Positions 1-64,000 of a stretch of DNA of 64,000 nucleotides are shown here, one piece after another. Below the pieces are notes generated by a model that did not search any database, had not been told where the DNA came from, and saw nothing but the letters and a program-made list of their open reading frames with translations. The stretch is from a virus, in the IMG/VR virus record IMGVR_UViG_3300032282_001564, positions 32,001-96,000 of that record, one strand, 5' to 3'. Every line of letters starts with the position of its first letter. Position 1 is the stretch's first letter. A program made the translations under genes and the position numbers.

Positions 1-3000
1 CTTGAAAAACGTATCTATAATAACATCAAGGCTGATTATAAACAAAACATGATGGAATTATATGATATAATTCCTGGCCGATTCCGTACAACAGATTACT
101 CGGCAATTGAATGGGCAAGACTATTATCACACAGCTTCCTACAATGGACTGGCGCAAATAATCTTGACTACTTAACCAATACTTGGTACGAACCTGACAA
201 CCATTGGACGTGGAACTATTCACTTGGATTCAAAGATGTAGTCGATGGTTCTAACTTACGTGGATCATGGCGAGCAATTTATGAGTACTGGTTTGACACT
301 GACACACCTAACCTAACTCCTTGGGAAATGTTAGGCTTTGGTAGTAAGCCCAGCTGGTGGGAAGACCGTTATGGTCCCGCACCATATACACAAGGCAACG
401 CTGTTCTATGGGACGACCTTGAGGCCGGCTACATCTGGAACAATGGCAATCCTTATACAGACACACGTTTTGCCCGTCCTGGGTTAAGTAACTTTATTCC
501 AGTTAACAATGAAGGTAACTTACTGTCACCAACAGAAATACCTTTAACAAAACAATATACAACTACCAATGCCGGTAAACCTTATTCACCAGGCGAGCGT
601 GGCCCTGTTGAACAAGCATGGGTACGTAGCAGTGATTATCCTTTTGCAATACAAGTTGCATTGGCAGTTGCAAAGCCAGCAAAATATTTTAGTACACAAA
701 TAGACATTAGTCGTTTTTATACAAACCCAGTAACTGGACATTTATCAACTGCGGCAAATAAAAAATTAGCACCAGGTCTAGTTGTAGTCAATGGCGATAC
801 CACTTTGGGTACAACTAAACGAGCCAGCGGATATTTAAACTGGATCGCAGATAACATTAAACACTTTGGTATTGATCCAGTTACTACTCTTAACGGTTTC
901 TTTAGAAACTTTAATGTACAACTAACACACAAGGTTGGTGGATTTACAGATCAAAAGTTAATTACTGTAACAGCCGAGCAAACAAGCCCTGGTACTAAAA
1001 ATGCCAGCGTATTAATTCCTAACGAAAACTATCATTTATATCTTAATAAATCAGTACCTCAGGCAATAATATCCTACAGCGGAGTTATTGTTGAACGAGT
1101 ACAAAATGGTTATAGCGTAACTGGATACGATAACAGTGATCCATTCTTTAATGTATTGCTAAGTCGTTCTAGTAACAACAAAGAAGTAATTCGTGTTAAC
1201 GCAGTTGATATTACTATCCTAAAAGATACAAATAATACAGTTATACAAATACCATACGGAACAGTCTTTACTTCCATTAATCAAGTAGTTGACTTTTTAG
1301 TTAGCTATCAACGATTCTTAGAACGCCAGGGTTTCAAATTTGATCAATGGGATCAAGATTTACAAAAACAACGAGACTTTGTTTTAAGTGCTCAAGAGTT
1401 TGCCTATTGGAGTCAGCAAGGATTTGATATTGGTAGCGTTATTGTATTATCTCCAGTATCGCAAAAAATTGAAGTAAACTCAATACAATCTATTGTTGGT
1501 AGCATTACAAACTTACCTGGTCAAGGTCGATTATTTGACCAAAACTTTAAGCCAATTAAGCCAACAGCATTTAATATAGTACGTCAGCCAGGCGATGCCG
1601 GCGAGTTTAATACAACTACAATTTCAACAGTTGACGGATCGGTTATTGCGTTTGCTAAATTAAATCTAGTACAGTTTGAACATGTGCTAATATTTGACAA
1701 CGTTGATAACTTTAACGACATTATATACCTACCACACCTAGGTAATCGCCAATTCCGTTTAGGAATCAAAGGACGAGCCACAGGTAATTGGAACGGAACA
1801 ATGAGTACCGATGGATACGTATATAACGATCCTATTATTGACTCATGGAAGCAAGGCACAGATTATAACACTGGCGATCTTGTTAAATTTAATAACGCTT
1901 ATTACACAGCAACTACAAATATTCCAGCAAGTGAAAAATTTGGTAATAACTTATGGAAGCAGATTAATCCTACTGATATACAAACAGGCCTATTACCTAG
2001 CTTAGGCACTAACGCACAGGTGTTTGAGAAAATATACGACATGGATAACCCACCAGACGCACATGACCTGCAGATGTTTAGTGCTGGTTTAATTGGATTC
2101 CGTGAACGCCCATTCTTAACGGATCTTGGATTAAGCATATCAAACCAAGCTAAATTCTATCAAGGTTATGTCAAAGAAAAAGGTACTATTAATGCTATTA
2201 ACGCATTAACCAGAGCTAAGTTTAACAACGTCAATGGCGAACTTAATACCTATGAAGAATGGGCTTTCCAAGTTGGTGCGTATGGTGATATAGATAATAA
2301 TAAATTTGCAGAGTTTGTACTTGATCAAAGTGTATTCACAGTAAACCCTGTGACTGTCTTATTAACAGATCATTATAAAGATGGCAACGCTATTGTTAAC
2401 CTAGCCGTTACTGGTAACACATTAACTTCTAATGTTTATAACTCTAACGATCTATTAAGCACGAGTACAAAGATGTACGATAATAGATTGCCTAACGCCA
2501 AGGTAATGACAGATTTGCCAACTGCGGGCTTTGTAAACATTAACGACATCGACGATACTATTTTTGATCTGAGCACTATTGATCAATCACAAGATACAAA
2601 CTATTCGATTGGCAATAAAATTTGGGTAGCAAAGGATTCAAATAAAAAGTGGAATGTATTCCGTGTTTGTGAAACAGGAATACTAGCTAAAAAATTAACT
2701 TATACACTTGACGATTATGTACAAGTTGATTTTGATAATCCGCACAATTTCTTAGTTGACGATTATCTAGTATTGAAAAACTTTAACAAGAAATGGGATG
2801 GTTTATATAAAATTGTAAACATACCAAATCGTGTATCTGTTACTATACAACTTAAAGATAAAACAAAATTAGGATATCTAATATCAGTTAGCCCATTTTC
2901 GGGTTCAGGATTAGTACATAAGCTATCATCCGTTGTACTAGATTCTGTCAAGGAACTACCTGATGTTCGTCCATTGTACGACTGGGACGACGGCGAACAC

Positions 3001-6000
3001 GTTTGGATTGAAAATTCTTCACCATTGGGCTGGGGAACATTTACTGTTAAAAGACCTTGGCTGGCAAATACAGTACAGTCAAGAACCAGTGCCACTCCTG
3101 GAGTACGTGGAAACTATGGCGCGGCAACAGCATCTAGTTTAGATAACAATTGGTTATATGTTGGCGCACCTGGTACAAGCACAGTAGAGATTTTATCTAA
3201 TGTAAATTATGTTTATAGTTCTGCTAACGTAATTAATAGTGCAGACAATAACTTTGGTTATAGCATTGCAACATCAAAGGACTTTGTTGTTATTAGTTCT
3301 CCTGATGCAGGAAATGTACGTGTATACACACACGGATCTACAACACCATTACAGGTAATTACATCAGCTAATGCCAATGGTAAGTTTGGATCAAGCGTCG
3401 ACATCAGCAATGACGGACATTGGTTATATGTGTCTGAACCTGCTACTGGTGTAGTACACGCTTATACCACAGTAGCAAACACAGCCGCTAATTTAAACTA
3501 TGTTAAAGTATCAACTAAAACTGTAAACAGTAGCATTATTAAAACCAATGCCAGCGGTACACGATTATTTGTCGGTGCACCAAACGACTTTAACGGATAC
3601 AACCAAGGCGGTAATGTTTATGTATACACTAGAACTGCTAACACAGTTTCATCTGCACAGACAATTTCTGGTGTATTTAAAAACGATAACGCAAGATTTG
3701 GTACAAGTTTAGACATTGATAAAACTGGTAATAACTTGTTTGTTGGTGTGCCTAACTCAACTATTTCTACTTACGCAAACGGATTGGTAGAACGTTGGAT
3801 ATACAACGGATCACAGTTTGTGCATCAAGCAAATATCGCACACCCTGGCAATACACCGGGCACATTTGGTAGTAGTATCAGTGTAACAGCAGATGCAAAA
3901 TTATTAGCGGTTGGTAGTGCTGGTAGCCAAGGCGAAGAAAGTACTACATTTGATAATGATGCAACACAAATTGACAAGCACACAACTAAATTCATTGATT
4001 ATATTATGAACAGTGGTGTGGTCTATATGTTTGATTCATTAATAGACTACAAAGTAGCCAATGATCCTGGTACATATATCTACGGACAAGAACTATCTGC
4101 ACAATTAACTAGCGGAGACCAATTTGGTACTAGTATAGTTGCAACTAGAGATGTTGTTGTAGTTGGCGCACCGGGCGTAACTGTTGATGAATATGTTAGT
4201 GCTGGTGAATCACACGTTTATGTAAATGCAAACAAAACGCCAATGTGGGATCGTACCAGAGAACAACAACCTGTTGTAGACATTGACAGTATTAACAGAA
4301 CTTTTGTATTTGATAAAACAAACAACAACATTCTAGCCGCACTAGATTATTTTGATCCAAACAAGGGCAAAATATTAAATTCTGTTGCTAGTGATGTTGA
4401 TTATCAACGTATTGGCGATCCAGCATTATACAACGCTGGTAGCACATCATCGGTTATTGATCTGCATTGGGGGCCAGACCAAGTTGGAAAAATTTGGTGG
4501 GACCTTGACCACATCCGATTTATTGATTATGAACAGGATGATTTATACTATAGATTGAACCACTGGGGTAAACGATTCCCGGGCAGTCAAGTACTAGTTT
4601 ACGAATGGGTTGAAAGTGATGTACCGCCAAGCAAGTACGAAGGCGATGGTACGCCATTGTACATGGACGATAGCAAATATTCTACTTATGGATTTGTTGA
4701 CCCAGCTGGCGCAATCAAATTGAAATACTATTTCTGGGTATCAGAAAAAACAACAATTAATGTCGATGCTGGAAAATCTAACAGCGCCTACAGCATTGCG
4801 GCTTCAATTGAAAATCCACAAAGTCAGGGAGTTGCATACGCAACAGTATTGCGTGATGATTGTTTAGCATTATACAATGTTAGCCAAGTATTGTCAGGTA
4901 AAAATGCAGTTCTACACATTACTAGCCGTAGCACAAACGCTGGGTTGATACACAGTGAATATGCACTGGTACAAGAAGGTAACCCTGCAAGTTTAATCCC
5001 GGGTTCTATTAAAGATAAGTTTATTGACAGTTTAGCCGGTCAGGATAAAATTGGTAATCCGGTTCCTGATCCTACACTAACACCAGCACAGGCCTATGGT
5101 ATAAACATTCGACCAAGACAAAGTATGTTTGTAAGCCATGACTTGGCATTGTCTAACTATCTTGAACTAGTTAACAATATTATGGCTACATACCAAGTAG
5201 CACGCCGAAAAGTTTTAACATTATTAAACAGCGAAGAATCTGCACCAAATATTAACACAGGCTTATACAGCCAGATTGTTAATAACGATACAGAATTGGG
5301 CTATATTAATACAACCAGCCTCGCTACAGGTTACAGCATCCTGGTAGTCAGTGATGAAACTCAAATGGGTAAATGGGCAATTTATACTTGGGACGGCGAT
5401 GCATGGGCAATATCTCGAGTACAGGATTATAAAACCAATTTATACTGGAACTATGCTGACTGGTACACATCAGACTATGATGTTACACGAGCCCCGGACT
5501 TAACTGTAGCAACAGCATTGGAGTTAGGAAAATATACTCTAGTGGCTGAAACTTATGTTAAAGTAACAGATGCTGGTAATGGCGATTTTGAAATTTATTA
5601 TATAGATGCCGATCTTAATAAGACTCTAGTAGGCATCCAAAACGGTACAGTTCAAATATCCACTGGCAGTATTCCTAAAATGGAATTACGTCAACTTTTA
5701 ATTGCAATGCAAGAAGAAATTTTTGTTGATGATTTAGCATTAGACTATAATAAGATTTTCTTTGCGTTAATTAAATTTGCTCTGACTGAGCAAAAAAATC
5801 CTGACTGGGTATTTAAAACCAGCTTCTTGACTGCTACACAATACCTACGTAAGTTAGAGCAATTCCCTAGCTATATTGCTGACAACCAGGATTTCTACAA
5901 AGAATATATTAACGAAGTTAAACCATATCGCACAGTACTACGTGAGTTTGTTGTAGATTATTTACGTAATGATAGCTATAGCGGTGACGTTACTGACTTT

Positions 6001-9000
6001 GATTTACCACCATACTGGGATTCAACATTAACTGTGTATCGTAGTCCAAGTGGCGAACAGGCATATGACACTACTTTGCTAACACAAGGCAAATACAATG
6101 CGTGGTCAGACAACTACAAATATAAGTTAATCGGAATACAAGTTAACCATGCAGGTACTGGATATACATTACCTCCGCAGATTGTTATTATTGATGAAGG
6201 CGGCCATGGAGCTGAAGCATACGCAACTCTTGATGGTAATGGCGGCGTCGGTGAAATTATAGTTACTAATCCAGGCGAAGGATTTGTTATAGCACCTAAG
6301 ATTATTATTAACGGTAGCGGAACTGGCGCAGTTGCAAGCCCAATATTACGTAATGTCTATCTAGATGACATGAGCGGTTACAACCTAGTGCGTAGTTTGT
6401 CTACTACTATCAAATTTGATAGAACTAGTTACACAAATCCAAATACCTTTGTATTTTGGGACACATTAACATCGGCAAACGTTGGACAACAAATACCAGA
6501 TGGTACAATCTTACGTACTGATGATATACTACGTAAATTAGTTATTAACAATTGGGTAGCAAATACTTCTGCTAACCTAGGTTCATTGATGTACCGCGGC
6601 GGTAACACATATACTGTCACCGGCAATGTATACCAAGCTGTGTTTAACAGTAACGTATTGTCTAACTTGGCATTAATAACAGCAAACGCTAGATCGTTAA
6701 CTGTGGACGCTAATATTACATTCCCGTATGCAAGTGTTACATCATTGACAGCCAAAGACTTTGACAATGCAAATGATCGTATTGTAGCCTTTAATGGTAA
6801 TATTGATCTTTCCAACGTAACAGATGGCATTGACTACATGGGCGTTATTGTTGATGGTAATGAATATATTCCATATGCCGAAAATGATAGCGTAATTGAA
6901 AGTCGTTATACTGACTCTTTAGGTGTTGATCCAAGTGGCATAGATATTGACGGTGGTGGTTACGTTGACGTTTACAGTAGTCATGCACCACAGGAACTAG
7001 TACCCGGTCGTATGTATGACAGTTTGAATATGTCGGTGTACACAGCCGGTGATAACCAATCGTTGGCCTATCGTATATTCAACGACATGAATCATAATAT
7101 TAACTATTATAGAATTTCATCTGATTACACTACAACATTGTCTGCTAACTTGTCATTGACTGATGAGTATATGTATGTTGACGATGCAACAAAATTACCT
7201 ACACCAGATACTGTAAGAGGTTATCCTGGCGTAGTATTTGTCAACGGTGAAAAAATTACCTACTGGAGAAACTATGCAAAAGAAACTCCAACAGCATGGG
7301 TAGCAAACCTAAGGGTTGGGATCGGCGAATTAATTTCGTACCAAAGCAATACATACATCACTACTGGAAATGTATTTGCTCGTTATTTTGCCAACATATC
7401 ATCGCATACCAATAATTCATCAAACATTGATATTTCTGGCAATGCTAATGTGCGTCTGGTAACAAACATAAACACTATAACGCGACTACGTAGAGCAGTT
7501 GAGGGCACCGGTCCAAGTAACGTTCATTTAGCTGGGTCAAGAGTTGTTGCTTCAAACTTTGAGCAGGCTGTTCCTGGTACTACAATTACAACAAAAACTA
7601 TTGCATCTGAAACATCTTATCAGACTACAGATGTTGCCAGTGTAGTGTTGGCAATGGATTTAACTAACCCTATTAGTGCTAACCTTGGCGACAATCTACA
7701 ACAACAAATTGTAGTTGATGATTGGCGTAACGGTGAATACTCTGTTGGTAGCTTTGTTTACTGGGACGGTGACACATACCAAACTACAGCAAATATATTT
7801 GTTCGTACAGTGGGATGGCAGTCTAATACAGTTTATCCTACCGGTTCATACGTAACACAAAATGGTAACACCTATGTTACTACTGGAAACGCATGGGCAC
7901 AAAACAAATCGTGGACAGCCAATACTGTATTTGCAACTAATTCCAATATCTATATTGGTTCAAACAGTTACTACACAACAACAGGTAACGTTTATGTAAG
8001 TATACCTACCTGGACCAGCAATACCGTATTTGCTACTAACACATCTATCTATCACAATGGTAATGTGTATCGAGTAACCGGCAACGTTTATGCACCAAAT
8101 GTAACCTGGGCTCCAGGATTGATTGTTCCTACTGGTAGTTACATTAACTATCAAGGTAGTACATATCAAACTATGGGCAACGTTGGTTATATTACCCGTG
8201 GCAATATAACTTATGCTAACGGAAACATTATCAGCTATGGTACAACATCATTGGCATCATGGAATAAATTGGCCTGGCGTGTAATACCAGTCGACAATAC
8301 TCCTGATTCAGGATTCTTTACTGCAAGTGCTAATTTAGTCAACACCGGATCTATTTTACAATTTGCAAATATTAATGCAAACGTACAATTCTTGTATCGT
8401 GGTATCAACGCCGGCTTTAACAGCATTAAGTCAAACGTTCAATACTTACCAACTGCTAATATTGCATGGCAACCAAACACTTGCTACACAGTGGGTGACT
8501 ATATTTCCTACAACAGCAATGTCTACATAATTGGTGGCAATATTTGCGGTAACAGTTTTGCTAACATTTCTGCTAACTTGGTCTATAACGGTCCTTTACA
8601 AACTCCAGACCAAAGCAAATTTGCTAGTATTGTAAACTCACACAAAGTAGTACAGGCGTTTACTGGAAATGCTATTACCAGCGTAACATTAAAAGTTATG
8701 GATACTGTAAGTAACGTATCACGTGTTCCAGTAATTATTACTGTTGGTAGTATTACTGCCCTACCGGAGATTTTTGACGGCCCATCTGGCTTTGACATTG
8801 AATCGTTTGATAACAACCCAGGTTCTCTGTACATCAACGGCAACGCCGCTTATAGCTTTGTTGAAGCCGCTGGCGTATTGGGTAACGTATCATTGTACGG
8901 AACTTCAAACGTTAGCCCGGGTACTGTTGTTAATACTGAGCGTGTTTGGTACAACCGCGGGCTTACAAGTGCAGTTGATGGCTACGGATTATACAATAGC

Positions 9001-9069
9001 ATAACAGCACAAGCAACATTCTTAAAAGATAAGCCAGGCTTTCTGCCTGATCCAGGAGTAACGCCATGA
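1..9069 (+). CDS. Giant virion structural protein (baseplate wedge-like), 5' partial
   Basis: Frame is open from base 1 (LEKRIYNNIKADYKQNMME...), so the true start lies upstream. Over 3000 aa, with FG-GAP-like blades, GTGY/GEGF beta-repeats and W-x-x-N-T repeats; followed by fibre genes. Confidence 0.75.
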   Translation, partial: LEKRIYNNIKADYKQNMMELYDIIPGRFRTTDYSAIEWARLLSHSFLQWTGANNLDYLTNTWYEPDNHWTWNYSLGFKDVVDGSNLRGSWRAIYEYWFDTDTPNLTPWEMLGFGSKPSWWEDRYGPAPYTQGNAVLWDDLEAGYIWNNGNPYTDTRFARPGLSNFIPVNNEGNLLSPTEIPLTKQYTTTNAGKPYSPGERGPVEQAWVRSSDYPFAIQVALAVAKPAKYFSTQIDISRFYTNPVTGHLSTAANKKLAPGLVVVNGDTTLGTTKRASGYLNWIADNIKHFGIDPVTTLNGFFRNFNVQLTHKVGGFTDQKLITVTAEQTSPGTKNASVLIPNENYHLYLNKSVPQAIISYSGVIVERVQNGYSVTGYDNSDPFFNVLLSRSSNNKEVIRVNAVDITILKDTNNTVIQIPYGTVFTSINQVVDFLVSYQRFLERQGFKFDQWDQDLQKQRDFVLSAQEFAYWSQQGFDIGSVIVLSPVSQKIEVNSIQSIVGSITNLPGQGRLFDQNFKPIKPTAFNIVRQPGDAGEFNTTTISTVDGSVIAFAKLNLVQFEHVLIFDNVDNFNDIIYLPHLGNRQFRLGIKGRATGNWNGTMSTDGYVYNDPIIDSWKQGTDYNTGDLVKFNNAYYTATTNIPASEKFGNNLWKQINPTDIQTGLLPSLGTNAQVFEKIYDMDNPPDAHDLQMFSAGLIGFRERPFLTDLGLSISNQAKFYQGYVKEKGTINAINALTRAKFNNVNGELNTYEEWAFQVGAYGDIDNNKFAEFVLDQSVFTVNPVTVLLTDHYKDGNAIVNLAVTGNTLTSNVYNSNDLLSTSTKMYDNRLPNAKVMTDLPTAGFVNINDIDDTIFDLSTIDQSQDTNYSIGNKIWVAKDSNKKWNVFRVCETGILAKKLTYTLDDYVQVDFDNPHNFLVDDYLVLKNFNKKWDGLYKIVNIPNRVSVTIQLKDKTKLGYLISVSPFSGSGLVHKLSSVVLDSVKELPDVRPLYDWDDGEHVWIENSSPLGWGTFTVKRPWLANTVQSRTSATPGVRGNYGAATASSLDNNWLYVGAPGTSTVEILSNVNYVYSSANVINSADNNFGYSIATSKDFVVISSPDAGNVRVYTHGSTTPLQVITSANANGKFGSSVDISNDGHWLYVSEPATGVVHAYTTVANTAANLNYVKVSTKTVNSSIIKTNASGTRLFVGAPNDFNGYNQGGNVYVYTRTANTVSSAQTISGVFKNDNARFGTSLDIDKTGNNLFVGVPNSTISTYANGLVERWIYNGSQFVHQANIAHPGNTPGTFGSSISVTADAKLLAVGSAGSQGEESTTFDNDATQIDKHTTKFIDYIMNSGVVYMFDSLIDYKVANDPGTYIYGQELSAQLTSGDQFGTSIVATRDVVVVGAPGVTVDEYVSAGESHVYVNANKTPMWDRTREQQPVVDIDSINRTFVFDKTNNNILAALDYFDPNKGKILNSVASDVDYQRIGDPALYNAGSTSSVIDLHWGPDQVGKIWWDLDHIRFIDYEQDDLYYRLNHWGKRFPGSQVLVYEWVESDVPPSKYEGDGTPLYMDDSKYSTYGFVDPAGAIKLKYYFWVSEKTTINVDAGKSNSAYSIAASIENPQSQGVAYATVLRDDCLALYNVSQVLSGKNAVLHITSRSTNAGLIHSEYALVQEGNPASLIPGSIKDKFIDSLAGQDKIGNPVPDPTLTPAQAYGINIRPRQSMFVSHDLALSNYLELVNNIMATYQVARRKVLTLLNSEESAPNINTGLYSQIVNNDTELGYINTTSLATGYSILVVSDETQMGKWAIYTWDGDAWAISRVQDYKTNLYWNYADWYTSDYDVTRAPDLTVATALELGKYTLVAETYVKVTDAGNGDFEIYYIDADLNKTLVGIQNGTVQISTGSIPKMELRQLLIAMQEEIFVDDLALDYNKIFFALIKFALTEQKNPDWVFKTSFLTATQYLRKLEQFPSYIADNQDFYKEYINEVKPYRTVLREFVVDYLRNDSYSGDVTDFDLPPYWDSTLTVYRSPSGEQAYDTTLLTQGKYNAWSDNYKYKLIGIQVNHAGTGYTLPPQIVIIDEGGHGAEAYATLDGNGGVGEIIVTNPGEGFVIAPKIIINGSGTGAVASPILRNVYLDDMSGYNLVRSLSTTIKFDRTSYTNPNTFVFWDTLTSANVGQQIPDGTILRTDDILRKLVINNWVANTSANLGSLMYRGGNTYTVTGNVYQAVFNSNVLSNLALITANARSLTVDANITFPYASVTSLTAKDFDNANDRIVAFNGNIDLSNVTDGIDYMGVIVDGNEYIPYAENDSVIESRYTDSLGVDPSGIDIDGGGYVDVYSSHAPQELVPGRMYDSLNMSVYTAGDNQSLAYRIFNDMNHNINYYRISSDYTTTLSANLSLTDEYMYVDDATKLPTPDTVRGYPGVVFVNGEKITYWRNYAKETPTAWVANLRVGIGELISYQSNTYITTGNVFARYFANISSHTNNSSNIDISGNANVRLVTNINTITRLRRAVEGTGPSNVHLAGSRVVASNFEQAVPGTTITTKTIASETSYQTTDVASVVLAMDLTNPISANLGDNLQQQIVVDDWRNGEYSVGSFVYWDGDTYQTTANIFVRTVGWQSNTVYPTGSYVTQNGNTYVTTGNAWAQNKSWTANTVFATNSNIYIGSNSYYTTTGNVYVSIPTWTSNTVFATNTSIYHNGNVYRVTGNVYAPNVTWAPGLIVPTGSYINYQGSTYQTMGNVGYITRGNITYANGNIISYGTTSLASWNKLAWRVIPVDNTPDSGFFTASANLVNTGSILQFANINANVQFLYRGINAGFNSIKSNVQYLPTANIAWQPNTCYTVGDYISYNSNVYIIGGNICGNSFANISANLVYNGPLQTPDQSKFASIVNSHKVVQAFTGNAITSVTLKVMDTVSNVSRVPVIITVGSITALPEIFDGPSGFDIESFDNNPGSLYINGNAAYSFVEAAGVLGNVSLYGTSNVSPGTVVNTERVWYNRGLTSAVDGYGLYNSITAQATFLKDKPGFLPDPGVTP
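3115..4175 (+). repeat. About seven FG-GAP-like beta-propeller repeats within the giant protein
   Basis: YGAATASSLDNNWLYVGAP, FGYSIATSKDFVVISSP, FGSSVDISNDGHWLYVSEP, TNASGTRLFVGAP, FGTSLDIDKTGNNLFVGVP, FGSSISVTADAKLLAVGS, FGTSIVATRDVVVVGAP. Confidence 0.75.
7723..8190 (+). repeat. Tandem 31-33 aa W-x-x-N-T...G-N-x-Y-x-x-T-G-N repeats (CBM5/12-like)
   Basis: Trp codons at 7723, 7816, 7912, 8011 and 8107. Dispersed copies near 6553, 7297 and 8467, and one in the 9771 fibre. Confidence 0.65.
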
Positions 9070-9764
9070 TAAATACTAACAATAGACAGCCCGTCGAAGA
9101 AAATTTAGAGGAAAAAGCAGTGGAAAATACACAAAAACGCCCAGACGAAAGCTCTGGCATTTACGCCCGTGGGCATATTAAGATCTTTGATCCAGAAACT
9201 CAAGAAGTTTTTGTAGACAAATCAAACGCAATTCACTATGAAAACCTTAGTATTGCGTTGGCCAGTTCCATTGCTAATAAAAGTCAAAACTTTATCTATG
9301 AAATGAATTTTGGTAACGGTGGTACTAGTGTAGATACTACTGGTATTATTACCTATTTGCCAACTAACACAACTGGACAAAAGAGTAACTTATACAATCC
9401 TACTTACAGTAAAGTAGTTGACGATACTGCCATTACAAATTTAAATCCTCTAAATAACAAAATGACAGTAACACACATTCCTGGTACTGTTTATACTGAT
9501 ATTCTAGTTAGTTGCTTATTAGACTACGGTGAGCCAAGTGGTCAAGCACTTTTTGATAACAGTCAAAATTTATCAAGTGAATATGTATTTGATGAACTAG
9601 GCTTACGTGGTCGTAGTACTGATGGTACAAGTGGACTAACATCAACAGGCCTGTTACTAACACACGTGGTATTCCACCCTGTGCAAAAAGCTCTTAATCG
9701 ATTGATTCAAATTGACTATACTGTGCGTATTCAAACATTAACCAACCTAAGCTCGAACGGATAA
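9066..9764 (+). CDS. Virion structural protein (baseplate-associated); start may be GTG at 9120
   Basis: 232-aa ORF between the giant protein and the fibres; GAGGA SD lies upstream of the in-frame GTG at 9120. Confidence 0.65.
   Translation: MINTNNRQPVEENLEEKAVENTQKRPDESSGIYARGHIKIFDPETQEVFVDKSNAIHYENLSIALASSIANKSQNFIYEMNFGNGGTSVDTTGIITYLPTNTTGQKSNLYNPTYSKVVDDTAITNLNPLNNKMTVTHIPGTVYTDILVSCLLDYGEPSGQALFDNSQNLSSEYVFDELGLRGRSTDGTSGLTSTGLLLTHVVFHPVQKALNRLIQIDYTVRIQTLTNLSSNG
9070..9075 (+). promoter_or_regulatory. Putative late promoter (TAAATA, T4-late-like)
   Basis: The same hexamer precedes genes at 17833, 44209, 55451(-) and 62755(-); variant TAAGTA at 15316. Confidence 0.45.
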
Positions 9765-9770
9765 TAAACT

Positions 9771-11843
9771 ATGGCATATGATTTAGTTAAAACAGACGGT
9801 TCCCACTTAACAACCTTAGGTGATGGTTATATTGATACCAGCACTGGTATTAATCTAATCGGGCGTAATACCCCGAGCTATGGCGACGCACAAAACGAAA
9901 ACTTTATTCGTTTATTAGAAAATTTTTCTGGCAAGCTAGATCCAAGCCAGCGTGGCGCTATCAATGCGTTAACTGGTACACTATGGTACGACACTAACAC
10001 AAATACTCTAAGAGCATACGATGGTATAAACTGGAACACAACAAGTGGCCCAATCGTTGCAAACACCGCACCACTATTAACAGGCGGTACTGAATCATTA
10101 AAGTTTGGCGCACTATGGTATGATGTTCCTAACCAACAATTAAACACATGGACTGGTGTCGAGTGGAAATTAGTTGGACCACAAGCTAAAGCTAGCCAAG
10201 GCAAAAGCGGAAACTATGTTGAAACAATATTAGATCCAGCTGGTGTTTACCATATTGTAGTTAACCAATACATTAACAATAATTTAGTCAGCATTACTAG
10301 TTTTGATGGTGAGTTTACTCCATTGACAGCTATTGCTGGATTTACAACTATTCGTCCAGGTGTTAACTTAACAACATTAAATGTTAGTACTGTATTAAAT
10401 GGCACAGCAACTAACAGTATTAAATTTAATAACTTATTTGCCAATGCATTTGCTAGAGTTGACCAACCAACTACATTTACATCAGATGTTTCTGTCAACG
10501 GAAACTTAATTTTATCAAGTGCTAACATTTATTATAATTCTGCAAGCAAAAGTCTAACAGCATACAATTATGCACTAAATGGCAATGTTGACATTTATGT
10601 TAATAAGGCCGCAGTTAAAACTAGTGTACTACATATCAATGGCGCTACTGGTTTAGCAGAAATTAACGGCGACCCAGTTACTGATAATGGTATAGCAACA
10701 AAACACTATGTAGATCAAATTAATGACGAACTGTTTGCTAACCTAGATGTTACAACAGGTCGTTTACAATATGCCTTAGATAACTTTAATACTGATTATC
10801 TATCTAATATTAACGCAGTTATTAGTTCAACTAATGCCAACCTAAATGCTGTACAAGCAGGCATTAACTCAAACGTAACTACATTAACAACTTTAACAAA
10901 TAATAGATTAAACTATGCTAACGTCTACTTAAATTTCTTACAACAAGAAGTTGAAGTAGTAGCCTACAGTGATTCGTTAAAGGCCCCAATTGAAAGCCCA
11001 ACCTTTACTGGCAATGCAATAGCACCAAACGTAGCCGCAATGAATAATTATATTACTTCATTGGCAGGTAGTCAGTATCAAATTAGTTTAGTTAGCCCAG
11101 TAGCATCTGTAGCAAATGGCGCATTCTTAACGCAACAAATTGTATCTACTCCTTGGTCATCAAATACTGTATACAACTTAGGTTCGATTGTTTATCATGG
11201 CGGTAATAGTTATGTAGTCAACGGTAACGTGTTTGCTAATACATGGGCAAACGTAGTAACTGGTGCGGCACAATATGTATACAGCGGTTCTATATTAACA
11301 ACTGGAAACTATCGTGTAATCGCAAACGTAAATGGATCAACTACAGTCCCTGTCACTGTTATTACAAATAATTTAAACTTTACATACCCAAGCGTAGTTG
11401 AAATTAACGGCGTTGTAATTAATAATCAAATTACAGGAATAAGTTTAATTTCTCCAGGACTAAGTTACCCTGGTATTGGTGATAACAGCGGACGTATTGC
11501 AACTACAGCCTACGTTGATGCAACTGCTAACTTAGTATATGGTGACTATGATCACCGTATTAGACAAGAAATAACAAACCGTATTAATTATGTTGACACA
11601 TCAGTTGCACCAAAGGCAAATATTGCCAGCCCAACACTTACAGGAACGCCGGCCGCCCCAACAGCAACCCCATTAACTTGGTCAACAGCCGGGCACAATC
11701 CCTTAAGTGGTGACACAACTACAACTATAGCAACTACAGCATACGTAGCAACGTCAATATCAAATCAAAAATTTAACTATACAGTTTCTACACAACCTCC
11801 TAGTGGTGGTTCTGATGGGGATTTCTGGTTCCAGGTGGATTAA
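9771..11843 (+). CDS. Tail fibre protein 1
   Basis: Shared N-terminal module (NENFIRLLENF, G-x-LWYD); fibre motifs ATKHYVD, APIESPTFTG, IATTAYV; C-terminal PSGGSDGDFWFQV. Confidence 0.75.
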   Translation: MAYDLVKTDGSHLTTLGDGYIDTSTGINLIGRNTPSYGDAQNENFIRLLENFSGKLDPSQRGAINALTGTLWYDTNTNTLRAYDGINWNTTSGPIVANTAPLLTGGTESLKFGALWYDVPNQQLNTWTGVEWKLVGPQAKASQGKSGNYVETILDPAGVYHIVVNQYINNNLVSITSFDGEFTPLTAIAGFTTIRPGVNLTTLNVSTVLNGTATNSIKFNNLFANAFARVDQPTTFTSDVSVNGNLILSSANIYYNSASKSLTAYNYALNGNVDIYVNKAAVKTSVLHINGATGLAEINGDPVTDNGIATKHYVDQINDELFANLDVTTGRLQYALDNFNTDYLSNINAVISSTNANLNAVQAGINSNVTTLTTLTNNRLNYANVYLNFLQQEVEVVAYSDSLKAPIESPTFTGNAIAPNVAAMNNYITSLAGSQYQISLVSPVASVANGAFLTQQIVSTPWSSNTVYNLGSIVYHGGNSYVVNGNVFANTWANVVTGAAQYVYSGSILTTGNYRVIANVNGSTTVPVTVITNNLNFTYPSVVEINGVVINNQITGISLISPGLSYPGIGDNSGRIATTAYVDATANLVYGDYDHRIRQEITNRINYVDTSVAPKANIASPTLTGTPAAPTATPLTWSTAGHNPLSGDTTTTIATTAYVATSISNQKFNYTVSTQPPSGGSDGDFWFQVD

Positions 11844-11846
11844 AAC

Positions 11847-12908
11847 ATGTCATATGGTCGCGGCGTCTTTGTTAAGCGAAACGGAATATGGACTGAAACA
11901 ACTCCACGAATCTTTGATTCAAATATAGCACCCGTTGATTCTGTAACAGTAACAATTACTGTAAATGGTGCTGGTGGTGGGTCGGGTGCCAGTGATGCCG
12001 CAGGTGCAGGATACACAGGAATCCCAGGTCGCCGTGTTACCGGTACTATTACACTACATCAAAATGATTTTTTACAAATAGCCTGTGGATCTGCAGGTGC
12101 CGACGGCAGTGGTGGCGGTAATGCCGCTGGCGGTACTAATCCATTGGGATTCAATGGTGGTCAGGGCGGATATCCTGGCAATGAAGGATCGTCCGGTGGT
12201 GGTGGCGGCGGCGGAGCTGCCAGTGTTGTTCTATTAAATAGAGAAGTTATTATTGTTGCTGGTGGTGGTGGTGGAGGCGGTGGCTCTGGTGCTAATTCCC
12301 CGGGACGTGCGGCCGCTAATGCAAGTCAAAATACAGGATCTAATTTAGGAACACCTGGGCAAGATAAAACCTACGGTGGTGAGCATCCAGCACCACAGGG
12401 TGGTGGTGGCGGTTGTAAGATTATCTGTACTAAGCTGTATCAGTTGGGACTACTACCAGAAGAAATATATGCGGCAGACCAAGCCTACGGAGAACAACTA
12501 CAAGAACGTATGCCTATGTTATACAATGGATATCGTGCATGGGCAGAAGTTGTTGTTGATTGGATGAGCGGAAGCGGTCCTAAGATGATGCCTTGGATGT
12601 CGGATGAAGAATTTAGTCAGGCCGCTACTAAGTGGTCAGTTAAGTGGGCAGAAGATATTGCTACACCATGGGCTGAAGAAATGGCTTATCAAATGGGATC
12701 AAGAGACCAAGGTAACTTAATTGGTAAAGCAATTATGGCTGTTGGTGTACCTATTAGTATCGTTGTTGGTGTGTGGAATAAAGTATTTGGCGAAAGCAAA
12801 CGCCCAACAGGATTTGTTAAAGGTATAGCATTAATTGGTGTATTTACATTGTTACGCAGTATTGTAGCAGTAGGAAATACTCTAAAGAAAATTAAAGGAA
12901 GCAAGTAA
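11847..12908 (+). CDS. Glycine-rich adhesin-like protein, fragment A, with C-terminal 'CKIICT' module
   Basis: N-half of an ALK/LTK-like Gly-rich domain (IIVAGGGGG), then EHPAPQGGGGG|CKIICT at 12414, ending in a hydrophobic tail. Confidence 0.7.
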   Translation: MSYGRGVFVKRNGIWTETTPRIFDSNIAPVDSVTVTITVNGAGGGSGASDAAGAGYTGIPGRRVTGTITLHQNDFLQIACGSAGADGSGGGNAAGGTNPLGFNGGQGGYPGNEGSSGGGGGGGAASVVLLNREVIIVAGGGGGGGGSGANSPGRAAANASQNTGSNLGTPGQDKTYGGEHPAPQGGGGGCKIICTKLYQLGLLPEEIYAADQAYGEQLQERMPMLYNGYRAWAEVVVDWMSGSGPKMMPWMSDEEFSQAATKWSVKWAEDIATPWAEEMAYQMGSRDQGNLIGKAIMAVGVPISIVVGVWNKVFGESKRPTGFVKGIALIGVFTLLRSIVAVGNTLKKIKGSK

Positions 12909-14581
12909 TGGCAGACGGAGGCGGCGGAGGCGGCGGAGGCGGAGGCCACTGGGGCGGTATTGGTGGCGCAACCTACGGCGGAGATGATGGTGCGTATAGT
13001 GGAGCTTTTGGTGGCTCCTTGGCTCCTGCTGGCTTTACTACAAGCGTAGGACAAACAGGTCAAGGGTCGGTAGTAATTACATATACAGCTACACAACAAT
13101 TATTTGTTGGCGGCACAGTTACCCATAATGGTACAACGTGGACTCATACTTTTGCTCCGGGTACTACAACTTATTTTGTATCAAATTTCCCGGGACCTTA
13201 TAAACAAATTAGACGTGGATGGGCTAAACTCAATGGTACATGGAAAGATTTTTATCCTAGTACAGGTGCTGTGTCCTTTGCTTCATATGGACAGATAATA
13301 GCCAAACTACCACACCTTGATCCTTCAATGGAAGTTAGTCCCGATATTGCTGGTTTATTGTCGCAAGGTATTACTGTTACTCCGACAACTACTGGAGTAG
13401 CACCAGCGGATACTGATGCAACTAGGGAATGGTTTAACTATCAGAGTGGATTAATAGCCGCATCTGTAAAACAATATTATCTAAGTCAGGTTACTCCGTA
13501 TCCTGTAACTGCAAGTTATTTTGTAGCTCATATGCTACCTAAGCCAGATGGAAAAGTAGTAGTACAGGACTACACAGGTTCAGCAGTTAATTTTTCTAAT
13601 GTATCTAACATAGTAGGAACTGCATACACTTATATTTTTGATCCAACACATAACGCACAAAATTTAAAATACGAAGATGATTTTATAAACGCTGTAAACT
13701 CAGCAATTATGTTGAGCAACATTAATAAAGAAATAGCATGGGATAGTCCTAGCCAAAGTTTTACTTTTAAAGTACCAAGAGGCATTCATAGTGTCAGCGT
13801 TGACGTTGTCGGCGCCGGAGGCGGTGGTGGTGGGTCTGACGAAGTTGGTGTAGGATCAGCCGGAGGCGGTGGTGGGTCGGGTGGATATCAAATAAATCAA
13901 ATATTAAATGTTGTGCCAGGAGAGTACTTAACTATTACTCCGGGTAAACCTGGCTTTGGCGCACCTTTTGTAGGACGGACTACTCGAGCACCAGCCGGTG
14001 GCGCCGGTGGCGATTCTATCATTGCTGGAGAGTTTGGCAGTATAACTGCAACTGGCGGTAAAGGTGGTGCAGGTGGTGCTAGTGACGAAATACCACAACC
14101 AAGTGGCGGTGGAGGTGGCGGCTGTAAAATTATCTGTACTAAACTACATGAGTTTGGTTACTTGTCAGATCACATATACGAAGCTGACGAACGCTTTGGC
14201 GAATACTTACGAGCCAACGATCCATACGCATACTATGGATATGTTAAATGGGCGTCAGTTGTTGTTGACTGGATGGAAAAAGATGGCCCACAATGTATGT
14301 TCTGGATACGTGATAAAGAAAAGCGTAACCAAGCACAACGTACAATGGCAATTAACTGGGCAAGACGTATTGCTACACCATGGGCAGAACATATGGCCTA
14401 CATAATGGGCGTAGGAGAAAAAGACAATCGTGCAGGTAAGCTAATCATGAAAACAGGTATGTGGGTAAGTCGCATGATTGGTAAGTATACAAAAACAACA
14501 GAACCAACTAAGAGTGTAGCACTAGGTTACGTAATGTGGGCTACATTTGGTGTATTCTGGTTATTAGCGGGAGTTAAATAA
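12908..14581 (+). CDS. Glycine-rich adhesin-like protein, fragment B, with second 'CKIICT' module
   Basis: Starts with the C-half of the first Gly-rich domain, carries the N-half of a second (FKVPRGIHSVSVDVVGAGGGG), then EIPQPSGGGGGG|CKIICT at 14123. TAATG-coupled to fragment A. Confidence 0.7.
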   Translation: MADGGGGGGGGGGHWGGIGGATYGGDDGAYSGAFGGSLAPAGFTTSVGQTGQGSVVITYTATQQLFVGGTVTHNGTTWTHTFAPGTTTYFVSNFPGPYKQIRRGWAKLNGTWKDFYPSTGAVSFASYGQIIAKLPHLDPSMEVSPDIAGLLSQGITVTPTTTGVAPADTDATREWFNYQSGLIAASVKQYYLSQVTPYPVTASYFVAHMLPKPDGKVVVQDYTGSAVNFSNVSNIVGTAYTYIFDPTHNAQNLKYEDDFINAVNSAIMLSNINKEIAWDSPSQSFTFKVPRGIHSVSVDVVGAGGGGGGSDEVGVGSAGGGGGSGGYQINQILNVVPGEYLTITPGKPGFGAPFVGRTTRAPAGGAGGDSIIAGEFGSITATGGKGGAGGASDEIPQPSGGGGGGCKIICTKLHEFGYLSDHIYEADERFGEYLRANDPYAYYGYVKWASVVVDWMEKDGPQCMFWIRDKEKRNQAQRTMAINWARRIATPWAEHMAYIMGVGEKDNRAGKLIMKTGMWVSRMIGKYTKTTEPTKSVALGYVMWATFGVFWLLAGVK

Positions 14582-14582
14582 A

Positions 14583-14996
14583 ATGGGAATTAGTTTAGAA
14601 GAGTTTTTAAAAGATAGAGAAGCTTGTGCTCATTGCGATGAAACAGGCAACCAAGAAACTTGCATTACTACATTGCTAAGTCGTGAAGATAGTTGCATTT
14701 TTTATAACGCATTAACTAAAAATGGTGACCCACACGATGATACTGATGTAGCGTATTTGCAAAACTTCCGAGCAGTAATGCCGGGGCACAAAGTACTTGA
14801 TTATTATGTTCGTGCTAGTAAGATAGTACAGGCAATCAATGATGAGCCCGGTGATCACACAGATCTATGGATGGATATTACTCGACAATATGTACATCCA
14901 ATTATTGCAGAAGTACGTTCTGGAAAAAATGAAGAAGCGTATGCCGCTATTTTGGCAATGCTTGATACATTAGAAACAGGAAAACAAGGAGAATAA
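14583..14996 (+). CDS. Stand-alone CFI-box-CTERM-like helical protein
   Basis: CITT...LQNFR...LDYYVRASKIVQAI...YVHPII...GKNEEAY resembles the CFI-box-CTERM consensus as I recall it. Confidence 0.55.
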   Translation: MGISLEEFLKDREACAHCDETGNQETCITTLLSREDSCIFYNALTKNGDPHDDTDVAYLQNFRAVMPGHKVLDYYVRASKIVQAINDEPGDHTDLWMDITRQYVHPIIAEVRSGKNEEAYAAILAMLDTLETGKQGE

Positions 14997-14997
14997 T

Positions 14998-15306
14998 ATG
15001 CCAGCAGGTGGAGCAGGTGGATTACCAAACGGAAATCCTGGAGCAGACGGCGAACAAGGTAGTGTTGAGAGTAGTTCCAATACTGGTGGCGCTGGCGGCG
15101 GCACACCTTTTGGCGTAGGCGGATCTAGTAGTATTTCGTATCCTAACGGTACCAGAGGTACTGGGTATGGGGCAGGCGGCGGAGGTGCAAGTGCTCCTAA
15201 CGGTGTAGACCCTCTTAACTGGACGGGCGGCGATGGATCATTTGGGTTAATTACAGTATATTGGGGTCCTAAGTATGATCCTAACTATACTAATAAGCCC
15301 TATTAG
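14998..15306 (+). CDS. Glycine-rich adhesin-like protein, fragment C
   Basis: GGAG SD; supplies the typical domain ending GYGAGGGG...GGDGSFGLITVYW that fragment B lacks. Confidence 0.7.
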   Translation: MPAGGAGGLPNGNPGADGEQGSVESSSNTGGAGGGTPFGVGGSSSISYPNGTRGTGYGAGGGGASAPNGVDPLNWTGGDGSFGLITVYWGPKYDPNYTNKPY

Positions 15307-15342
15307 GAATTATGATAAGTATAGTATAAAGAGAACAGTAAT

Positions 15343-17289
15343 ATGGCATATACAATAACAAAAACAGACGGTACAACCCTAACAACTATCAATGATGGGT
15401 TCTTAGACACGAGTACCAGCCTAAGTTTACCCGGTCCAAACTATGTTGGATACGGTCAAAAACTCAACGAAAATCTAGTTTATTTGTTAGAAAATTTTGC
15501 CGGGAATAGTTCTCCAACTGGTTTAAACGTTGAAGGACAACTGTGGTATGACAAAATTAATACTACATTAAACGTCTTTACAAAATATGGATATCTTCCT
15601 GTTGCTGGTGTAGTAGTATCTGGCAGTCGTCCAGTAGTACAAAAAGTTGGCGACGTTTGGTTTAATACAGCAACTAATCAATATTACTTGTATGATGGTA
15701 CTGACTATAGATTAGTCGGGCCAGTGTACACTAAAACACAAGGCGTAAGTGGCGCGATTCCTGTAGATATTATAGAAAGCCTAGGCACACCACATAACGC
15801 ACTACAATTACAATTTGGCAATACTGTTATTGCTGTCATTAGCGAAAAACCTACATACGCAGTAGGCCCTGGTGGCGGCCCAACAGGGTTTACATATATT
15901 AATCCGGGTATTACATTTAGGAATGACATCCACGCTACCATAAACAGTAACCTGGTAGGAGACGTAACAGGTAACGTAGTAGGCTATATCACTGGTGATG
16001 TAGTTGGTAACCTTAGAGGTAATGTAGTAGCATCTACATTAGTTGGTAGCTTAACTGGTAACGTAGTAGCTACAACATTAAGAGGTAACTTAACAGGCAA
16101 TACTGTTACAACCAATAGCGTTACAACAAATTTTAGCACAGGCAATGCGGTAATTACAGGTGGTTACATAACCGGCATTTCCAATATTGGTGTAACTTCG
16201 GCAACAGTACAAAACCTTAGAGCCGCTAACGCTGTAATTACAGGTGGTTACATCAATAACATTGCTAATATCTCTGTTACATCTGCCGTAGTTAATAACA
16301 TTACTATGACCACTGGTACAATTGGCGCATTGTCAATCGGAAGTGCTCAAGTTGCATCTGGTGATTTATACAATATTGGTAATATTAACGTTACTACGAT
16401 TGAAGCTGATAACATTAGCACAGGCAACGCTGTAATTACTGGTGGCTATATCAATAACATAGTTAACCTTGGTGCAAGTACCGGTAGTTTCCAAAACTTA
16501 ACAGCATCAATCATTAACGCCCAAGGCGGTAACTTTAACGGCATCAGTAACTTTAATGCCTTCACTGCTCAAACAAATAACTTTAGTACAGGCAATGCAT
16601 GGATTACAGGTGGTAACCTTGTAAGCGTACCACTGTATAACAATACTATCACAGCCGCTAACCTGGTCAATGCTACAACCGCAACTCCTGCAACTAATAA
16701 TAGAAGTACAGCAGTAGCAACAACAGCATTTGTTCATAATGTTATGCCAACTGGTGCTATTATTATGTGGGCTGGCTCAATTAATAGCATTCCGTCGGGT
16801 TGGGCACTATGCGATGGTAGTAATGGAACTCCAGACTTGCGTGATCGCTTTATTGTTGGTGCCGGTACAGCAAACATTGGTACTACTGGTGGATCTGCTA
16901 CCACAACATTAACGCAGGCAATGTTACCTCCACACATACACTCAGTTAGTTTAACCGGTAATACCAATGCTGGTGGTACACACTCACACATTGCGTCAGT
17001 TACTGAAACAGCTCACACGCACACATACGATAGAGCTACATTAAATTCTGCCGCGTTTAACTATAACAATGCATATCCACAGAGTGGCACAGCATACACC
17101 TATAGTTTAACCAACACAAGTACTACAACTGGTACAAGATCTACGGGTCTAAGCGTTGGTGTTTCACAAGCCGCTGACCATATACACTCAATTACAATAA
17201 CAGGTAATACTGGATCTATTGGTTCTAGTACATCATTTGATACACGCCCACCATATTATACATTGTGCTTCTTACAAAAGGCGTATTAA
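15343..17289 (+). CDS. Tail fibre protein 2 with tail-collar domain and His-rich tip
   Basis: Shared N-terminal module; GNVVG and NFSTGNAVITGGYI repeats; collar motif MPTGAIIMW...GWALCDGSNGTPDLRDRFIVGAG; HxH motifs; terminal PPYY. Confidence 0.85.
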   Translation: MAYTITKTDGTTLTTINDGFLDTSTSLSLPGPNYVGYGQKLNENLVYLLENFAGNSSPTGLNVEGQLWYDKINTTLNVFTKYGYLPVAGVVVSGSRPVVQKVGDVWFNTATNQYYLYDGTDYRLVGPVYTKTQGVSGAIPVDIIESLGTPHNALQLQFGNTVIAVISEKPTYAVGPGGGPTGFTYINPGITFRNDIHATINSNLVGDVTGNVVGYITGDVVGNLRGNVVASTLVGSLTGNVVATTLRGNLTGNTVTTNSVTTNFSTGNAVITGGYITGISNIGVTSATVQNLRAANAVITGGYINNIANISVTSAVVNNITMTTGTIGALSIGSAQVASGDLYNIGNINVTTIEADNISTGNAVITGGYINNIVNLGASTGSFQNLTASIINAQGGNFNGISNFNAFTAQTNNFSTGNAWITGGNLVSVPLYNNTITAANLVNATTATPATNNRSTAVATTAFVHNVMPTGAIIMWAGSINSIPSGWALCDGSNGTPDLRDRFIVGAGTANIGTTGGSATTTLTQAMLPPHIHSVSLTGNTNAGGTHSHIASVTETAHTHTYDRATLNSAAFNYNNAYPQSGTAYTYSLTNTSTTTGTRSTGLSVGVSQAADHIHSITITGNTGSIGSSTSFDTRPPYYTLCFLQKAY

Positions 17290-17879
17290 TGATAATTGAG
17301 CTTGACAATTATGTAAATGCTGAGGACCTTGCTTATATACGTGAGCAAATTGAACCACGCATTACCGGATATGGCGAGCCAAACGAATACCATAGGGCTG
17401 GCACTACTTTAACAATAGCGAAAATTTCAGAATTAACAGATTTGAATTCTCGTTTGAGCAACATATTCCGCAATGTTAAAGTACGCATCAGAAGAGATTA
17501 CCGCCCAAGTTATAGTGGCATGGGTGATAGTGGCTACGAATTCCATAGATATCAGCCCGGGGATATTTGCAAACCCCACGGCGACAGCGAAATTGTAGCT
17601 GGGGAACCACATTTACGTTACGCCAGTGTGGTACTGCACTTAAATACAGTAGAAACTGGCGGGGAATTAATATTCCCAACCCAAGATATTCGGGTAAAAA
17701 CAAAAGCAGGAAAAATAGTAGTTTTTCCGCCCTACGGCATGTTTAATCATTACACAACCCCAAGCGAAGAAGTACGAGATGTAATAGTAACTTGGTTTAC
17801 ATATGATGGATTAAGTGTTGTTAAAAACGGCATAAATATAACGAGCAATCAAGGATTATTAAATGGCATACACAATTGA
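17289..17879 (+). CDS. 2OG-Fe(II) oxygenase (prolyl-hydroxylase-like)
   Basis: RYQPG...PHGD...LHLN...GGEL.FP...VFP...NHY...R motifs; ATG overlaps the fibre stop codon (TAATG). Confidence 0.85.
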   Translation: MIIELDNYVNAEDLAYIREQIEPRITGYGEPNEYHRAGTTLTIAKISELTDLNSRLSNIFRNVKVRIRRDYRPSYSGMGDSGYEFHRYQPGDICKPHGDSEIVAGEPHLRYASVVLHLNTVETGGELIFPTQDIRVKTKAGKIVVFPPYGMFNHYTTPSEEVRDVIVTWFTYDGLSVVKNGINITSNQGLLNGIHN

Positions 17880-19689
17880 CCTTAGCAACGGTACCAGTCT
17901 AATTACAGGCGGTCTTTCAGACGGAACCGTAGATACTAGCCACACAAGTTTAGTTTTAATTGGTAAAAACTACGCCGGTTACGGACAGTTCCTCAATGAC
18001 AACTTTGTTCGATTGTTGGAAAACTTTGCTAACAGTACTAGCCCAGCTAATCCTTTAGCAGGACAATTATGGTGGGACACAACAAACGCGGTTATGCGTG
18101 TATACACCGGCAATAGCTGGAAAATTTCTACAGGTGCTACATCAAGCCCTGCAAGTAGTCCTCCTGGAGACCTAAGCGCCTTGGGTGGCGACCTATGGTT
18201 TGACAGTACAAACAACCAATTAAAGTTATACACTGGTAGCCAATGGTTAGTTGTTGGTCCAGTTGCAACAACAGCAACAGGTGACTCTGGTGCGTTTCCG
18301 GCTCTAATTACAGACTCGGGCGGTGCTGTGCGTACAATCGTACAACTTAAAATTAAAGGTATTGTATATGCCATATTTGCATATGAAAACTTTAACACAA
18401 GTACACCAGGCTTTGCCACAATCCGTGCAGGTTTAAACTTTAATACAAACAATACCCCAGCAATGGGCCTAAGCACACAAGATACAGCCGCTACAGCAAG
18501 TACACTAGTACAACGTGACAGCAGTGGTGGTATTACTGCCGCATCAGTAGCATCAGGGACTATTAATACCACCGGATTGATTACAAGCGGCGGTGGTTTT
18601 AGCGGATCACTAAGCGGTAACGTTGCTGGCCAATTAGTTAACTCGACTCAAGTATTAGCTACTACTGTTAGTACAGCTAGTACAGTAACAGCCGCAGGCG
18701 GTTTTGTCGGCACAATAAACACAGCCGCACAACCAAACATTACTACCTTGGGTAACGTATTCAACTTATCAACCAATGGTCAAACTAGTTTAACTGGTTA
18801 TGCTACTTATAATGGTGCTGAAATTGCTACTACTGGTGCTAATGCTAGTATTACTTTTGGCTACTTAGACAGCACTATCATTGGTTCTATTACACCACGT
18901 CTAGGTAAGTTTACAGATTTAATTGTTAGTAACGTAGCATATCCATTTGCAACTGGCGTTATTAACTTAGGACAACCCGGTGCAGTATGGAACGGTGTTT
19001 ACGCTAACGCGGCAATCACCAGCAGAATTATTAACTCTGGTAATGCATCCATTGGTGGTATATTAACTGTTACTGGTAATGCCAATATGTTGGCTAACCT
19101 AAGCATTACATCTCAAGTTAATGCAACAACGGTAATGGCGTCGGTTGCAAATATTTCAACTAGCGTTTATACTCCTTCATTAACAATAGTCAATGGTACT
19201 GTTTCTGGTAACATCAATCCTAGTGCTAACCTAGTTAGCAATTTGGGCTCAGTAACCAACTGGTACAATAACATTTATGGTACTGCTATCCATGCGTTAT
19301 ATGCTGACGTTGCAGAACGATTCCACAGCGATGCTCCATATTCACCAGGAACTGTAGTTGAATTGGGCGGTCCAGTAGAAATTACCAAAGTGAAAGACGA
19401 ATTAAGCGATAAAGTCTTTGGCGTCATAAGTACTAATGCGGCTTACTTAATGAATTCCGGTGCCGGTTCAAACGAAACACACCCACCTGTAGCAATGAGC
19501 GGACGAGTTCCAGTTAGAGTAATTGGTTTAATCGCCAAAGGTGAACGTTTAGTAAGTGCTGGAAATGGTTTAGCTCGAGCTGGAAAATCCACAGAATTAA
19601 CACCTTGGAATGTAATCGGACGTAGTTTAGTTGACAAAACGGACACCGGTGAAAGTACAATTGAAGCTATTGTAAAAATAAATTCATAA
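17863..19689 (+). CDS. Tail fibre protein 3 with C-terminal intramolecular-chaperone (peptidase G2-like) domain
   Basis: Shared N-terminal module; C-terminal ALYADVAERF...GVIST...PPVAMSGRVPVRV...GRSL. Confidence 0.75.
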   Translation: MAYTIDLSNGTSLITGGLSDGTVDTSHTSLVLIGKNYAGYGQFLNDNFVRLLENFANSTSPANPLAGQLWWDTTNAVMRVYTGNSWKISTGATSSPASSPPGDLSALGGDLWFDSTNNQLKLYTGSQWLVVGPVATTATGDSGAFPALITDSGGAVRTIVQLKIKGIVYAIFAYENFNTSTPGFATIRAGLNFNTNNTPAMGLSTQDTAATASTLVQRDSSGGITAASVASGTINTTGLITSGGGFSGSLSGNVAGQLVNSTQVLATTVSTASTVTAAGGFVGTINTAAQPNITTLGNVFNLSTNGQTSLTGYATYNGAEIATTGANASITFGYLDSTIIGSITPRLGKFTDLIVSNVAYPFATGVINLGQPGAVWNGVYANAAITSRIINSGNASIGGILTVTGNANMLANLSITSQVNATTVMASVANISTSVYTPSLTIVNGTVSGNINPSANLVSNLGSVTNWYNNIYGTAIHALYADVAERFHSDAPYSPGTVVELGGPVEITKVKDELSDKVFGVISTNAAYLMNSGAGSNETHPPVAMSGRVPVRVIGLIAKGERLVSAGNGLARAGKSTELTPWNVIGRSLVDKTDTGESTIEAIVKINS

Positions 19690-19704
19690 TAGGAAATATA
19701 GAAT

Positions 19705-20724
19705 ATGGCGTACCAACAACTAGGACTAATACAAGCATCAGATTACAATGCTTTAGTCGATACCAACTGGAGTACATCGGCAAATACTCTTAATGCTATT
19801 TGGTCCGGTGGACAATATGACGGCGGATATGGCCAAACAGCTATTCCGCAAGTTTCAACTGCTGGTACAGTAACAGCTACACAATGGGCGTCATTAATCA
19901 ATACTTTAAACAGCGTTAAAACACACCAAACAGGTACAGGTACAGGTATTAGTGCTACAACAGCTGGTGGTACAATTAACTATCTAACTACATTACAAAG
20001 CAGTTTAAGCACAGCATGGTCAAGCCGTTTGTTGTTTAACAGCGTTCAAGGTACAACATCCACTGGTAGTACATACAGCCCTAACTACACATACACCAAT
20101 GCTCCAACTTTGCGTAGTGATACTATTGTTCGTACTATTACATTTGCATCAGCTGACCAAGCTCGTTGGTTCTTTAATGCCGGTGGTCAAATTAACTTTA
20201 TTGTTACTAGCTGTTCAAACGGCGACGGTACAAACCGTTCTGGAGATATTGTTACTTTAGTTGGTACAAACTTTGCTAGTTTAACAGCGTTCCGTGCTCA
20301 TACAAACGGCGGACGTCAGGGCACAGGTGGCACAGCTAACACCAACAACACAGCACTTGGTTATTATGAAATGACTACAAGCCCACAAACCCTTTCCCAA
20401 ATTACTAGTACAACCAGTTTATATACCGGTGACTACATGACATTAACTGCTTACACAAACGGTACACAAGGTCTATACCAAGACCGCGGTAGCGTATTGT
20501 ACATGGCCTTAACTTATGTAAGTGCATTGCGTACTGACGGTATTTACACAACCAGCGATCCACAGGGTTCACAAGGCTCACAAAAAGAAACTGGCGGTGT
20601 TAACTACAGCAACTACTGGTACTTTAACGATTCATTAAACGTAACCATTAACCATCGTGTTGACGTAGTATATCCAGAAACAACAAACATCTCCAATACT
20701 TGGGGTACTGTAACAGTTTCCTAA
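19705..20724 (+). CDS. Virion structural protein (Thr/Gly-rich)
   Basis: Last gene of the structural run; GYGQ and ARWFFNAGGQI motifs; T/S/G-rich. Confidence 0.6.
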   Translation: MAYQQLGLIQASDYNALVDTNWSTSANTLNAIWSGGQYDGGYGQTAIPQVSTAGTVTATQWASLINTLNSVKTHQTGTGTGISATTAGGTINYLTTLQSSLSTAWSSRLLFNSVQGTTSTGSTYSPNYTYTNAPTLRSDTIVRTITFASADQARWFFNAGGQINFIVTSCSNGDGTNRSGDIVTLVGTNFASLTAFRAHTNGGRQGTGGTANTNNTALGYYEMTTSPQTLSQITSTTSLYTGDYMTLTAYTNGTQGLYQDRGSVLYMALTYVSALRTDGIYTTSDPQGSQGSQKETGGVNYSNYWYFNDSLNVTINHRVDVVYPETTNISNTWGTVTVS

Positions 20725-20734
20725 TCCAAAGTAG

Positions 20735-20763
20735 TTGACATACCGGGTGTAGACTAGTATAAT
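20735..20763 (+). promoter_or_regulatory. Consensus sigma70 promoter
   Basis: TTGACA-17 nt-TATAAT. Confidence 0.8.
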
Positions 20764-20788
20764 TACTGTCTACACCTTTCTTTCTATT
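20746..20788 (+). terminator. Intrinsic terminator overlapping the promoter
   Basis: GGTGTAGAC-T-AGTA-TAAT-TACT-GTCTACACC followed by TTTCTTTCTATT. Confidence 0.6.
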
Positions 20789-21103
20789 ATGAGCGAACTC
20801 GAAAAACTTACTGCCGAAATACGACAGGCCACTGATTATCAAATTAATAAACGCATCCTACGAGAAAAAATCCAAACAGATTTGCATTTACCCTATAATG
20901 GCGGATTGTTTAAAATTACACCCGAGCTATTAGCCTTTATGCAAGGTTGGCCAATTGATGATATGTATCTTGAAGATGCATATGGTAATCCTATTCAAGT
21001 TGACCGACAGGTATTTTTGATTCAAGCACAACAGCATTATCAACAAGTAATGAACAGATGGCATCAACAACATGGCGAACTTAAGAAAATCCGCAAAGTC
21101 TAG
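20789..21103 (+). CDS. Hypothetical protein
   Basis: 104-aa ORF after the promoter, overlapping the next gene. Confidence 0.7.
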   Translation: MSELEKLTAEIRQATDYQINKRILREKIQTDLHLPYNGGLFKITPELLAFMQGWPIDDMYLEDAYGNPIQVDRQVFLIQAQQHYQQVMNRWHQQHGELKKIRKV

Positions 21104-21887
21104 GGGCGCCGTAGTATTTGCTCTTAATAACGGGCAAACAGATTATGTAGCCATGGCGGATCAAACAAGCCGTTTGATCCAACACAACATGGGCATGCCA
21201 GTTACACTTGTTACAGATTTAACCAGCGAACCGGAGTTTGCGTATGATCGTATTGTTCGTATAGACATTGCTGGACACAATTTTAAATTAGATAATGCCA
21301 CAGTTCGTTGGCGTAATTTTGGACGCTACATGGCATACGAAGCCAGCACATATGATGAGACATTGTTGCTAGACACTGACTATCTAGTACTTGATGATAG
21401 TTTGTTAAAATTATTTGCCACGGACTTTGACTATAGACTAATGCATCACAACGTAACTGATTCTGGTCCGCTGTATGAAGAAATGGGAGAAACTAGTTTA
21501 CCATTTATCTGGGCCACAGTAGTAGCATTTAGAAAAACTGAACGCTCAAGACTATTCTTTAATCTTGTTGGACGTATACAACGTAATTACAACTACTATA
21601 GGACTTTGTTTAATGTTCGCGAAAGTAATTTTAGAAACGATTATGCATTTGCAATGGCTAATATAATTATAAGTGGTTACGACATTAACGAAGACCAAGG
21701 CATTCCTTGGCCAATGTACACATTAGAAAAACCAGTGGTGTCTATTAAACCTACTGATAATTTCTTACATGTCAAGTACGCCGATTTGGCAACAGTAGTT
21801 CCTTACCAGAATATACACGTAATGGATAAAGAATATTTGTTAAGTGACAATTTTAAAAATTTAGTAGGAGAACTCTGTGAATCATAA
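21072..21887 (+). CDS. GT-A fold glycosyltransferase-like protein
   Basis: STYDETLLLDTDY (DxD), WATVVAF, FRNDYAF. Confidence 0.65.
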   Translation: MANLRKSAKSRGAVVFALNNGQTDYVAMADQTSRLIQHNMGMPVTLVTDLTSEPEFAYDRIVRIDIAGHNFKLDNATVRWRNFGRYMAYEASTYDETLLLDTDYLVLDDSLLKLFATDFDYRLMHHNVTDSGPLYEEMGETSLPFIWATVVAFRKTERSRLFFNLVGRIQRNYNYYRTLFNVRESNFRNDYAFAMANIIISGYDINEDQGIPWPMYTLEKPVVSIKPTDNFLHVKYADLATVVPYQNIHVMDKEYLLSDNFKNLVGELCES

Positions 21888-22695
21888 AGAACAAGCTGGC
21901 TTTGTTACTTTTGCACAGAACACAGACCAAGTTGATTATTTAGAACTGGCCGCAGTACAAGCACAAAACATTAAACTAACACAAAAGTTAAATCGTACAG
22001 CAGTAATAGTAGATAGTGCAACCAAGGAAAAAGTAAATGACGATCATCGTGGCGTTTTTGATTATATCATTGATCTTCCCCATGATTATAATGATCCTAC
22101 TAATGCTAGAAAGTTTGCTAATGAGTGGCAAGTCTTTTGGCTTACGCCTTTTAAAGAAACTGTTAAATTAGAAAGTGATTTACTGTTTACTCGTAGCATT
22201 GATCATTGGTGGACAGCATTTAGGTTACGCAACGTTTGTTTAAGCGTAGGGGCAAGAGATTATCGCGGTAATAGAAATTATAAAAATTTATACCGTAGAG
22301 AATTTCCAGAAAATGAACTACCTGATGTATACAACGGATTAATGTATTTTAGATATAGCCAAGAAGCTGTACAATTTTTTAATGTTGCCCGTGCTGTTTT
22401 TAATAATTGGGCACACATAAGAGACAACCTACTGATTAACTGTAGAGATGAAACTCCGAGCACAGATGTACTGTATGCGGTTACTGCACTTATAGTTGGA
22501 CCAGAAAATTGTACAGCACACAGTTTAGATTTTATAAACTTTACACACATGAAATCGGCATTCAATGGATGGAGTGATAACCGTATGTGGACCGACACAG
22601 TAGTCGGCGAAACAGATGGTAATATGATACGAATTAATAATTTAAATCAATACCATCCGGTACATTACTACGATAAAGATTATGTTAAAAGATGA
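21877..22695 (+). CDS. GT-A fold glycosyltransferase-like protein, paralogue of the previous gene
   Basis: TPFKETVKLESDL (ExD), YNGLMYF, STDVLYA, FTHMK. Confidence 0.65.
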   Translation: MNHKEQAGFVTFAQNTDQVDYLELAAVQAQNIKLTQKLNRTAVIVDSATKEKVNDDHRGVFDYIIDLPHDYNDPTNARKFANEWQVFWLTPFKETVKLESDLLFTRSIDHWWTAFRLRNVCLSVGARDYRGNRNYKNLYRREFPENELPDVYNGLMYFRYSQEAVQFFNVARAVFNNWAHIRDNLLINCRDETPSTDVLYAVTALIVGPENCTAHSLDFINFTHMKSAFNGWSDNRMWTDTVVGETDGNMIRINNLNQYHPVHYYDKDYVKR

Positions 22696-23023
22696 AGATG
22701 TATTTGCGTTACTAACTCCTGCACCGCAAGTAGAAATAGAGTATAGGATCTACTACAACGATGCAGGCGATATTACGCATTGCTCAATGATAGAACACGC
22801 CGATGGAAATTACATTGTTGTGGATAAAGACACATACAATAATTATTTCCAATACCACATAGTCAACGGTAAGTTAAAAAAGATAGAATCGGACGCTAGA
22901 TATATCGTAAAATTGCGTAAGTCAACAAAAGGATATCCTGTAGTAGCAGGAAACGCCAGCTTAATATTAGAGCCGGGCGAAACACATGAAAATATAGAAT
23001 ACTATGAACGAACAGATAATTGA
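22682..23023 (+). CDS. Hypothetical protein
   Basis: 113-aa ORF overlapping both neighbours. Confidence 0.65.
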   Translation: MLKDEDVFALLTPAPQVEIEYRIYYNDAGDITHCSMIEHADGNYIVVDKDTYNNYFQYHIVNGKLKKIESDARYIVKLRKSTKGYPVVAGNASLILEPGETHENIEYYERTDN

Positions 23024-23900
23024 TATTGCTGATATAGATTGCATTTACCTTAGTTATGATGAACCACGTAAAGAAGAATTTTGGATTATGATTCAAAATA
23101 TGGTTCCTTGGGCTGAACGTGTTGATGGTATTAAAGGGTCAGACGCCGCACATAAAGCGGCCGCAATGACTAGTACCACTGATTGGTTTGTACTAATTGA
23201 TGGAGACAATATACCAGACCCTGACTTCTTTAATAAACAATTAATACTAACAGACGAACACCAAGGTGGTGCATTTCGTTGGCGAGCTCGTAATGTTGTT
23301 AACGGATTAATGTATGGCAACGGTGGTATGAGTGTGTGGTCAAAAGAATTTGTAATGAATATGCGTACACACGAAGCAAGTGATGGTACTGCGGCCAACG
23401 ATGTAGAGTTTTGTTTTTATCCTAACTACTACAGTATGAATGATTGTTATAGTACAACACATCCTAATGCTACTCCATTCCAGGCCTGGCGTGCCGGATT
23501 CCGCGAAGGTGTTAAGATGTCGTTAGATCGCGGAGCAAAGCCTAGTCTTGAAGAATTTGAACAGCGTGTACATAGTCGCAATTATGATCATTTGTGCATT
23601 TGGCAAAGCGTTGGCGCCGACGCAGAAAATGGCTTTTGGTCTATTTACGGAGCACGACTTGGTACTTACATGACCATGATTGAAGGATGGAATCACAAAG
23701 AAGTACAAGACTTTGATGTGCTGGCTAAACTATGGGAATCGTTTAGCCAAGACGGCGCTGACCAATGTTGTAGTGTAGGCGACACACTACGTAGAAAATT
23801 AGGCATGCCTATAGTAGATATGGATCCTGCTGAAAGTGAGTTCTTTAAACATCACTACAGATCGCAACATAAAAATTTAGGAATAATGATTCGTGAGTAA
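23004..23900 (+). CDS. Glycosyltransferase-like protein (GT-A, DxD)
   Basis: LSYDEP, HKAAA, WFVLIDGDN, NGLMYGNGG, AWRAGFREGVK. Confidence 0.6.
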   Translation: MNEQIIDIADIDCIYLSYDEPRKEEFWIMIQNMVPWAERVDGIKGSDAAHKAAAMTSTTDWFVLIDGDNIPDPDFFNKQLILTDEHQGGAFRWRARNVVNGLMYGNGGMSVWSKEFVMNMRTHEASDGTAANDVEFCFYPNYYSMNDCYSTTHPNATPFQAWRAGFREGVKMSLDRGAKPSLEEFEQRVHSRNYDHLCIWQSVGADAENGFWSIYGARLGTYMTMIEGWNHKEVQDFDVLAKLWESFSQDGADQCCSVGDTLRRKLGMPIVDMDPAESEFFKHHYRSQHKNLGIMIRE

Positions 23901-25278
23901 AAGCGATTTTATGTCTGCCGCAGAGCAGATGCAGGCAAAGCTAGGCCCAGCACTATGTTTGGCTAAATGGAAACAAGTAAGTTTACATTTACCTACAGGG
24001 TTAACTAACAGTTGTTATCATCCTCCGCTACACACAATCGATGCTGAAGAGATTAAAACAAAACCCGGAGCACTACACAACACAGCACATAAAAAGGCTC
24101 AGCGTGTTATTATGCTTAAGAATGAGCGTCCGCAAGAGTGTAGTTATTGTTGGACACAGGAAGACTTAGGTAATTTAAGCGATCGTCATTATAGGTCAGG
24201 TGAGCCTTGGGCCGCAGAAGATTATGACGTTATTAAAAACAGCAAAGGAACTGAAGATGATGTTATTCCGTCGTATGTCGAGGTTAACTTTAATCATGCG
24301 TGTAATTTGCGATGTAGTTATTGTAGCCCTCAGTTTAGCAGTAGCTGGCAAACAGAAGTGGACAAGTATGGCGGCTACCCAACAAGTGTCATTCATAATG
24401 ATCCTAGTCATTTTACTGGCAATCGTCGGCCTATACCACATTCCCACGATAATCCTTATGTTGATGCCTTCTGGGAATGGTGGCCTACACTATATCCTAA
24501 ACTAAAACATTTCCGCATGACCGGTGGTGAGCCATTGATGGACAAGAATACATACAAAGTATTTGACTATGTATTGGCCTTACCTAACCCAGAATTGCAT
24601 TTGGATGTGACCAGCAACTTCAGTGTGGAAGATAACTTGATGAATAAGTATCTTGACTATGTAAAACAATTATGTTCTACACAAATTGAACATTTTATGC
24701 AGTATGTTAGTGTAGACACCGGCAACGTCAAACATGCTGAATATATCAGGCACGGACTTGATATGAATCGACTACACGAGAATGTCAACAGATTCTTAAC
24801 AGAAATTCCATACCGTAATAGTCTAACATTTATTATTACCATGAATAATCTAAGTGTACTTGGATTACAACGACAATTAAATTGGATTCTTGAATTGCGT
24901 AAAAAGTACAGCACTACATATCAACGTGTTTGGTTTGACACTCCGTTGCTACGTACACCGACTTGGCAAAGTCTACAAATACTGCCACCTGTGTATGCCG
25001 GTGTGCTAGAACGTGTGGCCGATTGGATGGAATTACATTTAGAAACCGCAGACAAGCCATTTCAAGGTTTTAAAGACTATGAAGTACAGCGTATGCGTAG
25101 GGATATAGATTGGATGAAAGAAGGTTGTAATCTAGATCCAAAATATGTTAAACTGCAACGTGCAGATTTTTATCGTTTCTTTAATGAACACGATAAACGT
25201 CGTGGCACAGACTTTTTAGCAACATTTCCTGAAATGCGAGAATTTTGGAAAGAATGTGAGTACCATGCCAAGAATTAA
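23893..25278 (+). CDS. Radical SAM protein 1 with N-terminal twitch-like domain
   Basis: CLAKW...SCYH...CSYCW; CNLRCSYC; TGGEP; C-terminal DKRRGTDF...FPE. Confidence 0.9.
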   Translation: MSKSDFMSAAEQMQAKLGPALCLAKWKQVSLHLPTGLTNSCYHPPLHTIDAEEIKTKPGALHNTAHKKAQRVIMLKNERPQECSYCWTQEDLGNLSDRHYRSGEPWAAEDYDVIKNSKGTEDDVIPSYVEVNFNHACNLRCSYCSPQFSSSWQTEVDKYGGYPTSVIHNDPSHFTGNRRPIPHSHDNPYVDAFWEWWPTLYPKLKHFRMTGGEPLMDKNTYKVFDYVLALPNPELHLDVTSNFSVEDNLMNKYLDYVKQLCSTQIEHFMQYVSVDTGNVKHAEYIRHGLDMNRLHENVNRFLTEIPYRNSLTFIITMNNLSVLGLQRQLNWILELRKKYSTTYQRVWFDTPLLRTPTWQSLQILPPVYAGVLERVADWMELHLETADKPFQGFKDYEVQRMRRDIDWMKEGCNLDPKYVKLQRADFYRFFNEHDKRRGTDFLATFPEMREFWKECEYHAKN

Positions 25279-26614
25279 TAACGAGTCAGACTTAGAATAC
25301 AAACGCCGTGTAATTGACATTAAGTCAGAAAGTTTCTGCGGTGCAAAATGGTATAACGCTACTATATGGCTAGGTTCAGGTATGACTACAAGTTGTCATC
25401 ACCCTTTACCGCATAAGGTAGAAGTAGCAGATGTCATAGCAAATCCTAAAGCATTACACAATACAACACAAAAGAAGATAGAACGCAGTCAGATGCAAAA
25501 GGGCGAACGTCCTACAGGTTGTGAATACTGCTGGAAAATCGAAGACATTGGTCGCGACAATATTAGCGACCGTGTTTATAAAACTGTTATATACCAAGAC
25601 AAGGACTTAGACTATGCATACAATCTTGACCCAACCACTGATGTGGATTTACAAACTCTTGAAATCGCCTTTGACCGCACCTGCCAGTTTGCTTGCTCTT
25701 ACTGCAACCCTGCCTTTTCTTCCACCTGGGTCAAAGATATCGATCGCAATGGCCCTTATACTGGCCTTGTCAGTGATGGCCGTAACCATTTCACTCATTC
25801 GCATGGAAGTAGCCAACTATACCGCTTTGGTGAAGAAAATCCATATGTCACAGCTTTCCACAAGTGGTGGGAATCAGATCTACATAAGACGCTTCAAGAA
25901 CTCCGTATTACAGGTGGAGAGCCACTTATGTCAGGCGAAACGTGGAAACTTATCGATTGGTTTAAGACGAACAAGGGCAAAAGCAAGACACGTCTAGCAA
26001 TTAATAGTAACCTAGGTACACAAGTAGATATTGATCGTTTGCTTGCAAGTATTGATGGTGTTGAAATAGATTTATATACCAGCAACGAAGCAATGAATCT
26101 ACAGGCCGAATATATCCGCGATGGGCTTGTATTTGATGATTGGGCAAACAATGTAGAACGACTACTAGACTCAGGTAAGTTCCGTGGGCTTCACGTTATG
26201 TGTACAATTAATGCCTTGTGTCTCGATAGCCTTGATAGTTTTCTTGAAATGGTTTATAACTGGAAACTAGAATACGGCAAAGACAGTATTAATTTTTCTC
26301 TAAATATATTACGCTTTCCTAGTTTTCAAAGTCCGCTAGTATTACCTGACTCGTCAAGAACGTACTATAGAGAAAAACTGCAAGAGTGGCTGGATCATAA
26401 CTACAGCAGTGAATTTATACACCGCTTTGAACTTGATCAGTTAAAACGATTAATAGATTATCTTGACGTAGTTAAAACTCCACATGCCGGCGCCGCAGAG
26501 CAAGAAATATTGCGTAGGGATTTTAAATTGTTTTATCAACAATACGATCAACGCCGCGGCAAAAACTTTACAGAAACATTTCCTGCATTAGCAGAATGGT
26601 ATAATACACTATGA
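25265..26614 (+). CDS. Radical SAM protein 2 with N-terminal twitch-like domain
   Basis: CGAKW...SCHH...CEYCW; CQFACSYC; TGGEP; DQRRGKNF...FP. Confidence 0.9.
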   Translation: MPRINNESDLEYKRRVIDIKSESFCGAKWYNATIWLGSGMTTSCHHPLPHKVEVADVIANPKALHNTTQKKIERSQMQKGERPTGCEYCWKIEDIGRDNISDRVYKTVIYQDKDLDYAYNLDPTTDVDLQTLEIAFDRTCQFACSYCNPAFSSTWVKDIDRNGPYTGLVSDGRNHFTHSHGSSQLYRFGEENPYVTAFHKWWESDLHKTLQELRITGGEPLMSGETWKLIDWFKTNKGKSKTRLAINSNLGTQVDIDRLLASIDGVEIDLYTSNEAMNLQAEYIRDGLVFDDWANNVERLLDSGKFRGLHVMCTINALCLDSLDSFLEMVYNWKLEYGKDSINFSLNILRFPSFQSPLVLPDSSRTYYREKLQEWLDHNYSSEFIHRFELDQLKRLIDYLDVVKTPHAGAAEQEILRRDFKLFYQQYDQRRGKNFTETFPALAEWYNTL

Positions 26615-27927
26615 GTAAAGACTTTTATAACAAAGGTTACGATTATATGGCTCGCAAGCCATATTTCATTGAACGTGAAGAACTAACACCACGCCAATGG
26701 CAATTACTAACTGAAAGCGATCGCTTCTGTATGCTTCCGTGGATGCACATGCATGCCTTTCCGGATGGTCGTGCTTATCCTTGTTGTTTAGCTGACTACT
26801 GGCATCCAGTCGGTGATTTACGCAAAGACACAATGGCGGAAGTATGGAACCAAGACGCATATAAAACAATGCGTACAAATATGTTAACTGAGCGTGAGTG
26901 CAAAGAGTGTACAAAATGTTACGAACAAGAAGCAAATGGTTTCTTTAGTATGCGTAACGATAGCAATCGTAATTATGGACATCATATAGCCGAAGTAGAA
27001 AACACCAAGCCAGATGGCACTAACCCAGAATTTAAAATTCGTTATTGGGACGTTCGCTTTAGTAACTTATGTAATTTTAGCTGTCGTAGTTGCGGTCCTA
27101 TTTTTAGCTCAAATTGGTATAACGATCATGTAAAGTTATATAATCGTAAACCTGATGTACTTGGTCGTGATATGGCTAGAGTTGAATACACTACCGGTGA
27201 CGAAGATAATATGATAGCTCAAATGATGCCACACGTACCACATCTAGAGCAAGTATACTTTGCCGGTGGCGAACCATTGATCATGAAAGAACATTACTTT
27301 CTGTTAGAAAAATTAGAAGAACTAGATAAAACAGAAGTGCGAATTCAATACAACACAAACTTTAGCGAACTACGCTACAAGGACAAGCACGTATTTGATT
27401 ACTGGCGAAAGTTTAAGAATGTCAGTGTGGGTGCAAGTCTTGATGCTAGTGGAGCCAGGGCAGAGCTAATGCGTAAAGGAACAGACTGGGCACAAGCAGT
27501 TGATAACCGTCGACGTATGCAAACAGAAGTGCCACACGTAGACTTTTATATCAGTGCCACAGTTAGTGCTATGAACATTCTACACGTACTAGACTTTCAT
27601 CAAGAGTGGACTGAATTAGGATTAATTAGAGCACAAGACTTTAATGTAAATATTTGCCAAAGTCCCGAATGGTATCGTATTGATATCTTCCCTGAATGGT
27701 TTAAGAACGATGTTATTATTCCTGCATATGAACGACATATTGCTTGGTTGGAGCCACAGGATAATCTTAAACGTGCCACTAACGGATTTAAGTCAGCCTT
27801 GAACTTTTTACGTTCCGGAGATCAAAGTCATCACTGGCCACGCTTTGTAGAAGAAATACGTAAGTTAGATGAAATACGTGGCGAAGATTTTTGGGCAACT
27901 TTCCCAGAGCTTGCTAGTTTAAAATGA
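26611..27927 (+). CDS. Radical SAM protein 3 with N-terminal twitch-like domain
   Basis: CMLPW...PCC...CTKC; CNFSCRSC; AGGEP; DEIRGEDF...FPE. Confidence 0.9.
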   Translation: MSKDFYNKGYDYMARKPYFIEREELTPRQWQLLTESDRFCMLPWMHMHAFPDGRAYPCCLADYWHPVGDLRKDTMAEVWNQDAYKTMRTNMLTERECKECTKCYEQEANGFFSMRNDSNRNYGHHIAEVENTKPDGTNPEFKIRYWDVRFSNLCNFSCRSCGPIFSSNWYNDHVKLYNRKPDVLGRDMARVEYTTGDEDNMIAQMMPHVPHLEQVYFAGGEPLIMKEHYFLLEKLEELDKTEVRIQYNTNFSELRYKDKHVFDYWRKFKNVSVGASLDASGARAELMRKGTDWAQAVDNRRRMQTEVPHVDFYISATVSAMNILHVLDFHQEWTELGLIRAQDFNVNICQSPEWYRIDIFPEWFKNDVIIPAYERHIAWLEPQDNLKRATNGFKSALNFLRSGDQSHHWPRFVEEIRKLDEIRGEDFWATFPELASLK

Positions 27928-28925
27928 TAAACTATAAAGATATACGTAGCGTACATTTTGAGATTAGTACTAGATGTAATAGTACTTGTCCTGATTGTCC
28001 ACGCAACTTTCGCGGGGTAGACTTAGTAGATACATATCCAGTTACTGATATGAGTCTTGCTGATGCTAAACGTGTGTTTACTGTTGATTTCCTACAACAG
28101 TTAAATCATATTACTATCAATGGTAACTTTGGTGACTTTGTTACTGCACGTGATGGATTAGAAATTGTAAAGTATTTTAAATCGGCTAACCCTGGTTTGT
28201 ATATAGAAATTAGTACCAACGGTAGTGCTCGCCCGGACATCTGGGATCCATTAGGTCGACTAGGTGTTAAAGTTTATTTTAGGCTTGATGGATTAAAAGA
28301 CACACATCATCTATATAGACAGGGAACAGACTTTGAGTTTATACTAGATAATGCCAGCAAATTTATTGCCGCCGGTGGCAATGCAGTTTGGTCTATGATT
28401 GTATTTGATCACAATCGCTACCAAATTGAAGAAGCCAGAGCAATGAGCCAAACTTTGGGTTTTCAAGAGTTTGATGAAGTATACGCAGGGAGAGATGTAA
28501 TGCCTGTGTTTACTAGAGATAAAAAATTAAGTCATGTAATTGGTGACTATCGCGGTAGCACAGATTTTGATCAACTATTCAATGCCTATAACTATTATAA
28601 AGTAGATCCTACTGTAGCGGTAAAGGCAGAAAAGACAAATTATAAAATTGATTGTTACGCTAAACGTAATCAAGAAATATACATCTGTGCCAATGGCGAA
28701 GTTTATCCTTGCTGTTGGATTGGCAACTATCCACGACATAGTTGTGCTCGCCCTAGTAACTATCAACTACAGCCGTTAATTAAAGACAACAACGCAATTG
28801 AACATGGAATAGAAACAGCCATTACATGGTTCAACCAAATAGAAAAAACTTGGGATATAGATGGAGTCCCAAATGGTAAAATATATGAATGCAACGAAAC
28901 CTGCGGAATTAAAAATGCTTCCTAA
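27924..28925 (+). CDS. Radical SAM protein 4 with C-terminal SPASM/twitch domain
   Basis: CNSTCPDC; STNGS; C...GEVYPCCW...CNETC. Confidence 0.88.
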   Translation: MINYKDIRSVHFEISTRCNSTCPDCPRNFRGVDLVDTYPVTDMSLADAKRVFTVDFLQQLNHITINGNFGDFVTARDGLEIVKYFKSANPGLYIEISTNGSARPDIWDPLGRLGVKVYFRLDGLKDTHHLYRQGTDFEFILDNASKFIAAGGNAVWSMIVFDHNRYQIEEARAMSQTLGFQEFDEVYAGRDVMPVFTRDKKLSHVIGDYRGSTDFDQLFNAYNYYKVDPTVAVKAEKTNYKIDCYAKRNQEIYICANGEVYPCCWIGNYPRHSCARPSNYQLQPLIKDNNAIEHGIETAITWFNQIEKTWDIDGVPNGKIYECNETCGIKNAS

Positions 28926-30129
28926 GACTATCTGTATGCTACCTTGGATTAGTGTTGAAACTAGCCCAATGGGTACAGTACGCCCGTGCTGTATGGCACA
29001 TGATGAGATAGTAGATGACAATGGAAAGAAATACGACTTAAATGAAACAACGATTGAAGAAGCGTACCATAGTACTTATATGCAAAAATTGCGACAGGAG
29101 TTCCGTGATGGAAACAGACCGGGAACCTGTAACCGCTGTTGGGAGGAAGAGGCAGCGGGCCGAGACAGCAAACGAATCCACAGTCAAGTTCGTCTTAAAG
29201 AACTGTTTAAAAAAGTAGACTGGGATAATAACAATCCTGACCAACTTTGGTTTGTTGATTTAAAACTAGGTAATATCTGTAACTTAAAATGTCGTATATG
29301 TGGCTCGTGGTCCAGCTCAAGTTGGGCTACAGAAGAAATGGCCTACTTAGAACCTGGACGCAACAAGAAAGAACACATTGCCTACACTTGGTTAAAACAA
29401 GGCGCATGGCCACGTAAGACAACAACGTTCTGGGATAATATGCGTGAGCTTATTCCTAACATCAGATACTTTGAGTTTACTGGCGGTGAGCCTTGGATGA
29501 TTCAGGAGCACTGGGACCTATTAAAATTTGCCGCAGATAATAGATACAGTCAAAACATTGACATACATTACAACACCAATGCCACACAAGAGCTAGGCGA
29601 ACATACTGCGGTATGGAGCAAATTTGGTCGGGTAGACATTGCCTTCAGCGTTGACAATGTGGAAGAACGTTTTGAATATGAACGTTACGGTGCTGATTGG
29701 GTGTTGGCAAATAAAATCATCGACGATGTGCATTTTGCCAAAGAAGTGGATAGCCCTAACATAACCACACAACTTTGTTTTACTATCAATATTCAGAATG
29801 TTTACTACCTAGATGAATTACTTGCGTGGGCAAACACTAAAAACTTTGGTGACATATATTTTAATATGCTACACAGTCCAGACCATATGAGCATACAGCA
29901 TATGACTCCGCAAGCACAAGAATTAGTCTTAAACAAACTTAAAACTACATTTTGGACTAGCCGTAAGTATCAAGAAGAAATCAATAGTGTCATTAATTTT
30001 ATCGAAGCGGGCCCAGGTAGTGATGGTCAAGAGTTCTTACGTAAAATGAAACAAACAGATGCGTATCGCAAACAAGACTTTAGAGATACACATAGAGAAA
30101 TAGCTATTGCTATGGGTTATGAAGATTAA
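28915..30129 (+). CDS. Radical SAM protein 5 with N-terminal twitch-like domain
   Basis: CMLPW...PCC...CNRCW; CNLKCRIC; TGGEP; YNTN. Confidence 0.9.
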   Translation: MLPKTICMLPWISVETSPMGTVRPCCMAHDEIVDDNGKKYDLNETTIEEAYHSTYMQKLRQEFRDGNRPGTCNRCWEEEAAGRDSKRIHSQVRLKELFKKVDWDNNNPDQLWFVDLKLGNICNLKCRICGSWSSSSWATEEMAYLEPGRNKKEHIAYTWLKQGAWPRKTTTFWDNMRELIPNIRYFEFTGGEPWMIQEHWDLLKFAADNRYSQNIDIHYNTNATQELGEHTAVWSKFGRVDIAFSVDNVEERFEYERYGADWVLANKIIDDVHFAKEVDSPNITTQLCFTINIQNVYYLDELLAWANTKNFGDIYFNMLHSPDHMSIQHMTPQAQELVLNKLKTTFWTSRKYQEEINSVINFIEAGPGSDGQEFLRKMKQTDAYRKQDFRDTHREIAIAMGYED

Positions 30130-31060
30130 ACTAGTTCACTTCAACAATGAATTTGGTAAATTTGTTTACCCAGCGTTTGCTGATTGTTTTTCTAACTACT
30201 TTGAATTAGAAGAATATGATACTACAAAAACGTACGATAAAGCCAGTACTGTATTTGTAATTAACACGCATCAATATATTTTTGTTAATCATTTAGTAAA
30301 CGATGGATACAAAGTTTTAGTAGAAAATCTACAGGAAAATTCTATTAACACACCATTGTCAGGCGAGCGAGTACAGCATATGATTTGTGTACACGATACT
30401 CGCATTACTGATATGATTACTGTACCTTTGTATTTTTGGTACAAAGAAAGTCGGCAGTTTGACTACAGGTCTTTACCAAGAACTAACACAGCCGATCTTA
30501 AATTTTTATTAATGATGAATTACCAAAGGGGTTTTAGAGATGCAATACATTATGTGTTTGACGACATACGTAATGAAGGCCTATATAGCTATGTTAGCCA
30601 CGGCATACAAATGCCCAGAGACATTAGGCAAAGCCAACCCCATTGGGATAGATACATTAACGCCGAATGGTATAACCGTACACAATTTAGTGTAGTAGTA
30701 GAAACGGCAATGACCCGTGGCCCAAGGGAAGTTTTTATAACAGAAAAAACAACAAAGCCGTTGGCAATGCGGCATCCGTTTATTACTTTGGCTTGTCCCG
30801 AAACACTAGCATTACTTAGAGCCGCAGGATTTGAAACGTACAATAACTTATTTGACGAAACATATGATACGGTCTTAGATGAACATGAAAGAATTAGAAA
30901 CGTATATCAACAAGTAAAAAATTACAACCATAATGGTTACGATAAAATTACACAAGATAAAATAGACTATAACTATAATTACTTTTACGATTATAATCAA
31001 GTAAACAAAAGATTTACACAAGACATAGTAACACCAATATTAGAATTTGCCAATGAATAA
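30119..31060 (+). CDS. Glycosyltransferase-like protein (GT10-like C-terminal motif)
   Basis: FSVVVET...FITEKTTKP...HPFI...GFETY...FDETYD; paralogue of 50590. Confidence 0.5.
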   Translation: MKIKLVHFNNEFGKFVYPAFADCFSNYFELEEYDTTKTYDKASTVFVINTHQYIFVNHLVNDGYKVLVENLQENSINTPLSGERVQHMICVHDTRITDMITVPLYFWYKESRQFDYRSLPRTNTADLKFLLMMNYQRGFRDAIHYVFDDIRNEGLYSYVSHGIQMPRDIRQSQPHWDRYINAEWYNRTQFSVVVETAMTRGPREVFITEKTTKPLAMRHPFITLACPETLALLRAAGFETYNNLFDETYDTVLDEHERIRNVYQQVKNYNHNGYDKITQDKIDYNYNYFYDYNQVNKRFTQDIVTPILEFANE

Positions 31061-32354
31061 ACCCGAAACACTATGTATGGCTCCATGGGTACATACTTAC
31101 CTAAGCCCGCAAACTGAAAGACGTATGTGCTGTGCGTCTAGAGAGCCTGCACAAAACTTTCAACAGTATATTGACACTAGTTCGGGTACTGGAAAGTACA
31201 TACCTATTACGTTAGATAAGCATTGGAATAGTGAACACATGCGTAGTGTACGTCGACGCATGATGGCCGGAGAAACATTACCAGAATGCGAAGTGTGTAA
31301 TGACAAACTTTTAAACACAGACGTTTACCGTAGTTATTTTGAACGCCTGTTTGGGCATAAGTATTTACAAGTAGTAGAAAATACAGATTCTACAGGCTAT
31401 ACAACAATGAAGCCTGTTTCGTGGGATTACCGTTTCAGTAATCTTTGTAACTTCAAATGTCGTATGTGCGGTGATATGTTATCCAGTGCTTGGGAAACAG
31501 AACAACGTCAACATAATATGATCGACTGGAAAGATCCAAACACACACTGGATGAAACCTGAAGTCAAAGAGCAAATAACGAAGTTTCAAGACACCCAGGT
31601 AGAGCAAGAGTTTGCTACTGCTGTTGAAGAGCACCGAATAGAAGAGGTGTATTGGGTGGGAGGTGAACCGCTAATGTACGAACAACATTGGAAGTATATG
31701 CGGCGCATCATTGAACTTGGAGATGGAAAAAATGTTTATGCTAGGTATAACACAAATCTTAGTCGCGTTAATTATCGTGGTATTAATCTCTATCGGGACA
31801 TACTATCTGGGTTACGTGACTGGCAAATCTGTGCAAGCATCGACGGAACGGGCAGAATTGGAGAGTATATTAGATCAGGTCTTAATTTTGATTCGTGGCT
31901 TGAGAATCTCCGCGAGGGACTTAACTACAACCGTAGCCGCCGCCAAATCCGTTTGGATTTCACTCTTACTACACCAGGACTCTTTGAAGTACAAAAGATA
32001 CAAGAACTTGCGGACTCGCTCGGAATAGATGTTCTTGCCAAAGTAATTTTTAGTTTTAGCCCGGACATAGTTATGTCACCTTTAGCCCTACCCAAGGACG
32101 TATTACATCCTTGGGTAGACGAGATTATTAACCAGATGCAACATTCCGGCGGCGCCTTAAAGGATATCTTAGTCCAGCTAAAAACTAGACCTACTTTTGC
32201 TGAACAGTGGCCTGACACTTACCAACAAATGGCTCTAAAGGGCAAATTAAGAACTTTAGAGATTGAAAAAATTCGAAATGACAAGTATACTATGCGTGAC
32301 ATCTTGGCAGAACGTCCAGACGCATTAGCTTGGTGGGATTCAATTGGCAATTAA
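31053..32354 (+). CDS. Radical SAM protein 6 with N-terminal twitch-like domain
   Basis: CMAPW...MCC...CEVC; CNFKCRMC; VGGEP; YNTN. Confidence 0.9.
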   Translation: MNKPETLCMAPWVHTYLSPQTERRMCCASREPAQNFQQYIDTSSGTGKYIPITLDKHWNSEHMRSVRRRMMAGETLPECEVCNDKLLNTDVYRSYFERLFGHKYLQVVENTDSTGYTTMKPVSWDYRFSNLCNFKCRMCGDMLSSAWETEQRQHNMIDWKDPNTHWMKPEVKEQITKFQDTQVEQEFATAVEEHRIEEVYWVGGEPLMYEQHWKYMRRIIELGDGKNVYARYNTNLSRVNYRGINLYRDILSGLRDWQICASIDGTGRIGEYIRSGLNFDSWLENLREGLNYNRSRRQIRLDFTLTTPGLFEVQKIQELADSLGIDVLAKVIFSFSPDIVMSPLALPKDVLHPWVDEIINQMQHSGGALKDILVQLKTRPTFAEQWPDTYQQMALKGKLRTLEIEKIRNDKYTMRDILAERPDALAWWDSIGN

Positions 32355-33423
32355 AATACTATTAAGCAACCCTTTACTTAGAAATGATTTTGTTGATTAC
32401 ACAATCGTTCCTAACGATACCCTGCTGGCACATGATTGGCAACAGGCCTTAAAAGGAATATTGCAGTCGGGAAATTTATTAGAAAAAAACTTTTGCTTTA
32501 TGGGCTTTCCAAAAACAGCTCGTACAGTAGAATATTTGTGTAATGAATTAAACGAACACGTAAAGACTATTAATAAGTTCTTTGACAACGAGTATTTTAT
32601 TTGGGAAATATTTACTCCTGACAATGTAGTGGGATTTGACTATGCTGAAAATGGCATTAACCACGACATGATGAATAAGTTACATAATCACTTTGAACGT
32701 TTACAAGGTACTGTTGGCGGATTAAGTGTTTATTACCGAAGTGCTGATTATGAAACAAAGTATGCTATACGACAATTAAATAATATTTGTCACGAGTTAG
32801 AAACATTGATATTAAGCAGACGTAAACTAGCAACAGATCCGTATTGGGTACGCCCTAGCCAAATTACTACGTTCCTACAAGCACAACGCTATGACTTAAA
32901 ACAGGAACATCGTCAAGGCTTTGTTACCAACGGATATGATCGTGTCTTTGGCGGCGTCTATATGCATTGGACACAGATAGGCAAGACATTGTTTGAAGTA
33001 TTCCGTGATGAAAATGCTCCAGAGCTAACAGCAACAGTATGTGAAGCTATTACAGAATTAAAATACTACTCGGGCGAATTCGACATTGAGTGGGGCAATA
33101 ATGTAGTGCGTAATGGTGGTCATCCTTGGCACGACAAAGAACAAAGTCATTTTGAACAGTGGTTAATTGAAAACAATAGAGATCCTCAGGATCCTGAATT
33201 GAGTTTAGGCTACTTGCCATTGGGACAAGTAGATTTAATGGCCAGCTTTGGGACCACAGATTACAAACAAATTTGGGACGTATTAGGTAGTCACTTAGAT
33301 ATACACAGTATAGAAATAGATGGAGTCAGTAGGACCTACGAGTATTGTTGGTCAAATCCTGGCTACAAACAAATGCAAATAGATATAATGAAGCCAGGAT
33401 ATGATTATAGTAGCCGGGGGTGA
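32344..33423 (+). CDS. Hypothetical protein of the modification cluster
   Basis: 359-aa ORF with LHNHFE, LNNICHELE and YMHWTQIGKT motifs; function not recognised. Confidence 0.7.
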   Translation: MAIKILLSNPLLRNDFVDYTIVPNDTLLAHDWQQALKGILQSGNLLEKNFCFMGFPKTARTVEYLCNELNEHVKTINKFFDNEYFIWEIFTPDNVVGFDYAENGINHDMMNKLHNHFERLQGTVGGLSVYYRSADYETKYAIRQLNNICHELETLILSRRKLATDPYWVRPSQITTFLQAQRYDLKQEHRQGFVTNGYDRVFGGVYMHWTQIGKTLFEVFRDENAPELTATVCEAITELKYYSGEFDIEWGNNVVRNGGHPWHDKEQSHFEQWLIENNRDPQDPELSLGYLPLGQVDLMASFGTTDYKQIWDVLGSHLDIHSIEIDGVSRTYEYCWSNPGYKQMQIDIMKPGYDYSSRG

Positions 33424-34213
33424 TAGTTTTGTTTACGGTAGTGAGTTAGCAGACTGTAATGGAGAATACAGTCAAAGCACCTTTACGGCGCTACTAGCCA
33501 GTGGACAAGAATACGAATGTGTAGCGTGGCCGGGCAACGGCAATGACGCTATTGCTCGTCGTGTTGTCAGTGAGTGCGAAGCACTATATCCAGTAAAACC
33601 TTTTGTTATTGTGTCTTGGACTTTTCCCGGACGATATGAATTCCGTTTTAACTACCATACTGGACAGCGTACAGGCAATTGGTACAGCATCAATGCCTGG
33701 ACAGTAGAACAAGATGTTACTCGTATTGAACGCGAGTTTATGATAGAAGACAAAGATATATTAGATTATCAAGTTGCTACAATTAAACGTGCTAGACAAA
33801 CCGGTGTTGCTGATTTTGCTGAAACTTTTTACAAACACATAGGTGATAGCGAGTACTGGGAAGTATACAGTAGTCTTAAAGAAATAGTATATTTGCAAAA
33901 CTATTTAAAAGCCAATGGCATTGGTTATATGTTTACTTGTGCAGATAATAGCATTTGGTACAACTACACTATCAATAATGCCGACACTACAATACATAGC
34001 CTAACTGAACAAATACACAGAGACCAGGAGCATTGGTTTTGGTTCCCTGCAGGATCCGGTAGTCATCAAACCGAACAGCCAAGAGGGTTTTACCAATGGG
34101 CAGTAGAGAATAAATACCCAGTAGGCACTACACATCCTCTCGAAGCGGCACACGCTGATGCCGCTAAATTAATGAAAGATCAATTCAATGAACTGGTTAA
34201 AAAATCTGTATAA
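33401..34213 (+). CDS. SGNH/GDSL-like hydrolase or acyltransferase
   Basis: GGDSFVYG, PGNGN, VSWT...R, HPLEAAH. Confidence 0.65.
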   Translation: MIIVAGGDSFVYGSELADCNGEYSQSTFTALLASGQEYECVAWPGNGNDAIARRVVSECEALYPVKPFVIVSWTFPGRYEFRFNYHTGQRTGNWYSINAWTVEQDVTRIEREFMIEDKDILDYQVATIKRARQTGVADFAETFYKHIGDSEYWEVYSSLKEIVYLQNYLKANGIGYMFTCADNSIWYNYTINNADTTIHSLTEQIHRDQEHWFWFPAGSGSHQTEQPRGFYQWAVENKYPVGTTHPLEAAHADAAKLMKDQFNELVKKSV

Positions 34214-34289
34214 CAGAATTAAGTTAGAAATTCGCTATCGCAAAAAACTTAAAGAGTTGCGTAAACGTGATCCTTTTATTTACAAATGA
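34188..34289 (+). CDS. 33-aa basic peptide, not in the ORF track
   Basis: MNWLKNLYNRIKLEIRYRKKLKELRKRDPFIYK; fills the gap and is ATGA-coupled to the next gene. Confidence 0.6.
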   Translation: MNWLKNLYNRIKLEIRYRKKLKELRKRDPFIYK

Positions 34290-35860
34290 TTAATGTTTGC
34301 ATAGTTGGCGGCGGCTTTACTGGATGGATGACTGCGGTTATCCTAAAGAAAGAATGCCCTCGGGCTCGTATTACTATTATTGATAGCCCTACCGAGCCAC
34401 AACGCATGGGCGTCGGCGAAAGCTGTCCTGACAATTGGCTCATATGGTTATTAGACCATCTTAAAGTACCAATGGATCAACGTAGCGATTGGTTTAAGAA
34501 CTGGCTACTTGAAACTAACAGTATGCTCAAGTATGGTGTACGTTGGTATGATTGGAATGGCGTAGGCACAAGAGATTTCTTAGTTCCATGGACTCCAAAC
34601 TCAGACGCACATAATATAATGAATGGCGGAATTATACAGTTTCCCAAGACAGCCGCTGATGCATACAAGATGTCAGACATATGGTATGAGTTGTACTTGC
34701 AAGGCCGACGCAACATAGAAGATTTTAACGTTGACCTAGGCGACCTATATTGGACTATCAGTCAAAATCGTGTTCCATACTATCAAGGTAAGTTTCATAA
34801 TTTCCAAAGTTACACTTGTCAAATTAATACCACAGATGTAACAGCATGGTTCAAACGCACATACGCACACGAAATAGATCAAATATTAAATGTAACAATA
34901 GCCGACGCAGAATTAACAGAATCGGGTGCTGTCCGTGCTGTAGTTGATACAGAAGGCAACAGACATACTGCCGATCTGTTTATTGACTGTTCGGGTTTTA
35001 AACGTATTTTTAATCGTTACGTAGATTTTGATTTCCGTCCTGGATATAATCGTGTTGTCCATCGTTCAGCGGCTGTTACTATCAATCGTTATAACAGCAA
35101 CGAAGATATACTAAATGAAATGGTGCCTTACACACGTTTCAATACTATGCGTAATGGCTGGCGCTGGGAAATACCTTTACTAAAGACCAAGAGCTTTGGT
35201 TATGTCTTTGATAGAGAATTTACTAACAAAGAAGAAGCATTTGCTGAGTTAACAGAACGCACAGGTACTGACCGTCGTGTATTAGATCCTGTGCTAATAG
35301 AATGGGAACCAGGATTCTGCAGACGTGCTTGGTCTAAGAATGTAATTACCTTGGGACTAAGTACAGGCTTCATTGACCCAATTGATGGTAACAGTATTGC
35401 TACACAACGATTACAAATAGATCATATTGTTAATGCTGTACGTAACCCTACTAGCCTTAACACTGAACGTGAAACATACAATCAAAAAGTTGACCGTATG
35501 TTTGCAGATATCTGTTTACGCAAAGATGTAACCTTCTGTCTAGCACCACGTAATGATACAGCCTATTGGCAACGCAATAAAACTCTTTATGATAAACAAG
35601 AATTATTAGATCGTTGCCGTGAGCGTCTAAACAATAATGAGTTCTACGGACGTTACCCATTGTTCTACGACAATGCTTGGCTAGTTTATTTTATCTACTA
35701 CGGCAATGATGCCAGTTTCCGTACACGCACAAGCGACCCTGAGTTCTTAGATTTTGCAGATACTTTCTTTGTACATAAAAACAAAGTAGGACAAGCCCGT
35801 GCAAAAATCATGCCTACCCAAGTGCAATGGCTTGATTCTATTGGTGCAAAAGTGTTGTAA
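34286..35860 (+). CDS. Flavin-dependent tryptophan-halogenase-family protein
   Basis: VGGGFTGW, GVGES, K(YGVRW), FIDCSGF, GWRWEIP, LSTGFIDP. Confidence 0.85.
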   Translation: MINVCIVGGGFTGWMTAVILKKECPRARITIIDSPTEPQRMGVGESCPDNWLIWLLDHLKVPMDQRSDWFKNWLLETNSMLKYGVRWYDWNGVGTRDFLVPWTPNSDAHNIMNGGIIQFPKTAADAYKMSDIWYELYLQGRRNIEDFNVDLGDLYWTISQNRVPYYQGKFHNFQSYTCQINTTDVTAWFKRTYAHEIDQILNVTIADAELTESGAVRAVVDTEGNRHTADLFIDCSGFKRIFNRYVDFDFRPGYNRVVHRSAAVTINRYNSNEDILNEMVPYTRFNTMRNGWRWEIPLLKTKSFGYVFDREFTNKEEAFAELTERTGTDRRVLDPVLIEWEPGFCRRAWSKNVITLGLSTGFIDPIDGNSIATQRLQIDHIVNAVRNPTSLNTERETYNQKVDRMFADICLRKDVTFCLAPRNDTAYWQRNKTLYDKQELLDRCRERLNNNEFYGRYPLFYDNAWLVYFIYYGNDASFRTRTSDPEFLDFADTFFVHKNKVGQARAKIMPTQVQWLDSIGAKVL

Positions 35861-35898
35861 AAAAGCGACAGACCAAAAAATACCCAAAATAGTATACT
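35853..35898 (+). promoter_or_regulatory. Early promoter with upstream palindromic box
   Basis: TGTTG-N8-CGACA, then AATACCCAAAAT and TATACT -10. Confidence 0.55.
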
Positions 35899-35929
35899 GA
35901 TTACTTATTGTAACTCTTTTGGGGGTTTT

Positions 35930-36463
35930 GTGAGTAATCGTATTCTTGTTGCCGTTAGCATAGTCATTGTTATTATGCTTGTCCGTATTGATATACGAAC
36001 TACGGATCTAGCTGATAGGGTTGATAATATTGAACGGGTAGTTCATACTAATCATAGAATTGAATATACTAAACGTGACATTGAATGTTTGGCACGAAAC
36101 ATTTACTACGAAGCTGGTGTTGAATCAGACATTGGCAAGTATGCTGTAGCCCACGTTACTGTTAATCGTGTTAAATCTGGTTATTGGGGTAATACTGTTT
36201 GCAAAGTAGTTCATGCTCCAAAACAATTCTCCTGGACATTGATTAAACGCCTGCGTCATCCTGACCCGGCACTATATGAACGCTGTAAAGATATTGCCGT
36301 TGCTACACTAAGTGGCCGTGGTGTTAAAGGTCTTGAGCGTAGTTTATTCTATCATGCTGACTATATTAAAACTCCACATTGGGCCGATCCCAATCAACAA
36401 GTAAAGAAAATCGGACAGCATCTTTTCTACAATAAAGCAAAGAATTCCAATTTGGAAATCTAA
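35930..36463 (+). CDS. Cell wall hydrolase (SleB/Hydrolase_2 family) with N-terminal membrane anchor
   Basis: CLARNIYYEAG, AVAHVTVNRV, VC.VV..PKQFSW, FYHADY..P.W, IGQHLFY. Confidence 0.9.
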   Translation: MSNRILVAVSIVIVIMLVRIDIRTTDLADRVDNIERVVHTNHRIEYTKRDIECLARNIYYEAGVESDIGKYAVAHVTVNRVKSGYWGNTVCKVVHAPKQFSWTLIKRLRHPDPALYERCKDIAVATLSGRGVKGLERSLFYHADYIKTPHWADPNQQVKKIGQHLFYNKAKNSNLEI

Positions 36464-36466
36464 AGG

Positions 36467-36495
36467 TTGACGTAGTCAAAGTTTTGTAGTACAGT
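36467..36495 (+). promoter_or_regulatory. Sigma70-like promoter
   Basis: TTGACG-17 nt-TACAGT. Confidence 0.5.
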
Positions 36496-36561
36496 AACAC
36501 TATTGCCGATGGACATGTCATGGGGACTACGCCGGAGGGAATTACAACTAGGAGAATTATT

Positions 36562-37764
36562 ATGGCGACAGCCAATTTCATTGCAGTACAACCGCAGTCA
36601 TATGCGGCACAACAAAACGCCCAGTATAACCACTCGGGTTCAAAGTTCGTAGATCTTGGTACAAGATTTAACAACACAATCTCAAACCTTCCACGCATTA
36701 AACAAACAGGTGCTCGTAGTATGATTACGAATGCTTGTAACGAGTTTATAAAAAAGCATACCCACCTTACCTGTTTTGAAGACATGGATCTTGCTATTGC
36801 TGGCGAGACTTATATGTCAGAAATTCTAATTGACATTACCATTCAGCGTATCCTTAACTTGCCTTGGTGTGCAGAAATTCTAACTAACTTCCGTGAAGTG
36901 CAAGCAGACCCGATTAAACTTTATGAAGTCACTGCTGGCGGAGACTTAGCAGATCGTTACCCTGTAGGTACTAAACTGTTTGCTAGTTGGGACGCCCAGC
37001 ACACCGCTATTGTCTACTGGATTATTGCAGTAATGATCTTTAAACAAGATCCTAAAAAAGTCAAAGTGCCAAGTATCTTGTACAAGGTTAAAAACCGTGC
37101 AGATATCCGTATGAACTTTGTAGGCGGTAATAGCGACAAAGGTAAACTTACACTAGACAAGATTGACTTGTTCCGCCAAATGGTACTAGGTGTACGTCTT
37201 GACGGCAACACCGAGCCTAAATGGATTGAATCTGAACTTAAACAGCAATACCTTGAAGGTGCTGATTTGTTTGTAACGGCAGAAAAATTTGGCGATACTC
37301 ATATGCCAGGTGCAATTAGTCGTATGGCAGAGATTGACAAGTACAGTAGTGACATTATTCGTAAGTTTGCACTATACACAACTACTATACCCGCACCCCG
37401 CCCAATTGATTCGCAGGAAATCGAGATCATGTGTGCGTGGTTTAACCTTGCCAAAGAAGATGGCATCGACTACACTGATGACGAAGTAATTAGCATTGGC
37501 AATCATTTGCACCATTTGTTTAATGCAGACTTCCATGAGTCTAGTCCGTTCTGGGTTAAGGTGCGTACAGCCTACGAGCATTGGCATAAGAAATACTATG
37601 CTGGCCTACCATCTACACATCAACCCAAGCACATGAAGATGAGTAAGAATTGGAACACTGGCGGCACGTTCTTGTGGCACCAACTTACCAAGACTTGGAA
37701 TGGCCGTATTCCGGCACTAAACTCCAGTACTCCGTTTATGCCTGCTGTAAAGGACTTGTACTAA
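36562..37764 (+). CDS. ParB/Srx-like (DGQHR-type) domain protein
   Basis: IDITIQR...PIKLY...SWDAQHT; AGGAG SD before the ATG at 36562. Confidence 0.55.
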   Translation: MATANFIAVQPQSYAAQQNAQYNHSGSKFVDLGTRFNNTISNLPRIKQTGARSMITNACNEFIKKHTHLTCFEDMDLAIAGETYMSEILIDITIQRILNLPWCAEILTNFREVQADPIKLYEVTAGGDLADRYPVGTKLFASWDAQHTAIVYWIIAVMIFKQDPKKVKVPSILYKVKNRADIRMNFVGGNSDKGKLTLDKIDLFRQMVLGVRLDGNTEPKWIESELKQQYLEGADLFVTAEKFGDTHMPGAISRMAEIDKYSSDIIRKFALYTTTIPAPRPIDSQEIEIMCAWFNLAKEDGIDYTDDEVISIGNHLHHLFNADFHESSPFWVKVRTAYEHWHKKYYAGLPSTHQPKHMKMSKNWNTGGTFLWHQLTKTWNGRIPALNSSTPFMPAVKDLY

Positions 37765-37765
37765 T

Positions 37766-38362
37766 ATGGATATCCTAGAACAAAACCTAAAAGAGATTAG
37801 GCCTAAACGTAAGTCTAGTGTAAAACGCAACGACAAAGCCTATACAGATTGTTTAACTACGACTACCGCAGAACTTGAGCGTCTACTAGAACTGTATCGT
37901 ACTACAGTATTTGATGAAGACATGCGGGCTCGTTTGCTACGTGATAGCATTGACCATCATATCCGTCGATACCACGGGTACGCTATCCAAGGCAAAATTA
38001 AATCACACTATCATCAAAAGGGTGTGAGTTTAAAAGCCAAGGATACAATCTTTGAACACGTTATTCCAGCGGCACAGGTGCGTGACTTGTTGATTGAAAA
38101 CAAGCTGTCTATTAATCAAGCACTAAATGTACCTACGTGTCGTGTATCACGCAAAGGAAATAGTTTGCTTAATGCCAGAGGTATGCATGATCGTAATACT
38201 GATCCGTGGAACTTCTTTAAACGCTATAAAGCAGGTATGGCAGACTTAGACAGCGATGGTAATACAGTATTCCCAGAGTTTGAAGCATACAATGGTCAAT
38301 TGGTTACTGATCTTGATACTTGGACTTTGCGTGATCACTTTAACTTGTTTGGCGTAGTATGA
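37766..38362 (+). CDS. HNH-like nuclease domain protein
   Basis: FEHVIPA...N..LN...RY resembles a beta-beta-alpha-metal (EHxxP) nuclease. Confidence 0.45.
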   Translation: MDILEQNLKEIRPKRKSSVKRNDKAYTDCLTTTTAELERLLELYRTTVFDEDMRARLLRDSIDHHIRRYHGYAIQGKIKSHYHQKGVSLKAKDTIFEHVIPAAQVRDLLIENKLSINQALNVPTCRVSRKGNSLLNARGMHDRNTDPWNFFKRYKAGMADLDSDGNTVFPEFEAYNGQLVTDLDTWTLRDHFNLFGVV

Positions 38363-39117
38363 CACCTTTGATTACACAAGAAGTGGCCGTAAACATTGCG
38401 GCACATACTCAGATGGCATGGCAGTACGGAGCACCAAATGATGATGCAGGTGAAATTATAATCACCTGCGGACTTAAACCTTGGTATCCCGAAGCCGAAC
38501 AGCGTGGCGGATCAACAACTATCGTTGACGTTAAAGTTGGACGTATAGCCTACGACATTAAGTGTAGAGATGTCTTAGGCATCTTTTTAAAAGAGCATAG
38601 TGATAAACAAAAAGCACGAGCTCCGGGCAAAGAATATCATAAAATCAATGACACACTATTTGTTAGTTTACCTAAGTCGGTAGTTAGTCCTGTACGACGT
38701 CCAAGTGTAGATCTTGAAAACTACACAGGCGATTGTCAACGCATTATGACCGAGCAAATTGCTGAGTATAGAGCTTATGCTAATCGTACCATGACTGAAG
38801 CTGGATGTAACGAACTTAGGAGTGTGCTGTTGCTCTACGGAGAAAAGAATGGCTACAAGGCCATGTATGTTGAAGAACAGGCATTTGGTACACCCACGCC
38901 CGACTCTTATGCAACAGGCAAAGGATATCATGCCTACGACAGCAATAACAAGCTCTTGTATGAAATCCTGGACTATAGCAAGGGCAGTAGTAACTTCAAC
39001 AAACGGTTTGATTGCACTACAGGATACCTTTTTGTTTGGCCCAGCCAAGCATTGGGTACGCAAATTAGCACCCTGGAAACCTGGGAAAAAATGGGGAATT
39101 TTGCCCTAAAACTATAG
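38359..39117 (+). CDS. PD-(D/E)xK restriction-endonuclease-like protein
   Basis: GE...IVDVKVGRIAYDIKC. Confidence 0.45.
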   Translation: MTPLITQEVAVNIAAHTQMAWQYGAPNDDAGEIIITCGLKPWYPEAEQRGGSTTIVDVKVGRIAYDIKCRDVLGIFLKEHSDKQKARAPGKEYHKINDTLFVSLPKSVVSPVRRPSVDLENYTGDCQRIMTEQIAEYRAYANRTMTEAGCNELRSVLLLYGEKNGYKAMYVEEQAFGTPTPDSYATGKGYHAYDSNNKLLYEILDYSKGSSNFNKRFDCTTGYLFVWPSQALGTQISTLETWEKMGNFALKL

Positions 39118-39140
39118 TGTTGCGAAAAAACCACACGTAC

Positions 39141-39164
39141 AAGCCCCTGTTTATGGGGCTTTTT
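39141..39164 (+). terminator. Intrinsic terminator
   Basis: AAGCCCC-TGTTTAT-GGGGCTT-TTT. Confidence 0.75.
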
Positions 39165-39180
39165 GCCCTAAAAATTTCGG

Positions 39181-39209
39181 TTGAGCCATAATTCCCAAAA
39201 TGCTATACT
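39181..39209 (+). promoter_or_regulatory. Early sigma70-like promoter
   Basis: TTGAGC-17 nt (contains AATTCCCAAAAT)-TATACT. Confidence 0.65.
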
Positions 39210-39240
39210 ATGGGTATAGTAATTAATAAGGAGCTAGAAA

Positions 39241-39504
39241 ATGCTGAAATTTGAAAACATTGCTAAAATTGGTGACACTATCCGTGCATACGATTTTAAA
39301 CCCATGGTTGGCCGTGAAGACTGCTATGTCGAAGGTGTTGTTAAGAAAGTCGACAACCGTGGCTATGACTGTTTTGTGATTGACGTTACTTACGACTCGT
39401 GGAGCGACGCCGAAGACAAAGGCCGTGTTGGCAAAGAAGTTCTTGTTCCGTTTGAAGTCAGTTTCATGGAATTTGATGCTCGTGTTATGAACTTGAGCCG
39501 TTAA
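39241..39504 (+). CDS. Small early protein
   Basis: Strong AAGGAG SD and its own promoter. Confidence 0.75.
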   Translation: MLKFENIAKIGDTIRAYDFKPMVGREDCYVEGVVKKVDNRGYDCFVIDVTYDSWSDAEDKGRVGKEVLVPFEVSFMEFDARVMNLSR

Positions 39505-39508
39505 GGCG

Positions 39509-39537
39509 TTGACGATTAATTGCCAATAAGATATAAT
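39509..39537 (+). promoter_or_regulatory. Early sigma70-like promoter
   Basis: TTGACG-17 nt-TATAAT. Confidence 0.75.
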
Positions 39538-39565
39538 AGAACTGTAACAACTTTTTAAGGAACCT

Positions 39566-40678
39566 GTGATGAGCAATACTATTAGTGAGAATCGTACCGT
39601 TACCCCAAATGAATGCCGTAGCCGTTTGCTTCGTGCGTTCAAAGTAAAACGTCCTGTTTTTATTTGGGGTCCTCCCGGAATTGGCAAATCAGAATTGGTT
39701 GCTGGACTAACCGAAGAACTTGGTGGTCATTGCATCGACTTGCGTCTAGGCCAGATGGAGCCCACTGACTTGCGTGGTATCCCGTTTTATAATAAAGATT
39801 TGGGCAAGATGGATTGGGCTGAGCCCGTGGATCTGCCAACTGAAGAAATGGCTAAGGACTATCCTATTATTACCTTGTTCTTGGATGAGATGAACGTGGC
39901 GGCTCCTGCTGTACAAGCGGCGGCGTATCAGTTGATTCTTAACCGTCGCCTAGGCAAATATAAATTGCCGGACAATGTTGTGCTGGTTGCCGCAGGTAAC
40001 CGCGAAAGCGACAAAGGTGTTAGTTTCCGTATGCCAATGCCGTTGGCAAACCGTTTCGTTCACTTGGAAGTACGTGCCGACTACGACAGCTGGAACGAAT
40101 GGGCTGTTAAGAATCGTGTACACAAAGACGTGGTAGGTTACATTGGTTTTGCCAAACAAGACTTGATGGACTTTAACCCACGCTCGGCATCACGTGCCTT
40201 TGCTACTCCACGTTCATGGAGCTTCGTGTCCGAATTCTTGTACGACAATGATGCTACTGACCCAGAATTGAGCGATTTGATTGCTGGTACTATTGGTGAC
40301 GGCTTGGCTATTAAGTTCATGGCTCACCGTAAACACGCAGGTCAGATGCCTAAGCCTGAAGATATCTTGCACGGTAAGGTTAAAGAACTTAAAGTCAAAG
40401 AAGTGTCAGCTATGTACTCGTTGACTGTTTCTATGTGCTATGAGCTTCAAGACGCATTTACTAAACTTGGTAAATCTAAGATTAGCGAATGGCATGAAAT
40501 GGCAGATAACTTCTTCCGCTTTATGATGGATAACTTTAGCACTGAGTTGGTTGTTATGGGTGCTCGTGTTGCACTTACTACATACAACCTGCCCCTGGTG
40601 CCAGGTAAGCTCAAGAACTTTGACGAGTTCCACAAACGCTTCGGCAAGTACATTATTGCCGCAGGCGGTAAGAACTAA
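39566..40678 (+). CDS. MoxR-like AAA+ ATPase
   Basis: Walker A GPPGIGKS, Walker B LFLDE, AAGNR, PLANRF, TPRSW. Confidence 0.9.
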   Translation: MMSNTISENRTVTPNECRSRLLRAFKVKRPVFIWGPPGIGKSELVAGLTEELGGHCIDLRLGQMEPTDLRGIPFYNKDLGKMDWAEPVDLPTEEMAKDYPIITLFLDEMNVAAPAVQAAAYQLILNRRLGKYKLPDNVVLVAAGNRESDKGVSFRMPMPLANRFVHLEVRADYDSWNEWAVKNRVHKDVVGYIGFAKQDLMDFNPRSASRAFATPRSWSFVSEFLYDNDATDPELSDLIAGTIGDGLAIKFMAHRKHAGQMPKPEDILHGKVKELKVKEVSAMYSLTVSMCYELQDAFTKLGKSKISEWHEMADNFFRFMMDNFSTELVVMGARVALTTYNLPLVPGKLKNFDEFHKRFGKYIIAAGGKN

Positions 40679-40695
40679 AGGTTGCTGTCACAGGC

Positions 40696-40731
40696 AAGGA
40701 GGCAGGAGAAATCCGTAAGCCCTCCTTTTTT
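40696..40731 (+). terminator. Intrinsic terminator with internal loop and GAAA tetraloop
   Basis: AAGGAGGC-A-GGA-GAAA-TCC-GTAA-GCCCTCCTT-TTTT. Confidence 0.6.
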
Positions 40732-40734
40732 ACT

Positions 40735-40932
40735 ATGAACTACGACTTTTGCCCCGAATTAGATACCCCAGAGATCTGTGTAATAATGGATCGTAAGTGG
40801 TGGGTAGAAAACAAGGATGCAATTGGTGCTTGGTTAGGCGAAGATAAGATAGCTCTAGGACAGATGATGTTATATATTCCCAAGCCAGCAGATCGTACCT
40901 ACTTTATGTTACGGTGGCCACAATGCTCATAG
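40735..40932 (+). CDS. Small hypothetical protein
   Basis: Ends in ...TYFMLRW, a motif shared with other small ORFs in the window. Confidence 0.6.
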   Translation: MNYDFCPELDTPEICVIMDRKWWVENKDAIGAWLGEDKIALGQMMLYIPKPADRTYFMLRWPQCS

Positions 40933-41207
40933 AAGCAATAGTGTTAGCAGTTGGTGTTGGTAGTGTAGTTAGCTACGAAACTACTGGCAAAGGCCTAGCT
41001 GACCATGCAATTAGTAGTGTAACCAACAAAGATTGTAAAATAGCAAGGGTCGTACATAATGAACAAGTGTGCCAAACTACTGAACCACAAGGATCTGTTA
41101 TTGTATCAGCGCCAAACCCTCCAGTGGCTAGCAACACTATCGCAAGGGCCAACGACATCTTCGCAGAGCGAGCAAGGAAGTACAATGAAGGTAACAAAAC
41201 TAGATAA
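40914..41207 (+). CDS. Small exported or membrane protein
   Basis: Hydrophobic N-terminus; TTGKGLADHAIS...DC...VC. Confidence 0.6.
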   Translation: MATMLIEAIVLAVGVGSVVSYETTGKGLADHAISSVTNKDCKIARVVHNEQVCQTTEPQGSVIVSAPNPPVASNTIARANDIFAERARKYNEGNKTR

Positions 41208-41490
41208 GCGACATACCGGATATGGTAAATTTATGTATTCGGTTGATGCCGGCGGAAACGGGCCTGCTACAGTTGTAATCCTACATCGTTGGAGAGAATG
41301 GTGTTGGCAAGTATATGGCCCTGGTATTGAATTGCGTTTTATTGCATCCAACGATGGATATCGTATGGGAAAGACCATGGGCATTGATCTTCCAGATCGG
41401 TGGGCTTGGCAAACCGAGTTTGGGAACCATAAACTGTATTTTAAAGATGAAGAAACAATGAGCGGATTCTTGTTTCAGTGGAGTAAATAA
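41185..41490 (+). CDS. Small hypothetical protein
   Basis: AAGGAAG SD; REWCWQVYGPG; ends LYFKDEETMSGFLFQWS. Confidence 0.65.
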   Translation: MKVTKLDKRHTGYGKFMYSVDAGGNGPATVVILHRWREWCWQVYGPGIELRFIASNDGYRMGKTMGIDLPDRWAWQTEFGNHKLYFKDEETMSGFLFQWSK

Positions 41491-41491
41491 C

Positions 41492-41536
41492 CGTTGTTTT
41501 TTAGCCACAGACAGTTAATTCCCATAATGTTATAAT
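41492..41536 (+). promoter_or_regulatory. Early promoter with upstream palindromic box
   Basis: CGTTG-N8-CCACA; CAGACA-17 nt (contains AATTCCCATAAT)-TATAAT. Confidence 0.6.
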
Positions 41537-41562
41537 ATAAGTATTGTAAAGGAGCCCTTCAA

Positions 41563-42819
41563 ATGTCAGACACTACACTATCAGAAAAAAGCAAAGCAGT
41601 CACAGTTACTGATCCCAAAATTGATGCCGCCGCTAAAGAAAAATTGGTAACGGCACGTATTGGTTTGCTACTCCGTGCTCCGTTTTTTGGCAATCTTGCT
41701 ACACGCCTAACTCTTATTAATGCCGACGATTGGTGCCCTACTGCCGCAACCGACGGACGTCGTTTTTATTACAATAGCCAATTTGTCAATGCACTTCCGC
41801 TCAAACAATTAGAGTTCCTAGTTGGCCACGAAGTATTGCATGCCGTTTATGATCACATGGGACGTCGTGGCAATCGTGATCCTAAATTGTGGAATATTGC
41901 TGATGACTATTGTGTAAACTGGGACTTGGTAGAACAGCGTGTTGGCGATAAAATTCCAATCGCCCTGTACGATCAGAAATACAAAGGCATGAGTGCCGAA
42001 GAAGTCTACGATGACTTGTACGAAAACGCAGACAAAATTAATGTTGACGAACTATTAAAACGTCTATTGGACGAGCACTTGGATGGCGAAGGCGATAGCG
42101 ATGGCGAAGGTGATGGCGACAAGCCCGGTAACGGTCGCCCTAAACTCAGCGAAGAAGAAAAGAAGGCTATCCGTGACGAGATTAAAGATGCTGTACTAAA
42201 TGCGGCTAATGCCGCAGGTGCTGGCAATATCCCTGGTGGTGTTAAACGTCTTATTAAGGACTTGACTGAGCCAGTTATTAGTTGGAAAGAACTGTTGCCC
42301 CAGCAGATTGAATCGTGCATCAAGTCTGACTTTACTTGGATTCGTCCTAGCCGTAGAGGTTGGCATATGGATGCAGTTATGCCTGGTATGAAGCCCGGCG
42401 AGCAGATTGATGTTGTTATTGGTATTGACACGTCTGGTTCTATTACTGACAACGATCTTAAGATTTTCTTGAGTGAAATCAAAGGTATTATGGAATCCTA
42501 CGATGAGTACAAGATCCATGTACTGGGTTGGGACACTGAAGTTCATAACCACGAAATCTTTACTAGCGACAACCTAGAAGATATTAGCTCGTTTGAACCT
42601 GGCGGTGGCGGTGGTACAGATCCGCATTGTGTTTGGAATTGGTTGCAAGAGAATCAAATCGAACCCAAGAAGCTGATTATGTTTACTGACTTCTGTTTCT
42701 TTGGTTGGAGCCCAGCAGAAGTTGAGCAGTATTGCGATACTGTTTGGATCATCAAAGGCAACAAATCAGCAGAGCCCGAGTTTGGCGTGTATGCTCACTA
42801 CGAGGACGCAGAAAAATGA
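41563..42819 (+). CDS. Metallopeptidase plus VWA domain protein (DUF2201-like), MoxR partner
   Basis: TAATDG, HEVLH (HExxH), acidic linker, IDTSGS (MIDAS), GGGGT, FTD. Confidence 0.88.
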   Translation: MSDTTLSEKSKAVTVTDPKIDAAAKEKLVTARIGLLLRAPFFGNLATRLTLINADDWCPTAATDGRRFYYNSQFVNALPLKQLEFLVGHEVLHAVYDHMGRRGNRDPKLWNIADDYCVNWDLVEQRVGDKIPIALYDQKYKGMSAEEVYDDLYENADKINVDELLKRLLDEHLDGEGDSDGEGDGDKPGNGRPKLSEEEKKAIRDEIKDAVLNAANAAGAGNIPGGVKRLIKDLTEPVISWKELLPQQIESCIKSDFTWIRPSRRGWHMDAVMPGMKPGEQIDVVIGIDTSGSITDNDLKIFLSEIKGIMESYDEYKIHVLGWDTEVHNHEIFTSDNLEDISSFEPGGGGGTDPHCVWNWLQENQIEPKKLIMFTDFCFFGWSPAEVEQYCDTVWIIKGNKSAEPEFGVYAHYEDAEK

Positions 42820-42977
42820 TGTCACAAATGGAAAAATGTATTGTTGGTCTTTTTGCCTCTATCATTGTCATAATGTTTTTAGGCGCAGGTATTGCCGCAG
42901 ACCAACGTAATAACTGTAGACTAGAATTGGCCAAGGCTGGCCGTAGTGTCGAAGACATTGTAAAGATCTGCCCATGA
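42816..42977 (+). CDS. Small membrane protein
   Basis: ATGA-coupled; one TM segment. Confidence 0.55.
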   Translation: MMSQMEKCIVGLFASIIVIMFLGAGIAADQRNNCRLELAKAGRSVEDIVKICP

Positions 42978-43156
42978 ACGAACGTATACTGGAACTGATG
43001 CGACAGGCAGACTATCCTGCTCCAGAGATTGCCCTACGTGCTCAGAAGTTGGCCGAGTTGATTGTGCGGGAATGTGCTGATATTGCGTCAATGAATCAAT
43101 TTCAGTATGATTCTGTTGGTAACTATGTGTTGAAACATTTCGGAGTTGAAGAATGA
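42974..43156 (+). CDS. Small hypothetical protein
   Basis: MNERILEL...AELIVRECA...KHFGVEE; coupled to its neighbours. Confidence 0.65.
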   Translation: MNERILELMRQADYPAPEIALRAQKLAELIVRECADIASMNQFQYDSVGNYVLKHFGVEE

Positions 43157-43389
43157 CATTTACTGTAAGCGAAACACCGTGGGTCACTTTGCGTCAAGGT
43201 GATCCCAGTTTTCAACTACAAGGTACTTACGCTTTAACTACTCGTGCTGGTATTGAAATTACACAGGACTGCCCGAAACATTTAGTTGATAATATTACCT
43301 GGGCTATAAATCAAGGTTGGCTCGAAGCTGTAGCATTTGTACCAAAAACAGATCCTACGCTGATATGGGATACTTTAAAAAATGAATAA
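43153..43389 (+). CDS. Hypothetical protein
   Basis: Coupled ORF. Confidence 0.6.
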   Translation: MTFTVSETPWVTLRQGDPSFQLQGTYALTTRAGIEITQDCPKHLVDNITWAINQGWLEAVAFVPKTDPTLIWDTLKNE

Positions 43390-43600
43390 ACCGCGTTCAG
43401 CAAACGGTAAAACTGGATTACTAATCAGACTGTATAACGGTACTTACTGTTTTCGAGTGTATAATCGAGACAACACTTTTACTGATTACGATTTACTTCA
43501 CAGTGACTTATGTGTTACAATTAAAGACAAAGATGCGTTCTTTTATCGAGACGCAAATGGTAGTAGTTTAGATCACAGTCCCGCAACCCTAGGAAAATAA
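43382..43600 (+). CDS. Hypothetical protein
   Basis: Coupled ORF; FRVY...FTDYDL.HSDL. Confidence 0.6.
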   Translation: MNKPRSANGKTGLLIRLYNGTYCFRVYNRDNTFTDYDLLHSDLCVTIKDKDAFFYRDANGSSLDHSPATLGK

Positions 43601-43601
43601 A

Positions 43602-43892
43602 ATGGAATTCCAAGACCCAACTAAATTAAAACCCAAAGCCGCACGTGAGCTGTCGTTGACTTTGCAAAAACGTATTCTTAAACTAGAGAATACTCTAGAC
43701 GATTTGATGCGTAGTGTTGAAATTGCACAATACACTAAACAGTATAATGTCACTGAAGTCTTTGTACGTGATGCCGAAGAACTGCTAAAGGATCGTTTGG
43801 TTCTGCCGGAGATTAATCAAGCAAATACCAAGTACACTTTAGTCGAAGGTGAAATAAGTCAAGAAACCATCGATAAAATTAAATCTAAATAA
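43602..43892 (+). CDS. Hypothetical protein
   Basis: AGGA SD; coiled-coil-like. Confidence 0.6.
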   Translation: MEFQDPTKLKPKAARELSLTLQKRILKLENTLDDLMRSVEIAQYTKQYNVTEVFVRDAEELLKDRLVLPEINQANTKYTLVEGEISQETIDKIKSK

Positions 43893-44179
43893 TGCTTAAA
43901 TACGGCGAAGTTAATCCGTTGTCAGTCTTTGGACTGAGAGAATTAGACTATTGTCCGCCCCATTTTACTCGGGTAGACTTTGCACTTAAGACCAACGAAA
44001 AAATAATTTCGGATTGGATTTGGGCAAACTTAGAAGGCCGTTTTTGGTATGGCGATCATTACTACAAAGAAGAAAATACAGTACAGTTTACCAAATCTGT
44101 AGCATTCGAAAACGCCGGTGAAGCCAGTATGTTTGCTCTGATACTGGACCAAATTAATAAGAGCAATTACGACTTCTAA
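43892..44179 (+). CDS. Hypothetical protein
   Basis: TAATG-coupled; WIWANLEGRF...AFE...EASMFAL. Confidence 0.65.
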   Translation: MLKYGEVNPLSVFGLRELDYCPPHFTRVDFALKTNEKIISDWIWANLEGRFWYGDHYYKEENTVQFTKSVAFENAGEASMFALILDQINKSNYDF

Positions 44180-44192
44180 GAAAATTTTTCCA

Positions 44193-44239
44193 GTGTCTTC
44201 GTAAGTAGTAAATATATGCATAGTTTACTACGGAGATAC
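44193..44239 (+). promoter_or_regulatory. RBS-occluding hairpin containing a late promoter
   Basis: GTGTCTTC-gtaa-GTAGTAAA pairs with TTTACTAC-GGAGATAC; TAAATA at 44209. Confidence 0.6.
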
Positions 44240-44240
44240 T

Positions 44241-44495
44241 ATGTCAGACCAAGCACAACAAGATCAAGCACCAGCACAAGAGCCGGTACAATTAAAGATA
44301 GCAGACTTGCTATTAGCGGCACAAGTTATTCAACTTGTTAGCCAGCGTGGCGCAATTAAGCCAGAAGAATTCACACAAGTAGGTGGACTGTATGAGCGCC
44401 TTGTAGCGTTCCTACAAGCCAGCGGTGCAATACAACCACCGTCTGCAGACGCACCTGCTGGTGAACAGCCAGCTGAAGAATTGCCAGCGGCATAA
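44241..44495 (+). CDS. Hypothetical protein
   Basis: GGAGA SD; SQRGAIKPEE...VGGLYERL. Confidence 0.7.
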   Translation: MSDQAQQDQAPAQEPVQLKIADLLLAAQVIQLVSQRGAIKPEEFTQVGGLYERLVAFLQASGAIQPPSADAPAGEQPAEELPAA

Positions 44496-44509
44496 TAAGG
44501 AAAATCAAA

Positions 44510-45208
44510 ATGATTAAACACGTCGGTAAACACAATAACAAGAAAATTGTTATACTATGGCGCAAAGTACCAAACGAAGACCATATGTCTTTAGTTTGCT
44601 ACAGCGACACTCTTCCAAGATTAATTCATGACGAAGTTATGAAGGCATTGGAAAGTGCAATTGGCCAGAACGCTAAAGATTTTAGCGATGTATTATTCCG
44701 CACCGTAATGGGTGATGGTCGTAATGCATTAGAAGTAATGCACAAAGAAGGATTTATCAAGAAGGTCCCAGCTAGCCAAGTATTAGTGACACCGACTGCA
44801 AAATCAAGTGTGCGATTAGATGAATTAAACAACATCTTAGACGAAATGGAAAAAGGTGAAGAGGCTATTAAGCGTCTTTCAGACATTGACAAAAACTCTG
44901 GATTGCAAACCAAGAAACGTCGTACTGAAGGTCGCGAAGTTGGAATGCCTCCTAACAATGCTAGTGTAAGCAGAACTAACATTGATGTTGAAGCAACAGA
45001 TAGTGCCGCGGCATATCTTAAAGGTGCGTTAAGCGACAGCGACTTGGCCGAGCAACGACTAAGCCAAGCCCAGCAAATGCAAAAACAAGCCGAGCAGTTA
45101 TTGGCTGAAGCAAAACGCTTAACAGAAGAAGCGAAATCACTATCACCTGCGAAAAATGTCACAACAAAAACCAAAAAAACCGCGACTACCAAAAAGCAAG
45201 CGGCTTAA
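44510..45208 (+). CDS. Hypothetical protein with C-terminal coiled coil
   Basis: AAGGA SD; MIKHVG start; basic tail. Confidence 0.7.
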   Translation: MIKHVGKHNNKKIVILWRKVPNEDHMSLVCYSDTLPRLIHDEVMKALESAIGQNAKDFSDVLFRTVMGDGRNALEVMHKEGFIKKVPASQVLVTPTAKSSVRLDELNNILDEMEKGEEAIKRLSDIDKNSGLQTKKRRTEGREVGMPPNNASVSRTNIDVEATDSAAAYLKGALSDSDLAEQRLSQAQQMQKQAEQLLAEAKRLTEEAKSLSPAKNVTTKTKKTATTKKQAA

Positions 45209-45500
45209 CTTTAGTAGAAAAGACCAATGGGAAAAGTTACTCAAAGAAGTAAAGAAAGAGCAGGTTCCCATTGGCGTGTTACGTTACATTACTGTTAATC
45301 TCAAAGACGGGACCAGTGTCGATGTTAACATTGAAGAAATGTTAGCAGAAGGTGCCGATCCTGTTCATGTTGAACATTTAATTAACAGTAAACTAAATGC
45401 TCTCGACGACATTATTAAAGATGTCGACTTTCATATCAGCGTTGATAGTGTAGCCAACGTAGTACAACCTTTCACAGATCAATTACTTAAGGACCTATGA
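45156..45500 (+). CDS. Hypothetical protein
   Basis: Coupled to folA. Confidence 0.6.
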   Translation: MSQQKPKKPRLPKSKRLNFSRKDQWEKLLKEVKKEQVPIGVLRYITVNLKDGTSVDVNIEEMLAEGADPVHVEHLINSKLNALDDIIKDVDFHISVDSVANVVQPFTDQLLKDL

Positions 45501-46003
45501 TTAATGCCATATTTGCCGTTGACTTCAACGGCGGTATGGGGTTTAACGGTACATTACCGTGGCCTCATAACAGTGAAGATTTAAAGCATTTCCAAAAATT
45601 AACAGATGGACATGTTGTAGTCTGCGGACGTAAGACTTGGGACGATCCAAAAATGCCCAAGCCTCTTAACGGTCGCATTGTGTATGTAGCAACCCATAGG
45701 CCTGTTGCTTACGCTACACAGGTTACCGGTAACATAGTTGAAGAGATTGTAAAAATTGAACAACGGCATTCAGATAAAAAAATCTTTGTCATAGGCGGTG
45801 CCGAAATATTAGAAGCCACTTTGGAATTAACGGATAGGATATACTTGACACACATCAAGGGTTCGTATAAAGTAGATACTAGAATACATTTAAAAGAATA
45901 TCTAACAGGATTTGTTCCGGTTAGAGCAGAAGTAAGCAAAGATTTTCAATCAACATTCACTGTCTATGATCCAATATTTAAACGCATTAAAACAAGTCCT
46001 TGA
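45497..46003 (+). CDS. folA: Dihydrofolate reductase
   Basis: GMGFNGTLPW, DLKHF, GRKTW, PLNGR, VIGG, IYLTHI. Confidence 0.95.
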   Translation: MINAIFAVDFNGGMGFNGTLPWPHNSEDLKHFQKLTDGHVVVCGRKTWDDPKMPKPLNGRIVYVATHRPVAYATQVTGNIVEEIVKIEQRHSDKKIFVIGGAEILEATLELTDRIYLTHIKGSYKVDTRIHLKEYLTGFVPVRAEVSKDFQSTFTVYDPIFKRIKTSP

Positions 46004-46877
46004 ACAAGGCGAACAACGAGATGACCGAACAGGTGTAGGTACTATTAGCCTGTTTGGCATGCAACAACGCTACGATCTTAGCACAACATTTCCCGCAGTA
46101 ACAACAAAAAAATTAGCCTGGAAAGCCTGTGTAGGCGAGCTACTATGGATGCTTGAAGGTTCAGGAAACGAACGTCGTCTTGCTGAGATTACACACGGTG
46201 ATCCAGAGGGTGCTGTAACTATCTGGACACCAAATGCATTATCGCATTATTGGAAACCACACGCACAATACGAAGGCGACCTAGGCCGTGTATACGGTGT
46301 ACAATGGCGTCACTGGCGTACAGTACAACACGTTAAAACTGGTAGCATTAAAAATGAAATGGGCAGTTACTTTAGTATCCAGGGTGGTATTCACGAAGTT
46401 GAAACTGACCAACTTAGAACATTAATTGAAGGTATTAAGCGAGACCCACACGGACGTCGACATATATTATCTGCATGGAATCCGGGCGAGATAGAAGCCA
46501 TGGCCCTGCCACCGTGTCATGTCTTAGCACAGTTTTATGTAAGTAAAGACAACAGATTAAGTTGTCAAATGTATCAACGCAGTTGTGACATGTTTTTAGG
46601 TGTCCCCTTTAATATCGCAAGCTACAGCCTACTAACGGCCATGATAGCTCAAGTGTGCGACCTACAGGTCGGGGAGTTCGTTCACGTTCTCGGCGATGCA
46701 CACATCTACCTAAACCATGTTGAACAGGTAAAAGAACAGCTAACACGTGAACCATTACCTGCACCGACTCTTCGTCTTAATCCTGATATCAAAGATATTA
46801 CTAAGTTTACCATGGCAGACATTAGTTTAGAGGGTTATACAAGCCACGGCACTATCAAAGCAGAAATGGCAGTATGA
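45966..46877 (+). CDS. thyA: Thymidylate synthase
   Basis: DRTGVGT, ELLW, YGVQWR, LPPCH, YQRSCDMFLGVPFN, DAHIY. Confidence 0.97.
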   Translation: MIQYLNALKQVLEQGEQRDDRTGVGTISLFGMQQRYDLSTTFPAVTTKKLAWKACVGELLWMLEGSGNERRLAEITHGDPEGAVTIWTPNALSHYWKPHAQYEGDLGRVYGVQWRHWRTVQHVKTGSIKNEMGSYFSIQGGIHEVETDQLRTLIEGIKRDPHGRRHILSAWNPGEIEAMALPPCHVLAQFYVSKDNRLSCQMYQRSCDMFLGVPFNIASYSLLTAMIAQVCDLQVGEFVHVLGDAHIYLNHVEQVKEQLTREPLPAPTLRLNPDIKDITKFTMADISLEGYTSHGTIKAEMAV

Positions 46878-47842
46878 AGTTTTTAATTACAGGTGGTGCT
46901 GGCTTTATCGGGCACAACGTAGTACGTCAGCTCGAAGCACAAGGACATGATTGTTTTATTTTAGACAACATAACTAATTATGGTTTTATTGATCATGAAG
47001 AGCTTCAATACTTAACCAAAGAAAGATCTAATAGAGTACGCAGTACTACACATCATGTCGATTTACGTGAACATGATCGTGTTAGCAATTTCTTTTTAAA
47101 TTTTAGTTTTAGTGCAGATGCGGTTATCCATCTTGCCAGTTTTCCGAGACAAAAAGTAGTCAGTGCTAACCCAGTATGGGGCAGTGAAGTAATGGCAACT
47201 AGTTTGGTAAACTTATTAGAACTTACGAAAAAACATAAAATTCCAAAATTCGTTTATGTCAGTAGCAGTATGGTTTACGGAGACTTTGACAATGATGTCA
47301 AAGAAGAGTATAATTGTAAACCGCAAGGCCAATATGGCATAATGAAATTAATGGGAGAGCACCTTGTACAAGACTATACTCGTCGTAACTGTTTTGATCA
47401 CGTTATTATACGGCCCTCTGCTGTATATGGTGAATACGACGTCGAGGACCGGGTGGTATCAAAATTTATGCTCACAGCCATGCGAGGAGGCGTTCTTAAA
47501 GTTAATGGGTCAAGGGAAACGTTAGACTTTACCTACGTAGAAGATGCGGCTCGTGGTATTGTACAGGCTACACTGAGTCCTAATGCTGTAAACAAAACAT
47601 ACAACATTACCAAGAGCCATAGTTATAGTTTGTTGGATGCGGCTAAATTAGCAGTTTCCATTGTTGGTAATGGAACAATCGAAGTACGTGATAAAGATGC
47701 AGACTTTCCATCACGTGGTGCATTAAACATTGATGCGGCACGTAGAGACTTTGGGTTCAATCCTGAAGTAGATGTTGAAGAAGGATTTAAGCGGTATCAT
47801 CGTTGGTTTAAGGAATCTAAATTTTGGCAAGGTCGCTTGTAA
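46874..47842 (+). CDS. NAD-dependent NDP-sugar epimerase/dehydratase
   Basis: TGGAGFIG, HLAS, SSSMVYG, YGIMK (YxxxK), DFTYVED. Confidence 0.92.
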   Translation: MKFLITGGAGFIGHNVVRQLEAQGHDCFILDNITNYGFIDHEELQYLTKERSNRVRSTTHHVDLREHDRVSNFFLNFSFSADAVIHLASFPRQKVVSANPVWGSEVMATSLVNLLELTKKHKIPKFVYVSSSMVYGDFDNDVKEEYNCKPQGQYGIMKLMGEHLVQDYTRRNCFDHVIIRPSAVYGEYDVEDRVVSKFMLTAMRGGVLKVNGSRETLDFTYVEDAARGIVQATLSPNAVNKTYNITKSHSYSLLDAAKLAVSIVGNGTIEVRDKDADFPSRGALNIDAARRDFGFNPEVDVEEGFKRYHRWFKESKFWQGRL

Positions 47843-48939
47843 CGAAAATCCCATTCTTTGGTGTAGATCGCCAATATAAAGATCTACGCGACGAAATCAT
47901 CGACGCAGTGGACGAAGTATATCTAACAGGGCAAGTGTTAGACGGTCCTAATACTGTGGCGTTTGAACAAGAAATAGCACGTCGATGTAACCGTGAATAT
48001 GCTGTAGCAGTCAATAGCTGTACGCAAGGTTTGATCTTTGCTCAACAAGTGTGCTTGCCGGCTGAATCTAGAGTATTAATTCCTACACTAAGTTTTGCCG
48101 CAACAATCAATTCAGTACTGTATGCTAAACATACTCCGGTATTTTGTGACACTGATAACAATGCATTAATTGATTTAGAAACTATGGACATGGCATTAAC
48201 AGGTGCAGGTGTTAACTGTATCATGTATGCTAACCTGTTTGGACATTGTGTTGATTACGATCGTATGCGTGTGCAAACAGAGTTCTTTAACGAAGATATA
48301 TTTGTTATTGAAGATGCGGCACAATCATTTGGCGCCAAGTATAAAGGTATACCAAGTGGCAAGCTAGGCGATGTAAGTGTGCTAAGTTTTGATCCTACAA
48401 AAAATCTAAACAACTACGGATCCGGCGGTATGGTGCTTACTGACAGTTTTGCTATATACGAAGATCTAATGGACCTGCGTGATAACGGCAAAAAGATGCA
48501 TCACCAAGCATTTGGCACCAATAGTAAAATGAGTGAAGCTGATTGTTCAGCAATGCTGATTAAATTGTCTTATTTTGATCTATGGCAAAAGCGTCGACAA
48601 AAAATTGCTGAATACTATACTGCCGAATTATCGGAATACGTTGATGTTGCACTACCTGGTGCCGATGTTGAAAGTGCTTGGTCAAAGTTTGTTATTCGAC
48701 TAAGTGAGCGACATGCTCTTAAAGAACGTTTAGCAATGGCTGGTATTGAAACTAAGTTCCACTACGACAAACCATTGTTTGAGTTACACGTTGGGTTTGA
48801 CTATATTGATTATGCTAGAGAACTGTTTAGGGAATCGACAGCATTTAGTAGAGAGTGTTTGAGCCTGCCGATATACCCAGAGTTATCAGACAGTGAAGTA
48901 ACTCGCGTTATTGAAGTTATTGAAGACTTCCTACGTTAG
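47824..48939 (+). CDS. DegT/DnrJ/EryC1/StrS PLP-dependent sugar aminotransferase
   Basis: FEQEIA, EDAAQ, SFDPTKNL, GSGG, LSLPIYP. Confidence 0.92.
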   Translation: MARSLVTKIPFFGVDRQYKDLRDEIIDAVDEVYLTGQVLDGPNTVAFEQEIARRCNREYAVAVNSCTQGLIFAQQVCLPAESRVLIPTLSFAATINSVLYAKHTPVFCDTDNNALIDLETMDMALTGAGVNCIMYANLFGHCVDYDRMRVQTEFFNEDIFVIEDAAQSFGAKYKGIPSGKLGDVSVLSFDPTKNLNNYGSGGMVLTDSFAIYEDLMDLRDNGKKMHHQAFGTNSKMSEADCSAMLIKLSYFDLWQKRRQKIAEYYTAELSEYVDVALPGADVESAWSKFVIRLSERHALKERLAMAGIETKFHYDKPLFELHVGFDYIDYARELFRESTAFSRECLSLPIYPELSDSEVTRVIEVIEDFLR

Positions 48940-50591
48940 CTGGGATAATACTTCCAATCCCAGTATCCTTTCAACCACGCCCACTCAAAGCTCAGTTTGA
49001 GTTTATCGTAATCTCCCCCGACTTGATTATAGTATAGCACAGCATCATGGGCTCCGGCCAAACAATATTCAGCAAAATCACCTTCAGCAACTTCGCACCA
49101 AGTTGCTAATCTATGACTGGTTTCTACGGTAGGCTCTGTTGCCATAAAGTGCTTGAGTTTAACTACTTCGCGGAACGCAGTACGCCAGGTCATCCACGGT
49201 GTTTGATTAAAGTGTGCAATTCCTGACAATATAGGTACAGACTCATGTGGCTGACTTAGAGTAAAATCGATGCCAGGTGTATTGTTTTCAAGTACTAACT
49301 TTTTATTGTATGCAATAATACCTTGATGTCCGTACTCTAATCCATTTACAGGATTACGACTGTTAAAGATATAGTGTTTAGGTTCTTGGAAATAATCTGG
49401 TTGCCAATCAAACCAAGGGAACTCACTACCTAGTACTTCTAGTTTGGCAAACACCGCAAAGAACCACAGAGTGTCACTACGACGTGCGGCTTCTTGGTAA
49501 GCGGCAGTACGCCCATTTACTCCACGTACCCATTTTGCATCAGTGTTGCTCATATAGCATAAGTGCTCATACCAGCGTTCTTCATCTGGTTCGCCGTTAC
49601 TGATATAAACTATGTCTAACCCGGAAAAATCTCTATCCTTGTGGTATTCGTTTACTTGATAAACCGACGTTTCGAGGTAAGGATAATCGTAGATTTGCCG
49701 CTTAAGGTGTCGCTTTATATCGCGTGGTATCAGTGCCGTAGCGCCACTGCGACTACAACGTTCTACAACACGGTCTTTTTCAGTCCACAAGCAAGGGGAA
49801 GGAGAAAAACGCATATCCTTTTGATTAGTGAACAGCACGTAAGGTGTTTCGAATTTGTAATTTTTTACTTCGGTTACCAGATCATCGGAATCATAATAGT
49901 AGGCCGGCGTATCAAAACGATCTACATACTGATCATCACAATAGTTTATAACATTAAACCAATCTAGCAATTCTAACTCGATCATTTGCTGTTTAAATGA
50001 TTCTACGTGTATATAGAATGTGTCGCCACGCTCTTGCATACCACTAGGAAAGCAATGAATCATTTCACGTTGAAATTCATCTGGGTGCCAGGTAAAGTCA
50101 AATGTAGTATAGTCACAAACACTATTAATAATCCAAACAAATTCGGTAGTAGCTACATTCATAATACGTTTGAATGTATCTAGGTAATTATCTACGAATC
50201 TAGTTTTGTGTATGTTTGGATTAAACTCTTTAAGTACATCAAATTGGTGCCGTGCTATACTACCGTTGCCATGATCAACATAATAAATGTCAGCATGGTT
50301 CACCCGCCTGTTAATTATTTTAGGCAAATAATGTTTTGGTGCATCGGGATTGGATTTACAGCCTAGGTATACATCGCCGTTGCGTTGATGTTGACTTTCC
50401 CAGACATGAGTAAAATTGCTTTCCCATGGCGGCGGTGTATAATCAAAGTCGAACCCGCGGTAGTCATTACCCCCATAAATATACCAGTAGTGTGCTGTAC
50501 GAGATTGTCGTGCGGCATCGGCTAAGTCTATAGCTGGTTTTTCAAATTCAACAATGTTGGGTTTTGGTCCCCAATAAAAAACATCAAACAT
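48936..50591 (-). CDS. Multi-repeat glycosyltransferase-like protein (DxD lost)
   Basis: C-terminal domain homologous to 23004 (ISNGEP, RNPVNGLEYG, WRTAFREVVK); two degenerate upstream copies. Likely start MFDVFY at 50591. Confidence 0.6.
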   Translation of the reverse strand: MFDVFYWGPKPNIVEFEKPAIDLADAARQSRTAHYWYIYGGNDYRGFDFDYTPPPWESNFTHVWESQHQRNGDVYLGCKSNPDAPKHYLPKIINRRVNHADIYYVDHGNGSIARHQFDVLKEFNPNIHKTRFVDNYLDTFKRIMNVATTEFVWIINSVCDYTTFDFTWHPDEFQREMIHCFPSGMQERGDTFYIHVESFKQQMIELELLDWFNVINYCDDQYVDRFDTPAYYYDSDDLVTEVKNYKFETPYVLFTNQKDMRFSPSPCLWTEKDRVVERCSRSGATALIPRDIKRHLKRQIYDYPYLETSVYQVNEYHKDRDFSGLDIVYISNGEPDEERWYEHLCYMSNTDAKWVRGVNGRTAAYQEAARRSDTLWFFAVFAKLEVLGSEFPWFDWQPDYFQEPKHYIFNSRNPVNGLEYGHQGIIAYNKKLVLENNTPGIDFTLSQPHESVPILSGIAHFNQTPWMTWRTAFREVVKLKHFMATEPTVETSHRLATWCEVAEGDFAEYCLAGAHDAVLYYNQVGGDYDKLKLSFEWAWLKGYWDWKYYPS

Positions 50592-51744
50592 GTATAATAT
50601 CGCCAATCATTACGAAAACATATACCAACACCTACGCACTATTATAGCAGATCCTCGCCTGGCATATCTACATCCTTTTGGATCAACTCAACCAGAAAAC
50701 ATAGAATTGTTTATCAATAAAAATGATACTAGACTACGTAAAGATCCTATATTCATTTTTTACGATCAAGAACCATTGGACTTAGAATATAACCGAGCGG
50801 TCTTTGACAGTATAATACAACGTACAGCGGCTCCGTATATATTAGTTAGCACTGAAAAAACCAGCGAAGAAAAGAACCGCATACTAGAAGCATATCCATT
50901 TGCCGATGTTAATTATTTCTTTCACGTCTTTGCCGCTGCCGATTGGTTTCGCGGACACAAGTATTTGCCGGGATTGCGTTTGCCCAGTGATAGGACTTTA
51001 AACAAAACATATATTACATTTAATCGACTAACTAGCAATAAACGTGTTTACCGCAGTTTATTAATCAGTGAGCTTTACAAAAATGATTTATTAAAAGCCG
51101 GGCACGTTAGTTTTAGCAAGGATTGTCCCGATGGCGGAAACTTTGCCGACAATTTAAAATCTAGCGGGTTAGATAATGTACTAGTTGAAGAAGCTATAGC
51201 AAACATTGGCAATCTACCTGAGCTACGTATAGACTACTTAGATCAACACATACCAAATCAAAGTATGTTATTAACACCTATGCACGAGTTAATGGAAAGT
51301 TTTGTATTCCTAGTAACAGAGACTTGTTACTTTGAAAGTAAAACACATTTGACTGAAAAAATATTTAAACCTATTGCACTACGCATGCCATTCTTGCTGT
51401 TAGGTTGTGCTAACAATTTAGAATACTTACGCAGTTATGGATTTAAAACGTTCAGTGATTTTTGGGATGAAAGTTACGACACTATAGAAGATCCGGTACT
51501 ACGTCTACGGGCAGTTGTTGATATTGTAAAAGATTTATCAAATATGAGTCCTGCACAACAACAAGCAATGTTACGAGATATGATACCTATACTAGAACAC
51601 AACTATCAACGTTTTGCCGATGGCAGTTTAGTACGAGATGAATGGAATTCATTGACCAGCAGTCTTAACAACATTGCCAAACTTTACGAGTTTAAACCAC
51701 CCTATCGTCCTAACACAAGATTAGGGCAAGCGATTCCATGCTAA
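50590..51744 (+). CDS. Glycosyltransferase-like protein (GT10-like C-terminal motif)
   Basis: FYDQEP, FNRL...YR, LVTET...LTEKIFKPI...PF...GFKTFSDFWDESYD. Confidence 0.55.
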   Translation: MYNIANHYENIYQHLRTIIADPRLAYLHPFGSTQPENIELFINKNDTRLRKDPIFIFYDQEPLDLEYNRAVFDSIIQRTAAPYILVSTEKTSEEKNRILEAYPFADVNYFFHVFAAADWFRGHKYLPGLRLPSDRTLNKTYITFNRLTSNKRVYRSLLISELYKNDLLKAGHVSFSKDCPDGGNFADNLKSSGLDNVLVEEAIANIGNLPELRIDYLDQHIPNQSMLLTPMHELMESFVFLVTETCYFESKTHLTEKIFKPIALRMPFLLLGCANNLEYLRSYGFKTFSDFWDESYDTIEDPVLRLRAVVDIVKDLSNMSPAQQQAMLRDMIPILEHNYQRFADGSLVRDEWNSLTSSLNNIAKLYEFKPPYRPNTRLGQAIPC

Positions 51745-51897
51745 CTCGTGTATGTAATACAGTATAGTATTTGCTATTATTTGAGCAATGGCAATGCTTG
51801 TGGCGACAAACATTTGCCCTGTGACTATATAACTAATTAGGAATGTACTAGTTGACCCAACTACTCGCCAGGTTAATGTTTTCCATACTGTTCTCAT
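51721..51897 (-). CDS. DUF2061-like small membrane protein, not in the ORF track
   Basis: MRTVWKTLTWRVVGSTSTFLISYIVTG...ILYYIHELAWNRLP (58 aa), coupled to the APS-kinase-like gene. Confidence 0.7.
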   Translation of the reverse strand: MRTVWKTLTWRVVGSTSTFLISYIVTGQMFVATSIAIAQIIANTILYYIHELAWNRLP

Positions 51898-52685
51898 TTT
51901 AAGCCAAGTTCTCGACGTATATTAGTAGCACTAATAGCACCAATTTCCTCGTCTGGTACTTCTTCTGCGTGTGTATATCCAACTCCGCGACCCCAACCAA
52001 TGTGTACAATATTAGGTACTACCTGGATATCATATTGTCCTTGATATAGTGGATCTAGGTCACGCTTGATAAAGCTCTTGACCTTTTCGACTTCAAAAGG
52101 ATTACTACCTTGCCAGCCCTGTACATCGCGTATCTGTATAATAACTTGTCCTGTACGTGCCAACAGGCGTTCAAACAACCAACGATGTCCATCGTGCCAA
52201 GGTTGCCAACGACCTAACATCTGTACAGTTTCTTTACGCCAATCAAACACAGGACGTCTACGATTATCAACAATATGGTCGGCAACAAAGTCTGCCCACT
52301 TAGTGGCATTCTGTTCATTAATACGGAAATCATAAATTTCTGGCTCAACAAACATTCGGTTTGTGTCGGCATATCGACCTTCCCGGATAGTGTCCATCCA
52401 GACTGTCCAGTCTGCTTTGAAATTATTACGCATTTCAACTAAAGGTGCAACAAAGTCGCATAATGCATAGTCGGTATTACAAGTAGCAGACAAATCGTAC
52501 ATACGCTTACTTTGACGAATACGACCTGCTTCGCTAAAATCCCAATCATCAAATTGTTTGCGTACTTCGTCAGCATTAAACCATGTTACGGTTTTGCCAC
52601 AGTCTTCTAATAGCTTTTTTAGTTCTGTTGCTAGTGTTGTTTTACCAGAGCCAGGAAGGCCCATAATTAAAATACGTTGTGTCAT
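51894..52685 (-). CDS. Adenylylsulfate-kinase-like P-loop kinase fused to a cytidylyltransferase-like domain
   Basis: GLPGSGKTT, NADEVR, DFSEAGR; GRWQPWHDGH (HxGH); ISATNIR. Confidence 0.8.
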   Translation of the reverse strand: MTQRILIMGLPGSGKTTLATELKKLLEDCGKTVTWFNADEVRKQFDDWDFSEAGRIRQSKRMYDLSATCNTDYALCDFVAPLVEMRNNFKADWTVWMDTIREGRYADTNRMFVEPEIYDFRINEQNATKWADFVADHIVDNRRRPVFDWRKETVQMLGRWQPWHDGHRWLFERLLARTGQVIIQIRDVQGWQGSNPFEVEKVKSFIKRDLDPLYQGQYDIQVVPNIVHIGWGRGVGYTHAEEVPDEEIGAISATNIRRELGLK

Positions 52686-54157
52686 GAGTGTACCTTTACG
52701 TTATAGAGTTTTTCAAAGCGATCTGCATCTGCACGGTCATTGACCATTGGCTCGCCTTTAATGTTAAGACTTGTGTTTAGTAGCATTGGACAACCTGTTA
52801 CAACGTACCATTTTTCTAGTAGTTCCCGGATCCCCGACCCGTCTCTGGAGACAGTTTGCACCCGACTAGTATTATCGTGATGAGTGATAGCAGGGAATAA
52901 AACCGGATGTTTACATACTCCCACGGACTGCATGTAAGGACTATCCACAAAACCACGTGGCATATCAAAATAATCGTGAACGTGCTCGGCCAGTATGACC
53001 GGGGCGAATGGTCTAAATTTTTGTCTTCGTTTGATTTCATTTACTCGATCCTTTATATCTTGTCCTCGGGGGTCGGCGAGGAGACTTCTATTCCCAAGTG
53101 CCCTTGGCCCAAACTCTGCTTTACCGGAAGCAACTCCAACGATTTTATCGCGGAGTAAACTATCGAGGACGGCATTAACAGGGTATGGACCGCTAATCTC
53201 TCTACCGAGAAATGCATCTTTAAATTGGATCTTACCACCGTAGGCAAGAGCTCCAGCGCCAAGGCTAGAACCAGCATCGCCAGGATTAGGCATAATCCAA
53301 ATTTTTTCAAAATATTCACCAAGGTTTCTATTAGCTAAACAATTTAGGGCAACACCGCCCATGTACACCAAATTTGTGCTCCAGCCAAAGTCCTTTGCCC
53401 GACGCATTACATTATATATCAAATTTTCTGCCAATGACTGTGCTGAACTGGCAATATGCATGTCTTCGAAGCTTTCTGTGTAATCCCTAGCAATGCCAGT
53501 GTGCATATTCTCATTAAATCTTATGTCGTATTCGTTTTCTACTAAATCCATCTTCATTACTGAGCTTATGTTTTTGCTACCATAAGCGGCCATGCCCATT
53601 AGTATGTATTCTTCTTCATTGGGTTTTAAGCCAACTTGTTGTGTCATAGCACTATAAAAGAGTCCTATGCTGTGTGGATAGCGTTGTCCCCATAAACGAT
53701 GATATTGGGCTCGTCCATCTACGTAGTGAGCACCCCATATACTAATTGTGTCCCATTCCCCAATAGCATCAATTACAACTACTGTGGCCTTGTTAAATGT
53801 GCTTGTTTGAAATCCCGCGGCCGCATGGCTTAGGTGATGATTGTGACTACTATATTCAGGGAATTTTATACCGCCAAGTTGTTTGTTTAATACTTGCTTT
53901 AAGGTGATCTTATCCCACTCAACACCTTCACTGCTGTATAGTCTGCGTAATTGTTTTGCCCAAGGACGCTCATAATAAGCAACGTGTACAATAGGACTGT
54001 GTTCCATAACATCGTCAATTAGCCCCGATGCAAGATTGGCATCGTTTTTAATTTTGCTGTAACGCTCTGAGTGCCCGGCAAACAGTATCTCGCCGTATTC
54101 GTTAATTACAGTTGCGGAGGCATCATGAAACCCAGCCGAGATTCCTAATATGTTCAT
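52682..54157 (-). CDS. Carbamoyltransferase (NodU/CmcH family)
   Basis: FHDAS, ERYS..K, HHLSHAA, GGVALNC, EFGPRALGNRS, RPFAP, LLNTSLN. Confidence 0.93.
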   Translation of the reverse strand: MNILGISAGFHDASATVINEYGEILFAGHSERYSKIKNDANLASGLIDDVMEHSPIVHVAYYERPWAKQLRRLYSSEGVEWDKITLKQVLNKQLGGIKFPEYSSHNHHLSHAAAGFQTSTFNKATVVVIDAIGEWDTISIWGAHYVDGRAQYHRLWGQRYPHSIGLFYSAMTQQVGLKPNEEEYILMGMAAYGSKNISSVMKMDLVENEYDIRFNENMHTGIARDYTESFEDMHIASSAQSLAENLIYNVMRRAKDFGWSTNLVYMGGVALNCLANRNLGEYFEKIWIMPNPGDAGSSLGAGALAYGGKIQFKDAFLGREISGPYPVNAVLDSLLRDKIVGVASGKAEFGPRALGNRSLLADPRGQDIKDRVNEIKRRQKFRPFAPVILAEHVHDYFDMPRGFVDSPYMQSVGVCKHPVLFPAITHHDNTSRVQTVSRDGSGIRELLEKWYVVTGCPMLLNTSLNIKGEPMVNDRADADRFEKLYNVKVHS

Positions 54158-54782
54158 TGATCTTTTCTGCTATTCTTTTGTGTCCTAACTCTAGTGGATG
54201 TCCACCCGGGCCTTTAGGACAATCGCCCTGCCAATCTATCATTCCCCATCTAGGCCATTCAACATAGTATCTAGGATCTACTTGCATAATTAAATTTACT
54301 AGTTTTAAAGAAAATTCATTATACAATTCTTCTCTTAGGTCCGACCACATGCCAAACGTGCTACAAAATAAGTAAGGTTTTTCAATTTGTTTTAGATAGC
54401 TTTGCAACATAATGATTTGTCTAAACCAACGTTGGTAACTATAAAGTCTATCATAATGTAATTTATAATATTCTTCTACCCAGCCAATTTTTCTTTTGCG
54501 AGCAGTATTAACATTAACATCCAATAATTCATTTTGATAAGGAACTTCAAAGCGGTCTGGCTGAGTCCATGCAACTACAATTAGATCGTAGTTGTTAACT
54601 TCTTCAAAAACAATACGGATATTACGGTCGTTACTTCCGCCACCTTTGCCTTGGTTTGTAACATTCCAGTTATTAGCATCGGCTAATAACACTGGCCAGG
54701 CTTGTGTTGCAGGATCTGATAACTCTTCACCTGCGGTAAAACTACATCCTACTGTTAGTACATTTGGTTTAACTAATGTCAT
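54123..54782 (-). CDS. SGNH/GDSL-like hydrolase
   Basis: GCSFTAG, GGSN, AWT..DR, HPLELGH. Confidence 0.65.
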   Translation of the reverse strand: MTLVKPNVLTVGCSFTAGEELSDPATQAWPVLLADANNWNVTNQGKGGGSNDRNIRIVFEEVNNYDLIVVAWTQPDRFEVPYQNELLDVNVNTARKRKIGWVEEYYKLHYDRLYSYQRWFRQIIMLQSYLKQIEKPYLFCSTFGMWSDLREELYNEFSLKLVNLIMQVDPRYYVEWPRWGMIDWQGDCPKGPGGHPLELGHKRIAEKINEHIRNLGWVS

Positions 54783-55158
54783 TTATATTTTCTAAATTAT
54801 CTAAGTAGGCTTTTAAATTGTTTCCGTGCAGGGTCAGCATCAATGCTTCCTCTTCTTCAAATACAATTATTTTTTGTCTCTTTAGTAGATAGTACGGACC
54901 CTTAAGGTAACGCTCTAACTGTAGTAAGTTGTGATTTGTTAATTCGTCTGGCAATGAAAATTCATAGCTTTGCATTTTCAATATAGCTTTGACAAATTGT
55001 AAACCTTGTAGACTTAATCTGAGACTGTCAACGTCTGTGGGATTCTGCCACCAGCGTATTTGCATATTCCCAGCTTCAGCAACAGGAATATCACCAGCCT
55101 TGATAAAAATTTGTGTAAGCTGGCGTTGGGTGTAACGCTTAGGGGTAGATTTTTTCAC
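54769..55158 (-). CDS. Hypothetical protein
   Basis: WWQNP...SLRLS..G; PYY. Confidence 0.65.
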   Translation of the reverse strand: MKKSTPKRYTQRQLTQIFIKAGDIPVAEAGNMQIRWWQNPTDVDSLRLSLQGLQFVKAILKMQSYEFSLPDELTNHNLLQLERYLKGPYYLLKRQKIIVFEEEEALMLTLHGNNLKAYLDNLENINDIS

Positions 55159-55426
55159 CGGCTTTTAACAGCACAACGGTGAACTTATCTGTCTTGAATA
55201 GTACGTTAAGTTTCTTGGCTAGGTTAATAGCATGACCAGGATTACTGAAACTTACCTTTTTGTACTTAGGTCCAGGGTATGAAACAAGTATGTTGTGAGT
55301 TTTTAAATTAATAGGTTGATTGTCGTAAAAGACCGCCCAGATTCCTTCGGAGCTCAATACCTGTTCGCTCTTGTAGTTTGTTTTATTAACGTGGTCCAAC
55401 AACACAGTTGGTTTTGGTCTTGACAT
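55139..55426 (-). CDS. Hypothetical protein
   Basis: AAGGA SD; TAAATA upstream at 55451-55456. Confidence 0.7.
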   Translation of the reverse strand: MSRPKPTVLLDHVNKTNYKSEQVLSSEGIWAVFYDNQPINLKTHNILVSYPGPKYKKVSFSNPGHAINLAKKLNVLFKTDKFTVVLLKAGEKIYP

Positions 55427-55475
55427 TTCAAATATCCTTGATATACAATTTATTTATCACAGTAATATACGTAGT

Positions 55476-55694
55476 TTATTTAAAAGTGCCACCATTTAAT
55501 GATACCGTTATATTATTGTCAGCATTGCCGGTATTTTTTGCTAGGTTACTAATAGTGGCCATTAAATCAAAAATTTCAGCGTGTAAACTACGAGCTTCTT
55601 GCGTATTTAAGGTAATAACTTTACCATTGGTTTGATTCATGGTCCTTACCTTGTCATTAAACTGTTTAATGTGAAAAGGTAAGTTATTGTCCAT
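55476..55694 (-). CDS. Hypothetical protein
   Basis: Overlaps the end of the upstream ORF. Confidence 0.6.
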   Translation of the reverse strand: MDNNLPFHIKQFNDKVRTMNQTNGKVITLNTQEARSLHAEIFDLMATISNLAKNTGNADNNITVSLNGGTFK

Positions 55695-56160
55695 TGGCTT
55701 CTTTCATTGATTCAATCATACGTTCTTGTGTTTTAAACGGACCTTGATATTCATAACGATTTAGTGTAATAAGTTTTGGACAATATGCACGAACCCAGGT
55801 GCTACTAAATTTGATGATATAATAACCGGCACAAAAGAAACTCTTAGACTTTGCACCTTTTGTATAGATAGGCAAATAGCGTTGAACATCAAGTACTTGA
55901 TTGTGTGGGAAAGTATTAGTAGGATATCCGTATACATCATAAACATCAAGTTTGACTTTTTTAGTTTTCTCTGGTTTAGCAAATTCAATATTGTATTTCT
56001 TGCTTAGTAATTTAATACTAGGAAAAATTTCTCTTTGATTGTCATGAATATATACAACTCCGCCTTCGTCGATAGTCATGATATTACCGACCTTGGATCC
56101 TTCGGACTCAACAATCCAAATTTTATTTTTTACAACTGGTTTTGCAATTAGTTCGGTCAT
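55684..56160 (-). CDS. Hypothetical protein
   Basis: Likely start MTELIAKP (ATGA-coupled); KSKSFFCAGYY...CPKLITL. Confidence 0.65.
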   Translation of the reverse strand: MTELIAKPVVKNKIWIVESEGSKVGNIMTIDEGGVVYIHDNQREIFPSIKLLSKKYNIEFAKPEKTKKVKLDVYDVYGYPTNTFPHNQVLDVQRYLPIYTKGAKSKSFFCAGYYIIKFSSTWVRAYCPKLITLNRYEYQGPFKTQERMIESMKEANGQ

Positions 56161-56519
56161 AATACAATTAATCCTATAATTAGTAAGTATGTCAAGTAGT
56201 GTAGGCATTGGTCTGCACCAAACCACACCCAGAACATACGATCCGCAGTAGTTAGTCCGCGGCTGAGCTGATGTTTAAGCCAGTCAATATGATAATGTAA
56301 AACACCATCAATAAGACCGAGTATCATAATATCTAAGAATGTTGCACATACAAACGCAGTAACAATCATAGTACCAACAGCATGATACAACGCATGATGG
56401 ATACCACCGGGCATTCCATACACACCCTTTTGTTCAATCATGTAAGGGTATTGCCAAACAAAGTCGCAAAGAAAATGTTTTATTCCAAACAACGTTAATA
56501 GTGTTAGTATGGTAATCAT
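56157..56519 (-). CDS. DUF3307-like membrane protein
   Basis: KHFLCDFVWQ, HALYH, HYHIDW.K, GADQCLH. Confidence 0.8.
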   Translation of the reverse strand: MITILTLLTLFGIKHFLCDFVWQYPYMIEQKGVYGMPGGIHHALYHAVGTMIVTAFVCATFLDIMILGLIDGVLHYHIDWLKHQLSRGLTTADRMFWVWFGADQCLHYLTYLLIIGLIVL

Positions 56520-56692
56520 TTATTGATTCTTTCCATTCTTGCTCTGCGGCATGCTTCTTTAACTTCAATTGGGTAGTCAGGACTGATTTCAGAAATGCTA
56601 CAGTCATAGCGACGTACTTTGCTATCGTTGTCTAAAACACCGGATAACAAAATAACTATAATAGCTATAGCAGTTGGTATTAAAAATCTCAT
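56516..56692 (-). CDS. Small membrane-anchored protein, not in the ORF track
   Basis: MRFLIPTAIAIIVILLSG...YDCSISEISPDYPIEVKEACR (58 aa); ATGA-coupled on both sides. Confidence 0.6.
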   Translation of the reverse strand: MRFLIPTAIAIIVILLSGVLDNDSKVRRYDCSISEISPDYPIEVKEACRRARMERINK

Positions 56693-56859
56693 TTGTTTCT
56701 TAAAAAATAGTTAAATGCGGCAATAGCCCAGTACATTAACGCACCAACCCAATCGCCTTTTCCAAAATCGGCTAAGCCGGCCATAACCAAGAACCCAATT
56801 AGGAACCAAGTAATTTCAAAATAATTATATCTGTACCATGCAACAAATTTATCTAACAT
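56689..56859 (-). CDS. Small two-TM membrane protein
   Basis: AAGGA SD; start MLDKFV. Confidence 0.6.
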   Translation of the reverse strand: MLDKFVAWYRYNYFEITWFLIGFLVMAGLADFGKGDWVGALMYWAIAAFNYFLRNK

Positions 56860-56860
56860 T

Positions 56861-57856
56861 TTATTCCTTTTCCGGGTATGCGGCTTCAAGCCAGGTTACA
56901 TATTGGTTAGCATAATCACTCATTTTAACCAAATCATATTTGCCACAAAACTTTAAGAACTGAGCACCAATCATTGGACGACTCAATGAGGTCGAACCTA
57001 CTGTAATTGTTTCTTTAATCTTTGTTTTAATGTCTTCGGGTTGTGCAGTAAGATCAACTAGCGTAACATTACGACTATAGTCATCTAAGACTTTGTGCTC
57101 CACACCATTGTGGTCAACCCAACGCTGTAACATTAGATTATTCCACGCAAAACCTTTTTTCTCGCGGTCCTCGAAAGCTTCGACGAGTCCCACTTTATTT
57201 TTACTTCCAACTTTCCTAACCCCCGGGAAGGCAGAAAAGATATTGTCGGTTGGATCCCCACGCATACACTTCTCGAATAAAATCCACTGAGGAGCCGGAA
57301 TTGTTTTTGCCTCCTTAGTTTTTTTATCAATGACTGGCTTACCTTTTTTGTCAAAAATACCTTGCGTAGTATGGAGCTCATCGCTAATTCCGTTATATTG
57401 ATTTACATTTTCTGCTAGTAGCTGGTGAAAGTCTGTGTCGCTACTTACAATGGTGTGGTGATCCTGAGGGTGACTTTGGATCCATCCTGCCACCAAGTCA
57501 TCTGCTTCCAACTCTGGGTGCTGGAGAACAGTACAATTTGTCTTTGTGCCGAGGAACTCTTTGAGAGCGTCAAAAGTTTCCCAAAATAGTCGATCTTCTT
57601 CTTGCTCGCTTTCGGTAAGCGCCGCACGGGCAACTGCCCGGTTTGCTTTGTATGGTGCATAGTAATCCTTACGCCAGCTACGTCCCTCCAAACAGAAGAT
57701 AACGTGGTCTGCTTGTTGATCTCTCCAGCACTTATTAACACTATTTAGTGTTACGTGGATAGCGAAACCCAAGCGATCCCAAGTATCAGCCTGACGATGT
57801 GCCGCATGACGGGCACGGAAGAAAGTATTAGCGGTGTCAACAATTAGATATCTCAT
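56861..57856 (-). CDS. rnh: T4 RNase H-like 5'-3' exonuclease (PIN/FEN fold)
   Basis: LIVD..N, WRK.YY.PYK.NR, EADD, SSDTDF.QL, GD.TDNI. Confidence 0.9.
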   Translation of the reverse strand: MRYLIVDTANTFFRARHAAHRQADTWDRLGFAIHVTLNSVNKCWRDQQADHVIFCLEGRSWRKDYYAPYKANRAVARAALTESEQEEDRLFWETFDALKEFLGTKTNCTVLQHPELEADDLVAGWIQSHPQDHHTIVSSDTDFHQLLAENVNQYNGISDELHTTQGIFDKKGKPVIDKKTKEAKTIPAPQWILFEKCMRGDPTDNIFSAFPGVRKVGSKNKVGLVEAFEDREKKGFAWNNLMLQRWVDHNGVEHKVLDDYSRNVTLVDLTAQPEDIKTKIKETITVGSTSLSRPMIGAQFLKFCGKYDLVKMSDYANQYVTWLEAAYPEKE

Positions 57857-57862
57857 GTAGTA

Positions 57863-57891
57863 ATAGTAGCATATTATTCATATATTGTCAA
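57863..57891 (-). promoter_or_regulatory. Sigma70 promoter for a probably leaderless rnh mRNA
   Basis: TTGACA-17 nt-TACTAT; the ATG begins 7 nt downstream of the -10. Confidence 0.65.
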
Positions 57892-58573
57892 ACATTTCGG
57901 TAGCCCAAGCCTGGTGCCCCGCTGTTAACGGATGTCCAGCGGAATCAAATTCAAAATTATTTTTTCGACACCAATACTGCATAGTTGGTTTCATAAAATG
58001 GTTTTGGTTAATTTGGGTTAATTTGGTTTGTAAGTTTAAGTTAGCGTCCACTAACTTATAGTCGAGTTGGTGCTCTTCGTACTGGTAATATTCGTGGTAA
58101 TCTTTAAGTATTGGTGCAACCTCAATGTCGGTAAATGCATTAAAAAATAGATACTCAATGCCTTTGGCTTGGCACACAGTTTGTAATGTAATAATGTAGG
58201 TTAATAAATTGTCTACAGAGAGATATGCGTTATGTAAGTATTTATAATAAAATTCATGTAGTTTTTTTGGGTCCGGGTTACTAGTCAAAGGTTCATGGAA
58301 TAATACGTCAGAATTAGTTACTCGAGCATACGTTCCATTTACTACAGGAAGTTCGTAACGGCTAGTATCTGTCCACCCTATTGCAAGATATTTGGGAGTG
58401 TTGGTTGTAAGATATTCTAATGTAGTTCTAAAGATGCGTTGATTACTTGCACCACCTTGTGCTAGATTTACTACAGGTGTGTTGACTAATGCGCCAAGTT
58501 GATATGGCCAAGCATCTTCTAGTGTGGGTAAGTAATAGCCTTCAGTAAAGCTACATCCATTAGCCAATAACAT
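57878..58573 (-). CDS. SGNH/GDSL-like hydrolase
   Basis: NGCSFTEG, GASN, GWT..SR, HPLTAGH. Confidence 0.65.
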   Translation of the reverse strand: MLLANGCSFTEGYYLPTLEDAWPYQLGALVNTPVVNLAQGGASNQRIFRTTLEYLTTNTPKYLAIGWTDTSRYELPVVNGTYARVTNSDVLFHEPLTSNPDPKKLHEFYYKYLHNAYLSVDNLLTYIITLQTVCQAKGIEYLFFNAFTDIEVAPILKDYHEYYQYEEHQLDYKLVDANLNLQTKLTQINQNHFMKPTMQYWCRKNNFEFDSAGHPLTAGHQAWATEMFDNI

Positions 58574-59285
58574 TTTGAACTAAAGGTAATAGGTAATCAG
58601 CCCAGGCTTCATGGCCGGCTGTGCCTAAATGATAACTAGTAGGTGTTGCTGTTGGATATCCGCGACCAGTTAGAAAATTATAATAAGTCATGGAATCGTT
58701 GTAAGGATCAATGTAACTGGTACCCCAATCTTGTACTTTGGCACCTAGATGTTGTAGATTTTTAATGTTGGCAAAACTATGATAGGTACTAAAAAAGATA
58801 TGTTTAACTTCTTGTTCTTCCAATTCTTTATGGAACTGGTATATAGTATCGTGTGCAGAAATAGTTTGTTGATTAATAACATTGGAGTCTGCTTGATTGA
58901 TCACCCACTCTTTGTAGCGTGTTTCAAGTTCCTTGGGTACAGCATCATATCCGCTGGCAGTTACTTGATAATATGTACCATCGTGTAACCACTCTTCGCG
59001 TTCCCATGTAGCCCAACCTATGATAACAATATCAGGCTTGTCCATAGTTGCAAGATAATCTCTAGTGGTACGAATGATACGACTATTGCTACTAGCAGAT
59101 TCAGCATTGCAATGTAGTACAGCAAACAAGTGATTGGCTAACAAACATCCATAACTAACACGTTCATTATCGGGATGAGGCTGCCGGCCAAGACCGTAGT
59201 ACAAAGGATCATCTTCGGCAAAACAAAAGCTGTTTACTGCTTCAGCGCCAGCACTATGACTGTCGCCATTTACATATACTATCAC
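58560..59285 (-). CDS. SGNH/GDSL-like hydrolase
   Basis: NGDSHSAG, ASSN, GWATWER, HLGTAGH. Confidence 0.65.
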   Translation of the reverse strand: MIVYVNGDSHSAGAEAVNSFCFAEDDPLYYGLGRQPHPDNERVSYGCLLANHLFAVLHCNAESASSNSRIIRTTRDYLATMDKPDIVIIGWATWEREEWLHDGTYYQVTASGYDAVPKELETRYKEWVINQADSNVINQQTISAHDTIYQFHKELEEQEVKHIFFSTYHSFANIKNLQHLGAKVQDWGTSYIDPYNDSMTYYNFLTGRGYPTATPTSYHLGTAGHEAWADYLLPLVQNVIG

Positions 59286-59713
59286 GATACTTCGGTCTTC
59301 CCGTTACCAAGATCTCTACGTTGAATTTCACGAGGGCGTTCACCAATTGGTTGATTGGCTTCCCATTGCTCGTAATTTTCCGCTATAACATTTTTACAAA
59401 CGTCTTGGAACCATTGATCAACCATGTCGCTATCAGTCTTGCCTTTGTAACCAGCACGTACTAGATTAGTAATAAACTTATCGTTCCAATCTAATTCAAA
59501 TGCGCCATTGCCAATGTTGTCTGGGTCTAGTTCTACTTGAACTACGCTAACCCAAGGTTCTCCTTTAGCGTCAGCAATTTGACGTGGAGTCATTCCTGTA
59601 AAGTCAATTTTCTTTGTGCGTGGTGTTTTTGCGGCTACTGCTTTTACAGGAGCCTTTTTAGCCACTGGCTTTTTTGCTACTGTTTTCTTTGCTACTGGCT
59701 TTTTAGTTGCCAT
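59282..59713 (-). CDS. Hypothetical protein with histone-H1-like N-terminal tail
   Basis: KKPVAKKTVAKKPVAKKAPVK; FELDWN. Confidence 0.7.
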   Translation of the reverse strand: MATKKPVAKKTVAKKPVAKKAPVKAVAAKTPRTKKIDFTGMTPRQIADAKGEPWVSVVQVELDPDNIGNGAFELDWNDKFITNLVRAGYKGKTDSDMVDQWFQDVCKNVIAENYEQWEANQPIGERPREIQRRDLGNGKTEVS

Positions 59714-60191
59714 TGTCGTTCTCCTTAACTTCCATCCATGTATGGTCGCCCATATATTTTACTTGAGTTATATACTCATAGTCAACCGGCGGACCGGAAG
59801 ACCAATCCGCAGGGCCATTATGAGTTAAAATTGTTTTGTTTTTTCGTTGATCCCATACCAACCAATAACACTTGCCCATTACTACTTGAAACTGATACTT
59901 GGCGGCATGTACTGCATCTGTTACTTCTAGCCTACGTTTAATATCGTGTGCTTGTTTTTGTAATACTGTAACCAATTCCATAATACGATCGTACTCTTGC
60001 TGGGCATACATCCTAGCATGATTGATCATTAGATCTTTTTGCTTAGTAACAGGAATTAGGTCAAACTTTGGTCCGCCCGATTCAGTAGGATAGGGACTAA
60101 CATTCCTATTAAAGAAAGGAATTAGTTCACCAGTAGACGTAGAATCATAACTTAGCCTACCATCGGCTGAGTTAGACTTTTTCTCGGTCAT
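59703..60191 (-). CDS. DUF2452-like protein
   Basis: PYPTE...F, AQQEYDRIME...L.KQA, Y.F.VV.G..Y.L, GD.TW. Confidence 0.65.
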   Translation of the reverse strand: MTEKKSNSADGRLSYDSTSTGELIPFFNRNVSPYPTESGGPKFDLIPVTKQKDLMINHARMYAQQEYDRIMELVTVLQKQAHDIKRRLEVTDAVHAAKYQFQVVMGKCYWLVWDQRKNKTILTHNGPADWSSGPPVDYEYITQVKYMGDHTWMEVKENDNGN

Positions 60192-60541
60192 TTGATCCAG
60201 TGTTGTGCTAATACCATCAAGCTCAACCAAGCCCACATGGTGTTAAATCCTACTAAGGTTGGTAATGCTTTTTTACGACTAGCCCAAATAAGTGTTATGC
60301 TGGTTAACAATGTTAGATAATACAATTCCCAAATACTAATGCCAAAAATTAGTCCCGGAATAATAATGATAGCCTTGGCTACCCAACTAACAAACTCTAC
60401 TGTATTATAGTTTGTCCAATATTCTCGTGTAAACAACATCATGTAGCATTCTCTGATATTGCGCCAGCCACTGTGCGTGTAACTGATTGCTATCAATACT
60501 GCCCATACGCCACATGCTAATAAAATTTGATTTGTTGTCAT
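60188..60541 (-). CDS. Membrane protein
   Basis: Several TM segments; ATGA-coupled. Confidence 0.65.
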   Translation of the reverse strand: MTTNQILLACGVWAVLIAISYTHSGWRNIRECYMMLFTREYWTNYNTVEFVSWVAKAIIIIPGLIFGISIWELYYLTLLTSITLIWASRKKALPTLVGFNTMWAWLSLMVLAQHWIK

Positions 60542-60780
60542 TTCTTTAAACTCCATATTAAATGTTCAATTTTTTCATGATATCTAAACTCAAATACAGC
60601 CTCCCCAGGCCCATGATACATTGCTGTACCTTCGTATACTTGACGCAACCATAACCAACGTCCTGTTATGGCACTACGTTTAGGACACCATAAAAATCGT
60701 AGTCGCCAAATGGCACGATCGTAAAAATAATCGTATGTTTCTACGCCGGGAATATATCCAACTCCCATCATGTGCCCCAC
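60538..60780 (-). CDS. Hypothetical protein
   Basis: Trp-rich 80-aa ORF in the operon. Confidence 0.55.
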   Translation of the reverse strand: MGHMMGVGYIPGVETYDYFYDRAIWRLRFLWCPKRSAITGRWLWLRQVYEGTAMYHGPGEAVFEFRYHEKIEHLIWSLKK

Positions 60781-61622
60781 TCATTCTTAAACAATGGCAC
60801 CTGTAGTCGATCACTGTAACGTAAACCATTACGCATGGCAATATCTGCTACTGAACGATTATTCAAAGCATATACGCTTTCAACACCGCCTACTGGCATT
60901 AAGTATACGTGACCTTTAAAGCCGGCTTTACGATAAGCGGCAATAGCACATTCTGCATCAGCAAAATCTTGTTCGGTTGCAATTACAAATTTCAAGTATG
61001 CTGTACCAACTTGTTCGTATTCACATACAACTTCTGGAAGGATAGCATCTTCCCACTTTTCACCACTACATGGAAGTTTGGCACTAACACTAAACGTTAA
61101 TTCTTTCTGCTCACATCCATATGTCCAATAATTGTCGATTAAATATTGTTTAAATTCTTCTGTTAGTTTTTGGGTTCCATTTGTTTCAAATGTAATTTCT
61201 TTAAGACCTTGCATTTTAGGATGACTTAACAAGTCTGGATAAGCACGTTGCCAACCTAACAAAGGCTCACCACCGGTAATAACCAAGTGTTCATCTTCCC
61301 AGTGATTGTGTGGCAGTATCTCCATAATACGATCTACGATTGCATCACTAGTAAGCATTGGACTTAAATCTTTAAATGCAGGATGCCAACTTGCATAGCT
61401 ATCACAACCTGTGCTAACTAGTGGCAAGTCTTCATACTTATTAAACATATGAGCAACTTCGGCAATGTCTTCTGCTTCTCCACTTAGTTCACCACGTGGC
61501 ATACCAAAGCCTGCACATTTAAAGTTACATCCAAATGTACGTAAGAACACACTTGGTACACCCATGTAACGTCCTTCGCCTTGTATGCTGTAGAATAATT
61601 CTGCTATTTTGATTTTACTCAT
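60768..61622 (-). CDS. queE: 7-carboxy-7-deazaguanine synthase (radical SAM)
   Basis: ELFYSIQGEG..G.PSVFLR..GCNFKC...GCDS, ITGGEP, ETNGT, SVSAK, LKFV. Confidence 0.88.
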   Translation of the reverse strand: MSKIKIAELFYSIQGEGRYMGVPSVFLRTFGCNFKCAGFGMPRGELSGEAEDIAEVAHMFNKYEDLPLVSTGCDSYASWHPAFKDLSPMLTSDAIVDRIMEILPHNHWEDEHLVITGGEPLLGWQRAYPDLLSHPKMQGLKEITFETNGTQKLTEEFKQYLIDNYWTYGCEQKELTFSVSAKLPCSGEKWEDAILPEVVCEYEQVGTAYLKFVIATEQDFADAECAIAAYRKAGFKGHVYLMPVGGVESVYALNNRSVADIAMRNGLRYSDRLQVPLFKNEWGT

Positions 61623-61884
61623 AGATTTTTGACCATTGTTTAAGTTTCTCTTGTTTAGCTCTAGCGGCTTCTTCTAACCTGTCGGCATTTAAAATACCGC
61701 GGTCTACTAGAATATCGACTAGTGCAAGCACATCGCCAATTTCCATTTCTAGCATAGTGCTATGTTTAAGGTTAGTTTTGTAGTGTAGACTATCTAGACC
61801 AAATCGTCTACACTTACTAACTTCTTGAATAACTTCTGCACATTCTTCTTGCAGAATATCTAGAGCTTCTTGGATACGATCCAT
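61615..61884 (-). CDS. MazG-like nucleotide pyrophosphohydrolase
   Basis: EECAEVIQ...K...EIGDV. Confidence 0.8.
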   Translation of the reverse strand: MDRIQEALDILQEECAEVIQEVSKCRRFGLDSLHYKTNLKHSTMLEMEIGDVLALVDILVDRGILNADRLEEAARAKQEKLKQWSKIYE

Positions 61885-62213
61885 TAGTGGTTCCTTTTAC
61901 CGTCAAACACACAAACAAAATAAAGATCCACAGCGCCTGTATTATGTACACGATGGAATACACCATCTTTGATTAATACAACATCGCCGGGCCCAACTTT
62001 GAAACGATCGCTGTCAAGTTCCATTTCGCCAGTGCCCCAAATAAATTGGTACACTTCTTCTTGACCAGCATGACTATGTCCGCTAGTACTCATACCTCTG
62101 TGTAAGGTAGTTGAACTAACAACTAGGTTTTTTAATTCTTTATTGTCTTTAACAGTATAGCGTTCGTCTTGTTTAACGATTTCGCCACCTACATCGTATC
62201 CACCAAATTTCAT
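61884..62213 (-). CDS. Cupin domain protein
   Basis: GHSH..QEEVY.F..G.G, GDVVLI..G.FHRV.N. Confidence 0.85.
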   Translation of the reverse strand: MKFGGYDVGGEIVKQDERYTVKDNKELKNLVVSSTTLHRGMSTSGHSHAGQEEVYQFIWGTGEMELDSDRFKVGPGDVVLIKDGVFHRVHNTGAVDLYFVCVFDGKRNH

Positions 62214-62214
62214 A

Positions 62215-62664
62215 TCATCCTTCGTATATAGCTGAGTTAGCACCGTGTTCTGCACATTCTACCCTTACGCAATAACAACGGTTATTAGTCTTTTCTCGAA
62301 TCAATTGATTGGCAAAGTTGAAAGCGTGTTCAGCAAACTTCTCTGCACCCACACCATCAAAGATTCGTATCTCTGCTAAGTCTAGTGTTTCTAATTCACG
62401 AAACTTGGCCAAATGTGGATCTTGTCGATCCAACGCCAACTTGTGATCAAAGTTATCTTCTAACCATGCTTTGAGCAGTTTAAGTCCGCCAAAGTCTACT
62501 GCCCAGTTCTTGTTGTCTAATGTATCACACCCAAATGTGAATGTGAATGCTAGACTGTAACCGTGTAGCAAATGACAGTGACTATGGTCAGCATTGGGTT
62601 GACGGAATACAGCACTTAGCCCAATGTTGTGTCCATAGTGTTTTGTTGAATAAAATTTTGCCAT
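62215..62664 (-). CDS. queD: 6-carboxytetrahydropterin synthase (QueD/PTPS family)
   Basis: HCHLLHGY, VDFG.LK, FDH, AE, E...NSA.Y; near queE. Confidence 0.85.
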   Translation of the reverse strand: MAKFYSTKHYGHNIGLSAVFRQPNADHSHCHLLHGYSLAFTFTFGCDTLDNKNWAVDFGGLKLLKAWLEDNFDHKLALDRQDPHLAKFRELETLDLAEIRIFDGVGAEKFAEHAFNFANQLIREKTNNRCYCVRVECAEHGANSAIYEG

Positions 62665-62750
62665 TGTAATTCTCCTATGTTATTATAGCATAGGCCTGCA
62701 GAATTTGTATAGCGGGATGAATGCCAGAAAGGCCGCTGTTTGTGGGGATA
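62665..62750 (-). ncRNA. Candidate structured cis-regulatory leader (riboswitch-like) of queD
   Basis: AGCGG/CCGCU stem, SD-sequestering CCUAUG/CAUAGG hairpin and an alternative GGCCU/AGGCC pairing. Confidence 0.45.
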
Positions 62751-62753
62751 ATA

Positions 62754-62909
62754 CTATTTAGTATCATCCTGTTTTGTTTTTACTTCTTCTACTCGTTTTT
62801 CTTTGTAGACCGGTTCGGGCAAGTATGGAGTGATAACATAGTAGTTAGCACCATACCAACCGATGGCTGAAAAGAAACCTACTACAGTCCAAGTAGCAAT
62901 TAATATCAT
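62754..62909 (-). CDS. Small membrane protein, not in the ORF track
   Basis: MILIATWTVVGFFSAIGWYG...KQDDTK (51 aa), ATGA-coupled. Confidence 0.6.
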   Translation of the reverse strand: MILIATWTVVGFFSAIGWYGANYYVITPYLPEPVYKEKRVEEVKTKQDDTK

Positions 62910-63283
62910 TTTTTTTTCCTTTGAAATTCTAGATGAAATTTTAGTGCCGCACCACAGGAAAATTGTTCGCCTTTTTTAAACCGTAGTCCATTTAATTGAA
63001 ATGGTTTTAGTACACGATCGCCATTCCACCAACTGCGTTGACATTCAATGTAGCCCAGTTCTTCTAACTGATTGCGTAAGGCTTTAAACTCTGGGCCGTC
63101 GTCACTGCCAGTTGAACTCCAGTTGCCAATACCCTTGAGTGCGTTAACAAGATCGTCGTCGGTAACAACGTCTTTGTTTAAATAGGAATTATACTCTTTA
63201 TGTATAGTTAGATGCCACTCCAGTGTTTCATCTAGGTAAAACTGTTTTAACGCCACCACTCCTCCCAAGGAAACACACACCAA
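62906..63283 (-). CDS. Hypothetical protein
   Basis: EFKALRNQLEELGYI...WWNGDRVLKPF.LNG. Confidence 0.6.
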   Translation of the reverse strand: MVCVSLGGVVALKQFYLDETLEWHLTIHKEYNSYLNKDVVTDDDLVNALKGIGNWSSTGSDDGPEFKALRNQLEELGYIECQRSWWNGDRVLKPFQLNGLRFKKGEQFSCGAALKFHLEFQRKKK

Positions 63284-63798
63284 ATAGGTTCTTCCATCTT
63301 GTTGATGCTTAAACCTACATAGTCCACATCTTTAAAATCGCTGGCTTCGTTGTTGATCAATACAGCAAAGCGAACATTGTTGCCAAATACCTCGTCCCAA
63401 GCCGGATCATCGGGCAGGCAACCACTGCGCCAATCTTCTTGGATCCAGTTCAATGTAGAACCAGTGTCATTGATATCGTCAACAATTAGGATATTTTTCT
63501 TGAATGCTGGATCAGATCTGCCAGCGTTTTCAATAACAGTAAGATCTTTGGGCACATAGCCAAACGCTTCTTCGGCCATCCATAGATTGCTTTCTGGGCC
63601 AATTTCGCTGTCACGCAAACTTACATTAAGCGTCTGCATTGGAATATTCATGTAGTGACTCAGCATAGTAGCAGGAACCAATCCGCCACGTGTTAGTCCC
63701 ACAATATAGTCTGGACGCCATTGATCTTCGGCCATACCACGGATAATATCGTGCATCCAGGCCCGAACAGTTGAATCTTTGTAATATACTTTAGACAT
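63247..63798 (-). CDS. Purine phosphoribosyltransferase (Gpt/Hpt-like)
   Basis: VGLTRGGLVPA, ILIVDDINDTGST (PRPP loop), FPWE. Confidence 0.9.
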   Translation of the reverse strand: MSKVYYKDSTVRAWMHDIIRGMAEDQWRPDYIVGLTRGGLVPATMLSHYMNIPMQTLNVSLRDSEIGPESNLWMAEEAFGYVPKDLTVIENAGRSDPAFKKNILIVDDINDTGSTLNWIQEDWRSGCLPDDPAWDEVFGNNVRFAVLINNEASDFKDVDYVGLSINKMEEPIWCVFPWEEWWR

Positions 63799-64000
63799 AA
63801 TCTTCTGCTTCTTTCAGGTTGTGTGATTGAATTTGGTCCATGAACTTAATTAAAAACATACTTGCTACGCTGGCATCAGCACCATCAAAACGGATCATTG
63901 TAAGATTGGTGCCGTCCTTGGTCACGTAGCTAGTTTTTGCTTTACCATATTGTACTTGATTTATAATATGTTCGCGACCTCTCCAGTCATACTCTTTAAC
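63791..64000 (-). CDS. Hypothetical protein, 5' partial
   Basis: Open frame from the window end: VKEYDWRG...IRFDGADASVASMFLIKF...DYV*. Confidence 0.55.
   Translation of the reverse strand, partial: VKEYDWRGREHIINQVQYGKAKTSYVTKDGTNLTMIRFDGADASVASMFLIKFMDQIQSHNLKEAEDYV

Follow-up and report, generated by a model that had tools for sequence, protein, structure and literature searches.

The window analysed here is a 64,000-nucleotide stretch of IMG/VR record IMGVR_UViG_3300032282_001564 (positions 32,001 to 96,000), from an uncultured jumbo-type phage. Four consecutive genes, ORFs A, B, X and C, are all present as set out in a preliminary description of the sequence (Table 1). Neighbouring ORFs are joined by a TAATG overlap or separated by 1-nt gaps, and there is a Shine-Dalgarno-like site at every restart. 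ORFs A and B each end in a module opening on the motif CKIICT, preceded by a linker and by part of a glycine-rich, polyglycine-II (PGII) domain. The spacer of ORF B matched no Pfam or PHROG family beyond the weak match listed.

Table 1. Features of the split adhesin locus, in positions of the window
Feature	Position	Strand	Size and assignment
ORF A	11847-12908	+	353 aa
ORF A residues 1-178	11847..12380	+	first three quarters of Gly-rich (PGII) domain 1; Gly_rich_2 10-167/226, phrog_2155
linker EHPAPQGGGGG	12381..12413	+	joins half-domain 1 to module 1
module 1 (type 1)	12414..12908	+	C-terminal 164 aa of ORF A including stop; starts CKIICT
ORF B	12908-14581	+	557 aa
ORF B residues 1-60	12908..13087	+	last quarter of Gly-rich domain 1 (MA-D-G10-HWGG ... 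VVITY)
ORF B residues 61-265	13088..13702	+	spacer; only weak phrog_25859 match
ORF B residues 266-393	13703..14086	+	first half of Gly-rich domain 2; Gly_rich_2 3-114, phrog_863 392-519
linker EIPQPSGGGGGG	14087..14122	+	precedes module 2 in ORF B
module 2 (type 2)	14123..14581	+	C-terminal 152 aa of ORF B including stop
ORF X	14583-14996	+	137 aa; cognate partner gene of type-2 modules
ORF C	14998-15306	+	102 aa; second half of Gly-rich domain 2; phrog_863 519-603
putative mobile block	14107..15020	+	Gly-codon run, module 2, ORF X and restart codon of the next fragment

To judge by sequence comparison, two predicted glycine-rich receptor-binding domains are each encoded in two pieces at this locus, because the gene is interrupted by a conserved helical end-domain that carries its own stop codon. 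Against the Pfam family Gly_rich_2 (PF21722, 226 positions), residues 28-188 of ORF A correspond to profile positions 10-167, and residues 282-405 of ORF B to positions 3-114. The match of ORF B, at 42.8 bits with a cut-off of 24.3, places it in the family; ORF A alone scored 16.6 bits, under the cut-off, and matched phrog_2155 with an E-value of 1.7e-11. A whole Gly_rich_2 domain was not found on one chain, the remainders being encoded on the next ORFs. At the B|C break, residues 266-404 of B align with positions 392-519 of phrog_863 and residues 4-89 of C with positions 519-603, so that the profile runs on contiguously. For the A|B break, a search of related phages for uninterrupted orthologues, as had been proposed, produced two proteins that span it. 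A 148-aa ORF of locus L006 aligns with A 100-189 and then with B 3-59 (52-58% identity), and a 611-aa protein of L028 with A 8-189 and then with B 3-112; residues 1-60 of B correspond to residues 82-146 of the former and 297-416 of the latter. Where L028 reads ...NKSGD-G10-WAGG..., the window reads ...KTYGG-(linker-module-stop)-MA-D-G10-HWGG, and since the two orthologues span the break it can be described as a precise in-frame insertion.

Both splits are maintained in L023/L024 at 42-59% amino acid identity: residues 1-178 of ORF A are 51% identical to the A-like protein of L023, ORF B 42% identical overall to its B-like protein, and ORF C 59-65% identical to its counterparts in L023, P0268 and P0269. 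L004/L006 show a third break point in this domain, the module-bearing protein there comprising only its first third. Strain X4 (94-96% identical, from a run of a different study) keeps the whole arrangement, with whole-codon glycine insertions in both linkers (one extra codon at 12395-12398, and an extra GGC after 14104), so that the frame into the module is kept. No near-identical phage record was found in INPHARED, and none of the sequencing runs listed as carrying the sequence was of RNA. The proposal that single PGII domains are split over three genes is borne out by Gly_rich_2, by phrog_863 and by the uninterrupted orthologues, and the same event has indeed occurred twice, the two modules, one per split, being 45% identical (E 4e-42). 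The argument that this is not decay also holds, given the splits conserved in L023/L024, the coupled ORFs with their Shine-Dalgarno sites and the whole-codon differences in X4. The conserved junction E-x-P-x-P-x-G5/6-C fared less well: it is present at both window sites, but elsewhere it relaxes into a loose linker pattern. RNA splicing was considered and rejected, Rfam giving no intron over 11000-16000 and a chance match to Thr_leader (E 0.35) as its sole result.

The KIICT module is a domain of about 160 residues, all-helical, with a hydrophobic and then basic tail at its end. Module 1 is 57-66% identical to 16 homologues, and its AF2 model has six helices (pLDDT 82); it contains two hydrophobic stretches, at 102-120 and 135-153. 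Module 2, which is 92% identical in amino acid sequence to the L032 module and belongs to a type-2 clade with support of 97/95, has a single hydrophobic stretch at its extreme C-terminus. The Kyte-Doolittle 19-residue mean of the last helix was 1.7-2.6 in all eight sequences computed, and in six relatives a TM-like stretch lies immediately upstream of the module. Among 18 aligned sequences 37 columns are invariant, indicating clear purifying selection; the invariant cysteine is the second of CKIICT (KIIC), which the AF2 model places in the first helix. One search returned 366 matches and another 1424 protein clusters (E<=1e-3), and the sole isolate with the module at E<=1e-3 is Synechococcus phage SynMITS9220M01. 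The module is terminal, with nothing C-terminal of it in 143 of the 143 representatives inspected, and is preceded by Gly_rich_2, DUF4815, PA14, Asn-Cys-repeat or unassigned parts. It had no match in Pfam, PHROGs, NCBIfam, PADLOC or PDB. Its sequence profile gave 0 matches to the PDB at E<=10; by fold, Foldseek found nothing in the PDB at E<=0.001, and a VIA wide comparison gave a best Z of 5.7 (SspH1 NEL domain), within noise for helical models. The ESM Atlas contributed only unnamed viral clusters, and the literature searched gave no account of KIICT, of the CFI-box, of PGII split adhesins, or of Hint on tail fibres. As an end-domain it is undescribed by any library.

Gene contexts of the relatives were taken from IMG/VR loci. 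Type-1 modules pair with a 66-134-aa "follower", and type-2 modules with the family of ORF X. Of the 37 module ORFs in L001-L031 and the window, 31 have a member of the follower family immediately behind them, the short and mid forms of the follower being homologous (hhalign 95.9%); members of the ORF X family come after type-2 modules in L001, L032-L037 and L039. ORF X has 30 homologues, with C15, C18, C27 and C38 invariant, and a helical AF2 model (pLDDT 73); it has no PDB relative (best fold match Z 6.7, within noise) and no family in Pfam, PHROGs, NCBIfam or PADLOC. A mutual relationship of ORF X, follower and module, suspected by eye, was given a probability of only 0.1-1.1% by hhalign. 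Module 1 of the window is without a partner gene, and no canonical follower occurs in the 113-kb contig (~31% of the genome); the B-like module of L023 is also without one.

Comparison with L032 suggests that these cassettes move between glycine-codon runs, because the block around module 2 is 83% identical over 914 nt to L032 4982-5891, at the other split site, while its flanks are 66-70% identical or unalignable. The homologous block occupies the B|C site in the window and the A|B site in the syntenic L032, and the identity begins in a Gly-codon run and stops at the restart codon. The A|B site is also variously filled among phages, with type 1; with type 1, follower and an extra ORF; with type 2 and ORF X; or with Hint and type 2. 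No recombinase or endonuclease was found in the cassette, and module, ORF X and follower matched no nuclease family in Pfam, PHROGs, NCBIfam or PADLOC, so that "mobile" is used here on comparative evidence only. Some contig joints pass over parts of the locus, such as one from 12214 to 13806, but they were rejected as cassette-free alleles: their sides are 20-23 letters long, with 85% likeness, and because these short sides lie in Gly-codon repeats the joints are taken to be repeat artefacts.

When residues 255-405 of ORF B were modelled together with ORF C, the complex scored 0.79, against 0.01 for the best of three controls. The mark used for this score was passed by 58 of 80 solved complexes and by 2 of 110 mismatched pairs, a calibration that is only approximate here because our own shallow alignments, of six rows each, were used. 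The runs shared at least 77% of their contacts, with a partner pLDDT of 75 or more. The two halves are predicted to form a single joined domain in which they are intimately interleaved, strand 296-303 of B pairing with 83-88 of C, that is, the first strand of the B half with the last of C. The high score may mean no more than that the two halves resemble complete PGII domains with which the model is familiar. Together with the conservation of fragments and frames, the prediction fits the non-covalent split assembly that the preliminary description had offered as an alternative.

The simplest explanation of these results, to which we assign a probability of about 0.6, is that a two-gene cassette has recombined into Gly-codon runs within two PGII adhesin domains of the tail-fibre gene cluster, and that the halves of each domain reassemble non-covalently. 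The cassette would comprise a Gly/Pro linker, the KIICT domain with its stop, usually a small cognate gene, and a ribosome-binding site with ATG; because the module supplies its own stop and restart, each insertion would turn one gene into two. The upstream half-domain would end in the module, attached through a flexible linker, and the downstream half would be made separately through translational coupling. As the model suggests for B and C, the halves would fold non-covalently into one PGII sandwich, and adhesin function would therefore be retained. The module, obligately C-terminal, is probably membrane-associating or assembly-driving, to judge by its composition and context, and would act with its partner protein (here ORF X), probably outside the mature receptor-binding surface. 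A Hint domain would cut it off in some relatives; in the window proteins it may stay attached, because nothing in the window shows cleavage, and this is the least certain step. The cassette explanation does not account for why a fibre protein should bear a membrane-seeking tail, and module 1 of the window, which has no partner gene, also counts against it.

The preliminary description had put forward another reading, with cleavage of the module by its own N-S acyl shift at Gly|Cys and either ligation of the acyl end to the fragment that follows, so that three genes yield one chain, or its coupling to a small molecule. Both window junctions do read G5-6|C-K-I-I-C, and this first cysteine is generally kept in type-2 modules. 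A complete Hint domain (Cys1, TxxH, HN) lies exactly between half-domain and module in P0149 (at the A|B site), P0237 (at the B|C site), P0142, P0151 and P0162, which points to thioester chemistry at this junction in relatives, and the interleaving of the modelled halves could bring a free N-terminus near the acyl end. However, the first cysteine is missing in the syntenic L023, the closest relative with both splits (which read ...GGGGGG|KIICT, with no ExPxP), in P0127 and P0169 (which share the A|B site) and in most type-1 modules, so that Cys190 and Cys406 of the window do not represent a conserved junction nucleophile. The module, rightly said not to be a recognisable Hint domain, is all-alpha and matched no Hint family at E<=1; the TxxH block and terminal HN are absent from its alignment, and among the relatives they occur in the separate Hint domains alone. 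No match to Hint, intein or PT-HINT was found in the module or in the 113-kb contig (~31% of the genome), where our own Hint HMM gave nothing at E<=10. ORFs B and C have no IntC, because they begin directly with domain residues (MADGGGG and MPAGGAGG), and their second residue is not a Cys/Ser/Thr nucleophile. In the Hint-bearing relatives the cysteine precedes Hint rather than KIICT, and the residue after HN is Lys in five of six, so that cleavage, not splicing, is to be expected; P0149 itself matches PT-HINT (PF07591) weakly, at 19.3 bits, under the 27.7 cut-off. Neither the cleavage at G|C nor the ligation is thus sustained for the window, and this route is very improbable indeed; module removal is plausible in relatives, because some orthologues carry a complete Hint at exactly these junctions. 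It is also very unlikely that module and partner form a Hedgehog-like processing device, with an acyl intermediate that arises via Hint or, in Hint-less phages, by another route, and is resolved either by the N-terminus of the following fragment, docked nearby, in a true ligation of proteins from separate genes, or by a membrane lipid that the helical module recruits. Were this true, the module would be lost and the mature adhesin would be a stitched chain or carry a lipid tag.

A C-terminal module with a cognate downstream gene, apparently exchanged by recombination, is also the organisation of a polymorphic-toxin cassette. The module might then be a membrane-active effector and the downstream gene an immunity protein or chaperone, the fibre delivering or releasing the module at the host envelope and the splitting being a tolerated by-product. 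The obligate C-terminal position, the separate partner for each module subtype, the Hint directly upstream in some relatives (P0149, with its weak PT-HINT), the cassette exchange at a conserved linker and the hydrophobic tail would all accord with such a role. It is nevertheless unlikely, since the modules form one homologous family (30-90% identity) instead of being polymorphic, no toxin, immunity or defence family was matched, the partners are soluble helical proteins without a solved relative, and the two modules noted above have no partner gene. Reassembly might not occur at all, the ORFs being independent and the "half domains" shorter Gly-rich repeats on module-anchored proteins. PGII domains are repetitive, partial Gly_rich_2 matches are frequent on module proteins, and L004/L006 have module proteins with only a third of the domain; but the ORF immediately downstream always supplies the missing part, which is conserved and follows in frame order, the profile coordinates are contiguous, and the strand pairing predicted for B and C joins the two halves, which makes independent ORFs distinctly unlikely. 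That the gene is decaying or misassembled, its stops being due to frameshifts or to chimeric assembly in the glycine repeats, can scarcely be credited. Gly-codon repeats do give spurious contig joints with sides of only 20-23 letters, but the architecture recurs in the likely source run, on a contig of 29 kb, as well as in contigs from another study, in L023/L024 and L032 and in many protein clusters, and the purifying selection on the module speaks against decay.

Hint domains are the autoprocessing units of Hedgehog/Hog C-terminal regions, BIL domains and pretoxin PT-HINT (PF07591), combined with SRR in Hedgehog and with a toxin in polymorphic toxins. The five relatives with a mini-Hint between cargo and C-terminal helical domain resemble these systems; the window proteins, without Hint, do not, and their all-alpha module has no known adduct or toxin activity. 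Peptidase_S74 is a C-terminal intramolecular chaperone of tail fibres, removed after assembly, and Tfa-type fibre chaperones are encoded downstream. The KIICT arrangement likewise places a C-terminal helical domain and a small downstream gene at the end of a fibre gene, but there was no S74 or Tfa match and no solved relative by fold, and the hydrophobic tail is atypical. CFI-box-CTERM (NCBIfam NF041770) shares the Gly-rich linker, the Cys-led C-terminal domain, the hydrophobic end and the surface-type proteins, whereas the KIICT module, with 161 profile positions against 69, has more than double the length, is viral, and has a partner gene. Membership of that family (curated cut-off 40 bits) was rejected, A, B and X giving no match at E<=1 and the contig none at E<=10. 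The end-domain, found across aquatic phages in over 1400 protein clusters, on fibres, baseplate-type DUF4815 and Asn-Cys-repeat proteins, would, with its subtype-specific partners and occasional Hint, make up a coherent and testable system for processing or anchoring virion proteins that is new to the libraries.

The PGII adhesins known from T2/S16-like phages (gp38) are single chains. The window domains are of the same glycine-rich sandwich class, in a tail-fibre cluster, but each is encoded by two genes. PGII receptor-binding domains would accordingly tolerate a two-chain make-up, which should be useful in host-range engineering and in annotation, because such fragments are now labelled as separate hypothetical proteins.

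A close parallel is nrdA of Aeromonas phage Aeh1, which is split by insertion of mobE into two translated genes, function being restored non-covalently (Crona et al. 2010, Nucleic Acids Res, PMC3045599). There the insert is a homing endonuclease gene, and insertion-derived sequences form short tails on the fragments (PMC3045599). In both cases a phage gene is divided by an insert, here precise and with uninterrupted orthologues (L006, L028), and non-covalent reassembly is predicted for B and C by the complex model. The locus described here would represent a second, very widespread route to phage "genes in pieces", its agent a domain-plus-stop cassette rather than an endonuclease gene or intein. 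Unlike in Aeh1, no endonuclease is detectable in the window cassette; a folded domain of 160 aa is fused to the upstream fragment and accompanied by a cognate small gene, and in many phages the KIICT cassette has apparently entered this one domain family, at three or more different sites.

ORFs A, B, X and C lie at exactly the positions named in the preliminary description, as an ORF check on the window confirmed, and the split of the Gly-rich domains that they encode is real and non-trivial. The four genes are joined by a TAATG overlap or 1-nt gaps, with a Shine-Dalgarno-like site at every restart, and belong to a tail-fibre cluster. Its further members include fibres of 3006 aa, 690 aa (ending GDFWFQVD) and 608 aa, a collar-type fibre of 648 aa and a 2OG-Fe(II) oxygenase. 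The source record, 113 kb in length, is rated by CheckV as only 31% complete, so the source phage is probably very large. The oxygenase gene overlaps the fibre genes on either side of it, and such a gene occurs at the equivalent place in the related locus L023; immediately beyond the fibres is a long series of overlapping genes, of which a tryptophan-halogenase-like gene forms part. A free-standing HNH endonuclease gene is distant from the split locus, and no connection between it and the inserted cassette was seen.

Features of the split locus, its surroundings and related loci (window coordinates unless a locus is named)
Feature	Position	Match or content
ORF A	11847-12908 (+)	ends in module 1 (type 1)
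ORF B	12908-14581 (+)	ends in module 2 (type 2)
Initial poly-Gly of ORF B	12908-12945	GGA/GGC codons
ORF X	14583-14996 (+)	
ORF C	14998-15306 (+)	
2OG-Fe(II) oxygenase	17265-17879	phrog_61, E 3e-19
Overlapping gene series	21072-35860	
Tryptophan-halogenase-like gene	34286-35860	phrog_2928, E 1.6e-66
HNH endonuclease	41563-42819	phrog_1314, E 9e-110
Split arrangement, SynMITS9220M01	L001:4669-8103	MT408532 genes 028-030
Additional 144-aa ORF	L023:4256-4690	no family match
PAAR-like protein, module protein, follower	L007:4496-6683	

Each of the two Gly-rich (PGII) domains is divided between ORFs, as had been claimed. In the 226-position Pfam profile Gly_rich_2, ORF A aligns to positions 10-167 and residues 282-405 of ORF B to positions 3-114, while in phrog_863 residues 266-404 of ORF B (profile 392-519) and 4-89 of ORF C (profile 519-603) are perfectly contiguous. 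The uninterrupted orthologues that had been proposed as a check do exist: a 148-aa ORF of L004, L006 and L015 matches A 100-189 and next B 3-59, and a 611-aa protein of L027 and L028 matches A 8-189 and next B 3-112. Across the A|B break the L028 sequence is NKSGD-G10-WAGG, as against KTYGG, linker, module, stop, MA and D-G10-HWGG in the window; on this alignment the insertion is precise, and all the residues of the domain are retained. A third, earlier split position within the same domain is found in L004 and L006. The pre-module linkers use mostly GGT/GGC codons, and GC3 is 0.38 in B 1-60 versus 0.20-0.29 in adjoining parts; this difference in the poly-Gly start of ORF B may be the trace of a separate origin for that run.

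The fragments are retained and probably reassemble. Both splits persist in L023 and L024 at 42-59% protein identity, and a 94-96% identical strain, from a sequencing run of another study, retains the entire locus, its two linkers differing by whole Gly codons only. The proposal that the halves complete one PGII domain was supported by complex modelling for B(255-405) with C, which scored 0.79 against 0.01 for the best of three controls, a mark that 58 of the 80 solved complexes and two of the 110 mismatched pairs attained. The model shows at least 77% contact agreement between runs, partner pLDDT of at least 75 and some 450 contacts, with the first strand of B (296-303) set against the last strand of C (83-88). 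It supports binding of B(255-405) to C but falls short of proof: its input was our own six-row alignments, and halves of one domain may pass by likeness to whole domains that the model has seen. The same split arrangement is present in the Synechococcus phage isolate SynMITS9220M01, where half a Gly-rich domain is followed by about 35 Pro, 8 Arg, a divergent module beginning GS-IICKNL, and an ORF X homologue (32% identity); the gene after this starts MAKAGGGGGG and completes the Gly-rich domain. This phage offers a culturable case for testing the split arrangement.

The modules of the window, C-terminal domains of about 160 aa named after their KIICT motif, share 45% identity and belong to different types. 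Type-2 modules form a separate, well-supported clade (support 97/95). A small helical ORF of 66-134 aa, here called the follower, comes immediately after 31 of 37 module ORFs (L001-L031 and the window), and its short and mid-length forms are homologous (hhalign 95.9%, E 5.5e-9). Type-2 modules are followed instead by the ORF X family (L001, L032-L037, L039). Four Cys of ORF X are invariant, and its model is helical; no known relative of the model was found. In the window, module 1 lacks a follower and module 2 is followed by ORF X. The additional 144-aa ORF of L023 lies inside the cassette, between follower and B-like fragment.

The content of the A|B site varies among relatives: type 1 alone in the window and P0031, type 1 with follower and the 144-aa ORF in L023, type 2 with ORF X in L032, and Hint with type 2 in P0149. 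L032 is syntenic with the window, having the same fibres on either side (66-70% nucleotide identity), and over 914 nt the DNA of its A|B-site block shares 83% identity with the B|C-site block of the window, the modules within being 92% identical in amino acids. Identity climbs within the Gly-codon run that precedes TGT-AAA-ATT-ATC-TGT and drops at the initiation codon of the fragment downstream. The cassette thus appears to move between sites. Since both block ends are located in (GGN)n, the simplest mechanism would be recombination of the cassette's own Gly-codon flanks with the runs of Gly codons in PGII domains; the block itself carries no gene for a recombinase or endonuclease.

It had been suggested that the module is cleaved off at a Gly|Cys junction and the fragments ligated into one chain. 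For the window this is unlikely, as the first Cys of CKIICT is missing from both L023 modules and from most type-1 modules, the invariant Cys being the second one, inside helix 1 of the model; moreover, the module is without Hint features, ORFs B and C are without IntC, and no Hint domain was found in the 113-kb contig. Partial support for the suggestion comes from relatives with a complete Hint at the junction. P0149, an ORF A orthologue, has Gly_rich_2 (2-167) with ...KTSGGGC and, after it, a 142-aa Hint (CFDP... to ...VHN), K-KIICT and a type-2 module; P0237 has Hint and module at the B|C site, ending IVHN|CGGGG-SIICT, and P0142, P0151 and P0162 are similar. The five Hints can be aligned at Cys1, at a T/S-x-x-H block and at the terminal HN; P0142 scores 16.3 bits with TIGR01443 (intein C-terminal region), above the cut-off of 15.6. 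Because Lys follows HN in five of six Hint-bearing relatives, cleavage rather than splicing is predicted, and in some of these phages the module would detach autocatalytically from its half-domain. For the Hint-less copies of the window, this analogy indicates only that removal of the module would be biologically sensible, not that it occurs. The best explanation of the split is that a mobile domain-plus-stop cassette was inserted and that the fragments reassemble non-covalently.

The nearest documented case is Aeh1 nrdA: mobE divides the gene, and the gene's fragments come together again by means of tails brought by the insertion (PMC3045599). The window cassette, unlike that one, lacks an endonuclease; it inserts a folded terminal domain accompanied by a cognate partner gene, is found at several sites within one domain family and is very widespread. 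It has formal features in common with polymorphic toxin cassettes and Hedgehog-type Hint units, but sequence membership failed for both. CFI-box-CTERM was likewise considered as an identity for the module, and again the likeness was formal and sequence membership failed.

A word-based search gave 366 module relatives. When 1.84 billion cluster representatives were searched with a profile, 1424 matched at E<=1e-3 and 578 at E<=1e-10. All 143 representatives inspected (150-1859 aa) carry the module as their final domain, preceded variously by a complete or partial Gly_rich_2 domain, DUF4815, PA14, Asn-Cys repeats or unassigned sequence. The junction is usually a poly-Gly run, sometimes poly-Pro; six representatives have a TM-like hydrophobic stretch there, and six a Hint domain. 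The module begins with the conserved sequence K-I-I-C-T-K-L, and an 18-sequence alignment has 37 invariant columns, including five Trp. AlphaFold2 confidently predicts six helices (pLDDT 82, pTM 0.74), the last of which exceeds the usual membrane-span hydropathy threshold in all eight sequences computed and is followed by basic residues. The module matched nothing in Pfam, PHROGs, NCBIfam or PADLOC, and no solved structure resembled it by sequence or by fold; its BFVD matches were uncharacterised phage proteins only, and a literature search found no paper on it. Our best guess is a domain for assembly or anchoring that associates with membranes and is removable in some cases.

On contigs of T4-like marine phages, a protein of about 300 aa with a central Asn-Cys repeat terminates in the module (...CNCNCS|KIICT; L003, L005, L008-L014, L017-L022, L026, L029-L031 and L040-L048); its gene adjoins several oxygenase-like genes and a conserved gene of 484 aa. 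A 220-aa ORF separates module from follower in L040-L048. In L007 a PAAR-like 93-aa protein is directly followed by a 569-aa module-bearing protein and then the follower, which suggests that the module is present on spike-tip-associated proteins too.

Follow-up and report, generated by a model that had tools for sequence, protein, structure and literature searches.

To our knowledge, riboswitches are rare in phages, and none has been catalogued for phage genes of the 7-deazaguanine pathway. In phage T4, genes e and soc carry a promoter inside the hairpin that masks the ribosome-binding site, and this arrangement sorts the transcripts by their origin. THF-II is another point of reference, since it reads a pterin through its guanine-like edge. 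The closest described relative in architecture is the preQ1-I riboswitch, a small H-type pseudoknot whose A-rich L3 runs along P1 (PMC11625349). In this RNA the dinucleotide UC (type I) or AC (types II and III) precedes the P1 3' strand, its C pairs with the ligand, and in types I and III a U or UU stands atop the P1 5' strand (PMC11625349).

The leader described here precedes a queD-like gene in the window, that is, the whole analysed stretch of 64,000 nucleotides, which comes from an IMG/VR virus record of 113 kb with a completeness estimate of 31%. The genes and the gap concerned are as follows.

62215..62664, minus strand: queD-like gene (PTPS/QueD family; Pfam PF01242 at 1.5e-13), the regulated gene in our proposal
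62665-62753, minus strand: intergenic gap of 89 nt, between the stop of the 51-aa ORF and the queD start at 62664
62754..62909, minus strand: 51-aa ORF upstream of the gap, with its stop 16 nt 5' of P1

The top NCBIfam match of the queD product was TIGR03367 QueD, with a score under the cut-off, and its homologues in cultured phages carry the QueD annotation. Downstream of the gene lie a cupin, a MazG-like protein and a QueE-like radical-SAM protein, and upstream lies a phosphoribosyltransferase of the xanthine/hypoxanthine type. The 51-aa ORF had no family match in Pfam or NCBIfam. Because its stop is only 16 nt before P1, read-through transcripts from there would carry the aptamer.

The minus-strand ORFs from about 57.9 to 64 kb overlap or abut each other, and the gap before queD is the sole one in these 6 kb or so, which agrees with the statement of the sequence-only reading that such gaps are rare here. 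The minus-strand string on which that reading was built (AGCGG ... CCGCU ... CCUAUG ... CAUAGG ... AUG) was found exactly between the 51-aa ORF and queD. Its description of the gap as GC-rich applies to the aptamer core, which has 53% where the window has 40%, but the whole gap has just 41.6%.

The pseudoknot in the gap consists of the following parts.

62733..62737, minus strand: P1 5' strand AGCGG, pairing with 62711-62715 (100% paired in 53 distinct leaders)
62726..62732, minus strand: L1, 7 nt; the first nucleotide is variable but never G and is followed by the invariant C62731 and U62730
62718..62725, minus strand: P2 5' strand (GGCAUUCA), pairing with 62693-62700
62716..62717, minus strand: L2, composed of U62717 and the unpaired C62716 directly 5' of the P1 3' strand (invariant columns)
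62711..62715, minus strand: P1 3' strand CCGCU, supported by covariation
62701..62710, minus strand: L3, an A-rich linker of 10 nt with invariant A at positions 3, 5 and 7 and an invariant terminal UC
62693..62700, minus strand: P2 3' strand (UGCAGGCC), whose last two C also open the Shine-Dalgarno (SD) hairpin

P2 has 8 positions in the window, where the mismatches are A62722.G62696 and U62720.C62698. The latter is the conserved U.C mismatch, which is invariant in P2 helices of 7-10 bp overall. L1 has the form N-C-U plus 1-7 further nucleotides. Its first nucleotide was U in 60, C in 52 and A in 37 of the 149 leaders parsed; the C and U that follow were set in advance by the parse pattern, and the alignment A2 described below shows them independently, as C9 and T10. 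Since the L1 nucleotide opposite the L2 C is never G, that C stays unpaired. The nucleotide before it was U in 102, A in 21 and C in 19 of the 149 leaders. The profile of L3 over 139 leaders gave the invariant A residues and the U-C ending listed above.

Compared with preQ1-I, the leader has the same H-type pseudoknot with a 5-bp P1 topped by two G-C pairs, the same unpaired C directly 5' of the P1 3' strand with U or A before it, and an L3 rich in A that links P1 to the P2 3' strand. C62716 occupies the position given for the specificity cytosine of preQ1-I in PMC11625349, and both RNAs lie in leaders of 7-deazaguanine pathway genes. There are also clear differences. L1 is N-C-U plus 1-7 nt here and U or UU in preQ1-I, L3 ends in U-C here and in A there, and P2 here measures 7-10 bp and carries an invariant U.C mismatch, compared with about 4 bp there. 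The SD lies outside P2, at least 17 nt downstream of it in the window. The predicted logic is ON in our models, in contrast to the OFF logic of preQ1-I, in which the SD or a terminator is captured on ligand binding. Finally, the queD knot has so far come from phage contigs only. As judged from its sequence, the leader is built like a preQ1-I aptamer, but we do not file it as a member of preQ1-I.

Guanidine-III, SAM-II/V, preQ1-II and THF-II/folE motif RNAs share the design of a compact pseudoknot or hairpin aptamer; none of them gave a cmscan match at E<=10, and their conserved nucleotides differ. No description of the motif was found in the literature searched or in Rfam, and it may be present as an unnamed entry in the IMG/VR structured-RNA catalogue (PMC10690425).

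About 200 related IMG/VR phage contigs carry the pseudoknot. A search with QueD gave 80 related viral loci, whose proteins were 85-95% identical and whose contigs in some cases measured about 350 kb, and the element was within 100 nt upstream of queD in 76 of these 80. At least 120 further IMG/VR contigs matched a sequence pattern written for the most frequent P1 variant, and QueD lay directly downstream in 111 of 120. In a few contigs (L129, L135, L141, L178, L052) queD does not directly follow the knot. In L052 the knot is about 200 nt upstream of queD, and elsewhere it precedes a cupin, a DUF1698-type methyltransferase, unknown ORFs of 243 and 293 aa, or the contig end.

A scan of 596 Gb of prokaryote genomes with the same pattern gave 23 matches. 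Of these, 21 were random GC-rich sequence and were rejected, and two were real, both on short MAG contigs. The two real matches are L213 (CAIJZG010000025.1) and L221 (CAZXGO010000106.1), on contigs of 5.9 kb and 8 kb with the MAG labels Bacteroidetes (Bacteroidota) and Chitinophagales. These contigs are probably binned phage DNA and give a weak host hint only. When the region and the leader were compared by BLAST with 50,697 records of cultured phages, there were zero matches, and the covariance model R1 was silent at the QueD loci of Synechococcus phage BUCT-ZZ01, Pseudanabaena phage Pan1, Achromobacter phage Motura and Erwinia phage Ep032. That is, neither this BLAST nor R1 on these four loci found a cultured carrier of the knot. 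There were no RNA runs among the sequencing runs listed as containing the sequence. As far as these data reach, the element is specific to phages.

When the window leader was folded as a single sequence, its MFE (-17.7 kcal/mol, z -0.29) was equalled or bettered by 77 of 200 shuffles. Unlike this fold, the comparison of relatives gave a signal above chance, which comes from hairpin 1 and the loop-to-tail pseudoknot. We parsed 149 distinct leaders using fixed anchors that are independent of the variable pairs. P1 covaried at three outer pairs, and P1.3 was CG in 126, AU in 18 and UA in 4 leaders. In P2, both-side changes occurred at 6 of 7 pairs: P2.4 showed all four Watson-Crick types (UA 55, GC 31, AU 23, CG 12), and the junction pair P2.1 was AU in 142 and GC in 7. 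At P2 positions 4-8, 80% of the pairs were standard, against 31-47% when the partner was slid.

Two alignments gave the same picture. In A2, a gapless alignment of 44 sequences, 92.2% of the cells paired, compared with 75.5% after shuffling (0 of 500 shuffles reached the observed level) and 31-52% after sliding, and both-side changes were seen at 9 of 12 pairs. In A3, which was built with a model from 53 distinct sequences, the window among them, 92.7% of the cells paired, a value reached by 0 of 500 shuffles, and P1 was paired throughout. The shuffled level over both alignments was 74-76%. The covariance model R1 gave a single match in the window and in the whole record, at 62685-62739 with 54.7 bits. 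From this comparative evidence we regard it as essentially certain that the conserved RNA pseudoknot is real. The sequence-only reading had seen here a structured cis-acting RNA leader of phage queD and had proposed a covariation test on collected phage queD leaders. Conservation across the relatives and the covarying pairs, which include both hairpin 1 and the pseudoknot, bear this reading out.

The features that control access to the start of queD in the window are listed below.

62674..62694, minus strand: SD-masking hairpin of the class A platform, with arms 62689-62694/62674-62679 and loop 62680-62688, present in the MFE fold
62671..62676, minus strand: Shine-Dalgarno AGGAGA, read from the sequence
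62668..62673, minus strand: AGAAUU; in the window MFE its partner is AAUUCU at 62700-62705 (where L3 ends and P2b begins), and the SD mask is thereby extended

The two hairpins named in the sequence-only reading are both present, at 62733-62737/62711-62715 and at 62689-62694/62674-62679, and the second does bury a part of the SD, since the AGG of the SD lies inside the arm 62674-62679. That reading also held that two folds exclude each other at the ribosome-binding site. The idea itself is supported, but the strands are different ones. GGCCU at 62730-62734 and AGGCC at 62693-62697 are complementary; all five pairs, however, are standard in only 4 of the 149 leaders, and we dropped this pairing. 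The competition is between the pseudoknot (62718-62725/62693-62700) and the 5' arm of the SD hairpin, and the overlap of the P2 3' strand with the arm 62689-62694 can be read directly from the sequence.

The leaders sort into several platform types. The type of the window is class A, with 69 leaders, in which the stem of the SD hairpin is kept without covariation. The AAUUCU/AGAAUU pairing comes from the MFE structure of the window and is peculiar to it. In classes B, C and 'other', the MFE folds pair the P2 3' strand and the bases following it with the AUGGC start region. In 104 of 117 leaders the AUG was covered by a helix of 6 bp or more. When partners were swapped, the helix of a leader with its own start region was about 1 bp longer than that with a foreign one. 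Against mononucleotide shuffles, the P2b-to-start duplex was clearly significant in class C only.

We calculated the accessibility of the start region by partition function, with the leader either free or with the knot imposed. The unpaired probability of the SD rose from 0.36 to 0.70 when the knot was imposed, with an increase in 112 and a decrease in 3 of 147 leaders. For the SD plus AUG it rose from 0.32 to 0.51, with an increase in 101 and a decrease in 1 of 148. In the window the corresponding change was from 0.04 to 0.60. Since the P2 3' strand is also a part of the mask of the SD or the start, formation of the knot is predicted by these models to be the ON direction for queD.

A second leader of the same pathway occurs in the same phage.

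L230:2245-2297 (G000 ~98087-98139, about 2 kb past the high end of the window), minus strand: folE leader

This folE leader is 53 nt long and contains a covarying hairpin of 3-5 bp with the invariant loop AUCC[A/U]C, followed by a tail in which AACUC stands directly before the SD GGAG. The hairpin was found in 51 of 81 FolE loci, and its P1 pairs were 79-88% standard, against 30-40% when slid. Neither R1 nor RF00522 recognises the element. The endings of L2 and of L3 resemble each other in the folE element and the queD knot. The CC of the folE loop could pair with the GG of the SD, and this would give a mini-knot of the OFF type.

Taken together, we consider it probable, with some reserve, that the queD leader is a metabolite-sensing ON riboswitch. 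It has the general features of one, namely a conserved aptamer in the leader, an association with genes of one pathway, and a platform that shares a strand with the aptamer. In this proposal the H-type pseudoknot aptamer would act as a cis-acting RNA switch as follows. In the ligand-free state, the P2 3' strand would be held in structures that mask translation initiation; in the window these would be the SD hairpin with the AAUUCU/AGAAUU pairing, and on the other platforms the helix over the AUGGC start. The knot would most likely be stabilised by a small ligand that shows a guanine-like edge to the invariant C. When the knot forms, the P2 3' strand would be withdrawn, the SD and the start codon would open, and queD would be translated. 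Here we infer the binding and the identity of the ligand, and the ON direction is the one given by thermodynamic modelling. Several points weigh against this proposal. The unremarkable single-sequence fold, the stem of the SD hairpin without covariation, the P2b-to-start duplex with its modest signal in the shuffle and partner-swap controls, and the lack of conservation of the nucleotides that contact preQ1 in class I are among them. Further, the long P2 of 7-10 bp might form without a ligand, the internal promoter described below could make the switch irrelevant to much of the queD expression in class A, and an ON logic would be unusual for a biosynthetic gene if the ligand is the end product.

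The knot may instead be an operator for QueD or another phage protein, which would stabilise or melt it and autoregulate translation as gp32 does at T4 gene 32. The T4 gene 32 leader likewise has an H-type pseudoknot at the 5' end of a phage mRNA leader, which controls translation and is without an Rfam model. Pseudoknots of this type in phage leaders are known as protein operators, and the gp32 case is cited in PMC10690425. P2 is also long enough to fold without a ligand, and the conserved unpaired L1 C-U, the U.C mismatch, the L2 C and L3 would suit a protein or a ligand alike. However, the knot of T4 gene 32 nucleates cooperative protein binding, whereas the queD knot has the junction features of a metabolite aptamer, and its layout copies a small-molecule aptamer in detail, down to the unpaired C at the P1/P2 junction and the A-rich L3. 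Moreover, the related mini-element stands before folE, which encodes a different protein of the same pathway, so that a shared metabolite fits better than autoregulation by QueD. We therefore think that a protein operator is unlikely.

Another possibility concerns the promoters in and around the element. One of them lies inside it.

62682..62711, minus strand: sigma70-like promoter within the element (consensus scan, 10/12 plus TG)

Its -35 TATACA is at 62706-62711 (P1b/L3), the spacer is 18 nt with TG at 62689-62690, and the -10 TATAAT at 62682-62687 is located in the hairpin loop, giving TGnTATAAT. An internal promoter scoring at least 10/13 was found in 64 of the 69 class-A leaders, and a sigma70 promoter upstream in 2 of the 69. 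In classes C and 'other' the pattern is the reverse: P1 lies 7-8 nt downstream of the end of a strong promoter of the sigma70 type, and the knot thereby comes to stand at the extreme 5' terminus of the mRNA. That leaders with the internal promoter are without the upstream one, and vice versa, suggests that the internal promoter is functional. The sequence-only reading makes no mention of this promoter. Because its -10 is in the hairpin loop, a transcript begun there cannot form the mask. This resembles T4 genes e and soc, in that long transcripts are predicted to be masked and those with an internal start to be unmasked. It differs from them in the upstream pseudoknot, which competes for the 5' arm of the hairpin and possibly allows conditional release on the long transcript.

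Some other motifs were seen near P1. A (C/T)TAAATA motif stands just upstream of P1 in class-A leaders (62748-62760 in the window, minus strand) and also between the -35 and -10 of many folE promoters (L231-L310). A TATAAATA-like motif (at least 7/8) lay within 32 nt before P1 in 27 of the 69 class-A leaders, against 2.4% of random windows. The exact TATAAATA late-promoter motif was absent before P1 of the window, where the best match was 6/8, and in the 64-kb window it occurred once against 8.3 expected, that is, it is depleted. The (C/T)TAAATA / TATAAATA motif may be a phage-specific promoter element.

From the internal promoter one could suppose that the element sorts transcripts by origin without any ligand, the read-through mRNA having a fixed balance of knot and mask and the internally started mRNA being always translatable. 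The distribution of promoters in class A and the position of the -10 agree with this, and some folE leaders have the promoter-in-hairpin layout without any knot. But this explanation accounts neither for the classes B, C and 'other', which keep the pseudoknot directly after their sole promoter, nor for the invariant unpaired nucleotides at the junction, and it seems to us quite unlikely. In the ON riboswitch that we prefer, the internal promoter of class A would supply a short queD mRNA that is without the aptamer, unmasked and unregulated. The switch would then act in class A solely on read-through transcripts from upstream, in which the knot would decide whether the SD is free.

Could the leader be a genuine preQ1-I riboswitch after all, although a divergent one, with preQ1 or preQ0 as its ligand? 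The H-type fold, the two G-C pairs atop P1, the U/A-C, the A-rich L3 and the queD context all point in this direction, and for this reason the statement of the sequence-only reading that preQ1-I is not matched needs a qualification. It is correct for the covariance model RF00522, but the architecture is clearly like that of preQ1-I. A comparison with Rfam, which that reading had also proposed, assigned the leader to no family: at permissive thresholds cmscan returned noise alone (sn3060, ctRNA, PyrC leader and SNORD98, all with E>2). RF00522, whose gathering score is 39 bits, had no match at E<=10 on the 111 nt around the leader or on L029, the most Bsu-like relative, left the leader unmatched at E<=10 in a search of the whole 113-kb record, and gave 0 matches at gathering score in 20 related loci. 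The best match of RF00522 in the record, at 57309-57342 on the minus strand (16.2 bits, E 0.06), falls within a 331-aa ORF; we rejected it as a chance match. Among the structural differences given above, the absence of the class I nucleotides that contact preQ1 in the pocket (U in L1 and the terminal A of L3), which are not conserved in the queD leaders, and a P2 that is twice as long and has a fixed mismatch argue against true preQ1-I, as does the ON logic predicted by modelling.

The gene content of relatives bears on the same question. Five relatives with the queD knot that are 96-100% complete and about 350 kb long (G001-G005, the records of L007, L015, L021, L104 and L151) gave 0 matches to PF01702 (TGT/DpdA), and for QueC they gave weak partial PP-loop matches only, none of them convincing. 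With no TGT/DpdA and no clear QueC in these five, preQ1 is weakened as the ligand, and the pathway may miss preQ0 and preQ1 altogether. Thus, we think it improbable that the leader is a true preQ1-I riboswitch. Least of all can we credit a promoter region acting at the DNA level only, or chance hairpins without RNA function, for which the unremarkable single-sequence fold and the good sigma70 match inside the element might speak, because compensatory changes in two crossing helices over about 150 distinct sequences contradict such an origin.

Returning to the ON riboswitch, the pathway genes also give some hints as to its ligand. In Synechococcus phage BUCT-ZZ01 (L311, ON615601.1 69014-72457), a cultured T4-like cyanophage, the same cassette occurs as a series of overlapping genes in the order QueE, a xanthine-guanine phosphoribosyltransferase, a hypothetical protein, QueD and FolE, with no leader gap before QueD. 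As far as gene content can tell, a set of FolE, QueD and QueE with phosphoribosyltransferase, MazG and cupin neighbours may mean that no preQ0 is made and that DpdA is not used, and the phage pathway may go no further than CDG, or it may supply a nucleotide route. The candidate ligands then include guanine compounds as well as CDG and the pterin intermediates. The binding partners suggested in the sequence-only reading, namely a pterin, a deazapurine, a GTP-related ligand or a protein, are all still candidates. We speculate, tentatively and with more doubt than confidence, that the queD knot and the folE mini-knot form one uncatalogued riboswitch class that reads an intermediate with a guanine edge (dihydroneopterin triphosphate, CPH4 or CDG) and not preQ1. 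The ligand would turn folE off and queD on, and would balance the flux to an unusual 7-deazapurine product in a phage without QueC and DpdA.

In conclusion, the queD leader is a well-supported and abundant aptamer candidate from phage sequence only, with a frame like that of preQ1-I, a different pocket and the opposite predicted logic. With its size of 45 nt, the aptamer would make binding tests cheap. We think that the queD knot offers a compact case in which to test how an aptamer made of a small pseudoknot may be re-tuned to a new ligand or a new wiring, and that it may provide a handle on the product made by FolE, QueD and QueE without QueC and DpdA in large freshwater phages.
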